A DNA stretch of 64,000 bases, taken from NCBI GenBank assembly GCA_004431415.1, contig QPMI01000160.1:101297-165296 (forward strand). The letters are read 5' to 3'. The notes below the pieces were generated by a model. That model was not told the DNA's origin and did no database searches. It saw nothing but the letters and a program-made list of their open reading frames with translations. The stretch is from Cyanophora paradoxa CCMP329. Taxonomy: Eukaryota; Plantae; Glaucophyta. Below, piece by piece: positions 1-64,000 of the stretch. How positions within the stretch are numbered: position 1 is the first letter of the stretch; every line of letters starts with the position of its first letter. The translations under genes were made by a program, and so were the position numbers.

Positions 1-3000
1 AGTGTAGCTCCATCGGGGGCTGGTCCCGGGGCACCACTCGGCCGTGCGCGACCTGCACGACCTGGTCCGCCTGCAGCGCGGCCGAGTACACCCGAAAGTC
101 TGCGGCTCGCGCGTACGGCCGCGCGCACGCATGGTCAGTCCGAAGGTCAAAATGTTAAGCATTGTCCGCAATTCCCGAGTTTCCGCCGTTTCACAAATCA
201 CAGCGCACCCGCTAACTCGAGGCCGGACAAGCTGGTCCCGGACCACCACCCGTGGCCAATGTAGTGCGCCGATCTGGCGACCTTCGGAAGGCTTCCCGAT
301 CCCGCTGCAAGGGCAACGCAGGGGTAAGGGGCGCCGTCTCGGTAGGCGCAGAGTTGGTCCGCCGTGAGAACGAGCGCGACGTGGTGCCATGAGCCGTTCA
401 CGGGAAAGGCGGCGTCCCCCAGAAACAGCTTCATCCTCAGCTTTCGCTGCGTTGCATCGTACGTTTCAATGAAGAGCGACTCGGCACCGGCTCCTGTCCA
501 TTGCTGCACAGGGCGGAGATTCGCATCGAGGCCTCGCAAGAAAGCGCTTACTATTGCATTAATATTCCTTAGATAGACGCACCTCGCAGTCTGTGCAGAA
601 CCCGACAACCTACCGCAGCGCGTCATGATCAACGTTGGCGTCAGGGCAAGAGACGCGCGGCCGTGTCGGCTTCGGCGCACGATGTTGTGCGAAGGGCTTC
701 CGCTGCCGAAGTCGAAGAGGATCGGCAGGCCGCTGTGGCTCGTCTGGGCGGCCTCCAGGCGGAGCCTGCGCGCGCACAGCAAATGTCGCGAATCCGATAA
801 CAGGCCCGAGGCGGCGCGCGTTTTCCGTCGAACCAGAACGCGAAGGTCAGAGGCGTCCCCAGCTCAAACGAGCCGATGGAACCGATCTTGAGAAGGCGCT
901 CGGACTGCTGGGCTATCCGGTTCGGAAGGGTGGCAGTTCCGAATACAAGCGCTGTCGGGACATTAACCGTTCGAGCTTGCACAAGTCTTCGAAGAGCGCT
1001 CAGGAGGACGGTCTCTTTGAGCTTTTGGAAAGGGCGACACCAGAGAGGGCGGCATCTAGAAATGAAATGAAAGGCACTGGCAGATTGGCGCACATGACGT
1101 CGGAATTTTTAGCGATTGAGGGATGCACTCCCCTCCGCGCGAAAGCTGTTCGACGTCTCCGAAAAAGCTGTCGACCCGGATCCTCTGTTTTCCAGATAGG
1201 TCGCCCATCTGTTTCATTGTCATGATCAGCGCGCAAGCTTCATCAAGAGCACTGCATTCTGACCGTGCGGTTGCAACCGTCAAAGGCGGCGCGGACTTCG
1301 AGTGGCGTGCTGGCGACACCGTGCCTAAACACTTCCACCGCCTGCTCATTGGAAAGGGCGGCGCTGTACACCTGAAAGTCTGCGCAGGAATGCGCATATA
1401 TATGACATCGAAGCAGCTCGCGATCACAAGCGTCTTCGGAGCGGGAGCATCCGCACCGGCGAGGTAGACGTCGGACATGCCCTGCTCGCCCCGAACGCCC
1501 CTTGAAATGTAGTGCGCGTCTCGCACGATCCGAGCAAGGGGTGCGGCCCCGCCCGCTAGGCCCGTGCCCGTCTTCGAGTGCGGCCGAACGGCGCCATCTC
1601 TAGGGAGGAGAAAGACGTGAGTAAGAAAGTAGAGTTCGATATTGGAAGCCCGAGCGCACAGGTAGGTCAAGTTCTCAGTCGCAGAGAAGACAAGGGTAAC
1701 GTGCGAGTACTGTTCGATCTGGAGTTTGCTTCAAGTAAGGTAATGCGAATTTTTACGAATTATTTGCTGATCATGACTGCTTATATAGTTATAAGAGAGC
1801 GCAATCGACAGCGAGCTCGCAAGGTATATCCGCTCCTGAAACAAAATCATTCACCGGCAGGCTGTTGGCACCCCCAAAGGCTTCGAAGCTTGTGACCGCT
1901 GTCCCGCCATCATACGCTACAACAACGAGGCTCATCTTGCCCGCGGAGGCCTGCCGGTCCATTAGCCAACGAGTGCGCTTGCCGCTTTGATGCCAATCGA
2001 ATGGCGAACCGAGCCCGTGATCTGCGAGTTCGTGGTCGGATCGGAAACAACCGCCCCCGGTGGAAGAAATCCGACGGCGATTTTGCTCTGGTCGGCCTCG
2101 CTCCCAAATTCGAAGATGCGCCTGTCCACCGAAAGAACGTCAGATCTCGATGCCTTTGCAGTGGACAAAGTAGAAGGAAAGACTGACGCCCAGACTGCTT
2201 GTTGTTTGCGCGGTTTGATCCAGAAGCTGACTGTAAACGAGACGGCGCGCCGAGCACAAACAGGGTGAGAAGACGAGATTCGAGAAGTTGAACGGATTCA
2301 CAAAGAGTGAAGAGAAGAGCCTGTACATACCCGAAAAGGGGGTGCCCAGAATAAACGGGGTGATGGAGACGTAATCACTCCACCCGTTTCCCCAGAAAAA
2401 CAATGACGATTCTGCGGAAGGCATCACAGTGAGTCACGGGGCCTTTGGGGCGGCGGAACGTCGACGAATAAAAGCAGGGGGCACGGCGCACGCGGCACGG
2501 CGGGGGGGCAGGTTTGCGGCAGCGAGGTATCGCCGTACAGGGTCGCGTGGCGCCTGTACCCGCTCGCGTCCAGTGCCTACAAAATGAGAGGATAGTGTCC
2601 GGTGTTTAATTTCGAGGGATAAATGCTCAAAGCTTAAGCAGAACGCAGCCGCGGACCAATGGGGCACAGCCATCGAACAAGAGCCGCTGTTCGAGCGGCG
2701 CAGCAGGCAAGCCGCCCGCGTACACTTCGGACACTTGCGCCTCCGACAGCGCGGAAGAATAGATCCTCCAGTCTGTAGAGAGCTTAATGAGGAAAGGGGG
2801 GGGCAGGGAGGGGGGCAGGGGGAATGCGAAAGGCTAGGGGGAGAAGGGGCTACCCGAGAAACCAATCTCAGTGGAGCCCCGAGTTCCGAACCGTCCGTGG
2901 CCAAGCCAGTGCTTTGCGCGTTGCAGCTTGGGGAACGCGGAGGCGGCGAGGGAATCTGAAACGGGCGTCGTCTCCACTCCGTCCAAATATGCCACGACGA

Positions 3001-4380
3001 GGGTATCCGTCAATGTAATCGCAACATGGTGCCAGGTGCCAAACGGAATTCCCTCGGCGCCTTTTGATTATTAACAAAGCAAGCATCGCGATTAATTAAC
3101 GCCTACGTGACGACGCCAATATAAATGCGGGAATACTAATTGACGGACCCTGGAAAAGCCTGCGCGAGACCTTGAGCGACCCGTCGACGTAAAGGTCGAG
3201 AAGGAGGCCTGCCTTGCCCGGGTCCGCCTGTGCGCGAACGTGAAAGAAGGGGGTTAACGTTGTTTGTGATCAAGCATGCGGATTGTGCATTCACAGTCAT
3301 CGACTCGGCGATCGCGAGCCCTAGCTTGGCGAGAGCCGGACGGGCGCACCGTGCAGCGCTCCGTAGCGGAATGTCCTGTGCCGTCCGGGCAGTGCATGAT
3401 CAAGAAGGCGTCATCTGTTTTGGAAGGGTCAACAAAAAATGCTTCGGTCAGTCTTTTGGATTAATTCAAGCATCTGACCTGCTCCTGGTATCCCCGAGCT
3501 GAACTCAACAATCCGTACAAAAGCGGATCCGGATTGCGGACTCTGAATTAACATCCTGATTGCAGGGCCCGTCGAAGTCAGACGCATGCTTCGACCCGTC
3601 GACGTCAAGCTCGAGTCGAGGCGTGCTCAAGTCTAGCAGGGGAAGGGAGCAAGGGATGGGGGTGGGGTGTGTGTGTGAGTTGGGGGGAAGTGAGTTGGGG
3701 AAGAGGGGTGGGGGTGGGGGTGGTGTGTGTGTGTAAGTTGGGGGGGAGGGGGGGGGGGGGGGGAAGGTGGGAGCGCGGGGAGCGGGGAGGAAGCGGGGGG
3801 AAAAGGGAAGACAAAGGCAACGGGCATGCATATGGGGAAGGGAGGGGGAGGGGGGGGGGAAGGGGGAAGGGGGAAGGGGGAAGGGGGGCAAGGGGAGGAA
3901 GATGGGCGTCCTTGCACCAGAAAGTGACCGTGAACGGCGTGCCGAGCTGGAAAGGGGTCAATTCTACTCGATCGTTCAAGCCTCCGGTAGGGCCGATCCA
4001 TAATCCCGTATCAGGCCGAGTGCCTGCCGCGTCTGCCGCGGCCGGCAGGTACTTCATTAAGTGCGATCGCGAAGCACACACAGATCTAAACTTAATGAGC
4101 TGCATGCGCACCCGCAAACGTGCCGGGTCTTGCGAGGAAAGCGAGCATGAGGGCCAGCCCGATTGCAGCGATGCGATGTTGGCAAGGGGCGCGCGGCGGC
4201 GGTCGAGCGCGAGGCCGGCGCCTCGGCCTCGGCTGCAGCTGCTTCTTGTGCTTGATGACGACGCGCGGCTGGCCGTGGGATGAATCATAAGCGCTACAGC
4301 TGCAGCTAGATCTAGACCTACGTATACAGGGTTCCGGATCCCGCACACAGTGTTCCGAAAGAAGTCCAGCAGCCGCCATG
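1..4380 (-). CDS. Multi-exon secreted/surface protein with >=3 tandem LamG (concanavalin A-like lectin/glucanase) domains; 3' end lies beyond window start
   Basis: Three sets of LamG-type motifs in minus-strand exons. N-terminal strands: DRVELTPFQLGTPFTVTFW (~3910-3975), DYVSITPFILGTPFS (~2335-2380), FELGTPLTFAFW (~835-870). Core: WHHVAITL..AYLDG (~2980-3035), YSHVTLVF..RDG (~1590-1710), WHHVALVL..AYRDG (~333-390). C-terminal: VYSAALSNEQ (~1340-1370), DFRVYSAAL (~70-100). Hydrophobic signal-like stretch IAAIGLALMLAFLA (~4130-4175). Start codon uncertain. Confidence 0.8.
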
Positions 4381-5345
4381 ACATTCGAATTCAGCGAGGA
4401 TCGTTTGCAGCTGCAGCAGCCATATACGCATGCAGAGATCTGATCGGCCGGCCGGGGGCTGTTGTCGCGAACGGACCGCGCGGACTGCGCTTCGAATTCT
4501 ACCGCCCGCAGCTGCGCGGATATCGATGCGTGCACGTGACTGCGTTTCCGAGCGGACCGATCATGACCGCGGCCATATGCGTGGTCATGGGCCGCGGCCG
4601 GGTCCACGTGGATATGCGTGGACGCATGTCTGCGCAGTTGGCCGGGCTGCTGCATGCGCTCCGGATTCGAATTCGCGGCGCTGATTATGATGCTCTAGAT
4701 CTCAAGCTCGCTTCCAGAGTTCTCCGGGGCTCTATAGCTAGTGATCAAGTCGTCGCCGAACATCAACATCAGCTGCGCATGCCATGATGCCTGCAGCTGG
4801 CGGCCCTCGTACGCGTAGAATCAGGGTGATAGACACTGATAGTCCGCGGCCGCGGCCGACGCTCAAAGCTTACGTATACGGTCAGCCCGGGTCAGGGACT
4901 CATGATCAGGCTGCGTACCTCGGCTGCTGCACGATATCGATACTATTATACGCACTAGCTACTGCGGCATGGCGTCGCATGCCCTGACCGTGCCTGACGC
5001 ACCCGGTGACCGAGCCGCATGCGCGGCCGTGGGCCGAGGAATCCGAGTCACTGCAGGCTGCAGCTGGGGATCGCCTCACTGGATACTATGATATGCCGCA
5101 GCAGTGCCAGCTGCAGGCATGCGCATGCGCAGCTGAGCTAGCAGCAGCAGTGCAGCACTGCGGCAGGCTGTGCAGGGCCACTGCAGGCTAGCTCACAGTG
5201 CACTGCAGCTGCTCCGTCAATGGACCGTCGAGGTCCGTACCCCCCCTGGGCCCCCCAGTGACCGTCACGGCGTCGGACAGTCGACGTCGGATCCGGACGT
5301 CGCGATCGACGTCGATTTTGAGATCGATCGATACCGTGTAACACT

Positions 5346-5600
5346 TAATTAATTAATGCGCCAGAAATTAATGCGTTTTTGGACCCGACCCCGGCCCTAT
5401 TATATGGCTATTAATGCGGCACCGAATTAATGCGTTTTAAAGCTTTTTGGCTGCAGTAGAGGGGTACATACAGCAGTTTCTTAGCGTTTCGATATTAATG
5501 CGATCCCAAATTAATGCGTTTTGCCAGCGCAGCTAGCTTAGCCTAGCTAGCGAAAAACGCATTAATTAGGGGGCGCATATGCATGCATTATAATAAAGTG
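5346..5600. repeat. Cluster of ATTAATGCG motifs: three forward ATTAATGCG-spacer-AATTAATGCGTTTT doublets plus one inverted copy
   Basis: Doublets at ~5352-5380, ~5410-5438 and ~5494-5522; inverted AAAACGCATTAATT at ~5554-5567. Resembles transposon subterminal repeats. Confidence 0.7.
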
Positions 5601-5626
5601 CGAATGCGCGCATTACTGAAGTTTTT

Positions 5627-5886
5627 TTTTTTTTTGGTGAATTACCGGCCACAGTCTCTAGACACCAGCACTGCGGGGGCTGCCCAGGGGGCATAAAGAC
5701 AAAAAAGCAAAATAACTAAGACAAGAGCACGAAGAAAGATAAGACAAAGAGCCAAAATCGACAATAAAAAAGGAAAGACACAGAGCTCGAGACAGATCGA
5801 TAGCGAGAAGAGACGAAAGTGAAGTGTGGGCAGCCCCCGCAGTGCTGGTGTCTAGAGACTGTGGCCGGTAATTCACCAAAAAAAAA
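5627..5886. mobile_element. MITE-like foldback element with ~60-bp perfect terminal inverted repeats
   Basis: T9-GGTGAATTACCGGCCACAGTCTCTAGACACCAGCACTGCGGGGGCTGCCCA (5627-5686) is the reverse complement of 5827-5886; ~140-bp A-rich spacer; no coding capacity; no TSD identified. Confidence 0.6.
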
Positions 5887-6489
5887 GAAGTGTTATAATT
5901 ACACGCGTACTCTAATATTATATACGGTACCGGCATTGATTTCATACTATGATAATTATAGGGCAGGCTGTAGCCCCATAGCCCTCCTTTCCTGTAGCCC
6001 CATAATCCCCCTTGCAAAACATTTTTCTGTAGCCCCATTGCAGCTCATTCAAATGCAGCCTGATTGGCCAGCATCTCTGCTGGAGATTCAGTATACGTAC
6101 TAGTGGAGATTCACTGGAGAATGAACACGCACGTGCGTCACTTGGGGCGCACGGGCTCGAATCCGACAGATTCCGACTCAAGTTCGGCGTGCGCATCGCG
6201 CGCTCGCTCGCCTCGCCGCCGGCGCCCGCCTCCGACGCGCGCGACGCCGCCGCGCGCCGGCGCTGGCGCCCGCCTCCTCACGATCGCGAGTGCGCATGCC
6301 AAGCTTAAGTTAAGGGCCCCTGATTCCGATTGCAAGCGCTAGCGCGGAGATCAACCAAACCTACCATTTAGACAGAGCACAGCACTCGACGGTCCTCAGT
6401 GTTATCTAGTCGGAGAGATAAATTGGGCGATGTGAAACTCCTAGTAGTTGTTGTTGTGTGCTAATGCAAATCTCAACGGCTAGCGGAGA

Positions 6490-9400
6490 TCAAATCGAGC
6501 CGCCGAGGCCGGGGTGGGTACCGGAGTCCCCAAGGGCCGCCCGGGCGGCCTCCAGGGCCTCCTCGTGCGCGGCCAGCGCCTCCTCCGGCTGCGCAAATGT
6601 TCCCGTCAGGGGTACGCGCCTCTCGCTTCCGGGTCTTATGGTCGGGGGTACGCTCGCGATCACCTCTCCCAGGGCGGAGAGGGCGCTCGCGAGCGCCTCG
6701 AGGCTCTCGCGCCGCTCGGGGTACGCGCCTGCAGCTCCCAGGAGGCCGCGGGCGCCCTCCGCGGCGGCGCGGAAGCGGGCGACGGCCTCCTCCGTGCGGC
6801 CGGCGGCGCGGAGGGCGCGGCCCTGGGCGAAGAGGGCGGCGCAGTGCGGGCGGGAGGCGGGCCCTGGGCAGCGGCCGCAGAGCTCCGCTGCCTCTCCCGC
6901 CGCCTCCAGCGCGCCCGGCACGTCCCCCGCCTCCAGAAGGATCTGAGCGAAAGGAAGTGAGCGAAAGGGAGGCGAACATGGGGCAGGAGCTTCAGACTGG
7001 GACCGCGGGCTTGATTAAGTTGTTTACTAGAGGTCGGGGGCTTATACATATCATTAGGAGTAGTGGCGGCAAGGGAGCACGCCTCGGCGAGGGCGCGGAG
7101 GGCGCGGGAGACGCGCGGGTGCTCCCCCTCGAAGCGGCCCCGCGCGATCCCGAGCGCCCGCCGCTGCAGCCCCGCCGCCCTGCGCCCCAGGTGAGCCGGC
7201 TCAGAATCAGGTGAGCGGCGGGAGGACGGGGCGGCGGGCCTTTGGGGGTCGCCGCCGGCGCGGGCCCAGTGCGCCGCGAGCGCCTCCAGCGCCTCCCCCG
7301 CCTCCGCGCTCTCCGGCCCCGCCGCCCGCTCCCGCTGAGGCAGGGGTGGGGAGGAGGAGTGGCAGGGGGTACGGGCGCGCGCACCCGCTCGAGGGTCTCC
7401 TCGAGTAGGGCGAGGGCGCGGGGGCCTGCCCCGCCCCCGCGCAGGCGCGCGCCGCCTCGCAGCGGAGCTCCGCCGCCGGCTCCGCGTCCGCTCCAAAGGC
7501 CGCCTCCGCCACCGCCAGCGCCTCCGAGAAGAGCCGCGCCGCCTCCCCGCCCTCCCCGCGCGCCCCCCGAACCTAAAAATAGAGCTCGGACGGGGAGGGG
7601 AGAGAGTGAAAGGGGGGTACGGGGCCGCCCGCCCGCGCCCGCATTGGCTCGCCTCGCCGAGGGCGCGGAGGAGGGCGGCGCGGTCCGCGGGGTCCTCCTC
7701 CTCCCCCCCCCCCCCCCTCCCCGTCCCCGTCCCCGCCCCGGCCGCCTGCGGAGGAGGCTATGGAGCGCGCGGCCCGCTCGAGGCTGCCCTCTGCCTCCTC
7801 GAGCCGGTTCGCCCGCGCCTGCGAGCGCGCCGCCGAGACCAGCGCCCGCGCCACCTGCAAACAAATTGAAGGCGTTAGAAGGTGGCCAGTAGAAGCTGTA
7901 AGAGAAAAAGTAAAGGGCTTGAGCGTTGCGCGCCTCGGGGTGGTCGGGCCCGACGCCGGCCTCGAGGCCGGCCACGAGGCGCCCGTGGGCGGCCCCCGCG
8001 CCGGCGAGGTCCCCCGCCCCCTCCCGCACCCGCGCCAGCAGCCGCAGCGCCGCCGCCGTCCCGGGGTGCGCCGACCTAAAAATAGAATCAAAAGCTTAAG
8101 GGAGGAAGAAGGCGGGAACTCGAAAGGGCACCCGTGGCAGCGCTCGGCGGCGGCGGCGCCGCGCTCGGCGTGCTCGACGGCCGCCGCGAACTCGGCGCGC
8201 TCGGCGTGGAGCTCGGCCAGCTGCAGCAGCGCCCGCGCCAGCTGGCCCTCCTCCCGCCCCCCGCGCCCGGCGCCTCCAGAAGCCGCACCGCCTCCCGCGC
8301 GTGGCCGCGGGCCTCCCCCGCCCGCCCCACCCCGCGCAGCGCCCGCGCCAGCAGCCCGTGCGCCGCCGCCGCCTCCGCCGCCGCGCCGTGCCGCGCCGCC
8401 GCCTCCGCCGCCGCCAGCAGCGCCTCGCGTATGGACAGGGCGCGCCGGGCGGGCGCCAGCGCCGCCTCGGCCTCCCCCGCGGCGATGCGGGCCTCGGAGA
8501 GGCCGGCGAGGGCGCGGGCGAGGGCCGCGCTCCCGTCCCCGCGCGCCCGCTCCTGCAGCTCGGCGCTCCGCTCCGCCAGGCGCGCCGCGGCGCGCGCCTC
8601 GCGCAGCTCCAAAAGGACGGCGCCCGCCGCGTCGCAGTCGTCCGCCCGCGCCGCGCACTCGGCCCGCGACAGCCCCTCCGTCTCCCCGCCGGCGCCGGCG
8701 CCCGTACCCCCCTCCACGAAAGCCGCGAGGTACGCCGCGGCGGCCTCCCCCGGGGCCCGCCCCGTCCACCGCCACATCTCCGCCACCTGGGGGGGCCGGT
8801 TCAGGAAGGGGGGGGGGGAAGAAAGGGGGGTACAGGCGGGCCTCGCAGGGGCTCCACTCGGCGACGAGGGCGGCGAGGGCGCCGCGGGCCGTCTCCGCCA
8901 GTACCCCCGCCAGGGCCTCCCTCTCCCCCGCCTCCCGGTACTGAAAATGCGAGAGACGGTCAGGGCGGGGGGAAAGAAGAAGCGAAGAGCAGAGGGGGGG
9001 TACGTGGAATGGGAGCTCGTGGGCGCGGCGGCGGGAGCCGCGCGGCTCTGCGGCGAAGTGGGCCGCGAGGCGCCGGTGGGCGGCCGCCGCGGCCGGCGAG
9101 CCGGCCCCCAGCCCGTACGCCGCCACCACTGCCTGAGGAGGCGCCCTATGTAAATGGAAAGGAATAAAAAGCTAGAAAGGGCGGTCTGGCGGGCCTCGTG
9201 GAGGGCGCGGTGGGCGAAGACGAGGAGCGGGTCCCGCGGCAGAAGGGCGCACGAGAGCGCCGCGAACCACTCCGCCCACGCCAGCGGCGCCGCCGCCGAT
9301 TCCGATTCCGAGGCCGATCCCGAGGCCGGGGCCCCCGCCAGGTCCTTGGGGGAGGCTTCATCGTCTACCCCCGGGGCCGGGGCCGGGGCCGGGGCGGGGG

Positions 9401-12400
9401 CCGGGGCGGGGTCGGGGCAGCAGAGGGCGTGGAGCTCTGCTTCGGAGAGGCCGGCGCTGGCGAGGGCGAGGGCCTCCAGGGCCGCCCGCACCAGGCCCGG
9501 CCCGTACCGCCCGCCCCACCTGCCCAAGAAGAATAGGAAGAGGAGGGTCAGAGGGGTACGCGGGGGAAGACAGGAGGAGGGGCACCGGTCGATGACGAGG
9601 CGGTAGAGGGCCGCGACGTCGGGGCACTGCGGGCGCCGCAGTCTCACGAGTCGAAGCGTAGTCTTAAGAGCCGGGGTCTCTTAAGAGTCGTAGTCTTAAG
9701 AGTTGGAGCTTAGTCTTAGTCTTAATTAATTAAGTCTTAAGAGCCGGGGTCTCAAAGCGCGAGCTGGAGCGCGCACGGCGAGGCAGGCGGCGAGGCGGGG
9801 CCGCAGCGTCTCGAAGACGGCGTCCTCCTTCAGCTCCTCCAGCATCACTGCACAGGATCCGGAGGCGTGGGCGCAGGAGGCGCGGGCGCTCTTAGCATCG
9901 CCTTCTTGTCGAGGTTTCGGGGGCTTCTTAGCATCTTCTTATCATTTCGTTCTTAGCATCGTTCTTACCATCGTCTTAGCATTTCGTTCTTAGCGTCGTT
10001 CTTAGCATGTTCTGGGCGTTTCGGGGGGGCTTACGGGTCAGGAACAGGGGGTTGGAGCACTGGGGCGCCTCCCGCACGGCCCGCAGCAGGTCCTCGGGGA
10101 GGGTCTGGGAGGGGGTGGGAAGAAGTCAGCGGGGGGTACAGGGAGCAAAAGAAGAAGAAGAGGAAGAGGAAGAGGGACGGCGCCTTGCCGGCGGAGCGGA
10201 GGTCGGCGCGGGCGACGGCGACGACGTCGTCGGGGGGAAGGGGCTCCACGGCGAGGCCGGCGTGCGGGCGGCGCCGCGCCGCCTCCAGCGCCCGCCCCGG
10301 CGACGCGGCGACCACGATGCGGAGGCGCGGCAGGGCCCGCGCCGGCAGCCAGCGGAGGGGGCGGCCCCCGGACGCCCCTCCCTCGTCGACCTGCGGGGGT
10401 ACAGTGAATCCAGGGACGGGGCGCGCGGCAAAGGGTACCCCGGGCCGGACCTGGTCGAGGCCGTCGAGGAGGAGGAGGGCGGGGCGGGGCAGGGCGGCCC
10501 CGTTGAGCTCGAGCCACTCGGCGAAGGCGGCGCAGGCGGCGGGGGTCGTCGCCCCCTCCGCCGCCGCCCGTGCCGCCCCCTCCGGCTCGCTGGCGCCGGG
10601 GTACGCCTCCCTCAGCTCCTCGGCGAGGCGCCGGAGGAGGGGGCCCAGCGCCGGGCCCCGCTGGGAGCTTTCGGCGCAGTGGAGGACGACGAGGGCCCCC
10701 GGGTGCCGCCCCGCCCACTCCGCGCTCCAGTTCGCCAGCAGCGCTGCGCGTTCGCGAGCCAAAGAGATACGAGATGAGAGGGGCGGACGAGCAAGCGTAA
10801 GAGCTTAGAAAGCTGAGCTTATGTTGGCTTAGCAGCTGGAGCTGGGGAGGAGGGGCCGGGGCGGGAGCGGGGCGGGGCGGGGCGGAGAGCAGGGGGGAAC
10901 ACGCAATCTAAAGAGAAAGCGGGGCGGGGCGGGGCGGGGCGGGGCGGACCGCTCTTGCCGGAGCCGACGGGCCCGTGGACGACGAGTAGTTCGGGGCCCT
11001 CCGAGGCGGCGTACCCGTCCAGCGCGGCGAAGGCGGCGGGGCGCCGCCGGTAGAGCCGCCGCCGCGCCTCCGCAAAGGCCGAGGAGGCCGCCCTGAGATC
11101 AAATCTTAGACGAGATCCAAGACAAGATTTCGATTTTAAAAATTGTAATAGCTTAATGTAGCGAAATCTTAGACGAGATTACAGCTAAAAGAGCTAAAGG
11201 GTCTGAATAATTCCATAGATAAGAGCTTAAGAGCTGAAGGCGACGGCTCAGAGAGGCGGCGGGGGCGTGCGGACCGCTCGGCGTGGAGCCAGGACTCGGG
11301 GGGCCGGGGCGGGCGGTCGGCCCGGATCAGATTCGCGAGGTCCTCGTGGAGGGCCCTCGCGAGGCCCTCGGCGCTGGCGTAGGCCCCCCGGACGGAGGCG
11401 GGGTACCCCCTCCCCAGCTCCGCCTTCAACTCGGCCAGGCGGGCGCGCTCGTAGGCCGTCTCGGGGTCGGGCCCGGCGCGCTCCTGCGCCTCGGCGGCCT
11501 CGAGAAGGGCGTCGTCGGCCATGTAGAAGAGGCAGCGGCGGGCGGGGCCGTCGGAGTCGGAGTCGGGGTCGGGCCCCGGGCGGGAGAGCGCCGCGGCGAT
11601 CTCGAGGTGCGTGGCGGAGAGGTGCCGCCAGGCCGCCGCCTGGGGGAACTCCCTTTCGGCCCGGTCCAGGGACCTGCGCGAGGGACGGGAGGGAGGGTCA
11701 GGCGGGCTCGGGCCGGCGGGTCGGGTGATTCAGGCCAGGTGAGTCAGGCGAGCACCGCTGGAGGAGCGCGTCGGTGGGGGCCCCCGGGCCGCTGGCACCA
11801 CCCGTACCTCGCCTTCGCGGGGGAGGGGGTACGCCATCAGCGGTCCGGACGGGGTACGACGAGAAGAAAGGGGGGTACAGGCTTGAGCACCTTGAGGAAG
11901 GCGACGAAGTAGTGGGAGCGGTACACCTCGCGGAGGCAGAGGGCGAGCACCATACCCCTCCGCGCCTGCTCCTCCGTGATGCCCCTGGGGCGGGCGCGCG
12001 GGGGGGGGGGGGGGGGGGGGGGGGGGGGCGGTTCGGGGTATACAATAGGGCGGGAAAGAGGAGGGGGGTACCAACCAGCGGAGGTCGACGAAGACGAGGT
12101 GGAGGCCGCGGAGGGCGAGCTCCCGGCGCAGCCGCGGGGCGGCCCCCCGGAAGACCTGTGGCGGGGGACCTTGAGCCGAAGCCGGGGCCCGGGCTCTTGG
12201 CGGGGGCCTTGGGCCGGAGCCCGGGCCCAGGCTCCGCCAGCGCGCTAGGCTAAGCTAAGCTAAGCTTAGGCGAAGCTTTTTAAGATCCTTTAGTTTACGA
12301 TAAGCACAGATAGAGTGCGTAGCCCGAGATCCTTAAGCTTTAAAATGAGAAGATCAGTTAGCTGAGGAGGGCGCACGGCCTGGCGCTCGGGCCCCATGTC

Positions 12401-12831
12401 CCGGAATGTGCTGCTGAGGAAGACGCGCACGAGGCGCGAGGCGGGGCGGCCGTACGGCGCCCCCGGCCCCGCCGAGGGCGCCTTTTCCGGCCCGGCCCCC
12501 GCTGCCGAGGCGAGATTAGATCTCCTCGAAGTCGAGATTTGATCCCGCCGCTGCGCGGGCGCACCGGAGTCGGCGGCGTCGGAGAAGGCGACCGAAGCGC
12601 TGTCCGCGAAGGAGGCCGCCGGCAGCAGCTCGAGGTGCACTCCGCTCAGGTCTTGCGCCGACGGCGAGGGCGAGGGCGCCGGCGAGGGCGAGGGCGGAGC
12701 GAGGGAGCGGGCGCTCTCTGCGGCGCGGCCTGAGCGGTGCGCGCGGTCCGCGTGGGGCCTTAGCTACCGGTGGAGGATCGCGGCCTGGGTTGGAGGCCCC
12801 GCGCGCCTGCGTACGCGCACGTTGCCGTCAT
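6490..12831 (-). CDS. DUF4062 + NACHT/STAND P-loop NTPase + TPR-repeat protein (nephrocystin-3/TTC41/TEP1-like architecture), multi-exon
   Basis: RLVRVFLSSTFRDMGPER (~12385-12440) and ITEEQARRGMVLALCLREVYRSHYFVAFL (~11890-11980) match DUF4062. Walker A LLVVHGPVGSGKS (~10951-10989), Walker B ALLLLDGLDQ (~10451-10480), LRWLPARALPRLRIVVAAS, a winged-helix-like LSEAELHALC, then many Ala-rich TPR-like helices (GPDHPEA, ALSIRE) to a stop at 6490. The start (ATG 12831) is tentative. Confidence 0.85.
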
Positions 12832-13200
12832 GATCAGGCGCGTGTCGTCAAGAGCAAGCGTGCCAAGGGCTCGAGCTAGCGCGCGAAGCGAACATCAGGG
12901 AGCGCACCGCTCGTAGCAACAAGGGGGGCGAGCTCTGGGGAGCGCGCCCCGGCCGCGGTCGCTTTGCAGATATCGATGTTGAGGCTGCAGCTGACAGCGG
13001 TCGCTCTCGGGGCTCGTGCTGCGCAGGGGCGCGCGAGCGAGCTCAGCAACTTGCCAGAGCGCTTCGGACTTGACCTATCGCGAGCTCAGTGGTCTAGCTC
13101 GGCGTGCTTACCGCCATCGGGCTCGGCGGCGGCGGCGGCCTGGGCCGATCGGACGCAGCCGAAGGCGCCGCCCATCGCTCGAGGCCTAGGTCCCCGCTGG

Positions 13201-13256
13201 AGCCCGAAGCCCCGGTTCAAGCCCCGAAGCCCCGGTTCAAGCCCCGTTGAAGCCCG
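13201..13256. repeat. Short tandem repeat (20-bp unit GAAGCCCCGGTTCAAGCCCC) in the divergent promoter region
   Basis: Two exact units plus degenerate flanks, ~70-120 bp upstream of ATG 13327. Confidence 0.6.
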
Positions 13257-13326
13257 CAGGCCGGGGGTACGCTAAGTTCTATCACACGAAGCGACCCGTG
13301 CGGGCGGGCAAGCCGGCGCCCGGGAG

Positions 13327-15265
13327 ATGGCGTTCCGAGTCACGCTTGTGGACGAGCGAGCCGGCCGGACAGCTCCCCTGGAGGTGCAGCCTGCTTCGGC
13401 TGAGTCCGCGAAGCTGTTCGCGACCTTGCGCGACGCGGCTCACAAGCTCCTCGCCGGTACGATGGCCTTTCCCCCGTTCTTGAGCGCCTCTTTCTGAGCT
13501 TCCCCGTCCCCAGAGAGCGAGGGCGCTCTCGTCGCGTCTCCTTCGGACGTCCAGCTGTCCTACCGCGATTCAGACAACGACCTTATCAAAATCAACAGCG
13601 AGGAGGAGGCCTTCGCTGCTCTGGCGTGTGTTTCGCAGCCGGCCGCCGCCGCCGCCGGCGGCCTCGTCCTCTACGCATCGCGACCGCTCAATCTGGTCCC
13701 GCGCTCTCTGGCTCAGGACGCCGTCCAAGACGGTAAGAGGACGGTCTCTCTTAGCTTCTAAAATGAAATCCAGAGGCGCGCGCTGACTCGCTGTTCAGGT
13801 CGCCTGACCGCCGGACGCGCTCCCGCGCCCCTCGCCCCTGCGGACTGCGCCACGCTGCAGGAGGCCCTCGCAGACATCGTCCGCGCCGCTGAATCGATTC
13901 TGAGCTCCGTCGGAACTCCGGAGGCGGGAGATCTCAGGTCCCGCGTCGGCGCGCTGCGCACGGCCGCGGCGCAGCTGGCCGCAGCGGCGCCGGCGACGCC
14001 TGCCGTCCCTGCCGCAGCTTTGGAGGAAGCCCCGTTTACCACGCCGGTCGCCGGCCCGCTCCCGTCGCCCGGCGCCCCGATGAGCCCCGTGACTCCGGCC
14101 GCGGCCCCGCGGGCGGCGGCGCCGCCCGCGAACCACGCGCCGGCCGTTCACAAGGATGTCCGATGCGACTCGTGCCACCAGTGGCCCGTCCGGGGTACGC
14201 GATTCAAGTGCGCCCAGTGCGAGAACTTCGACCTCTGCGCCGAGTGCGAGGCCGCCAACCGCCACGACCCTCGCCACATCCTCCTCAAGGCGCGTACCCC
14301 CCCCCCCTTCCCCTCTCTCCCTTCCGAGCGTCGCTGATTCTCCCTCCCCCCCCCCCTTCAGATCCGGGTACCGCGGCAGGTGAAGGTGATGCACGCGGCG
14401 GGGTCGCCCCCCGAAGGGTCCCTCGTCCTCCCGCGTGGGGCCGTACCCCGCGTCCCCTCCGCCGGCCGCCTCCACGCCAGCTTCCCCTCGCCCGCCCTGG
14501 GGCCCGCCCCGGCCCCGGCCCCCGCCCCCGTCCCGTCCCTCCTCTCTGCCGCCTCCTCCGCCGCTTCCGCCTCCGGATCGAGCCCCCCGGCCGCCGCCGC
14601 CGCCCCGGCCCCTGCCCCTGCGGATGCCGCCGGCGCAGGCGCCTCGGCCGCCGGCGCGGGAGCTTCCCCCTCCCCCGCGGACGACGCCGCCGCTCTCGGC
14701 GAGTCTTTCGTCGTCGTACCCGGCGCCGCCTCCTCCTCCCCCGAGCCGGACGACGCCGCCGGCATCGGGCCGGTACTCCCCGCAGCCTCCTCCTCCCCCC
14801 ATCCTTCCTTCTCGCCCCTCCCCGAAGCCTCCCTCGCCGACTCCTCCCTCCTCGCCCTGTCCGACGCCGGTACCCCCCGCCCCCGCCCCCTCTGCCGGCG
14901 CGCTCACGCCGGCGCAGCCCTGGGCTCCTCGATCGACGACGGCGCCGGGGCCGGCCTGGGCGCCGCCCCCTCCAGCTCCCCCCGGCCCCCCAAGGAGCCT
15001 GGCTCGCCCCCCTCGGCCCTGGGCCGTTCCTCCGGTTCCCTCGGGAGGATCCTTACCCCCGAAGAGTTCGCCTGCGAGCTGGACCTCCACGAGTGGTACC
15101 CATACCCCCCTCCATCTCTTCCCCGCCCCCTCCCCGCCCGTTCTCTGAACCGGTACTGTACCCCCCAGGCAGCTGGTGGAGTCACGGAGGGAGATCGAGG
15201 CTCTGCTCTCGGCCTCGACCGCTTCCCTGGGGCCCGCCCCGCCCGCCGCCGCCGCCGGCCCTTGA
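13327..15265 (+). CDS. PB1 + ZZ-type zinc finger protein, p62/SQSTM1-NBR1-like selective autophagy receptor (about 5 exons)
   Basis: ATG 13327. PB1 acidic OPCA motif VQLSYRDSDNDLIKINSEEE (~13550-13608). ZZ finger HKDVRCDSCHQWPVRGTRFKCAQCENFDLCAECEAANRHDPRHILLK (14149-14289). Low-complexity linker. AIM/LIR-like ESFVVV and spliced ELDLHEW|QLVES. Stop TGA 15263-15265. Confidence 0.8.
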
Positions 15266-15485
15266 GGCTCACCCCTTTTATTCCCGTGAACGAGCCTGTA
15301 TAGTGCAGAGTGTCCGAGTTCGCCCGATCGCGGCCCATTCCAGCATTGATAGTCATTGAAAAGTGATCATAAATACAAATGCCAACTTCCCGAGTTCGAA
15401 CAGCCCAAGCTCGCAAGAGCTGTATGTAGGCTATATATAGGCCGCGCCGGGCCGCGCCGCAGCTGCACAGCAACTTGGCAAATCT

Positions 15486-16994
15486 GCACTCTTACTTTTA
15501 CTTTTACAGGCCCTGGTCAAACTTGACGTAAAACGGCTGCTGGAGGGGGGTTTTCGGTGGCAGAACTGCCCTTTTCTGGCAATTTCTGGGTGCAGAACCG
15601 CCGCATTCCGTGTGTTAATCGTACTTGCATCGGCTTTAAAGCCCTTCTGCATTGAAAAACTACCCGTTAATTATAAGCACCTTTCTGAGGCCAGGGTGCC
15701 CTTGGAAGGCCTACCCCCCCTCAGGACGAAGGATTTGTCATTCAGCACCACATTACAGTTTACAGAAACTGTCTCACCACGACGCCTACCATGAATCCTA
15801 GGATTGGCACTGAGGCACTTACATCTTTGGAAAATAGGAACCGAAGCTTTGAGTGCTGGAGGAATCAGTGAAGCTAGAACTACAGTAGAGAACAACAGCT
15901 GACAGGGATAAAGAGGGAGAGGAAGTGGGTGGGCAGAACACCGTGCTACTACTGGCCCCGAAAAGGCCAGCCTGGTCTACCAGCGGGAGGATCACGCCTC
16001 CACCATAGCGAGTAGCTCCAGCGCGCGCCCAGTCCACCCGCCTCCCGTCTCTCGATCCCAAGGCTGCTGCGCCCCGCTGCAGGTGCAACACCATCCTAAA
16101 AGAGGACCGGAAACCGGAGCTCGTGAGAGCCCGGGTGAAAACCGGTGGGCGCACAGCGCCGCCAGCCGCAGCCAGCGCTCTGTGCTCCTCGGCCGAGAGA
16201 TACCTCCTCCAGTTGGCGCGCGCACGCGCGCGTGGGGTCCGCTGCGGCGGGGGTTGGGAGGCCCCGGGCCGCCCGAGTGCTCAGAAGCACATCGCCTCGC
16301 CAGGAATCTAAGCATCTGTGCGGCCGCGACGCCCAAGGCCGCGACGCGGGCGTGCAATCACACGACCGACGATCATCTGCGCGGGCGCAACACAGGTCGC
16401 CGGCCCCATAGCCGCGGGCGGCCGATCGCTGCCGCAGAGAAGTGCTTGGGCTGAACGAGAGAGCAGCTGCTGAAGCTGCCGCTGGTGTCCGCTGGAGTAG
16501 CTCGCCGAACCGACCCACGGAGCGGATTCCTAACGGACGCGCGGCTAACCAGCTAGAGGAGGGCTAAAGGCACCGCCGAGGCGATTCGCGGCTGCCGGAG
16601 AGGCGCCCAGCGGGCAGGAGCCCGCTACCTACTTTCTCTCCAGGTCGGGGTACGCGAAACCCCCCCCCTCAGGACCGCACTTCTTTATAATTACCCGAGA
16701 ATCGTGTGTCTAGCTATACGTATACAGAGATCTGGATCCGGATAGAACCCGGTGGGAAAGGCATATTTACTTAGCTCAGCGGCTGAGACATAGCTAGGTC
16801 GCATGCGCAGCCTCGCAGGCAGCGCCCCTCTCTCATTCATGGATGGGCGCTCTTGTATGTAGTCAAGTTTTACGTATACATTAAAAACGCCGCGGCCGTG
16901 ACGGTCACTTTTTGACGGCACTTTTAGCTTTACAGAGGGGGCCGGCCCGGCCGGGCCGCCGGGGGTCAAACTTGACGTGAAATGGCAACCCTAG
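15486..16994. mobile_element. Possible degraded non-autonomous DNA transposon ends (hAT-like)
   Basis: GGTCAAACTTGACGT at 15515 and 16964 in similar upstream context, with variants at ~16862 and ~16903. The right copy is followed by TGGCAACCCTA (16983-16993), resembling TAGGGTTGCCA-type hAT termini. No matching left TIR or TSD was found. Confidence 0.3.
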
Positions 16995-17474
16995 TAGCAG
17001 GCTACTAGCAGCCTACTAGCAGGCCGGGGCCGGGGCCGCCGCGGCGCCGCCGCGCCGGCCCGCCGGGCTATTAGCTGTAGGCTGTAGGCTGTAGCAAACT
17101 GCAGAAGGCTACCGGTACCTGCCTTCTAGGTACATGGCCCTGAATGCGCATTCGGACTCGAATTTCGGAGTGATTTCGGATCGATGGATAGCTTAGGAAT
17201 CATTTGAATGCGCATGCGGACCGATGATGCGGTACGAGTCCGTACGACTCCGTACGAGTGCAAGTACCTTCGAGCCTGATGATCAGAGGGAGGTTTCTCA
17301 TTCATTTCCGCCAATTTCCATTCAAGTTTCCCAGAAAACTTTTTTCATCAAACTCGAACGGGCGGGAAAGAGCCGAGAAAGCGTCACGGCGTCACGGCGT
17401 CACAGACTCCGAGCCCCAAAAAAGGTTCAGTTGCGGGCTCCTAGCCGATTGCGAGTCGCCAAGATTCAATGATT

Positions 17475-18062
17475 CGGCGGCCGCCGGCGGCCGGCCTGGC
17501 CCGGCGGCCCCGGCCATGGCCATGGCGGCCAGCGACGCCGGTGGCCACTGGCGGGCCGTGCCACGGTGGACCGTGGGCCGTGGCCCCTGGGCCCTGCGGC
17601 CCCTGCGCCGGGCCTGCAGCTGCGGCCTCTGCCAGCTGCCATCATTGTGCCCGCGGCCCGCGGGCCGCGGGCCGCGGCCGTGGCCATGGCCCGTGGCCCG
17701 TGGGCCGTGGCCCGTGGCCATGGGCCGGCGCCGGCGTGGGCCCTGGCCCGGGCGGCCCCTGGCCCGGCGCCGGGCCGGCGGCCATGGGCCGTGCACGGTG
17801 CACGACGGCTGCACGTCGACGCCTGGCCGCGTCGTGGGAGACGGTGGGAGTCGTGGGACTCGTGGCCCAGTGGCCCTGGCAGTGGGATACTCGTGGGCCG
17901 TCACGGCGTGGCCAATGGCCATGCCATGATGGCCGGGTGGCCCTCGAGCTCTCAGAGTCTCGCGCTCGCGATCGTGGGATTCGTGGACGCCGGGCCGCGG
18001 GGCCCGTGGGCCGTGGCCCGTGCCCCGTGGCGGCCGGGCCGGCCAGCCGGCGCCTGGCAGCG
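17475..18062. repeat. Very GC-rich low-complexity region built from GGCC/GGCCGTGG/GGCCCGTGG units
   Basis: Repeated ggccgtggcc, gggccgtgg and ccatgg motifs; overlapping ORFs have no domain signal. Confidence 0.6.
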
Positions 18063-18790
18063 GAGGAGGTCTCGTTCTCAGAGTCTACCGTAGTACTCGG
18101 CTACGAGCCTACGAGCCTACGACAACACTGTGACAGCACGGCCGCGGTCTACCGCTGCGCATGCGGCGGCGCTGCCGCAGTGCCGCATGCGCAGTACTAG
18201 TACATCACTGTACTACGGTACATGCAGCCCGCATGATGCGCAGTGCCGCTGCACTGCGGCAGCTGCCAGCCTGGCAGGCTGCAGCTGGGGCCCGATCGCG
18301 ATTCAGCGTGCGAACCGTTGAACTGCCAGCCTGGCAGGCTGCCTCCAACGTACCGTACGTACGCATATCGATCTTCCTTTGGGACTGTACATATGCAGTG
18401 ATAGCTAGTCCGGGCCGGGATCCTCGGGGATGAGATTTTGAGACTCCACTCGCGCGCTACATATTAATATTGGGACCGGAATTCGAACTTCCGAGCTCGA
18501 GTTCGGAAGCAGTACGCCGCACGCGTGGCCGGGCACGAGGTGGCGTTTGAATTCGAATTCAGCGCTCTCCGTTTGGAGGCTCGCTCGGCATCCAGCGGCG
18601 GCACCTCACGCACGTGAGCCAGCTAGCGCTGAGCGGACTCTCCGGGACCGGAGGCCTGCAGCTAGCTATAGCTAAATATATATCGCGCCCTCTTCCCGCG
18701 GGACTCATGGCCACGGCCAGCTGCAGCAGCCTGGATTCAATTGGCGGGCTGCGCATGCGCAACATACTTCAGACGAATTCAAGTAGGCTA

Positions 18791-21700
18791 ATGCGGAAAT
18801 CTGTGACTCTGCAAGCGGCCGGTGGAGCTCGCAGCTACAGGCAGCGCAAGATATCTGCTTTTTCCGATACATTTCGTTGCTTGCTTTCGCTGTCTTGCGT
18901 ACTCCATGCTATTCCTTCTAGCCAGTCGCAAGGTGAGGCTCAACGCAAAGATGAAGCTCAAGCTTAGGCCAAACATGTTTAATTTAAGCGTCCTCGCCTC
19001 CGGCCCAATAATTTTATGTATCACGCGCGCGAGCTCGAGCTCTGAGCATGCATATGCCTGAATTCACTTCGTCTTTCGGTCTTTCGGATCAACAGGTTAC
19101 TCTCGGTTGGTCGTGTCGGCCCCTCCCGCGGATTCCTTCCTTCTTGGTGGCATCATCACCCCCGATCCACGCGGCGTGACTTGCGGTATGTAGATGGTCA
19201 TGGAATCTAATATACGTGTACAATAGACGCCGAGAAACTGTGCCTTATCATTTTGAGTCTTCAGATCAGGGTCAGTCTGCCGCGGATCCGATTTTCCGAG
19301 GTCCGGATCGATATCCATTCCGTATCGGCATCATTTCAAATTTGCAAATTTGATTGCAGATGTTGACCCAAGCGGAACGGCGGAGTGCGAGCTGCACTGG
19401 ATGTGTGGAGACCCGGCTTTCTGCGGCAGCATCCAGCTCGCTCTGATTGGCGGGCCTAATCTGTACACGCGCGACGCTCGACTTTCCCCGGGTACGTTGA
19501 TCATGAGCGGCTCCGCGAATGACTAGCACCGTACATGTCTTTCTTCACATTCGCCACACCGCGCATGCATCCATTGTAATTATAATCGAACTTATCATGC
19601 ATGGAATGTAGGGGATTACGACGTCCGTCCAGTTCGTGTCCAGGTTGTGGATTCAGACCCTGCGTTTCCGGTACGCTAGCGCTGAGGCTCTTTTTTGAAG
19701 ATCGATATCTACAAATATCTTGATGTGATATATAATGATATACTGATCCATGCGCGCGCAATGCTGCCGTGTCCTGTAATCCATTTTTGAATACTCAGGG
19801 GATCGTCTACCACGTCTACCGGTACGATTACCCTGCCTCGAAGCGACCGACGCACTATTTATATATCTTCGGCTTCCGTTCAGATTTACCGTCAATCACA
19901 CTTCCGCTCTCAACTTTTCACTGGGCTTGACGCGCGACTTCGCGGTCCTCCATCAACAGGAAGCCACGCCGCAGAACCCGTCTCCGGGCCTCAACCTCGC
20001 TACCATGAAAGGAGTGGACTTCAACTTTACGCTGCATTTCTACCCCGGCGGCAGTAACGCAAACATCGACAACATCCGGCTGCTAGGCGCCTCCGCGGTT
20101 GCCGGTCCGTAATCGGACACTGATCATGAGACACTGAGACATGCTCGAGCATGCTCTTGATTACTTTTCTTTCGAATTCCACTGAACTTACGGCACGGTT
20201 TGCTTTTTACAGACGTAATCGATCCCTCAAGGCTCGATTCGCTCCCCTCGGTTTGCCGCTTCATGATCATGATCAGGTGTCCTTGTCAATTCGTTCTGAT
20301 TCGAGCACGCCCTCCTTTTCTAGGTAAGAGTGTTCAACTCAAGCAACTCCGGACCCTACCACTTGTACATCGGCGCCAGTACGTCTGCATGTATAGCGAA
20401 CATGCAGTGGAGCTTGCAAATGCAATTTTCGTAAAGGTTTGTGATTTAATTTATGCAGATCGAACCAGCAATGGGAACATCACCTACTCGTCGGCAATGC
20501 TCTCCATCGATCGCGAAAGCGCTCTTTCCGAGTTCCGCGTCAAGCACCGGCCGCTCAGGCTCCAGTCCGACGGCCAGCCTTACGCGTTCCAGTACGCGAA
20601 GGGAACGGACTACAGCCGAACGTGCGCCTACAGACTGAGTCTGAGATTAGATATGCAAATCAAATATTAATCGAAGAATTCGAACCCCTGCACGCTCAGG
20701 TCGGGCCCGTGGTACAACGTCACCCAGGTCTTTCTTGCGAATCCGGACTTCGCCTCGGACGGGTACGCGAAGCTTAAGCTTAAGTATAGCTTGCTCTGAT
20801 CTTAAGCGTTGTAATATTAATTATTACGCGTACAACATCGAATTCAATACTGTTGACTATAGCTTGCTCTGATCTTAAGCTTTATTATACGTACAATATC
20901 GAATTTATTTAACTTAGTAATACTGTTCTCGATCGCGCACAGATTCGAGTTTGCGATTGAGACGCGGAGTGGAAACCAGAAGATCGCGAACTTGTACACC
21001 GTACACGTCCTTCCTCTGCTTATCGCCGAAGTGGAGATGCGGGCCTTCACGCCGGTCCTGGTCGCCGAGCATCTCGCGTACCCTTTCTCGATCTCTTCTA
21101 CCGCGGAATACTTCCGCGTGTGGATGAAAGTCAACTCTGGCGCCCAGAGCACCTGGACGGCACTAAAGAGTTCAGACGGTAACTACCTCTGGACGCACTC
21201 CAAAGGCTTCAAGCAGTACGACTTTGTGTACAAAGCATCGTACGGGGTACGCACTGTGCACATTCGCCGAGCTACCGGTCCGGTTGACGCAACATTAATC
21301 GATATCGCCTCCAAACACAGTTCGGGACCAGAACAATCATAGTGGATCTCCTGCTGCCCTCCGTGCGCGATATGCCCTTTGACTTCGAGCTCAGATCGCC
21401 TTCGCTAACGACGCGAGGTAAAACGCGTGGCAAATCGAAACGCAGGCACTTTATCCCAGGCAAGTCGCCAACGAGCTACGCGAGCTCGCGTTCATCCCCT
21501 TCGCTAAGTGAGAATGCTCGCGCAGTGTCCAAGCAATCGTGAAGGGCTACGACTCCACTGCCTGGACTTCGGATGAACGCCCCATGCGCATCCTCAAGTG
21601 GGGGGGCGCAGGGCTGAACCTCCACGTGAGTCCAGGCAGCGCTACGTTCGACCTGCAAGATTTCGCAGGTGCTCACTCTAAACCTTCAATCACTTTCAGT

Positions 21701-24700
21701 TGCCGTCACTGGAAAGCAGCTTTTAACGTACGTTTGCAACCAGTTACGGTCGTCAAGCCGGCTGAATCGACGGCGGTCGTCGCGGATTTGTTGGCGAACG
21801 TATATGTGAACACTCCGACAGGCGCCGCTGGAGTCCGATTCATCGGCCTCTCGTCTTCATCGGCCTTCTCAGTTCCAGTCACCGTGGAGATAAGGTTTTC
21901 GAGTCGGGTAGACAAGGTTTACCCGGCGTACTTGCTAGGGACGTTTGAGATGTATGTCATTGACGCTTTGGGGGACTGTCGGGGGGAGCCATCGCCTTGG
22001 AACAACACCGGCGTGAGTGATTCCTGCTCTAGCTGCTCGCGATCGGCCGGCAGGCACCATATGCATTGGAGCCGCGGCTGACTGGATTATGTTTAATGCA
22101 GTTTGCTTACTGCGAGGTGAGGCCGGCTTCGACAACAGCAGCAGATGTACTCCCGTCTGATGCCATGTAATCCCACCCTCCCCGCCGCGGCGCGCATTTC
22201 TCGCCGCAGCGCAGTGTCTAACGTTGACGTCCGCGCAGAGTCAGCACAGAGACTCCGGGGCTGGGGTACTTTGCAGCTCCAGTTTACATCCCCTCCTTGC
22301 GCGCCTACCGATGGTACTACGTTGGCACGGCTGGAGGATATGCGTCATTGAAAATCAGTTGGGCTCCTGGCCGCCTCCACCTCAGCCAGCCGAGCAACGC
22401 CATCGCCAAGACGAACTCTTCCGTTCCCATTTTGAAGGGCATCCTCAGCTGCCCTGAGCGTTTAGCGCGGAATGCATACGGCCCTTGCACCCTCAAGGCG
22501 GACAGCACCGCGACCGTCCTGGAAGCGAAGATGTTTGCTCCTGAGAAGCTTTGGCCAGGCGCCAGCTTTCAGGCGGTTTCTGGCGCTGTTGGCACCTTCA
22601 GCTTCTTTGCGAACGAGAACGAGGCACGCATGCGCAATACCATCGAAAGCAAGCGCATCTGCTTGAAATGCGCTTATCACGTTTCCTATTGTTTTTCCGG
22701 CAGCTCCAATCGGGAATGACGGAGAATGTCAAGGTGCACTGGGCCGACTACTGGGCTTCCAGTTACGGCATCGAGGGCGAGTTGAATCCTGCGGCGCGGA
22801 CTTCTGTGAAGGCGTGTTCTTTATTCCGACGACAGTTCATCTGCACTGCTTTTCGTTCACAATTAGAGTCGCGCAGATCGTGGATGTGGACACTTCTGCA
22901 AGCTATTGTGCCCTCGCTTTGGATCCTACTGGCGTTTCCTTTACGATGGTCGGACTTTTGCACTGAACATTGCGCAGTTTGAATAATACCAACTATCCAT
23001 CCGTTTGTACGCAGCGAGGAATGTGCTCTCTCATTTCGGCGCGCGACAAGACGGGTCTGAGAGGCCCCCTTGGAAAAGGCGATTTCAGCTACAACGGAAC
23101 TTTCCCCTTCCAGTACCGGACCTACGCTGAGCCCTCGCTGTCGGTTGGAAACACCTCGGTTCGCGTACCCACGTCGCCATATATATAATATATAAAACTG
23201 GTTTAATTTAATTATATTTGGCTCTGCTTCTCCAGTACGACGTCGTCATCGAGTCGCGGAGCGACTTTGAGCCTGGCTGGTCGGTGAATTTCTTCTGGAC
23301 CGCTGCGGCTGGAACGCACCCAGACCCGCTGATACCGGTGTTCACGGCCCTTTTCCCCGAGGTGCGCATCACGTACTCGCATCGACCACGTCGTTATAAT
23401 TACTGTGCATCGCTTGCGCTACGTTCACACGACCGGACGCGCACGCAGTTTAGGCAAGCATATATGGGATGTAACTTCGCTGCGCTCTCAATACCAGGCG
23501 TACGCGAGCCCTTTCCCCGCGGTCGAGCGCGCCCGCGACACTGTACATGTGGCACTCTTGACTTGCGGTCGCCCGTGCGTACCACAGACTGGCAACCCCA
23601 CTTTCGGGTGCTCCGTCTGGTCGAACCCAGCGAGTCCGGTCGACATCTCCAGCTTACCGGCGCTGAATGTGGAGCCGGCTGGAGCCGGCTCGGCATCGGC
23701 CACCGCAGTGAAAACCTGCTCAACGGACTGCCCAAACACCGCCGACGATTCGACGTTCTTCTGCTCGGGCCCTTGCTCTTCCGGCGCTGCACAGTTCCTG
23801 TCATTCGCGTTCACTCCCACTCGCGCGGCGGACGTCTCGAGCACGGGAGGGGCCCTGCTTCGCATCTTGTACGACTTCAACGTGATCCGCTACTGGGATA
23901 ATACCCCAGCATCAATGGCGAGCGTCCTGATTTCCTTCCTCCGTGCGCATGCTTTGATTTAATGATCAGTAATAACATATAGTGCTGCCAAGCTTACGCC
24001 TACGCGTACGACTTTTGCGCTGTACACTCGCACGCGCAGGAGTTCAACTCAGTTGCAACACAATGAGGCAAGCCGTCGTTGTTTCACTGATTGTTCTCAT
24101 TTTCCTGTTGCATGATACTGAGCCGTTCGTACTGGATCGGAGCAGAATTCACGCCAACGGAAGCGCGACCTGCACATTGACGCGGACTGCCGATTCGTGC
24201 GTGTTCCAATTCGCGGGATAGTCAGCAATTACGCTGACGTCGACTTTAAACTCTGACTGAATTTAAATTGTACGCGCAGCGGTCCAATTCCGCAAGACGC
24301 CGCGGGTCTCTTCACGATAACGTCGGCAGATACGGCGGCGCTCACCGTAGGCCCCCTCACCGTTGCCGCAGACGGATCGAAGGTCAGAGTCTCTATGTCA
24401 GGCGAAGCAGAAAGCATTTTCTGAAGCTTCGCTGCAGGCTGAGTTCAAAATTACTGCGGAGAATCTCGCTTCTTACACAACCGGACGGTCAGTGTCGATT
24501 TCCTACGCCGCGGCTATCGGAGGGGGGGATGTCGTCGGCTCGCCCCTCTCCTTCGACATCATCGTCTCGACTATTTCCTGTGCGACGACGTCGCTCGTTC
24601 TGCTAGCCGAAGACCCCATGCACTCCGAGTGCACCAGCAGCCCGTCCGGTGGCACGCCCGCCATCACAGTCGCCGACATGGACGCTGCAGTGGGCAAGCA

Positions 24701-27700
24701 ACCCTTTTCCACATACTCGGACATTGCGGCTAGTGGCAGCGGGGTGACGTTCAGAGCTTACCCGACACGCGCCGGGTACCGTCCCGTGTTCGCTCCCTTC
24801 ATTTCAGGAGGCGGACCCGCGGTCACAGCGGAAGTCACAGGCAAGCGCATGAAAGTCCCACTTCTAATCTGACCCAGTTCTTTTTTGAGCGTGAGGGGTT
24901 TAAATTTTATGAATCGTTCGCGGCAGGCGTGAACGACTTCAGGTGTACACCCGCTCGCGCCCCACCCGGCCAAGTCATTCCGTGCACGGCCGAAAAGGGC
25001 GACGGTACATGCGCAACTGCCCTTTCGTTTCTTCGATGCGCGCTTCTTGTGGGGCATTGATATCTTTCTGTGTAAGGAATGCCGGATCTGGATCCGTCTT
25101 TGTTCTCGGCGGCCGCCTCCGCAGGAGCAATCACGTCTGCAATCTCTGGCACAGCAAGCGGTGGCATCGTATTTTCCTATACTACTGGCTTCGGAGGAGC
25201 GAGCGGGCCGGAGGTGACGCTTTCATTTGTGCCTAACAACGCCAAGGCTGCCAAGACGTTTGTCGCTGTGGTTCGTACCTCGGCCATATTATATTTTAAT
25301 TAATTGCAAGCGAGCGTTCATCTAAAATCTGCGGGTAGCGATACTTGAATCTTGATCATTTCCACGCATGCGCATGCACAGGTTTCCGCGAATTTTGTAT
25401 GCACATGCAATCAGGCCGGGCTGAGCCCTGCAGAGTGCCGCGTTCGAATGAAAAACACTTTCGTTTGCACTGGTGCACTTTCTGCGGGTCTACAATTTCC
25501 GTCTTGGTCTGTTCGCGAGCTAATTCTTAGCAGTCGTGAAGGGAGCGGACTCTGCCGACCTCGTTCCAGCTGACGTCACGCTGGGCCCCTTAATCATGGA
25601 GGACGGGACGCCACACAACGTCCGCATCCCGGTTCGTCTCGGCCACTGAGCATTGCTTGCATAGACGACTCGCAATCAAACGTCTTCCTGATTCTGATCA
25701 CGACCACGCACTGTTCAAATGCAGCGCATCGCCAAACGATCGAAGGTCACCACCGCCGCTGATGGCGGCCTTCAGTTCTCCGTGGAAGCAGCAGACTTTG
25801 CTATTTTCGACGGAAAGGCAGTGAACTTCACTGTCTCGCTGCTGAGCAATCCTTTCGCGGACTCGCCACTTCGCGTCACTGTACTTGGCGGTGGGTCCCT
25901 CGAGTTCATCCCTGTTCTCGCTCTGAAATTCCTCATAATATGCTCTGTTCGTGCTCTCTTCGCATTTGCCTTCGGCTTTCAGATATTCTCCTGGATTGTC
26001 CGCCAAGGATAGGAGCCACCACCGCCGGGCCTTTTTACTGCTTCGTCGACACCGACGGCTCCCGCCTGCGACCCGAAGACATCGTCCTGGCCGGCCCAAG
26101 CTCAGCCACGTCCCGCCGGTCCCTTCTGCAATCAACGGGCCTTACGATTAGCCCGCTGGAATCCGATGGAGGCACAAACCTGCGATTCAACGTTTCAACG
26201 CAGGACACACCGCTAGTTTCCTGGGCGAGCTTCCAAGCGCGTTTTGCGTCCAGCGTGCTTTCTCCTGGCGCGTCGGAGACGCCGGTCCTGGGTTCCCCTT
26301 CAAATACGTCAATTATCGGTTCGTTCGATCGGGTCTCCTTGTAACGTACATATAAATAAGCGCTCCAGATTCGCAGCATTTCCTCTTTAGAAAACTGACG
26401 AACGCCTTGCAGGCGCTCGGGTGCAATGCGACAGAACCGTTTTAGTGGTGAGCGTCGTGTGTGCACTAATCAGCGATGGGCCGCCGTCTAACTATATTAC
26501 TATTGTTCCAGGCGCGGACGCGTTTAGAGTGTAATGTCACTGGTTCCAGAACGGGAGCTCCGTTGGAGAAAACGGATTTCTTGTGCGGTTTTGCGCACGC
26601 AAGAGACTTTCGCCTAGCTTCGATTATAATATTATTAATTACTGAGTGTAGTCCCCCCTAGGTTTGCTGATGCACAAGATGCGCGGTACGAGGATTACTC
26701 CGTCACGCGCATTTCCGATTACTTGGTGGCCCAATTTAATTTCGCTCACTTCACAGCGCTCTCTCACTGACTATCTGTACTAGATCCAACACATAATCTT
26801 CGGTCCCACATCCGGAGGCACAACCCCTAACCTTTTTGCGTACTACGCGGCTACATGGACGAAATATTCCGCATTCCACATGAACGTCGACAACTCCCCC
26901 CTGTCGCTTTCTGTCATTTCCGGCAGACTCGTTTGCAGCAAATCGCGCGTTTACTTCGGTGTGTGATGGCTCTTCGCTTCGCATATACGGTTTTCCTTAC
27001 AGAGTCTTCTCGTGGGCAGGTGATTCGGTAGATTGCTGGGTGGAGAACGGTGCCAATCTTCTTCCTTTTCCAATGATCGATTCCGCGCAAACGCATTCCT
27101 TGCATTTGGCAGACGCCGGCATTCCTCTGCAAGCGTCGTATTTCACCTCTTCGTATTACTCTTCATTGACGGTAACGAATGCTCTTGGAAATGACGCGAG
27201 TTTAATTTTGCCTGAAGCTTCGAATGCTTGCAGCGCTTGTCTACGGACAATCCCCTGAAATGCATTGGACCTACCACGATAGGCGCGGGGACGTTCTATC
27301 TTGGGCAAGGCTGCAACGGCGGATCGAACACGCAAGCAGGTCGATCTCGCAGCGCCCCAGGCCCTTTGAGGATGGACCTCTGACCACGAGGCCCACTTGC
27401 AGGCGCCACACCTCGTTTCACCTTCACGCAAAACGCGGACCCAGGGAACAGGACAGATGTCGCAACCATAAGGATCGGAACCCCTAAGCGGATCGCAGTC
27501 ACGGTTATCGCCGTAGGGTGGACCGCCGTCGTAGCGGGCAGGGACGTGGACACGGTACGCAATGCGCCTAACGAAGTAAGCATTATCTCTCTCCAATCTT
27601 ATCCGCTCCGGGTCCGGATCCCCAGATCTGGGCGCCGCCGCTCACGTTCAACATCACAGTTCTTAAAGGTGAGCGGATTTCGTGAGGCCGCTCTTCATAA

Positions 27701-30700
27701 TTACGTTTACGTGTAAGTGAAAGCTGCATTATCTCAGGTCACACGTACAATTTTGAGTGCAAGCCAGAGGTGAGCAGTCCTCGGTCCTGGATGCAACCCG
27801 CTTGTGCAAAAGAAGCAATCGAAGAAGAACATGCTGTTTAATTGCTTTCCGCAGCCGCGGCCCGCTTGCTGCAACCTGGATACCGATCCACCAAGAAGGC
27901 GCAACTGGCTGAACTCTGTCTACAACCATACTTGCACCCTGCGAAAAGACACAATAAAAAAGGCCGAATCTGGGAACTATGGCGGTCTTGCCGCGGCTAC
28001 AACAAGTCCCCCTACTCTCTCTGAAAGTATCTCGGACTTCGTCATGAGCGACTTCAACTGGACCGCCGGAGCGGTGCCGTGCGACCCGACGGCCGCAGCT
28101 ATTTTCACGGCTCCGGCTGCGGGAATGCTGGTCCTACCGGACGAGGACGACGCCGAGAGCTCCCGTTCACCTCCCACGGTCCGTGGGGGCCGGCCTGGTC
28201 CAGCGAGTGCCCTCGGGATTCCAGCTGACCGTTTTATTTCGGTTACCGCAGTTTGTTATACAGCCGCTTGCAGCTAAAGATTACTATTTCTGCATTCGTC
28301 CCAAAGAGGCCTTGTACCCGATCATAACCACGGCCGCCGCCGCTTTCGACAAATCGATTGCGTACACGATCTACGACGCACAGCCCGGCCTTGATTCGAC
28401 TGCTAGTGCGGGGACTATAACTATTACTATGCCTTGCAAAAACCAGACGTTCGATTTGGTTGCGGGATACTCTCGAACCGTGCGCCTGCACACGCGTTCT
28501 AGCTCCGACTCCATAATTTTGTTTGGGCTGATTTCCGTTCATCGCAGGGCTGCAACATGTACAGAACCTTCACAACGCACCCGCAGATGATTGAGCGGGA
28601 TTTTGACTGGGTAGGGGGGGAAGCGGACGCGGCCCAATTGTCGACACTCTATGGAGACCAGCCACAATTCATAGTGCCGCTCAAAATTGTAAGTGCACTC
28701 AAATTAAATTTATTTATGAAAGTCTCTCCAGGCAAAGGCTAATGTCTCCCTGTAAACGCAGACCGGAAATAAGGGAACCTACAAGTATGAGAAACTCACG
28801 GTCTTCTTTTGCATATCCATCTCTCAAGTGCAACATAAATTACTGAACCTTTCCTGCGCCGAAGATTGGATTTCCTAGCGCTCAAGGCGGGGATGTCGCG
28901 AAAGTGCTTTGGTGCATTACGTTGGTGCTGATCATGACTTCAAATTGAAAGCGAGTACGGAAGCTGATATTTAAATTCCGTTGTCCCAGGGACGGGTGGG
29001 CGGTCAACAGTGTTCTGGAATATACAACATATTGCTTCATGAGGGGTTCACCTGTAGTATACAATTCTTTATCAGACCCTTTCAGAGTTGGAGGTGCGTG
29101 AAATTGCGTCGGAAGTGCCGGATAGAAATAATTGTGTTTCGGCTCTTGACGAGAAACGCCCTGCAGCTGGCGCAAAGCTTTCATGCTATCTGGAACAACA
29201 GAATGAATCGCCCGTCCTTCCTCGCGGCCAGATCGTCGGTCCCATCAAAGGAGGGGTCAAGTTTGAGGGGAATATCACGGAGCTGCAGCCCAACTCCACG
29301 GACATAATGCGATACCCCCCGGACGCCCCGTGCCGCGACATGCCAGGGCAGACGTATCCCATCACCAGCGCCACAACCTGCGGATGGTCCTATTATTCGT
29401 ATGCCAGCCCCTGGTTCTCCATGTACAACTGCTCGTATTCGGTCGTCACAGAGACATCAGCCGTCACCTGCACGAACAGCACTCAGTACTATAGGAACAT
29501 GACTGTCGATAACATTCTCGTCTGCAAGAATAACACGGTTACCTCCTGCTGTTCGACGTATCAGACGCCGTCCGGTTGCTATACCCGATTCAGCTTTGAG
29601 TGCGTCCGATAGCTTGCGCTGGAACCTCCTGATGAATGCTCATCCCTCGCCGGCTCGAGTAGGTATCAGGCGCCGCTTAATCCAACCCAGCCCACAAACC
29701 TAATTAGGTTCGTCTTCGACACTACGCACGCAAAATTCAGCGAGGGATACAAGGTAAATTCCCTCTCATGAGTGAATCACATGATATGGATGCGACTGAC
29801 GGCGGATGTCAACCTCGACCGTGCTCAGACTGATAGTGGACGTGACGTAAGCTCGGACTTTATTTGGCATTTGCTGCGCTTTAGCTCATTACTGCCTGTT
29901 TACATATAGGTGAAACTCAATATTATCGCGGCTAAATCCTGGGGATGCTATCCGACTGTTCTGGCTGCGTGCGTTCTCCGAATATTAATGCCTGACTTCA
30001 AATTCGACCGAATTGCATTCATGAAAATGGTTTTTGATCTTTAATAAAATTCTAATCGATTTCGTCAGGCGTTCAAATTTCTACGCAGCGTGCTGGGTAT
30101 GTACGCGTATGGGAGGCCCGGCTCAGGTCGGCATAATAAACAATGACGGATGTTTTCGTCGCAGGTTCGAAAGACTGCAATCAGCTCTTACTTGGGATAT
30201 AACGATATCATCCTGGTTTCGTGCGCTTTGCTTCAGTAACTGCGCCCGCACATCGATTATGTGCGCTCATCCAATTCGCAGAAACAATACGAACCTTATT
30301 AGCCCCCCGGGCCCTGATGCGACGATATCATCGCACATAGAGTGGAACTATCTGAAAATTGGAAATTTTGAGGAGACCGTAGTCTGGTCCGTCCGCACGA
30401 ATACTACCTCGCAGCAGGCGGGACCTGTGAGAATTGACTTCAAGTACGGATCCGATCTTTCCACCTTCGCCTCGATCAACATCCAGGTTGTTGTCGGCGC
30501 GCTCAGCACACCCAAGGCGGGCGTTCGCATTCCCGTCGGCGAGACTGCCACCTTTTATATGGTTCCCTACGGAGATTCAGATCCGGACAGCCTGGACCTC
30601 TCATCGTACACCAACCCCCTGATGGGCGTAATGAACGAGGCTGGGCTGGTCCAGCCCGCAGAAGAGTACGCAACGCTGTCGGCTCTGGGGAGCCTCGAGA

Positions 30701-33700
30701 CGCGAACACCCCCGTCCGACTACATCCTTTACCCCGGCACTCCGGTCAAGTGCACGACTTTCGCCATGACGGGTACAGTCGTTATGGGTGCGCAAATTCC
30801 CGGGTCCGCTCCGTATAAAAACATTAAATATTAGACTTGCCAGCCTAAATCTAAAACCCTTTATCTTACCATATGGAATAGGAGTGGACATTGTGCAGCA
30901 CGTTCAGCTCATGTACTCTTACAAGGTTTGCTTTCAATCAATGCGCCATCAGATATATATGCCTCAATCGCCAACCGCGGACGTCTGCAGATGTATGACG
31001 CGGTTGAGCTGAATCATAAACGGCCGGACAACGACACGAACGCATACCTGGCAAAATCGGGAAGTGCGTGCAGATATTGCTCGACGTCGACGAAACCCCC
31101 CTATCTCAAGCCACCGAGCGAGGCCCAGCGGACGGCATTTTCGGAGAGACTGGTCGTCTTCCAGGTGCTTTGGTATTTATGTGCTTGCTCTGTTCGCAAA
31201 TCTGACAGCAATTTCGAAATTTAGGTGGAGACGTTTACTTGCTCCAGGGTCCTGATATGGTCCGCGGCCGATTATAGAGACTTGGGCTTGTTGCGTTCTG
31301 TTGCATGTACATTTGATGCATTTCCGTGTGCAGTGCAACCTGCTACGTTCGATGCACGATCGAGCCTGTACGCTTTACGCGTAATCAATTAAGCGAACCT
31401 TATATCGGGTTTTTTTGCAGGCATTTATGAAGGTGGGGCTGGTCCTAGACGACTTCAACATTGTCCTCTCAGGGGGTTAATCGCGTTTTTGTATGATCAA
31501 CTCCCGCCGATTTCTGCCTTCTGACTTTCATCCTGTAATGAATCAGGAAAGCTCGTTGCCGGCCGGATCGAAGGCCCAAATGTGATTCTCGACATTCAGG
31601 TGCGCTTCCGCCTCGCTCACGATCCGGCCACCTGCCGCCGCCAGCGAAGCTTCGGATGCAGGGCGATCTCGACAGCGCTGTCCCTGGCTCAAACGAGCTC
31701 GTCATCAATGTGCTGTACCGTGTCGGTGGGACGCATATTCCCTCCAGCCCCAAGAGGATCACTCTACAGCCATTCGTCGTCACTTGCAACGTCAAGCGCG
31801 ACGACCGCTGCCGTCTCACACAGGGCAGCTTCTCGCTCTTCGAGGCCACGGTAAGATGTGGCTTGCGCTGTCTAGTAAAATTACATTCTTGCGATCTTCC
31901 GATTTACGGCACGTTTACGGCTTGCCGTCTAATCTGCCTACTGTTATAGATGTCCAATCTCTGCCTCTCCATCTGCATTCGCGATCGGCCTCGTTCTCTT
32001 TCACGTCTAACTTCCTCGTTTCTGTTTCGCACAGCGAGAACCGTTCCTCCTGCCCATCGAGTTTTCTACGAGGATTGCCATTAAGAGCAACGTTACCGTA
32101 ACGCGGCCGGACCTGGTTGGGCTCATCTACGTCTCGCGAGAGAGCTCCACGGGCAAGTTTACAATTCGCTTCGACGGGCTGAATACGAACGACACGGACC
32201 CTGCGCGCCTCTATATCACAGCCTCCTCTGATCTCTCCGATCCCGCCGTCAAGCCGCTGAGTGGCATTTACTTGGCGAACCAGCAAATCGAAGTCGTTGA
32301 GCTGGATAAGCCGCGCGGCCTTGTCTGTACCCCCAGCCGTCTCGCTCACGCCCGCGTGTCCAACTGCTTGAGTTGGACCCTTCCGGACTCGCCTCCTGTT
32401 TATCCTTCAGACTTCGTTGTGCACAGCTCTTTCCCTGCCCAGCTCGACCCGTTTCAGAATGCCACGACGGATGCGCCGGGCGACATCGTCACCATCCCTA
32501 TCCTCGCTCGCGACATTCCGCTCACGCCCAACCTGACGATCTGGATGAACTGGATTGAACCCATGCAATTCGAAGGGTCCTTAGCTGCCGGGCCGGCTGA
32601 AATCTCGTTTATCTGTGCGCGCTCAGCGGCTTTTCTGCTTGTTTGGTCTATTCTTGATTTTTGATGTGCGAGCCTGCGCTCGCAGCGGCGAGATTGTGGT
32701 GCTGGTATGACAAGAATTTCATTCGCAGTCAGGTGGACTGTACCCTGTTCCGAATGGGGGAAAGTAAAGCGTTGCAGCTTTCCGATTTCCTCGCTCCTGT
32801 CATACAAATACTAAGAGGCACCTACACATCCTCGCCGACCCCCTACGTGGTTACGCCGGGAGGAAATGCGCGCGATTAATTGTGTTTTACATGAATCAAG
32901 GCGGACACTGATTTCGATCCGCAGATTACGTTTTCTCTGCCGAACTTGGAAAGCATACCTGGAGTGATTATTGTCACCGTCCCGTACAGCCCCGAGGTTG
33001 GCGGCGGCTTAGCCGGGATGGAATATGTGCCGCCGAACGTTATGATTGAGCTCGCGTGCGACCACACGACGAGGCCGCTGCGCCAACATACCACGTGCCA
33101 TGTGAGTGGAGGTCGCGCTCGTGTGCAAGACCGAATGTGATTCAATTGAAATCGCTCAATTTATGCGCACAGGTTACGAAAAATGCCGCTTCGGTTGATG
33201 CTTTCACTTCCCTTGACATCTCCGTATCTTGGGTTGGGGTCAACGGCACTGTGACTCTGGGCGCCCTCGTCGATACGGCGTCCAGTGTTGTCGACTTTGA
33301 GGTCCATGCCCTCGTCCTTTCCGGTGTGGGCAAAGTGCAGGCGGTCGTTCTCGGAGATGATCGTTTCAAATACTGGGATCTAACGATTGAAACGAACCTT
33401 GCCTTCACGTGTTCGAAAAGCCGCATGGCGACCGGGCAAAGCCAGGCCTGCACCCTCTCAGCGGACACGCCCCTTCTCGTCTCGGATATCAAAGGAGGCT
33501 CTTCATCAAAAGGCGCAGTAACTTTCGGCACGATCACAGAGAGTGCTGGCGTGCTCAGCCTGCCGATCACTGCGACAAAGGGCGCTGCTTCACACACGAT
33601 CGCTGTGCTCATGCCAAATAATGAACTTATCCTCCCGTTTAATCTGCCGATCGTGGAGATCGCGGACCTCAGCTGCAGGCCCTCAGCTAAGCCTACGCGC

Positions 33701-36700
33701 GTCGTTTTCAACACGCGTGCTAGCTGCGTCCTTGTAAAGACGGCTTTGTCTGCGGATCTTTTGCCCACGGACATCGCTTTTTCACCCACGCCGGCTAAGA
33801 CGATCGATCCTGCTGTCACTGGCAACAATGGGAACCTAAATTTCACGTATATGGCCGATGCGTTGTGTGGTACAAGTGGCTGTACCCTGGACATTACCTA
33901 CTCCGCCGACCTCGGCGGCGCCGCTGTGGCGGTGGCATCGAATACATTCTTCGTTATCGACATCGGTTCAGAGACTCACCCGTCAGGAAGGAAGGCGCGT
34001 GGCTTCGTTGAGACAGCCGTGTTTGCGAAGGCGGCGAGTCAGCCCGACTTGCTCCCATCGGACATCGATCCTGTTTGGTCGTCGAGCGGCTTCCTCGTGT
34101 CTAGCACGCCGGTAGTGAAGACCGGAGGAGGGCTGACAATTTCTCTCTGGCCCTCGACTGGAGTCGTCAACGGCAAGTACAGGGTGCGTTGCGGCTGAGA
34201 ATTCATGATCAGATCTCATGTTTCTCTTACGCTCTCTCTCTCTCTATATATATATGGCCATGGCGACAGATTTTCTGGTCCAGCGTTGTCGTGGATGAAG
34301 TCGTCGAGGGACGCGTGGGCGTGATTCCTGAGACATCGATCAGCATCGTGCGTGCACGGAGAGTGTTCTTATAAAAGATATCGATGTCTATATAGCTAGG
34401 TATAATTCTGCGCAAACTATACAACTGATTGTGAATGCTGCTCGTGCTCAGGTCGACGTCTCGCTCTCGTGCGCCGGGAAAACGGATCCAGCGCTGCGAA
34501 TCTTGTTCGGCGCCGTTGTCGACTGCGTTGTTCTCAAGACAGCAACTTCGGACGATTTGCAGGCCAACGACATCGCTGCGCCCGTAGTGAGCACAGCACA
34601 TGCAACAATCTCAGGCTTCACATTGGATTCTGCCAGCCAATTCTCCTTCACGTGCGTGTGCTGTCAATTCGCAATGCTAACTGTCACGTAAACGGCTGCT
34701 TTATATTTTTTGCGATGGGTCAGTTACAAGGTCCTGGACCCTCCTCTCACGGGCGAGGACTCGATTCTGCTCTACTGGGGATCAGGACTCACTGCCGTAG
34801 AGCTTCTAGCCGAGCTTCGCAATGTGAGCTTTGTCAACGCACAGCTCGTCACCGATCGGCAGCGCGTGCGGAAAGGCGCGGACGTTGCAGGCGAACTCGT
34901 TCGCGTCGCTTCGTCCGCGCCCCTGCTCCTGAGCGATTTCGCCAACCTCGGCTTCTCCGACACCTACGCCGTGGTCAACCAGACCACGTACATTGCCAGC
35001 AACGTGACTGGCAACGTGACCTTCGCCGCCCGCGCTGTGAGCGTCGGCGAGGGAGCGAGCTTCTCGGTTCAGTATTCTTCCAGCGTCATCGGCGGGGGCG
35101 GCTCCGTCCCTGGCACACCGTTGCTCGACGTCGTCGGTCCGTGGAATGCGGATTTTAAATTATAAATTATCATGATCAGAAAGATCTTTGTTATTTGTTT
35201 ATAACTATCGCTTTTGAGCAGACGTGAGCTCCATGACGTGCGACAAGACGCGCGTCGGAGTCAACAGAAGCATTCAATGCGAAGTCTTCAAGGCAGATGG
35301 ATCGCCTCAGCTGCGGCGCGATGACTTCAGAGACCCGTATTTCAACCAGATTTCGGAATTGACGGTTGTGACGGCGACTGGGTTGATGTTCCCCTACCAG
35401 CCAGCCGTCGTCAACGGGTGAATGAAATTGAAACTCATTTGCATTCTTCCCAGCCCGTTGCTGACATGTTCCAATGTCTTTCAGACCGGCGTTCGAGTTT
35501 CGCCTTCAGTGGGCACCCGAGGTCGTGCAAGGGACCGCCGCAGTCATTCCCTTGCGCGTGATTTCTGCAAATGTTCAATGTGCCGCCTTGAGGCGAAATC
35601 CGTATGCGCTTGGTGAGTCACGTAGTGCTAGTACTCGTCTTTGGAGATCGTTCTAATTCGTCTATTGGTGTGATTGACGGTCTTTCCGATTCGCAGCAAC
35701 GTGCCAGGTCATTCCGATCGAAAACAGCGCACCGCTGGAAGTGGCCGACTTGCGGCTCACCTCGACCGATCCTGCGTTGCTGCGTCCGGAAACTCCGGCA
35801 TTGATCCCAGGCACCAACGGCTCCATCCTCCTTTCCGCTACCGCTCTCGAGGCGACAGCAACAGCGGGCATGCTGGCGTATTGGTCGGAAGAGGTGCGAA
35901 TCCGATCGCAACAATGTTTAGCTCTCTATAACACGGTGCAAACACTAATGTCGCACGCAGCTCGGGAACGAAACCTTGACGAATGTTACGGTGACGATCG
36001 TTGACGCGGCTCTGAACTGTCCCCCGAGGTCGGTTGTAGGTCGCACGGTGGCCTGCAACATTACGCGGACCGGCAATTCCCCGACACTTGAGCTGAGCGA
36101 TTTCTTCCGCACAGTGTTCATCGTTGGAAGAGGCCAGTCTTTCGTGAATGGGCTTCGGGCCGCACCGGAGCTGGACGGAATCACTTTCAGAGTTACTATC
36201 CCTTCGGCTTCACAGCTTGCCACCGCAAGCATCTTTGCGAATGCAACCTTCGCCAATGCAACCGTCGTGTTCGATGGTGACGTTCTCGGAAAGTTTACCT
36301 CGAGAGGAAGCCGTATTCAGTTCCTTTCCGCAACGTTCAGCTGCAATAAAACGCGCGCTCGGCTTTTTACCGTCGTTTCCTGCCGCATTGTACCGCAACT
36401 CGGACACATGGGCCCAGAGGACGTGTTATTGCCCCCGGAAGAGAATTCTCAACCTCTAATCCAGATTGTCGGCGGCCCTCCTTCCAATCCGAGCCTCGTG
36501 CGCATTCCGTGTAGCCTTCATAACGCATTCGGATGACGGCCGCTCGTGGCCGCTCGAAGGTAATCGCCGATTTCAATGCGACCACCCTGGTCACGAACGG
36601 GATGATCACCGCCGTCTACCACGAGCTCCTTGGAGGCGGTCGCATTGGTCGCGCGAACGTAACCGTCATCGATGCTGTGGCCCGGTGCAATGCAACTCGC

Positions 36701-39700
36701 ATCGCGGTCAGCGCTATCCTTGAATGCGCGTCGGAGCCCGTACCAGGATCTGGGGCGCTTAGAATCTCGGATGTCGCCTTCTCTGGGTCTTCCGTTCCTG
36801 ATGGACGGTTCTTTAAGCCACTCGGCGTTCCCATTTTGAGGAGCGGGGCTGTGGTACTTGTTGCTGTCGGCCGAGAACCAGCGCCCGCCGTGCCTCTGGA
36901 GGTTGGGTGGACAGAATCGGTCGGAGGCGGCATTCTGATTGAAACGCTGGTAGACGTTGTGGGGGCCAGCGTCAGCTGTCCGGAGCGCGTCCGCGAGGGC
37001 GTTGACATCCTATGCGTCTTGAGTCCCGCCCCAGGCGGGCCTGTGCTCGAACTGACGGACCTTCTCCCGGGAGAGGTCCTTCCGGCGGGCTCTGGTGAAG
37101 CGCTGCCGCTGGCGCCGCACGAACAGCAGCCCGGAAACGTGTCGCTTGGCATTCTGAACGTCAGCCTCCACCTGGGCGGCGTGAACGTGTCGGTCCGCTA
37201 CAACTTGAGCATCCATGCCGCGTCGCCAAACATTGCGCAATCTCCCTTCACTGTAGACGTGGTCGCGGCGGTTCTAACCATCAACGCATCGCGTGCCGTC
37301 GCCGGTGCACCCGTCGGCGTCACTCTGGTGCGAAAGAGCGGGTCGGAGTCTCTTCTCTCCACAGATTTCGAGGGCCCCTGGTTCCTCAACGCTACCGCTT
37401 CCTCTGATGGCAGCCCGCCACAATTATCTGCTCTGGTCCCCCTCGCAGCGACCGGCAACGCCCTCACGTTTTATGTGAAGCCAACAACCGTAGGAGAGGC
37501 CCAGCTCCTGTGGGCGAACTACAGTGGCGGCGTGGGCGGCGGCCTCGTCAACGAGGTCAACGTCACTGTCGTTGAGGCGACCGTCGCCTGCGCGCCCCTG
37601 CGCGTCGTCATTGGCGCCGCCATCACGTGCAACGTCTCCCGCACGGCAGCATCTCCGGCTCTCGTGGCGTCCGACCTGACGCTCTCTGTGTCGCCGCCGA
37701 CCGCGGGCGCCGTCGGTCAACTCACTGCTGTCAGCGGCCAGCCGCACCAGTTCGAGTTCACATTCGTTCCTTCCGAGCCCGTTCTCGGCAGCATAAACGT
37801 CCGGTACGCACCGCACGTAGATCCGTCAACACAGCACGTAGGCGGCAGCCCGGTGCCGTTCACTTCCCTCAATGCGACTTTGAGCTGCGAAACACTGCGC
37901 TTCCTTGTTGGTGCTGGGACGGTCTGTAGCGCAACAAAGCACACCGCGGGTGGCGATCTCTTCCCCGCCGATTTCGTCATGCTGGGCTCGCCTGCGGGAG
38001 TTGCAGGCGACATCGGCCTTCACCCGTCCCTGAATGGCTCTCTCTCTTTCAACTTCACCGTGACAACATCGACGGGGCCCAGTGGCGAGAGCCTTCAGGT
38101 AATTCGTTGTCACTAGTACGTAGATACTGCAGTGTAATATAATGCATGGAGAGGCGAGTTTCTAGATCTAGACAAGGCTCATAACAGTATACGTACGCGT
38201 ATGAATATTAACTACGCCCACAGATTCAGTGGCACCCGTCCCTCACGGGGACCGGCGGACTGCCGAATGCGACGGTCGCTGACGTATTATCTGTCACTTT
38301 ATTTACAGTCAATGCAAGCGTGCACTGTCCGCCCCGCGTCGGCCTGGCGGCCAACTTCTCGTGCGTCCTGGTGCCTCCAACGGGATCTGCTCCGCTCCTC
38401 CCGAGCGACTTCGCGGACCTCGGGCGGCTCCTGGCCGCGGACCCGGACGCTGAAGGCACCGGGCGGCCATCTGGGACAAGCATGAACGAGGTCTTCGTCG
38501 CGCTCGGCGGAGACGTTGGCGTCGCGTCCCTGCAGCTGTTCGAAGTGGGCGAGTCGTGGCTGCGCCCGCAGTGGAGCGCCTCAGTCGGCGGAGGCTTCGT
38601 CCGGCCTGTGCCTGTTGCGGTCGTGGAGGCCGTGATCAGCTGTCCGGAGCGCGTCCGCGACGGAATAGACGTACTATGCGTCTTGAGCCCAACACCTGGC
38701 GGACCTCCGCTGGACACGACGGACTTCCTGCCGGGCGAGGTCATGCCAGCGGGCTCTGGCGAAGCGCTGCCGCTGGTGCCGCATGCGCAGCAGCCCGGAA
38801 ACGTGTCGCTCGGCATTCGGAACGTCAGCCTCCACCTTGGCGGCGTGAACGTGTCGGTCCGTTACAACTCGAGCATCGATTCGGCGTCGCCAGACATTGC
38901 ACGATCTCCCTTCACTGTGGACGTGGTCGCGGCGGTTCTTTCCACCAATGTCACCCGCGCGGCTGTTGGCGCCCCCGTCGGCGTCACGCTTGCCGGGAAA
39001 AGCGGGTCGGAGCCTCTCCTCTCTTCTGACTTCGAAGGCGTTTGGCTCCAGAGCCCGTCTAGTGGCACGGCACCGCCAATCACTTCTTCAGTCTTAATCG
39101 CAGCGACCGGCGATGCCCTCAAATTCCTCGTGCACCCCACGTTTCCAGGAGAGCCCGCGCGCGTGTGGGCGAACTACAGTGGCGGCGTGGGCGGCGGCCT
39201 CGTCAACGAGGTCAACGTCACTGTCGTTGAGGCGACCGTTGCCTGCGCGCCCCTGCGCGTCGTCATTGGCGCCGCCATCACGTGCAACGTCTCCCGCACG
39301 GCAGCATCTCCGGCTCTCGTGGCGTCTGACCTGACGCTCTCTGTGTCGCCGCCGACTGCGGGCACCGTCGGTCAACTCACTGCTGTCAGCGGCCAGCCGC
39401 ACCAGTTCGAGTTCACATTCGTGCCTTCCGAGCCCGTTCTCGGCATCATAAACGTCCGCTATGCCCCGCTCATAGACGCGTCAACACAGCACGTAGGCGG
39501 CAGCCCGGTGCCGTTCACTTCCCTCAACGCGACTCTACATTGCAGTTCACTGCGTCTCCACGTGGGCGCTGCCACCGTCTGCGACGTGGCGAAGCATGGC
39601 ACGGGTGGGGACCTCTTTCCCGCCGACTTCGTCATGCTGGGATCGCCTGCGGGAGTTGCAGGCGACATCGGCAACCACCCGTCCCTCAATGGTTCCCTCT

Positions 39701-42700
39701 CTTTCAACTTCACCGCGACGGCCTCGACGGGGCCCAGTGGCGAGAGCCTTCAGGTAATTATATATATAATTCGCTGTCGTTGCGGCGTTATGCCTGGAGA
39801 GGAAATTTTCTAGTTCTAGACATGGCCCGTACCAATATTAATTACGCTCTGCAGATCCAGTGGCACCCGTCCCTCACGGGGACCGGTGGACTGCCGCATG
39901 CGACGGTTGTGAGCGTGTTATTTAAACCGATTGTTGCCGTCAAAGCGTCCCTGCACTGTCCGCCCCGCGTCGGCCTGGCGGCCAACTTTTCGTGCGTCCT
40001 GGTGCCTCCGACGGGATCTGCTCCGCTCCTCCCGAGCGACTTCGCGGACCTCGGGCGCCTCCTGGCCGCGGACCCGGACGCTGAAGGCACCGGGCGGCCA
40101 TCTGGGACAAGCATGAACGAGGTCTTCATCGCGCTCGGTGGAGGCGTTGGCGTCGCGTCCCTGCAGCTGTTCGAAGTGGGCGAGTCGTGGCTGCGCCCGC
40201 AGTGGAGCGCCTCAGTCGGCGGAGGCTTCGTCCGGCCTGTGCCTGTTGCAGTCGTGGAGGCCGTGATCAGCTGTCCGGAGCGCGTCCGCGACGGAATAGA
40301 CGTACTATGCGCCTTAAGCCCAACACCTGGCGGACCTCCACTGGACACAACGGACTTCCTGCCGGGCGAGGTCATGCCAGCGGGCTCTGGCGAGGCGCTA
40401 CCGCTGGTGCCGCATGCGCAGCAGCCCGGAAACGTGTCGCTCGGCATTCGGAACGTCAGCCTCCACCTTGGCGGCGTGAACGTGTCGGTCCGTTACAACT
40501 CGAGCATCGATTCGGCGTCGCCAGACATTGCACGATCTCCCTTCACTGTGGACGTGGTCGCGGCGGTTCTTTCCACCAATGTCACCCGCGCGGCTGTTGG
40601 CGCCCCCGTCGGCGTCACGCTTGCCGGGAAAAGCGGGTCGGAGCCTCTCCTCTCTTCTGACTTCGAAGGCGTTTGGCTCCAGAGCCCGTCTAGTGGCACG
40701 GCACCGCCAATCACTTCTTCAGTCTTAATCGCAGCGACCGGCGATGCCCTCAAATTCCTCGTGCACCCCACGCTTCCAGGAGAGCCCGCGCGCGTGTGGG
40801 CGAACTACAGTGGCGGCGTGGGCGGCGGCCTCGTCAACGAGGTCAACGTCACTGTCGTTGAGGCGACCGTTGCCTGCGCGCCCCTGCGCGTCGTCATTGG
40901 CGCCGCCATCACGTGCAACGTCTCCCGCACGGCAGCATCTCCGGCTCTCGTGGCGTCTGACCTGACGCTCTCTGTGTCGCCGCCGACTGCGGGCGCCGTC
41001 GGTCAACTCACTGCTGTCAGCGGCCAGCCGCACCAGTTCGAGTTCACATTCGTGCCTTCCGAGCCCGTTCTCGGCATCATAAACGTCCGCTATGCCCCGC
41101 TCATAGACGCGTCAACACAGCACGTAGGCGGCAGCCCGGTGCCGTTCACTTCCCTCAACGCGACTCTACATTGCAGTTCACTGCGTCTCCACGTGGGCGC
41201 TGCCACCGTCTGCGACGTGGCGAAGCATGGCACGGGTGGGGACCTCTTTCCCGCCGACTTCGTCATGCTGGGATCGCCTGCGGGAGTTGCAGGCGACATC
41301 GGCCCCCACCCGTCCCTCAATGGGTCCCTCTCTTTTACCTTTAATGCGACGGCCCTGACGGGGCCTAGTGGCGAGAGTCTTCAGGTGATTTCTTGCAGCT
41401 TTGATTTGCGCTCCGAGCGGCGAGTTCGTAAATATATATGTCGACGGCTCTCATGATTGTGCCCGTGCAGATCCAGTGGCACCATTCCCTAACGTCTACC
41501 GGAGGACTACCAAACGCGTCGGTTGTGAGAGTGGTATTTAAAACAATTGTTACCATCAACGCGTCCCTGCACTGCCCGCCCCGCATCGGCCTGACGACGA
41601 ACTTCTCGTGCGTCCTGGTGCCTCCGACGGGCTCTGCTCCGCTCCTCCCGAGCGACTTCGCGGACCTCGGGCGCCTCCTGGCCGCGGACCCGGACGCCGA
41701 CGGCACCGGGCGGCCATCTGGGACAAGCATGAACGAGGTCTTCATCGCGCTCGGCGGAGACGTTGGCGTCGCTTCCCTGCAGCTGTTCGATGTGGGCGAG
41801 TCGTGGCTGCGCCCGCAGTGGAGCGCCTCAGTCGGCGGGGGCTTCGTCCGGCCTGCTCCCGCCAACGTCATTGGTGCGCGCGCGCGCGCGCGTTAAGCTT
41901 AAGCTTGTCGTTTGTACTAAAGCACTTTCGGTGACCTTTCCATCCCGCGCCGCAGGGGCACGTTTGACATGCCCTGCGCGAAACATTTTTGTCGCAGCCA
42001 CTGTTCGATGCTCCATCACAACGCTCCCCGGCTCTTCAGAAGTTGTTCTCTCTGACATCGACGTGGCTGCTTTCATTCTCCCAGTTTCCAGCGGAAACCC
42101 TTACGCCGAACTATCTGCGGTCTACGCTCGAAATGCAAACGGAACTGGCCTTTACGTAGATGTAAAAGGCCTCCGCATCACGGAAGAGCTCACCGACCGC
42201 GGCAACAACTTAAAGCTGATTGTGCACTATGCTACACGCGACGCCATCCACAACACGCAAACTCCTTTTATTACAGATGCTCCGCAGCCGTTGCAGGCGA
42301 GCTTTATAATTAAGTTCAAGTGAGCTGAGCGCTTCTCATTGATTTACGACCGCGTTTTGCAGGTTCAAGATTCGATGACGATCACGTGGTCCGGCGTCCT
42401 TGAGAATGGTGATTGTTCTTGCGCTATATATGTGGCGCCCGCGCGCGAACGATCATGCCTGTACGCGTACAGGGCTTCAAATAGCGGTGATTTTTAATTA
42501 CCCGGCGCGACGAGAAAGCGACACGAAGCCAGCGACCTTCTATCTAACCGACGACTCCGCGGTCAAATTAGGGACCGGTGGGCCGCGTTTTGCCGCAAAG
42601 TGCTTTTTCTACTTTCGAACAAGCTTGCGCAGGAGCGACGGCTTTCTGGTCTGCGCCCGACACGATTGTGTTCTCGATTATGCCCGATTCAACTGTTGTT

Positions 42701-45700
42701 GGCGGCGACCTTCTTTTCTTCCGCATTCCCATTTACCGCGGTGACACAACAAATGTGGAGCGCTTCCGGGGATTTCTCGAGGTATTAATCGTCCCTTTCT
42801 ATCTGGCATCCAGTTTACACGTAGCATCGCTTGGTCAATGCACAGGTCGACGTCGACAAATTTACGCCCGTCATTTCGGCCACGTACCCCGAAGTCGTCG
42901 CTGTCTGTCGAAAGGCCAAGCTCTTTGTTTTCCCTGTTTCAGGAACCGGCCGCCGGCCTCTTACTTTTCACTGGAGCTGCGACGACGAAACGACATGTCA
43001 GTCGCTTGCTGAGCGCGGAGTCTTTGTCAATACAACGCAGAACGACACAATCATTGTACCCGAGGATATTCAGAACGCGCGCAACTACAAGATGTACGTG
43101 TACGCGCGGAATTTCTTGGGTGGCAAGTCCAACATCGTTCCCATTACGTACTACAAGTCCGGCCTATTCGTGCGTAATTATTTACATACAGTCTCTCATC
43201 CTTTAAAAATTAATGAGAGGCGTTACTGTCTTTTTTCTAAAATGTTGGCGCCAGCCTCCCTTCCTGGAGGTCGACGGCGGCACAACAGTCTTCTCGAAGG
43301 CTTCAACTCTGACAACGATCAAAGTCCTCGTGCAGGTTCTCCCTACTCTCGATTCTTGCCTCTGGTTTTCGCTTAATAAAATCGACATTGTTTTACAGCG
43401 AACAACCTGCAACAAGGAGCTTGATGATCCTGAAGCATGTGCGGTTTTCTTTCATGCGCAATTCTTGCGAGTAAATATTGATTGCAAGCTGTTGCGCAGT
43501 TATAATCCTCCGAGAATTCCAGTGGCTGCGTGCATCGGAGATAGATATTCAGTGGCGTCTTCCAGATTCGGCGTTGCAATTCTTGCCCGACAGTGTCGAG
43601 CTAAATCGTCCGACTCTGCTCATAGTGCGCAGCCCGCACTGATTATGCTTTACAGCAGCGCTTGCCTTGGTCATCTGAGATATCAATCGCCTCGCAGCCG
43701 AAGAACACGCTACAACCCAACAGCAAATTCCTGATGACTATGACCGCCCGCGATCTGCAGTACCCAGACGCACCGCCGGTACGTGGGAATACTCGCGCGC
43801 ATTTCCCTGACGTTGCGTCTCGCTCGAAATATAACATTATTTCTGGTCTCAGGCTTCCATCAATGTGACTCTTGTTATTGTCAGCGAGCTACTGGACGCT
43901 CGCATCGCCGGCGGGAATCGCGTCGTTTCTCCCACGCGCCCCTTTATTCTGGACGCGAGCCTGAGTCGCGACCCGGACTATGCGGTTTCTAGCGACGAAG
44001 GGGGGGTCTCCCTCGTCAGCAGCGTTTTCCAGTACCGATGGGAGCTCCGTAAAACTACGACAGACGCAGCAGCAGCTGCGGTCACCTTGTCAGAGGGGCG
44101 CTCCGCCGGGCCAGTCGCGGCGTTTGAATCGAGCGAGCCCATCGTCACCGTCGATCCCGGAAAGCTCGGTCTCGAAGCGGGCACTGCATACACTGCCACA
44201 CTGAATCTTTATTCTGCGCGGTTCCGACAAGGCGTGCCTGAGGGCGAGGCGACCGACAGCGCGTCTGTCACCATCACCCTCGCCTCGGAGAGCGTCCCAT
44301 CGGTGTTCATTACGGTCTGCCAGACCGCTTCTGCTGCGATTATTCACTCTCGTAAGCTCTGACATCGTCGCCAGTCGACGTTCCCAGACGATCCGACGCA
44401 TGCTATCGAAGAGCTTGGCCTTCAGGTAGCTTTTCAGCTTTCCGCTACAGTTCAGATGCGAGCTCTTCCGAACCTGCATCTGCAGGTTCGCTGTGAGGCT
44501 TCCGAACCGTTCGAGACCGACAGCACGAGCTCCGCGAACGATCGCGAGCTTGTTTTTGTCTGGTCGAGCGCCGATGACGACGCAACCATAGGCAATATCT
44601 CCAGGTTGGATTTCATTTGTTGCTTGCGATGCTTTGTATTATTAATTACACGTCTATTCTCTGCAGACTCGCCGTGCGGACTTCAGCGAACTCTTCGACT
44701 CTCATCATCGACAAAAAGCTGCCCTCTGCTTCGTTCATTGTGCTCGACCGCCTTTACCGGTGCTCATGCTGTTCTGTTCAATTCGAGAAGCATCGCTATC
44801 TCGCCTTTTATTTAAGTCGAATCGCCTTCAGAGTTCGATGCAGCGTGTATAACAAGGCACAGGGACCCAGAATGAGCGGTAAACCGCAGTCTGCATATGT
44901 CTCAGACGATTAAACGGCCGACGCTCGTGCCTCGCAGGCTTCCAAGACACATCAATTCGTTTCATTTCCGGACCGATCCCGGGCGAGTGTACTGTCAGTC
45001 CGCCAAAAGGAATTGCTCTTCAGACACAGGTGCGGCAAATGAAAGCAACAACAGCACAGCACTCGCGATAGCCAATGGTATATTAAAATGATCAATGGGA
45101 CGCAGTTCGTTATCACTTGCTCGAATTGGATGTCCCAATACACATCAGATCCGCTCCTGTACACGCTTCAGGTGCGATTCGAAAACTGTCGGATAAGCAT
45201 GGCTCTGCACGGCTGACCGAACCGCTTCTAGGTTATCCCGCCTGCAAGCCGGCCCGGCGTGTTTGTGACGCAGAGCCAACCGAACTCCGCACCGGTTGTG
45301 CGCGCCGTGCTTCCTCGCGGGAAGGGCGAAGAACGCATTGTGAACCTAGTCATCGTCGTCAAGGATGCGTTCAACGCATCGACCTGTAAGATCAATCCCC
45401 TGTAGAGTAGGGCTCAAATTATTTGCAACTGAAAGAAATGCGCGACAGCTTATTACTTGAACGCAACTTCCGATTTGGAGACGAGCCTGGAAAATCTCGA
45501 CCGAGAGCGGCTGAAATCTTCGGTGCTTGACATCCTCGGAATCGGATCCAGATCTCTTGCGGTTACCGACGGCGATGGCGACCTGGAGGCCTCGCTTGCG
45601 ACCATTGGCAACACCGCTGTGACGATCTCCGGTATTTGAACTTGAAAACCACCCTCGAGCTCGCTTGCTCCAGGTCTAACGCATTATCGTAGACATTTTG

Positions 45701-48700
45701 GATAGTTATGTCGGGCCAGGCACAGACACAGCCTATCAATCGGTCTCGCATCTAGACCGAAACCCAGAAGCTACTAGGTGCGACTTGGCGTAATCGTCTT
45801 ATTTGTTAAGACTCCAACAACAGCCGGGCTTATAACTCTTCTTGCAATTGCAGGAGAATTGCGGAAGCGCTGGCACCGATGCTCAAGGTCATCACCTGTG
45901 CGCCGTAAGAATTTGCTAGAGCTTGCACGTCCACGTAAATCGGCAGCGCTCTAACTTTATAATTATTGATTACCGTTTCTCTATACAGCCGTCGGGTCCA
46001 ACACGCGCTCGTCAAAGTTCCAGCTTGTTCAGGCCGCTTCAGTCGGCACTGCGCTAACCCGTGTCGTCACCCGGTTTGTCGCGCCTTTCTTCTTCGCCAT
46101 ATATATAATTACTCGTCTAATTCTCAAATGCGTCCTTGCCCGCGTCGCGTGCACATTCAGCACTGGTGCATCGGAGCTCCAAACTGCACTGGCGGACGCG
46201 ATGCACTCGCTGTACAGCGCACTGAAATCTTGCGACGATGTCGCGGACGTTAGCGAGCTCGTCATCGCAGGAGCGGGTTCGCATGCGCCAATGCGATATT
46301 CGTGCACGTGTCGGCTTCCTGTGCTCACGAGAGAGCTTCGCAGACACTTTCCTCGGCTCGTCGTGGTGGCTTGCTGAGAATGCGAACGGGACGGACACTT
46401 CGCAGTTCGCCGACTCTGTTATGCGCATGTTCAAAACCTTCGCTTCCTTGTCTGTCCAATGCGGGACGTGCGGGGCGAACCCGTCCGTCAGCTCCGGGCT
46501 TCGCGTCGCCGTCTTCACCGGCCAAGTCTGCCACAGCCAGGAGGGCCAGGGAGACTTCGACGTCGGCGGGTCCGGCAAAGAGACTGCGGGCCTCGTCGTC
46601 CCCTCCGCGCTGCAGAAGCTTTCGAGTTCGTTGAACGGCACGGAGGGTACGCAACTCACGGTCTACGTGTACCCCCGCGGGCCATACCCCGAAGCCACGG
46701 CTGGACCTATCAACGGGACAAACACCTACGTAAAGTAGTGCGTCACGATCCCCTGATTATGAGCCAATGCAGACCTTGGGCGAGCTCTGAATCCTGGCTC
46801 GCGATTGCAGCAACGTGTCCAGCTACGTCATGGAGGTTGAAGTCCAGGGTCTCAAAGTCTCCAATCTAACGGAGCCCATGACGGTTCGGCTCTATTTCTC
46901 TTTCTTTGGCTCTATATGTATTTCTTGATCTGGCGTGGGTGTCTCGCTTATTACTTGCGAGTGCAGTTCCAAATCCCCCTTCGCATGCCCAACGGAGAGA
47001 TCATGAATGCAAAGCAGAAGCTCGAACTTATCTACTACGACAAGATCAACAAAGTGTGGATTAACTGGTCTGCAGCTATTTTGCTCTGTAATCCACGAGA
47101 GAAACAGAACAGATGACAATCTTTGTCACGCGCAGCGGAAATGTCTCGACGATTCTGGACAAGGCAGTTATCACTGCAGTTGCTTCCTGTAATCATCTCA
47201 CGCCGTTTGCAAGTGCGCAATATTCGATCAGGATTTGCAAGCTTATATTCAAGCTTAAGAGCGCTTCGGATTTTCCTGGCGAGCTCACAATGTGCGCCAC
47301 AGTTGGTGTGGGGGAGGTGATCACCCAGAAAGCAGCCACAGACGCGCAATCGCAAGGTTCCCTCTACAACTGGCAGACGTCGAAGTCAGATAAAGAGGGC
47401 TCAAGTGCTGGAGTCAATCCAGCGGCAGTGGCTGTCCCGGTGGCAGTTGGGGCTGTTGCGGTCGCACTGCTTGCCGCAGCCATCATCTACGTGAAGCACC
47501 GGGGGCAGGCGATGAATGCCCCCTTGTCTCAGCTACGTAGCTCCATGGGACGCGTTGAAGTTGCGACGATCGGCTCTGATCACTACGTGATCCGTCGAAA
47601 TGGCAAGAAGATCGGGACGGTTCCGCAGATACAGCACTCGTTCGAGATCACCGATGTGGACTTGGACTCGAACGCCGTCCTCGAAGTCTACGCTGTGAAC
47701 GGGAGCGGCCTCTCTGGCCCCCCGTCGTACCCCCTCTCCGTTGGATTGGCCTCGGACGCCGGCGCGGGGATTCACCTGACCGCGCGGCCGACGCGAGTCA
47801 ATGGATGCAGCGCAAAGCTGCTATGGAGCACCCCCACGCAGGCTTCCAAGATTTGGTCGAGGTGCTTTGATCGATTTCTGCGCTGATTGCGCAAGCCTGA
47901 AGCGGAGCTGAAGTCCACTTGCGCTCTGCAGGTTCGAAATCTTTATGAACGGGAATCGCATAGCTGCGGCTCCGGTCGGCAAGCGGGGCTCTGCGCTCAA
48001 CACGTTCTCAGTCCACAGCGTCCCGCCCATCGCCACCTTCCAGGCAAACTAGCCTATTCGTGCTCTTGCGCGGCCCTTCCAATTGTTCTGACCGGGTTTC
48101 CGGATCCGCGCCAGGTGATGGCGTTCTCGTCTCGCGATCGCTCCGGTTCGCCGCCAGTCGCCGCGAGCCGCGAGGTAGCGCTGCAGCCCTACGAACACGA
48201 GGCGGAGAACGACAAGGGCACCGACGAGGCCCCCAGCGCGGCGGCCCCCGGCAACCTGGAGCTGCGGCTGAGCAAGGTCGTGCGGGAACGGCAGGATCCT
48301 AGCTGCAAGCAGGCCTCATGCCTCCTTACGTGGAAAGCCCCCTCACGCCAGCTTTGGCAAAGGCCTGCAGATGATCTTGAACGGGGTTACAGTACCATCG
48401 CATCGCTCCGGCCTGATCAGCCCACGGCCGTGAATATGACCGCGCCTGTCTTGGAGGGAGTTGCCCGCACGTCGAAGGCACCCACGAACCTGCAGCTCAC
48501 AGATGTCGCGTCCGGTTTGAGCTTGCTCGGCGGCACATGTACAACGGGCACGCTCTCGTGGTCGCTGCCGACGACGGGCGCCCCTCTCGCGCACCGGGTG
48601 CTGCGCGACGGCGTCGAGATTGCGACTGTGCCGGGAACGCAGACGTCCCTCGGCGTGTCGGACCTGGCAAAGGGCTCGGTCTCGACATTCGTCGTGGTGG

Positions 48701-49137
48701 CGACCTGCGACACCGGCGCCGGCGGGGCCGAGTCGAAGCCGCTGATTGCTGGCATCCCTCGGGACCCGAACAGCGGCATTACCCTCACGGCGGTGCCCGC
48801 CGTGTCGAACAGCTCGGGATCGTCGACATCAGCGTTGCTGTCGTGGAACGCGTGCACGCCCTCTGCATCCGATGCTGTGACCTCGTACAAGGTGCTGGTG
48901 AATGGCAAGGTTGCGGCCGTTGCGAAGCTGCCGCCGTCAGGCATCCCGATGAACAGCTGGAACGTGAGGAGCTTGCCGCCGGGTGCGGTCGTAGAAGTCG
49001 CGGCGGTGTTCGCCTCGGGCGCCACGCTGTCGAGCACTCCTGTGCCCATCTCGAGCTCGGCGGGCAGCGCTAGCAACGGCATGCCTGGCGCCGGGGCCGC
49101 CCGCACGCCGCCCTTAATTCACACGTATACTCTGTGA
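18791..49137 (+). CDS. Giant (~30 kb, dozens of short introns) single-pass cell-surface receptor: signal peptide, Ig-like Cys repeats, REJ, GAIN/GPS, TM, cytoplasmic FN3-like domains (polycystin-1/adhesion-receptor-like ectodomain)
   Basis: Continuous chain of plus-strand exons separated by ~50-200 bp introns. Signal-like FRCLLSLSCVLHAIPSSQSQ (~18870-18930) spliced in phase to GYSRLVVSAPP. REJ motifs: GTGRRPLTFHWSC, VYARNFLG, IAGGNRVVSPTRPFILDASLSRDPD..QYRW, PGECTVSPPKGIALQT..FVITCSNW, VLPRG..IVVKDAFNA (42850-45390). GPS SCNHLTPFA (47185-47211). TM 47422-47493 followed by KHR. FN3-like segments to the stop at 49137. That this is a single gene is inferred, not proven. Confidence 0.75.
20785..20928. 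repeat. ~73-bp degenerate tandem duplication inside an intron
   Basis: TATAGCTTGCTCTGATCTTAAGC...CGTACAA.ATCGAATT...AATACTGTT occurs at 20785 and 20858. Confidence 0.7.
36970..41855 (+). repeat. Intragenic tandem repeat, ~1.63-kb unit (1530-nt phase-0 exon plus intron), about 3 units
   Basis: Exon starts at 38224, 39855 and 41471; introns at 38099-38223, 39754-39854 and 41385-41470. Exons 38224-39753 and 39855-41384 are near-identical; partial units on both flanks. Confidence 0.95.
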
Positions 49138-50785
49138 CGTATTTAACGCTAGTTAAAATTACCGTTACTTATTAGAACAAAATAAAAGCTACCTTTAGCT
49201 ATTGGGCTACAGAGAGTCATATATGTATACAACTATATTGTCCGGATCTCCGTTCCGAGTGTGACTCGCAATCTGAGCGCATGATGTGCGTACAAACGAT
49301 CTGTGTGCATCGGTACGGTGCGCGCCCTGTGCGCTGCGGGGCGCTTCGAGGACTCCGGGGGGCTGCGTCGCGGTTACCATTCCGGGTGGCAGCGGAGTGC
49401 CTTTAATTTAGCTCCGGAGGCTGTGTCACTGTACATGTTCAGATCTAGAATCGCACGGATTGCAGATAATCACGGCTGGCCACGGTGGCGCCGGCCCAAT
49501 GCATATGCATGTGCTGCACGGTCGTGGAGGCAGGCCCTGGCAGGGTGCACTTGCAATTAATTATTGCGACGTCGACTCTCCACGCCTTCGGCACCCCGGC
49601 CCTGGCCCCCTTCCCATCCCCCCCCCCCCCCCCCCCCCCCCGCCCCCTCCCCCCTTGAGCTTGCTCGGCGGCACATGTACAACGGGCACGCTCTCGTGGT
49701 CGCTGCCGACGACGGGCGCCCCTCTCGCGCACCGGGTGCTGCGCGACGGCGTCGAGATTGCGACTGTGCCGGGAACGCAGACGTCCCTCGGCGTGTCGGA
49801 CCTGGCAAAGGGCTCGGTCTCGACATTCGTCGTGGTGGCGACCTGCGACACCGGCGCCGGCGGGGCCGAGTCGAAGCCGCTGATTGCTGGCATCCCTCGG
49901 GACCCGAACAGCGGCATTACCCTCACGGCGGTGCCCGCCGTGTCGAACAGCTCGGGATCGTCGACATCAGCGTTGCTGTCGTGGAACGCGTGCACGCCCT
50001 CTGCATCCGATGCTGTGACCTCGTACAAGGTGCTGGTGAATGGCAAGGTTGCGGCCGTTGCGAAGCTGCCGCCGTCAGGCATCCCGATGAACAGCTGGAA
50101 CGTGAGGAGCTTGCCGCCGGGTGCGGTCGTAGAAGTCGCGGCGGTGTTCGCCTCGGGCGCCACGCTGTCGAGCACTCCTGTGCCCATCTCGAGCTCGGCG
50201 GGCAGCGCTAGCAACGGCATGCCTGGCGCCGGGGCCGCCCGCACGCCGCCCTTAATTCACACGTATACTCTGTGACGTATTTAACGCTAGTTAAAATTAC
50301 CGTTACTTATTAGAACAAAATAAAAGCTACCTTTAGCTATTGGGCTACAGAGAGTCATATATGTATACAACTATATTGTCCGGATCTCCGTTCCGAGTGT
50401 GACTCGCAATCTGAGCGCATGATGTGCGTACAAACGATCTGTGTGCATCGGTACGGTGCGCGCCCTGTGCGCTGCGGGGCGCTTCGAGGACTCCGGGGGG
50501 CTGCGTCGCGGTTACCATTCCGGGTGGCAGCGGAGTGCCTTTAATTTAGCTCCGGAGGCTGTGTCACTGTACATGTTCAGATCTAGAATCGCACGGATTG
50601 CAGATAATCACGGCTGGCCACGGGTGGCGCCGGCCCAATGCATATGCATGTGCTGCACGGTCGTGGAGGCAGGCCCTGGCAGGGTGCACTTGCAATTAAT
50701 TATTGCGACGTCGACTCTCCACGCCTTCGGCACCCCGGCCCCTGGCCCCCTTCCCATCCCCCCCCCCCCCCCCCCCCCGCCCCAA
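48517..50785 (+). repeat. 1138-bp near-exact tandem duplication of the end of the last exon and 3' flank of the giant gene
   Basis: The copy starting at 48517 recurs at 49655 (stops at 49137 and 50275); the junction sits in a poly-C tract. Confidence 0.95.
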
Positions 50786-51223
50786 TAGCTACCCCTAACC
50801 CCTTCCCCCTCTCCCTCCCCGCTCTCCTCCATCCCCTCTCCCCGCTTCGCAGGGAGCCCGACCAAGGAGTCGGGGGCCTCCAGGGAATCACTTCGTATAA
50901 TGATGCATATGATACGCGGCTACCGCTCGGCTCTGCAACCTACTAGCCTAGTAGTAGAGTACAAGGGGACTCAGTGCCGGGGCAGGAGCCCAAGGGCTCA
51001 ACGTCTGGGGGCGAAGGAAGGCATCGTTTTCCTATCATTCATCGAAGAATTCGTATCCGTGCTTGACGCGGGCCGAGGGGAGGGCACCGGCCGCCGCCGC
51101 GAGCGCTACCTTCTTGTAGTCACGGTCGTGATATTGATTTGACGTGCTTGAGAACCCGAGGCGGATCTGCGAGCACGGCACGCTCAAACAAGCACGAGGT
51201 CGGGTCCGGAGTCTCTAGATTTC

Positions 51224-53651
51224 TCACGAGCGGACCTCGAACTTTTCCACTGGGCAGCTGGCAAAGGCAGAGAGGCTATCCAGCTTGCGGATACCGTCCT
51301 GATCAACGTGAATCTTGAGGACGAGGCGTCGGATGCGGAGCGCGGAGGCGGCGAGCAAGGCCGCAGCGTCCGCGAGGCCGTCCCGCGCCCCCGGATCTGA
51401 GAGGTCGACGTCGGCCTCCAATCGAAGGGACAGCTGCAGGCGCCCGTCGGCAGCAAGGGCCAGCGGGACGAGCAGCGTGGGCCAGCGGGATGAGCGGCCG
51501 CGGCATGCGCAGCGATTCGTGTTGGCCTGCCGTTATAATTACCGTACGCAAGTGCAATACCGTAACGTTAGTATGTATCCATAGTAATTGTAAATTAAAG
51601 GCACCGATGCTCAGCTCGAGATCGGTGAAGGAGGAGGAACGGTCACCGGCTCCAGGGCCGCCACGAGGCCTTGGACCAGCGCCAGCTCGCCGTTGACGTT
51701 GCCGTCGATTTCCAGCGGCCCAACGCTGCGCAGCGCCGGGCAGGACCGTCGGACCCCAGAGCCTCCAGGTCCGCCCTCGTCTCGTCCGCTGCAAGCTGAA
51801 GACCCTCGTGCGAGCAGGCGGGAGAGGCTTCATGAGCATTGAGGACGGCGCGCATCTCCACAGGTCCCATAACCATCTGAAGAGACCAGCGTATACGTAA
51901 GCTCGTGCGCGCGAAGGGTCGCGGACCTAGGGCGAGCGGTGAGCGGACCGAGAAAGAGCTCCGGAGGCGTTCGAGGGCGACGAGGCGCGGGAGGGCGCGG
52001 AGGGCGGCCCCCGAGAGCCTGCTGCCAGCGCCGTGCATGAAGTGGAGCTGCCGCTTAATTTATAAGTCAAGAGACAGGCGAAGCGCGATATCGATGAACA
52101 TCGCGAGGAATATTAATACTATGATATAGACTTGAATATAACGCACTCTTTGAGAGTGAGCGCGACGGGGCTGGAAGCGAGGGCTTCGATGAGGGGCGAA
52201 GGGCCCAACGGCGCACGTCCAGAGGTCCACACGCCAAGATACTCGAGGGATGCGAGTCTGGCAACGCCCACGGCATCGCCGTAATCCCGCAGAGACAGCT
52301 CCAGCTGCAAAAACAGAGGAGAGGCATCAGCGCAGGGAATTACAGAAATTTGAAGCTTCGAAAGTCGTGTCCCGGACCCGCTTGAGATTCGGGAGACTCT
52401 GAGCGAGGGTGGTCACGACTCCCCGATCGATATCGGGGGAGCAGCCGTCCGTTTCGAAGAGAGACAGGCTCTCCAGCCCCGAAAAGGGGTGTAGGCGGTT
52501 CTCGAGATCGAGGGGGAAGCGGGCATCGTCGCAGGGGTACCCCCATGTTCCCGATCGCGTACCTGAGGGGTACGTAGCTCGGGGCAGGCGGCGGTTCGAG
52601 CTTCCCGAGGGGCAAGGGCGCTAAGCAGCCTCCCGAAGAAGCTGTCGCACTCGACAAAGACGTCGCTGAGGCCGCCGCTCGCCGCCATGCACGCCGTGAT
52701 GAACGGCATAAGTCCAGCAGCTTTGAACCGCAAATTTTAAATACTGCATATATATATCATGATCAACACTGCTCCACCGCCCCGCCCCCGCCCCCCAGCT
52801 CCCGCGCCCCGCCCCCGCCCCCCAGCTCCAGCACCCCGCCCCCGCCCTCCGGCTCCAGCGCCCCGCCCTCGCCCTCCGGCTCCAGCGCCCCGCCCCGCCT
52901 CCGGCTCTAGCGCCCCGCCCGCCCTCCGGCTCCAGCGCCCCGCCCCCGCCCTCCCGCCCCAGCGCCCCGCCCCGCCCTCCTGCTCCAGCGCCCCACCCCA
53001 CCCTCCGGCTTCCCCCTCCCTCCCCTCCTTTTTCACAGGACCAAGGACACCAACGCCTCAGGCCCTCCTAAAGCCGCAGATCGATAGCTCACAGCTAGGA
53101 TAAGATAGCAGGACGCCTTCCCTCTATGCCGCAGAGCCTCAGAGCTAGCCTAGGTGCCCCCCCATGTCGACGTTAACGACGGGGCGGCGGTTGTTGTCAT
53201 TAACATGAACATTGCCCGGTTGGGCTTTTGCAAAAAAAATCATGATCAACACTGATCACGTGCACTGAGCAGTGCATGGCATTCCTCACCTTCACGCTAA
53301 GCGACGCGCCCGGGGCCAGGCGAATCCACTCCCGCGGTCGGCCGGCGGCGACTGCAGCTGCGCCAGCTGCAGCTGCAGGCCTAGGCTCGTCCTCCTGACA
53401 GCGGACACGGACCAACTGGGCCGCGAGCTCGTCTAAAGCCTCTGCATTACGCGGGAATGCATATGGCCATAATTCGATGTCCAGCCGCCGCCAGACGACT
53501 GCCCCGGCCGCTTCGTGCCAGCGACGGCAGACCCGACGCGCGACCGCCGCGGCTCGGAAGCCGCCGGGCCGCTGCTCTCGAGGATTTGAGAGACAAGCAC
53601 GTCGGGCAGCTGATCGAACGGCGGCGCGCGATCGCTCGCCGAGTTCCCCAT
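51224..53651 (-). pseudogene. F-box + LRR-like protein gene with frameshifts (pseudogene or sequencing indels)
   Basis: MGNSASDRAPPFDQLPDVLVSQILE is in one frame, while the F-box second half RRVCRRWHEAAGAVVWRRLDI is in another (~53545). Downstream LRR-like exons: CPELRT, PFSGLESLSL, LAQSLPNLK, LASLEYLGV, LPRLVALERL. Two further shifts at homopolymers near 52550-52570. Confidence 0.6.
52770..52995. repeat. GC-rich ~24-bp minisatellite (CCGCCCCGCCCTCCGGCTCCAGCG-like) in an intron of the F-box gene
   Basis: About 8-9 degenerate units are visible. Confidence 0.8.
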
Positions 53652-53964
53652 GACAACCGCCGGGGCGCCGCGCGCCGCGGCCGCCGCGCGCGCGGTTAGG
53701 CGCAGCTAGCGCTAGCGCTGCGGTTAGGAATTTTATCGATCGAGAAGCTGTAGCTTCTTATAACGGAACCTCCGACATCTCTCTTAGCTGCGGATCTCCC
53801 TCGCAGCTGCCGATCGCAGCCGGCGAAGTGGTGCCGGGGGGGTACCGGTGCGGTTGGCGAGGCATCCAGCTGGAGCTCGCACACAAAACGAGGCGCGCTC
53901 TTTCCGGAATCACGCGCGGGGACGAGGTTTTGAATCTTCACGCCGGTGTCGCGGCGGGAGCGCC

Positions 53965-56900
53965 ATGATGCCGGCGCCCTCGGTGCTCTCCGATGTGCTG
54001 TCCGATGCGGGCTCGGAGGCGGGCCTGTTCGCGGGGCAGCTACGCAGCACGTCGAGCAACCGGGTCGAGGACGAGCCGAAGGAGCTCGGGGCCCGGGACG
54101 CGCTGGTCCGCCTGATCAAGCTCGTGCGGCCCGAGGCGCACCTCATCTGCCTTGGCACGGTGCGCATGCACGCCGCTCGCGCGCTTCGCGGCGCGGTCCG
54201 CCCGGAGCGCCCCTGACGCGCCCGGGACAGCTCGGCGCGATGTGCGCGAGCGCCGCTGTCCTGTGCATCCCCAACCTCGCGGGCAAGTGCGTACGCGCCG
54301 CTTGCGCTTGCGGGGCGCGCAAACGAGGCGCCGGGCGCGGGCCGACCGCGCGGCGCGCCTTGCATGCATGCAGGATCATCGACGGGATGTCGGTGAGCGC
54401 GGGGAGCGAGGAGGCCGGGCGCACGGACTGGTACCTCCTCCTCATCCTCTGCGTCGGCGCGGCGCTGGCGCTCGCCTCCTGGCTGGAGACCTTCTGTTTC
54501 ATCTTCGCCTCCTCCCGCTTCGCCGCGCGCCTCCGCAAGCAGGCGCGGGCGCCCGCCCGCCTCGCCCCCTCCTCTTCCTCCGCGCGCGCGCGCCCGCCCA
54601 CTCTCGATCGCAGGTCTTCGCGAACGTCCTGAGGCAGGAGGTCGCTTTCTTCGACGCGGCGCGCACGGGCGAGCCCCCCTAACCCCCCCCCCTTCGTCCC
54701 CCCCCCACAATCTGAAGCGTACCCCCCCAGGCGAGCTGCTCTCGCGGCTGGCGTCGGACACGAACGACGTGCGCGTCGCGGCGACGAACAGCGTCGCCTC
54801 CATCCTCCGCCACGGCGCCCAGGTGCGTGCTATAAGCTTTAAGCTATAAGCTATAAGCTGTATTAGCTAGTATAGCTTATAAGCTGGGGCGTTGTAATTA
54901 ACTGCTTTGGTGCTCTTCCCGGAGCGTAGCCTAGCGCCGGCGTCGTGTTTTGCCGCTTAGAGCCTAGAGCCTGCCTAGAGCCTGGCTCGGGCTTTACAGC
55001 GCCCCCGATCCTCCGCCACGGCGCCCAGGTGCATGCGGCGCCCGGACCCCCCGAGAGGCCCGGCCTGGCAGGTCTAGCAGGCGATGCTATGGTATCGTAA
55101 CGTAGTCTCGTCCGCCCCCCCCCCCCCCCCCCCCCCTCCTCCTCCTTCTCCCCCCTCCTCCCAGGTGCATGCGGCGCCTGGGGCCCCAGAAGGCCCGCGG
55201 CCGGCCCGGCAGGCCTAGCAGGCGATCCTGCGGTGCCGCTTACGTAGTCTCCTCCTCCTCCTCCTCCTCCGCCCGGGCTGCTCTCATGGTGCCGCTAACG
55301 TCCTCCCCTCCCCCCCTCCCCCCCCCCCCCCCCCAGGTGCTGGGCGGGCTGGCGCTGCTGGCGGCGATCTCGTGGCGCCTCACGGTGGGGCTCCTCCTCG
55401 TCGTGCCCCCCGTCTCCGTCCTTGCCGTCCTCTACATGAGCAAGGTCAGCCCCCCAAGCACCCCTCCACTGCTCTGGCCCCCCCTCTCTCTCCTGCCCCC
55501 CCTCCCGCTCCCCACTATCTATCTGTCTAGCTCCTTCCCGAACGCCCCTCCTCCCTCCCCGTACCCCTCCCCTCCCCTCCCCTGCCCATGTGAACCCCCG
55601 CCCCCTCCTTTCCCCCTTTTCCTTCCGCCTACACTCTCCCTCCTCCTTCCCCCTCCTCCCCCTCCCCTGCCCCCCGGGCCCTCCCCGCCTCCCCCACCCC
55701 CCACCCACTTCCCCCCCCCCCCCCGCATCTAGATGTAGCATCTGACCCCGGTCTGATCTGATCTGATCTGAGCCTCCCCCGCGCAGGTGATGCACGCGCT
55801 GGGGTCCGGCGAGTCGGCCGCCGTCGCCGCCACCGCCGCCGTCGCCGACGAGGCCCTCTCCTCCATCAGGTGGCCCCCGCCCCCTCCCCCCCCCCGTCCT
55901 GAAGAAGAAGGAGCCTGGAAGCCTAGCCAGTAGCCCCCGCCCCTCCCTCCCCGCCCCGCCCCGCCCGCCCCGCCCCGCCCGCCCCGCCCCGCCCCGCCCG
56001 CCGCCCCGCCCCGCCCCAAGGAACGAGAGCTTAGCGCGTCCCGCCAAGAGCCTAGCCATAGAGCCTCGCCGCCGGGGGCCAGCCTAGCTCAGGTGGCCCC
56101 CTCCCCGCCCCGAAGAAGAAGAAGGAGGAGCCTGGAAGCCTAGCCCCCGCCCCGCCCTGAGCCCGGAAGGGTCTAGGGCCCACCTTTAGCTGGCCGCCAG
56201 ACCTCTACACTCCTACCTCTTAGGCCTTCTCCTGCCGGCCTAGCTGGCTGCTAGACCTCTTCCCAGGCCCAACTTCTTTTAGGGCCTCTTGGGCCTTCTC
56301 CTACCGGCCTAGCCCTCTGTCGGGCCTAGGGGCCCTGACCCGCCCCGCCCTCTGTCTATCTACCTACCTGCGCTCTTCCCGTCCCCCCCTCAGCTTCGCT
56401 CGCCGGCAGGACGGTAGCTGGCGTTCTGCCGGGAGGGTCTAGGGCCCACCTCTAGCTGGCTGCTAGACCTCCTAAACTGCTGGCTGCCAGGCCCGGCTTC
56501 TTCTAGGGCCTCTTAGGCCTTCTCCTACCGGACTAGCCCTCGCCGCTTCGGGCCCCTCAGCTTCGCTCGCCGGCAGGACGGTAAAGGCGTTCTGCCGGGA
56601 GGGTCTAGGGCCCACCTCTAGCTGGCTGCTAGACCTCCTAAACTGCTGGCTGCCAGGCCCGGCTTCTTCTAGGGCCTCTTAGGCCTTCTCCTACCGGACT
56701 AGCCCTCGCCGCTTCGGGCCCCTCAGCTTCGCTCGCCGGCAGGACGGTAGCTGGCGTTCTGCCGGGAGGGTCTAGGGCCCACCTCTAGCTGGCTGCTAGA
56801 CCTCCTAAACTGCTAGCTGCCAGGCCCAGCTTCTTCTAGGGCCTCTTAGACCTTCTCCTACCGGCCTAGCCAGAGCTCTGTCGGGCCTAGGGGCCCTGAC

Positions 56901-59900
56901 CCGCCCCGCCTCGCCCTCTATCTACCCACCCCGCGCTCTTCCCATCCCGCCCTCAGCCTCGCTCGCCGGCAGGACCGTGAAGGCGTTCTGCCGGGAGGCG
57001 AGCGAGGCGGGGCGCTACGGGCGGGTCGTCGACGAGGCCCTCGGCCTGGGCCGCCGCGTCGCCTTCGGCTGGGCGTGCGTGGCGCCCCTTGGGCTTACTT
57101 GAGCTTATATTGGAGCTTAGACTTATATTGGAGCTTATATTGGAGCTTAGACCTCCATTGGAGCTCAGACTTCGGCTAGATTCTATTGTGTTTGGGCCGC
57201 CGCGCCGCCTTTCGGCTGGGCGTGCGTGGCGCCCCTCGGACAGACTTGAGCTTATATTGGAGCTTAGACTTATATTGGAGCTTATATTGGAGCTTATATT
57301 GGAGCTTATATTGGAGCTTATATTGGAGCTTATATTGGAGCTTATATTGGAGCTTACATTGGAGCTTAGACTTATATTGGAGCTTATATTGGAGCTTAGA
57401 CTTCGGCTAGATTCTATTGTGTTTAGGCCTGCTGGGCGTGCGCCCCGCCCCGCGCGGGCCGCTTAGGCCTCGCTTCTCCTGCCTTGTCCTACCTGGGCTA
57501 TTCCTTATGAGAGCTTATGAGCTTGGGAACGCTAAGGCCGCCTCCTAGTCCCTTAGGCCGCCGCTACGCTTCGCCTGCCCTGTCTTACGCCGGCCCATCA
57601 AACGCGCCCAGGGGGTACGACGCGGCGGTCTCGTTCGCGGCGGCGGCGGCGGCGGCGGCGCTGCTCTGGTACGGCACCGCCCTCGTCCGCGGCGGCACGT
57701 GCGCGCGATTTGTCTACCCCCCCGCCCTTCACCCCCCCCCCGCCCACTGTACCCTCCCCCCCCGCAGGATGACGCCGGGGCAGCTCTCCGCCTACTTCCT
57801 CTACGGTACCCCCACTCCCCACCTCCCTCCACCTCTACCCCCCTCTAACTTTTCCCCCCCAGGGGTATTCACGGCGGTGTCGCTGGCGCTGGCGGCGCGG
57901 GCGCTGACGGAGCTGCTCCGCGGCGTCGGCTCCGCCGCCCGCGTCCTCCTCGTCCGTCATTTCAATTGCCCCTACCCCCCACCCCTCCCCCCTAGCCACC
58001 CCCCCCCCCCCTAGTTTTGAATATCCCCGCCCCTCACATAGAGCTCCGCCACATGACACATGAGCCGCTCGACGCCTGCCTGCCCCGGCTGTTCTAACTC
58101 GCTAGCTAGCTAGCTAGCTAGCGCTGAGCCCCTCCCAACTAACTAAGACTACGTTTCGGGCAGCTTCTGGAGCGGGAGCCCCGGCTCGCCGTTGAGGGCG
58201 CCGGCGAGGTGCCCGCCCCCCCCCCCCCCCCCCCCCCCCTTTCCTTAGGGACCGCCTTTCCTGGGGCGGCGCCCCCCCTTAGAGAGGGAGCCCGCCCCGC
58301 CCCCTCCCCCTCCCCATCTCGCCCCGTCGCCCCTATCCGGCGCCGGGGGTACACCACCACCGCTCCCCTCTTCCTTAGCGCGACGGCCCGAGCTTATCTT
58401 GGGGCACCCAGCGCCCCGCCTCCCACCTTTGAGCCTCCCGGGGCGCAGGTACCCCCCCGCCCCGAGGGCCGCGTCCTCTTCGACCGCCTCTCCTTCCGGT
58501 ACCCCGCCCGCCCCGACGTCGAGGTCCTCAGGTGAGCCCGAGGCTTCTTCCCCTCCTTTTTTCGCTTGCTTTTTACCCCCCCCCCCCAACCCAGTGACGT
58601 CACGCTGGAGCTGGAGCCGTCGCGAGTGACGGCGCTGGTGGGGCCCTCCGGCGGCGGGTGCGGGCGGCCCAATCTTAGGACGACGGACAGAAAGAGAGAT
58701 AGGGTGGGCGACTGACTCCGGGGGGACGGGGTACAGGAAGAGCACGCTGGTGGCGATGTTGCTGCGCCAGGTGCGCCCCGAGGGGGTACACGAAGCACGT
58801 TGCTGGGGGAAGCTGCCCATCGCCCTGCCTACCTCGCTTTCCCAATCGTCTGACGCGGGCCCTTAGGGGGGGGGGAGAGAGTTAAAAAAAAAGGGGGGGG
58901 AAGAGGTAGATCTAGAGGGCCGGCGCGCGATCTTGCCCCGCCCCGCCCGCACTCCCGCCTGTCCGCCCCCCGCGCCTGACGCGGGGGCCGGGGGCCGGGG
59001 CGGCAGTACGACCCCGCGGCGGGGCGCGTGCTGATCGACGGCTGCGACGCGCGCCGACTGGACCCCCTCGTGAGCCCCGCCCGCCCCGCCCCCCCCCCGC
59101 CCGCGCTCCTTAGATCCCGGCCCGGCGACCTTAGATCCTGAGATCCTTATACCTATCCTTAGATCCTGGCCCGTCCTTAGACCTATACTCCTTAGATCTC
59201 CGACCCCCTCGTGCGCCCCGCCCGCCCCGCGGAGACGGGTTTGGCGAAACAAAGCGGAGGGTAGGGACCGGAGCAGAGATATAAGGGCTAAGGACCTTAA
59301 GGGTTTCTATCCTTAAACCTTAGAAGGTCCTTAGACCAATGCTTAGATCTCCGACCCTCTCGTGCGCCCCCCCCCCGCCCCGCGCCCGCGCCCCCGCCCG
59401 GCCGGCGGTTAGGAAGGGTCAAGGCATAGGAGTATTAAGCATAGGAGTTCGGGCTCAGACATCGGGCCCCGGCGCCCGGCTCGAGCGGCCGCGGGATCTC
59501 TATTTTTACGTACCCCCCATCGCGCAGTTCCACCACCAGCACGTCGGCGTCGTCTCCCAGGAGCCCGTCCTGGCGCGCGCGTACCCCCCTCTTCTTTCGC
59601 CCCCCCCCCCTTCCGAGGCTGACTCTACTCTGGCCCCCGCAGTTCGCGATGAGCGTGGAGGAGAACATCCGATACGGCACGCACCGGCCCGTCACCTTCG
59701 CCGACGTCCGTACCCCCCGCCCCGGCCCTCCCCCCCCCCTCCCCTCCCATCCCCCTCGTTGAATCCTCTAGGCCCCTTCCCCTTCCCCTACTCCCCCTCA
59801 ACTCCTTCCCGCCCCCGCCCCCCCCTCCTCTCCCCGCGCCCTAGTTGACACCTCTAGGCCGCTTCCTCTCTATCTCTTCCGCCCCCCCCCCCCCCCGTCC

Positions 59901-60862
59901 TCAACTCCTCCCCCCCCAACTCCTCCCCCCTTCGCAGGTGGAGCGGGCGGCGCGGATGGCGAACGCGCACGACTTCATCTCCGCATTCCCAGAGGGTACC
60001 CCCCGCTCCCCCGCTCCCCCCCCCTTCCTGGACTGACTCCGCCCCTCCCCCCCCCCCCCCCCCCCCCCAGGGTACGACACGGTGGTGGGCGAGCGGGGCG
60101 TGCAGCTCTCGGGGGGGCAGAAGCAGCGGATCGCCATTGCGCGGGCCGTCCTCATGGACCCCCGCATCCTCGTCCTCGACGAGGCGCGTACCCCCCGGGG
60201 CTCTAATCCGATCCGGTCCGATCGAATCTGAGAATAAGCGCTGGAGCGCCCTAGATTCTCCTCAGCCCTGCGTTCCTCCCCCCCTCTCCCTGCTTCTGAC
60301 CTCCCCGGGGGTACAGGCGACCTCGGCGCTGGACTCCGAGTCAGAGGCGGCCGTCCAGACGGCCCTCGGGCGCCTCATGGCCAACCGAACCGTCCTCGTC
60401 GTGCGCACCGTACCCCCCCTTTCGAAATTTCGAATTCGAATTTTCAAATTTGAATTTGAATTTTGGCGCCAGATCGCGCACCGGCTCTCGACGGTGCGGC
60501 ACGCGCACCTCGTGGCGGTCGTCTCGCGGGGCCGCGTCGTGGAGAGGGGTACGCACGACGAGCTCGCGGCCCGCCCGCGCGGCCTCTACCGCCGCCTCGT
60601 CCGCCGCCAGCTCGCCGCCGGCTCGGACCTCTCCCTGCCTTCGGCCGAGCCGCCCCGCGGGCCCTCGCCCGCCGTCCTCGCCGCCCCGCGCCTCGCCGGC
60701 GCCGGGGGCGGCCTGCTCGCCCCGCCCGACCTCAGCGAGGCCGGCGAGTCACACAGCGAAGAGGAGGGCGGGGGGGAGGAGGAGGAGGCGGGGGCGGGGG
60801 CGGAGGCAGGGGCGGAAGCGGACGGGAGGGCCGCTGGGCCCAAGGCACCCGCCGCCGCGTAG
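53965..60862 (+). CDS. ABC transporter subfamily B half-transporter (TMD-NBD; ABCB10/MDL1/TAP-like), about 20 exons
   Basis: Spliced motifs: RLRKQ|[19 protein letters not shown]|ELLSRLASD; ISWRLT; ADEALSSIR|TVKAFCRE; [21 protein letters not shown]; Walker A VGPSGG|GKST; Q-loop VSQEPVL|[12 protein letters not shown]; signature [20 protein letters not shown]; Walker B ILVLDE|ATSALD; H-loop IAHRLSTV. Confidence 0.95.
56170..56998 (+). repeat. Intronic 166-167-bp tandem repeat in which each unit contains the 3' splice site and first ~25 nt of the next exon
   Basis: CCTCAG.TTCGCTCGCCGGCAG|GAC.GT...GGCGTTCTGCCGGGAG with AG ending at 56409, 56576 and 56742, and the true acceptor at 56972. Confidence 0.9.
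57098..57400. repeat. 12-bp minisatellite (GAGCTTATATTG)n in an ABC intron, in two blocks
   Basis: Blocks at ~57100-57150 and ~57248-57400, separated by a copy of the upstream exon end; produces the spurious LILE-repeat ORF. Confidence 0.95.
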
Positions 60863-61101
60863 CGCGCGCAGAGGACAGTTGCATTGTCTCTCTTGTTCAT
60901 GATCAGTAATTTAAATGGTTTCGCGCGCCTTTTTTTCTTCGGGTGTTGGGGGGGGGGGAGGGGGGGGAGAGAGAAACTCATTTCGACCGAAATCTAGATC
61001 GAAAGATTGAGCTAGCTAGGTAGTCCCGTCCCGAGGTAGACGTCTGCGCGCCGCTGCCGCCCTCGCGGATCATTAAACTATTCAAAAGAAACAACCGCAG
61101 A

Positions 61102-62077
61102 ATGTTCGCGACGTATACGACGTTTCGGCGACCTGCTCCGGCCGAGTATGACGGAATCAAGGGCCAGGCGCGAGGTGCGTTCCTTTTAAATGTATCATGA
61201 ACGGCCCGACGACGTCAATTCACGCGGCATCGTCGCGCAGCAACCATCGGCGACCGCGCTTCGCACACATATGTGCAAAGCATCTCTAAGATCGATATAT
61301 CGCACTAGATCGAATATTGACTTCGCATGTATGCGCACTACCGCAGATCAATCAAGCCACCATCGTAGGCACTCCGACTCCGACCTTGACAACGAGATCC
61401 GGCGCGCAGCTGAAGGTTGGCCATGTTTGCCTGACGGGCGGAGTCTTTCACGGCACGAACATTTTCTCCGAGTGCCCGGGCCTGCGCACCGCTAAGGTTC
61501 GATGAATACTTTAATTTACTCGTAAAGTGCATCGTAAAGCACTTAGCGACTTTCCTCAGTACCGAATGACAGCATACAACATTCAGTACGACGCGAATTC
61601 TCGGACGTTCTTTGTGGAAGCGGACGTGAGACCGTACGGGTCTTCGCAAACTGTCCGCAAGAAGCTTCCGCCGTGTGATAAATGCATCGGGCGCCCCCGA
61701 ATGGTTGCTGTCATTCCGGTGAACTTGCCAATGCCAATTGCGTTTTCTGCTCTCATGTAATTTCTCTTGCACAGTCCCGCCCATTGATATCTTCAGGGAT
61801 CTCCAAAGATGTCATGGACCCTGTGCACGTGCGGGGCGTGGTCATTACGCCCACTGGTGACTTTTACCACGACCACGAATGCATTCTCCTCGAAAGCGCT
61901 GCAACATTGATCCTCGGGCCCGGGCTTTCGACATTCGAGGCGGCCAGACGCGGCTTCGACCCGTGCCCGCGGTGCTCTCATCTGATGCGCAGCCGGGGGC
62001 TGGTGTTGTATGCCCCCCACCCAATTATGAAGGAGGACCTAAAGCGTCGTCGCAATTTTCGGATTCAATATCAATGA
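61102..62077 (+). CDS. Small 5-exon protein with two Ada-like/H-C-CxxC zinc-binding modules
   Basis: A phase-consistent GT-AG model from ATG 61102 gives ...VCLTGGVFHGTNIFSECPGLRTAK|YRM...KLPPCDKC...|...VVITPTGDFYHDHECILL...STFEAARRGFDPCPRC, with a stop at 62077. Confidence 0.65.
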
Positions 62078-62181
62078 AAAATTGCTGCAGCTGAACAATG
62101 CATTTGAGCAAATATTAGCTATACTGCATCTCGAGATCTCAGAGTCTTTCTGCGTGTTTTCATCATTGCAGCTGCATCTCG

Positions 62182-62182
<1 letters not shown>

Positions 62183-62230
<48 letters not shown>
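62183..62230. repeat. Poly-G tract (~48 nt)
   Basis: Direct observation; similar G/C homopolymers occur at ~12000-12028, ~49618-49641 and the window end. Confidence 0.95.
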
Positions 62231-62482
62231 CTGTATAGCTAGCGCTAGCTGTAGGGTGAAGGGGCCCGGGGATGAGGCGGCGGTCGGCGTGAGCGGGGCC
62301 GAAGCGTTGGCGGCCGCGTGGGCCGCAGACGGTGCGCGGCGGTGGGCCGGAGACAGGGCTAGGGTGAAGGGGGGAAGGGCAGGCGGGGGAAGGGCGGCGC
62401 GGACGGCGCGGGCGGAGACCGGCCGGGATACCGGGGGCCCCGTGATCCGCGGGCAGGCAATCTGGTTCATTTACGCGAAGAC

Positions 62483-64000
62483 CTAATCGAGGGCCATGGG
62501 CGTCGCCTCGTCCCCCGCCTCGGCTGCCGCCGCCGCCGCCGCCGCCGGGCGGCCGAGCTGCCCGGCCCAAAGGCGTCAGCTGCAGGCCCGTCAGGGGCGG
62601 GGCCGGGGGCTACAACGGACCGCGGCGAGGGCGCGGGCGAATCGCTCGGCGTCGGCGGCGGAGGCGGCGTGCAGCTGGGGGCCGGCGGCGGCCGCCGGCG
62701 GGGCGGCCGAGAGCGGGCTCGCCTCGTGCGGGGAGTGCAGGCAGTGGAGGTGCATCGCCGAGCCCTGCGCACGATGCGCGGGGCGCGACGTCAGAAGGGC
62801 AGCGGGAGAGGTTCAAAGGTTTGTATGTGAAGGCGAGGCCAGAAGTGGGCGGAAAGCATTAGAAAAGACCGGAGAAGCGGACGGAAAGCATTGGAAAAGA
62901 CCGGCTAGACGGCTGGCCGCCGGCTAGTGCCGGGCAGCGTCCACTCTAGCCTCTGGCGGCGCGCACTAGCCGGCGGCCAGCCGTCTCGCAGCATCTTGGG
63001 AGCTTCTCGAAGGTTTGAGGGCCGCCGCCCGGCCGGTGCCCGCGGCTGGAGGCTAGCTATAGACCGGACGAAAGCTCAAGCTCTCTGCTTGCTTAGCCTT
63101 AGAAAAGCTCCCTAGCTCCTTCACGTGAAACGGACCTGCGTGTAGCTTTTCTAAGCATCTAGAGAGCTTTTTTAAGGCATAAGGCGCGTGAAACGGACCT
63201 GCATGTAGAGGGCCCGTGCGCGCGGCTGGAGGCTAGACTGGACGAAAGCTCTTTTAACTTATCTTCTACCTTACAAAGCTCTCTAGGCCTTGGCTAACAA
63301 AAGCACCCCAACGTAAAACGGACCTGCATGTAGAGGGCGTGCGTGGCCGGGAGCGCGTTCGAAGCGGAGGCGGCGGGGCGCTCGCCGCTCGGGGCCGCGG
63401 CCGGGACGAGGGAGGTCAGGCAGGCGACCTTGCCCCCCGACAGGAACTTGACGAGGGACACTGTCGCACTGCGCTCGCTCGCTCGTTCAGGCGCTCAGGT
63501 GCGTCTCAGGGGGGGTACAAGAAGGCTCGCCTGTCCGTGGCGCAGGCGGGTGTAGCCCGGTGCAGGCACCGCACCCGGTACGCAGACATCTGGGGGGTGG
63601 AGATTCAGCCGGGCGAAGGCGAGGGGGGGGGTAGAAGGGGGGGTACGGGGCGCGCCTCGATGCCCTTCGGGGCGGGCTTCCAGTGGAGGACGCTGCCCCC
63701 GCCTGCGCCCTCGGCTGCCGCGCCAGGTCAGGTGAGCAGTGCCGCTTAGAGTTGGAGCGGCAGAATCAGAGAATTATGACTGTTCTAGAACGGCGGGAGA
63801 GCAGTGGAAGAGTTATGTAAAGGTGAGAGCGTCTTAGAGCGTGTGCCTAGAAGAGCGTCTTAGAATTGAAGCGGCAGTGGCGGCACCTGCGTGCCCGCGG
63901 CGGGGCGGGGCGGCGTGCGCATCGGCCGCGTGGAGCAGGACGACGTCGTACGCCCCCCCGTCCTGCGAACGAAGGCGGTCGGTGGGGGGGGGGGGGGGGG
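62483..64000 (-). CDS. INTS13: Integrator complex subunit 13 / Asunder-like protein, 3' part (5' end beyond window)
   Basis: Exon peptides GGAYDVVLLHAADAH, SVLHWKP, CLHRATP..SATVSLVKFLSGGKVACL, THALYMQ|GSAMHLHCL and ERFARAL parallel, in order, my recollection of INTS13 motifs (NYDVELLH..AH, LKW, AYRISP..PSSCLTNFLLNGRSVLL, SHMLSSHGGEIFLHVL). Probable stop at 62483-62485. Confidence 0.55.

Follow-up and report, generated by a model that had tools for sequence, protein, structure and literature searches.

Copies of exon-intron junctions inside the longest introns of an ABC-B-type half-transporter gene of Cyanophora paradoxa, probable traces of local DNA duplication

Several introns in a 64,000-nt stretch of the genome of C. 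paradoxa CCMP329 (contig QPMI01000160.1; hereafter the window) contain, in their interior, copies of their own exon-intron boundaries. These "echoes" raise the question of how a splice junction comes to be repeated within the intron that it delimits, and whether the additional splice sites have any role. All of the echoes listed in a preliminary description of this locus are present in the sequence.

The host gene and its long introns

The main gene considered here is the following:

54366-60862, plus strand: ABC-B-type half-transporter gene, the part modelled here (20 exons, 19 introns; stop codon at 60860-60862)

Its start codon is probably located near position 53965, with two more short introns lying upstream of the model. 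The exon junctions were taken from spliced RNA contigs of two runs, combined with the continuity of the reading frame; the junction 59069/59528 and that of a minus-strand gene described below are based on frame and GT-AG only (a slash between positions or letters denotes a splice junction). The first modelled exon (54366-54542) was defined from an RNA contig piece (54400-54538) and from sequence reading. The other 19 of the 20 exons (54614 to 60862) can be joined into a single open reading frame that encodes the Walker A, signature and Walker B motifs; ILVLDEA is among the motifs of the joined translation. Pfam was searched exon by exon. One exon matched ABC_tran (E=4.8e-10), and weak, co-linear matches to ABC_membrane were found on two exons (profile positions 129-163 and 192-222), the domain order being a transmembrane domain followed by the nucleotide-binding domain (NBD). 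With ABC_membrane preceding ABC_tran and its motifs, the predicted product is an ABC-B half transporter.

An exact look-up of two ORFs returned no record. A metagenome scan with the last ABC exon yielded no sequence of the Cyanophora lineage suitable for dating the duplications; the matches were generic ABC transporters, probably bacterial, with 41-71% identity over conserved NBD residues.

Most of the modelled introns (11 of 19) are 57-79 nt long. Those containing echoes are exactly the four longest (1103, 537, 514 and 458 nt). In spliced RNA contigs from two runs, the segments 54823-55336, 55870-56972 and 57075-57611 are each removed as a single intron using the outer sites. The exon pieces in the RNA record are 54730-54826, 55344-55442, 55785-55866 and 56970-57075, and its other 123 letters match exons 57612-57698 and 57768-57805. 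Since the transcripts are spliced at the outermost sites, the echoes remain intronic and the reading frame is unbroken. An Rfam search of positions 53500-64000 at the gathering score matched no structured RNA gene in the long introns.

Structure of the echoes

The following families of echoes were distinguished:

54802-55036, plus strand: F1, real exon end and donor (54802-54830, junction after 54822) and one echo (55008-55036)
55024-55336, plus strand: F2, two intron-like units (55024-55159 and 55160-55295) and the real 3′ end
55866-56145, plus strand: F3, real donor region (55866-55928, junction after 55869) and its echo (56088-56145)
56163-56998, plus strand: F4, tandem array of four units (approximately 274, 166, 167 and 237 nt)
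57047-57454, plus strand: F6, tandem units U1 (57047-57192), U2 (57193-57423) and partial U3 (57424-57454)
59061-59381, plus strand: F7, real exon end and donor (59061-59089, junction after 59069) and two echoes (59202-59230 and 59353-59381)
63128-63338, minus strand: F8, inferred exon end and donor ...CTACATGCAG/GTCCGTTT (63338-63312, junction between 63324 and 63323) and two echoes (63213-63187 and 63150-63128)

These families are of two kinds: (i) in F2, F4 and F6, units of 136-274 nt are cleanly duplicated in tandem and meet at 6-9 nt of microhomology, and (ii) in F1, F3, F7 and F8, the junction copies measure 23-62 nt and have between them 36-177 nt of palindrome-rich filler, which changes fast. 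In F4, F6 and F2 the repeats run head to tail, and their unit includes a splice site with the adjoining end or start of an exon. Clear microhomology was lacking at the breakpoints of F1, F3 and F7.

In the first kind, each F4 unit ends with the acceptor ...CGCCGGCAG/ followed by 26 exon nt, and the real acceptor is that of the last unit (exon start at 56973). Three upstream copies, at 56387, 56554 and 56720 (90-94%), correspond to the segment that spans this acceptor and the 26 exon nt (56950-56998). TRF reported a period of 166 nt (2.9 copies, 96%, score 923), BLAST aligned 56263-56436 with 56820-56998 at 88%, and the unit boundaries fall at the 8-nt microhomology CCGG(A/G)AGG (CCGGRAGG). The F6 units begin with up to 28 exon nt and the donor GGGC/GTGCG (real junction after 57074), with boundaries at T(G/A)GGCC (TRGGCC). 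Positions 57047-57149 match 57193-57296 over 104 nt at 94%, 28 exon nt included, and a third, partial copy is found at 57431-57454; U2 also holds an expanded 12-nt minisatellite, GAGCTTATATTG. Both F2 units open with CCCAG/GTGCATGCGG and close with a poly-C tract followed by CCCAG (55024-55132 versus 55160-55274, 116 aligned nt, 77%). To judge from this arrangement, F2 is apparently a tandem doubling of a whole intron between 9-nt CCCAGGTGC repeats.

Among the junction copies, those of F1 have sharp edges and share 28 of 29 positions (21 exon nt and 8 intron nt); they are 177 nt apart, the filler being unrelated and rich in AGCT and TATA palindromes, and a partial copy, CCCAGGTGCATGCGGCGCC, occurs at 55160. 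The F3 donor TCAG/GTGGCCCCC at 55866 reappears at 56088 as 13 exact nt, of which only four (TCAG) are copied exon, and the match extends with indels over approximately 60 nt (55879-55928 versus 56096-56145, 84%). In F7, whose junction was deduced from the reading frame and GT-AG, 59061-59089 and 59202-59230 are identical at 28 of 29 positions and a further copy starts at 59353; the second and third copies also have 11 upstream nt in common, and the filler is of the CTTAGATCC type. F8 was recognized from 26/27 identity between 63312-63338 and 63187-63213, 16-mer diagonals, filler similarity and a frame ending at the donor; 63128-63150 is its third copy, and the units also share GTGC.CGCGGCTGGAGGCTAG (63036-63056 and 63216-63236). 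The minus-strand gene carrying F8 had been labelled "INTS13-like", a name that gained no support from six short exon-sized pieces, which (in what is a weak test) matched no Pfam family at E up to 1.

The echoes cannot be attributed to chance, since the 20-mers at junctions agree with their own intron at 15-19 of 20 positions, whereas none of the other 18 introns gives more than 15. The matches far exceed what splice-site consensus or base composition explains. Nor is it credible, except as a very slight possibility, that they are an assembly artefact in which repeats or haplotypes were wrongly expanded: F1, the F3 echo and the three copies of F7 recur, with 0-1 differences, in independent short-read contigs of two other samples. 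For F1, one DNA contig per sample spans both copies with 0 differences, and in both samples the F3 echo lies inside a DNA contig covering 56026-56344. The point in favour of an artefact is that the contig pieces listed for these samples leave 56345-56880 and 57127-57371, in the F4 and F6 arrays, uncovered, so that copy number is unconfirmed there. DNA joints inside introns were also considered as alleles and rejected; their sides are 19-25 nt of C-rich, low-complexity sequence, and they were taken as cross-matches.

Origin of the duplications and their placement

It is probable, although some doubt remains, that local DNA duplication in fast-changing introns left the echoes as scars, which were retained because they are harmless. 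The 136-274-nt tandem duplications would have arisen via microhomology, by replication slippage, template switching or unequal exchange, one end being intronic and the other lying from a few to 28 nt within the exon. The 23-62-nt junction copies, whose filler (36-177 nt) would turn over quickly by insertions and deletions, may reflect double-strand-break repair leaving an insertion flanked by direct repeats, which they resemble, or may be decayed tandem units. After a duplication across one junction, the intron would extend from the outermost donor to the outermost acceptor and enclose the second copy of that junction, lengthening by one unit and leaving the mRNA unchanged. Duplications internal to exons would be removed by selection. 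As the original introns are short (approximately 60-280 nt), most surviving duplications of such size would have to cross a junction. We infer the duplication mechanism, the near-neutrality of its products and the removal of mis-spliced RNA by NMD. The earlier proposal that the echoes are duplication products which lengthen introns while the reading frame is kept agrees with the tandem structure, the RNA contigs and the continuous frame of the ABC gene.

The same proposal invoked a "junction-centred duplication process", and this part was not supported in that form. We simulated random tandem duplications on the de-duplicated ABC gene and counted those that were tolerated: 75% of the tolerated duplications of 136-237 nt cross exactly one junction, while for copies of 27-62 nt the share is 26-40%. 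The observed share (7 of approximately 11 families) fits random placement followed by selection and, with junction crossing at about 75% by chance, a junction-targeted process is unnecessary. Moreover, introns of other genes hold three local repeats (9660/9733, 11101/11164 and 20785/20858, where no exon models were built) that appear to be junction-free, which indicates that the process also acts away from junctions.

One remaining sign hints at a junction bias, namely that the exon part of the junction copies is always short (4, 5, 9, 15, 21, 26 and 28 nt). Random placement gives a median exon part of 48 nt, and the probability of 28 nt or less is 0.29 per tandem event and approximately 0.007 for four, a post-hoc count. 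Four further observations were counted against randomly placed scars: (i) the F1 and F7 junction copies are 96% identical while their flanks are unalignable, (ii) the echoed donors are undegraded, which is unexpected for old neutral decoys, (iii) comparison of junctions and introns revealed no intronic copy of a purely exonic segment, and (iv) elsewhere than in introns, the window has almost no local repeats. It is conceivable, albeit rather unlikely, that break-and-repair is aimed at junctions, with breaks or stalled forks occurring preferentially within approximately 30 nt of them. Possible causes include poly-C/poly-G tracts by splice sites, R-loops and cleavage at transposon-derived intron ends; the junction would then be copied, and palindromic filler added, during repair by synthesis-dependent annealing or polymerase-theta end joining. 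Such targeting would suit the exon parts of 28 nt or less, the sharp-edged 27-29-nt copies with unrelated filler in F1, F7 and F8, the wealth of short palindromes in the fillers (AGCT, CTTAAG, TTAATTAA) and the C-runs adjoining many donors and acceptors (GTACCCCCC occurs 22 times versus 0.36 expected). It is opposed, besides the junction-crossing share and the junction-free-looking repeats of other introns, by the breakpoints of F1, F4 and F6, which are not at C-runs, by the lack in the window of a dispersed element family or transposase signature associated with echo introns, and by the small sample of approximately 11 events.

The copy-filler-copy layout of F1, F7 and F8, with its 27-29-nt repeats, would also suit growth of the long introns by insertion of introner- or retroelement-like mobile elements, the junction copies being unusually long target-site duplications. 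Another intron (60184-60316) has terminal inverted repeats (GTACCCCCCGGGG and CCCCGGGGGTAC) flanked by AGGCG. We regard this origin as highly improbable: introner target-site duplications measure 3-9 bp (PMC9860276) as against 27-62 nt for the echo repeats, the fillers have neither terminal inverted repeats nor poly-A tails, and F2, F4 and F6 are plain tandem repeats. Self-comparison of the window revealed no second copy of any echo-bearing intron or filler. A candidate introner family based on shared GTACCCCCC...GGGGGGTAC termini was rejected, two such introns being alike at the termini only, with unrelated interiors. Flanking direct repeats exceeding the splice consensus were seen by eye in 3 of 18 introns (7, 9 and 5 nt).

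Decoy splice sites and comparison with known systems

Local duplication as the source of the echoes also accounts for the arrays of decoy splice sites said in the preliminary description to be left behind. The echoed donors are seven of the eight best-scoring of 89 intronic GT sites (7.3-8.7 bits, versus a median of 7.7 bits for the real donors) and, to judge from these scores, look fully competent. Each of the ten possible decoy uses (7 donors and 3 acceptors) leads to a premature stop within 7-26 codons, so mis-splicing would be unproductive and not a source of protein variants.

Two of the echoed junctions, 55164/55165 and 56092/56093, are CAG/GT sites. In the former, a C/T tract (55107-55164) ending in CCCAG is followed by GTGCATGCGG (donor score of 8.6 bits); the latter reads CTCAG/GTGGCC (56088-56093). 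By sequence, they fit the layout of a recursive splice site (a polypyrimidine tract, AG and then a GT donor), and the one at 55164/55165, in F2, is a potential site of this type. Recursive splice sites (ratchet points) occur in long animal introns. As in these, a 3′ splice signal lies immediately next to a regenerated 5′ splice site in the two echoes; however, the introns here are only 0.5-1.1 kb long, and the sites were made by duplication and are candidates for such use.

It might be supposed that the echoes were selected as working sites, either recursive ("ratchet") sites or decoys that divert transcripts to NMD and so set the expression level. Consistent with this are the donor scores equal to those of real donors, the position of 55164/55165 behind approximately 50 nt of C/T tract and a TAACGT branch-like motif matching the real 3′ end, the early stops from all decoy uses, and the better preservation of the F1 and F7 junction copies than of the filler between them. 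Nevertheless, selection for such a role is quite unlikely. The assembled RNA contigs contain the outer-site isoform only; F6 and F7 have exon ends without AG and so cannot serve for recursive splicing; two of the F4 decoys show decay in their exon part; and the 94-97% identity of the F4 and F6 units along their full length suggests that they arose recently, not that they were conserved. It also seems unlikely that break-and-repair near junctions (within approximately 30 nt), possibly triggered by poly-C/G tracts or transposon-derived intron ends, expands introns and that the resulting arrays of competent decoy or recursive sites tune expression via unproductive splicing.

Read as retained duplications, the echo introns represent a concrete route from short to long introns, since the protein is unaffected by a junction-crossing duplication so long as splicing keeps to the outer sites. 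Four introns of one gene hold three decoy acceptors and seven decoy donors that match the real ones in strength, yet only the correct sites appear in assembled transcripts; the locus is therefore a natural test bed for how a spliceosome that recognizes short introns as units picks among identical sites. If the pattern is genome-wide and the short exon part holds, it would suggest either that DNA is fragile close to junctions or that the context of decoys is under strong selection.

A literature search found no description of this echo pattern for a GC-rich protist, but its elements can be compared with several known systems. Introners are transposons that create introns (PMC9860276, PMC12130899). 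The present case shares with them intron-associated repeats in a GC-rich protist genome, and one ABC intron has terminal inverted repeats and a 5-nt flanking repeat; it differs in that the echo introns form no dispersed family in the 64-kb window and the repeat lengths do not fit 3-9 bp (PMC9860276). In Daphnia, insertions flanked by direct repeats at new intron sites were attributed by Li et al. (2009), as outlined in PMC2809761, to the repair of staggered double-strand breaks, and direct repeats of at least 8 bp are found at the splice sites of the new introns (PMC2809761). In contrast to those insertions as described there, the repeats here are 27-29 nt long, lie in an existing intron and recur in series.

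In the model of Rogers (1989), as summarized in PMC4974935, tandem duplication of a segment containing AGGT yields an intron. F2 resembles the model so summarized in that CAG/GT is common to both unit ends and each unit is a complete GT...AG module; it differs in that an existing intron was duplicated instead of exon sequence and no intron appeared at a new position. Intron gain of the Rogers type was rejected for the locus, as every echo lies inside an existing intron and no intron consists of duplicated exon sequence.

Tandem duplications that multiply or create introns are known, one of which involves an intron 3′ end and the downstream exon start (PMC4974935). This is the intron gain in the potato RdRp gene, whose anatomy F4 shares (3′ part of an intron, acceptor and the first 26 exon nt). 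In potato, splicing takes place at the upstream acceptor, and a cryptic donor gives rise to a new intron, whereas the F4 array is, according to the RNA contigs, part of one intron in which the last acceptor is used. Internal gene duplications may also multiply or extend introns, as in the cases of Gao and Lynch (2009) and Arabidopsis TOUCH3 summarized in PMC4974935. The echoes are like these cases, as presented there, in being local intragenic tandem duplications that include splice junctions, end in or around introns and preserve the protein. They differ from that account in that the exon part is very short, the extra junctions are unused in the RNA contigs, the introns became longer with no exons or introns added, and five junctions of one gene are affected. 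Junction-crossing duplication is a known route of intron growth, encountered here at high density.

Structure of the ABC gene

Two RNA runs yielded spliced contigs (1713 and 1688 letters) of the ABC gene, an ABC-B-type half-transporter gene modelled at 54366..60862 (+ strand); the contig letters between the placed pieces match intervening small exons.

Pieces of the spliced RNA contigs placed on the ABC gene (+ strand)
54400-54538
54730-54826
55344-55442
55785-55866
56970-57075
57862-57951
58447-58528

With exon boundaries set by the GT/GC-AG rule, 19 exons (54614 to 60862), joined by script, form a single reading frame, which encodes ILVLDEATSALD as well as a 17-residue stretch (not shown) and is closed by a stop codon at 60860. 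With an extra upstream exon (54366-54542), the model has 20 exons; its 19 introns measure, in order, 71, 62, 514, 342, 1103, 537, 69, 57, 212, 240, 63, 79, 236, 458, 70, 232, 75, 133 and 72 nt. Pfam searches with single exons identified ABC_tran in one exon (E=4.8e-10), as well as weak, co-linear matches to ABC_membrane in two transmembrane exons, the intervening exon exactly filling the gap in the profile. No Rfam families were found in the ABC introns.

Over its final 10 kb, the window has a G+C content of 63-72% and carries long C-runs in introns, on the sense strands. A C-rich minisatellite (27-nt unit, approximately 9 copies) lies upstream of the ABC gene at 52771-53010. Four of the 19 modelled introns have a GC donor (54543, 54669, 59573 and 60184). 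The GC-AG intron 60184-60316 contains terminal inverted repeats (GTACCCCCCGGGG / CCCCGGGGGTAC) flanked on each side by AGGCG, and from its sequence it looks like a small inverted-repeat transposon; the segment 8704-8833 resembles it, sharing the termini only. The motif GTACCCCCC occurs 22 times in the window (0.36 expected), e.g. at 57806, 59581, 59710, 59996, 60188 and 60410 (+) and at 63510 and 63638 (-). In the ABC and minus-strand genes it is found in sense orientation, most copies lying at intron 5′ ends or a little downstream of them; the complement of the motif, GGGGGGTAC, stands before some acceptors (GGGGGTACAG/; a slash marks the splice junction).

Echo families and the anatomy of the duplications

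Sequence comparison located every echo (an intronic copy of a flanking exon end or start together with its splice site) of the preliminary description where it had been placed. The echo-bearing introns of the ABC gene are precisely its four longest.

Repeat families in introns of the ABC gene (F1-F4, F6, F7) and of the minus-strand neighbour gene (F8)
F1 (+): 54802-54830 and 55008-55036, 28/29 identity, 21 exon nt
F2 (+): CCCAGGTGCATGCGGCGCC at 55024 and 55160, each starting a unit of ~136 nt
F3 (+): TCAG/GTGGCCCCC at 55866 and 56088, the match reaching ~60 nt with indels
F4 (+): 56950-56998 (acceptor with 26 exon nt) and upstream copies at 56387, 56554 and 56720, within a tandem array of 166-nt period
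F6 (+): 57047-57149 and 57193-57296, 94% identity, 28 exon nt; third, partial copy at 57431
F7 (+): 59061-59089 and 59202-59230, 28/29 identity; further copy at 59353
F8 (-): 63312-63338 and 63187-63213, 26/27 identity; further copy at 63128-63150

In a control, junction-spanning 20-mers agreed with the intron they belong to at 15-19 of 20 positions and with any other intron of the ABC gene at no more than 15; the few mid-exon windows scoring 17-18/20 most likely fall inside the exonic portions of these echoes. In short-read contigs from two other samples, the two F1 copies occur together on one contig, and the F3 echo and every F7 copy are likewise represented, these stretches differing at 0-1 positions. 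The long pieces listed leave the F4 and F6 arrays uncovered, so the copy numbers there are provisional. Two of the three acceptor echoes (56387-56435 and 56720-56768) exhibit a small change of the exon-derived GTGAAGGCG to GTAGCTGGCG, which creates AGCT.

F2, F4 and F6 are plain tandem duplications with microhomology at the unit edges. The F4 unit, which also contains internal sub-repeats, has its intron edge at CCGG(A/G)AGG and its exon edge at CCGGGAGG; for the F6 unit these edges are TAGGCC and TGGGCC, respectively. F2 is a whole intron doubled between two copies of CCCAGGTGC, a sequence common to the donor and acceptor junctions, so that each unit constitutes a complete GT...poly-C...CAG module. 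In F1, F3, F7 and F8, the junction copies have sharp edges and measure 23-62 nt (up to ~62 nt for F3, 27-29 nt for F1, F7 and the main pair of F8). After each copy comes a filler of 36-177 nt, composed of short palindromic motifs (AGCT, TATA, CTTAGATC, CTAG) and small internal repeats. This filler does not align with the sequence after the next copy, except for short tails; its changes comprise many indels and few substitutions. The F8 units have a 21-nt block in common, 180 nt apart, which indicates that part of these families, at least, consists of tandem units whose interior was rewritten by insertions and deletions.

The putative F8 junction is placed from a reading frame that ends at CAG/GTCCGT and resumes after an AG ~550 nt further on. 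The INTS13-like identity previously proposed for this gene found no support in Pfam. Two other repeats lie in its long intron, one tandem (32 nt, 62841-62904) and one inverted (24 nt, perfect, 62907-62930 / 62963-62986).

Other repeats of the window include a tandem duplication at 48517-50778 (1138-nt; 48517-49638 and 49655-50778, 99.8% identity) near the 3′ end of a large receptor gene, a perfect 60-nt inverted repeat (5627-5686 / 5827-5886, span 5627-5886) and 48 uninterrupted G residues (62183-62230). Three AT-rich, palindrome-rich segments (CTTAAG, TTAATTAA, AGCT), located at 9660-9753, 11101-11179 and 20785-20880, look like intron filler within other genes and carry 16-23-nt direct repeats spaced by 63-73 nt.

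Decoy splice sites

The echoes supply the ABC gene with potential splice sites (decoys).

Decoy sites in the ABC gene (+ strand)
Donors (7): 55029, 55165, 56093, 57222, 57438, 59211, 59362
Acceptors (3): ending at 56409, 56576, 56742

When scored with a matrix built from the 19 real ABC donors (the window of the first intron was set one base early, which leaves the decoy ranking unaffected), the echoed donors constitute seven of the eight top scorers among 89 intronic GT sites, a ranking that is slightly circular since the matrix includes their parent sites. Their scores (7.3-8.7 bits) are comparable with the real-donor median of 7.7. The use of any of the ten decoys was computed to add 141-563 nt and to introduce a stop within 7-26 codons. 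In the assembled RNA of the ABC gene the outer sites (the outermost donor and acceptor bounding a long intron) alone are used, as far as contigs, which are unable to reveal rare isoforms, can tell. Two echoes contain CAG/GT (55164/55165 and 56092/56093). Upstream of the former lie an extended C/T tract and a branch-like motif, TAACGT, that copies the real 3′ end; from its sequence, this site could represent a potential recursive splice site. The most striking aspect of the finding is how densely strong decoys that go unused are packed.

Origin of the echoes

An earlier ABC gene was approximated by removing the duplicated units, which reduced the introns of 514, 1103, 537 and 458 nt to 172, 282, 160 and 166 nt, and tandem duplications of the observed sizes were placed in it randomly, exon-internal and multi-junction events being left out. 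Exactly one junction was crossed by 75% of the tolerated duplications, and by 26-40% for copies of 27-62 nt. Overall, about 7 of 11 repeat families include a junction; three local repeats elsewhere in the window, in apparent introns of other genes, include none on an unmodelled reading. This share is the expectation from random placement plus selection, and the junction-centred duplication mechanism originally inferred is not established. Two features do not follow from the random-placement null: the exon part is at most 28 nt in every junction copy (random placement: median 48 nt, P=0.29 per event), and in the sequence comparisons no purely exonic stretch turned up as a copy within an intron. 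Both could stem from a bias in the mechanism or from selection disfavouring strong decoys, two explanations that this sample does not separate. The echoes, a real feature, are best read as scars of local duplication; on this view they add length to introns, and splicing at the outer sites makes them tolerable.

An introner origin was rejected: the 3-9 bp target-site duplications of introners (PMC9860276) do not fit the 27-62-nt repeats of the echo introns, which have no dispersed copies in the 64-kb window. Splice-site direct repeats flanking inserted sequence have been interpreted as the result of staggered-break repair (PMC2809761). Tandem duplication has been described as a way in which introns multiply or arise, one reported unit consisting of an intron 3′ end together with the start of the downstream exon (PMC4974935, where Rogers 1989, Gao & Lynch 2009 and Hellsten 2011 are also summarised).
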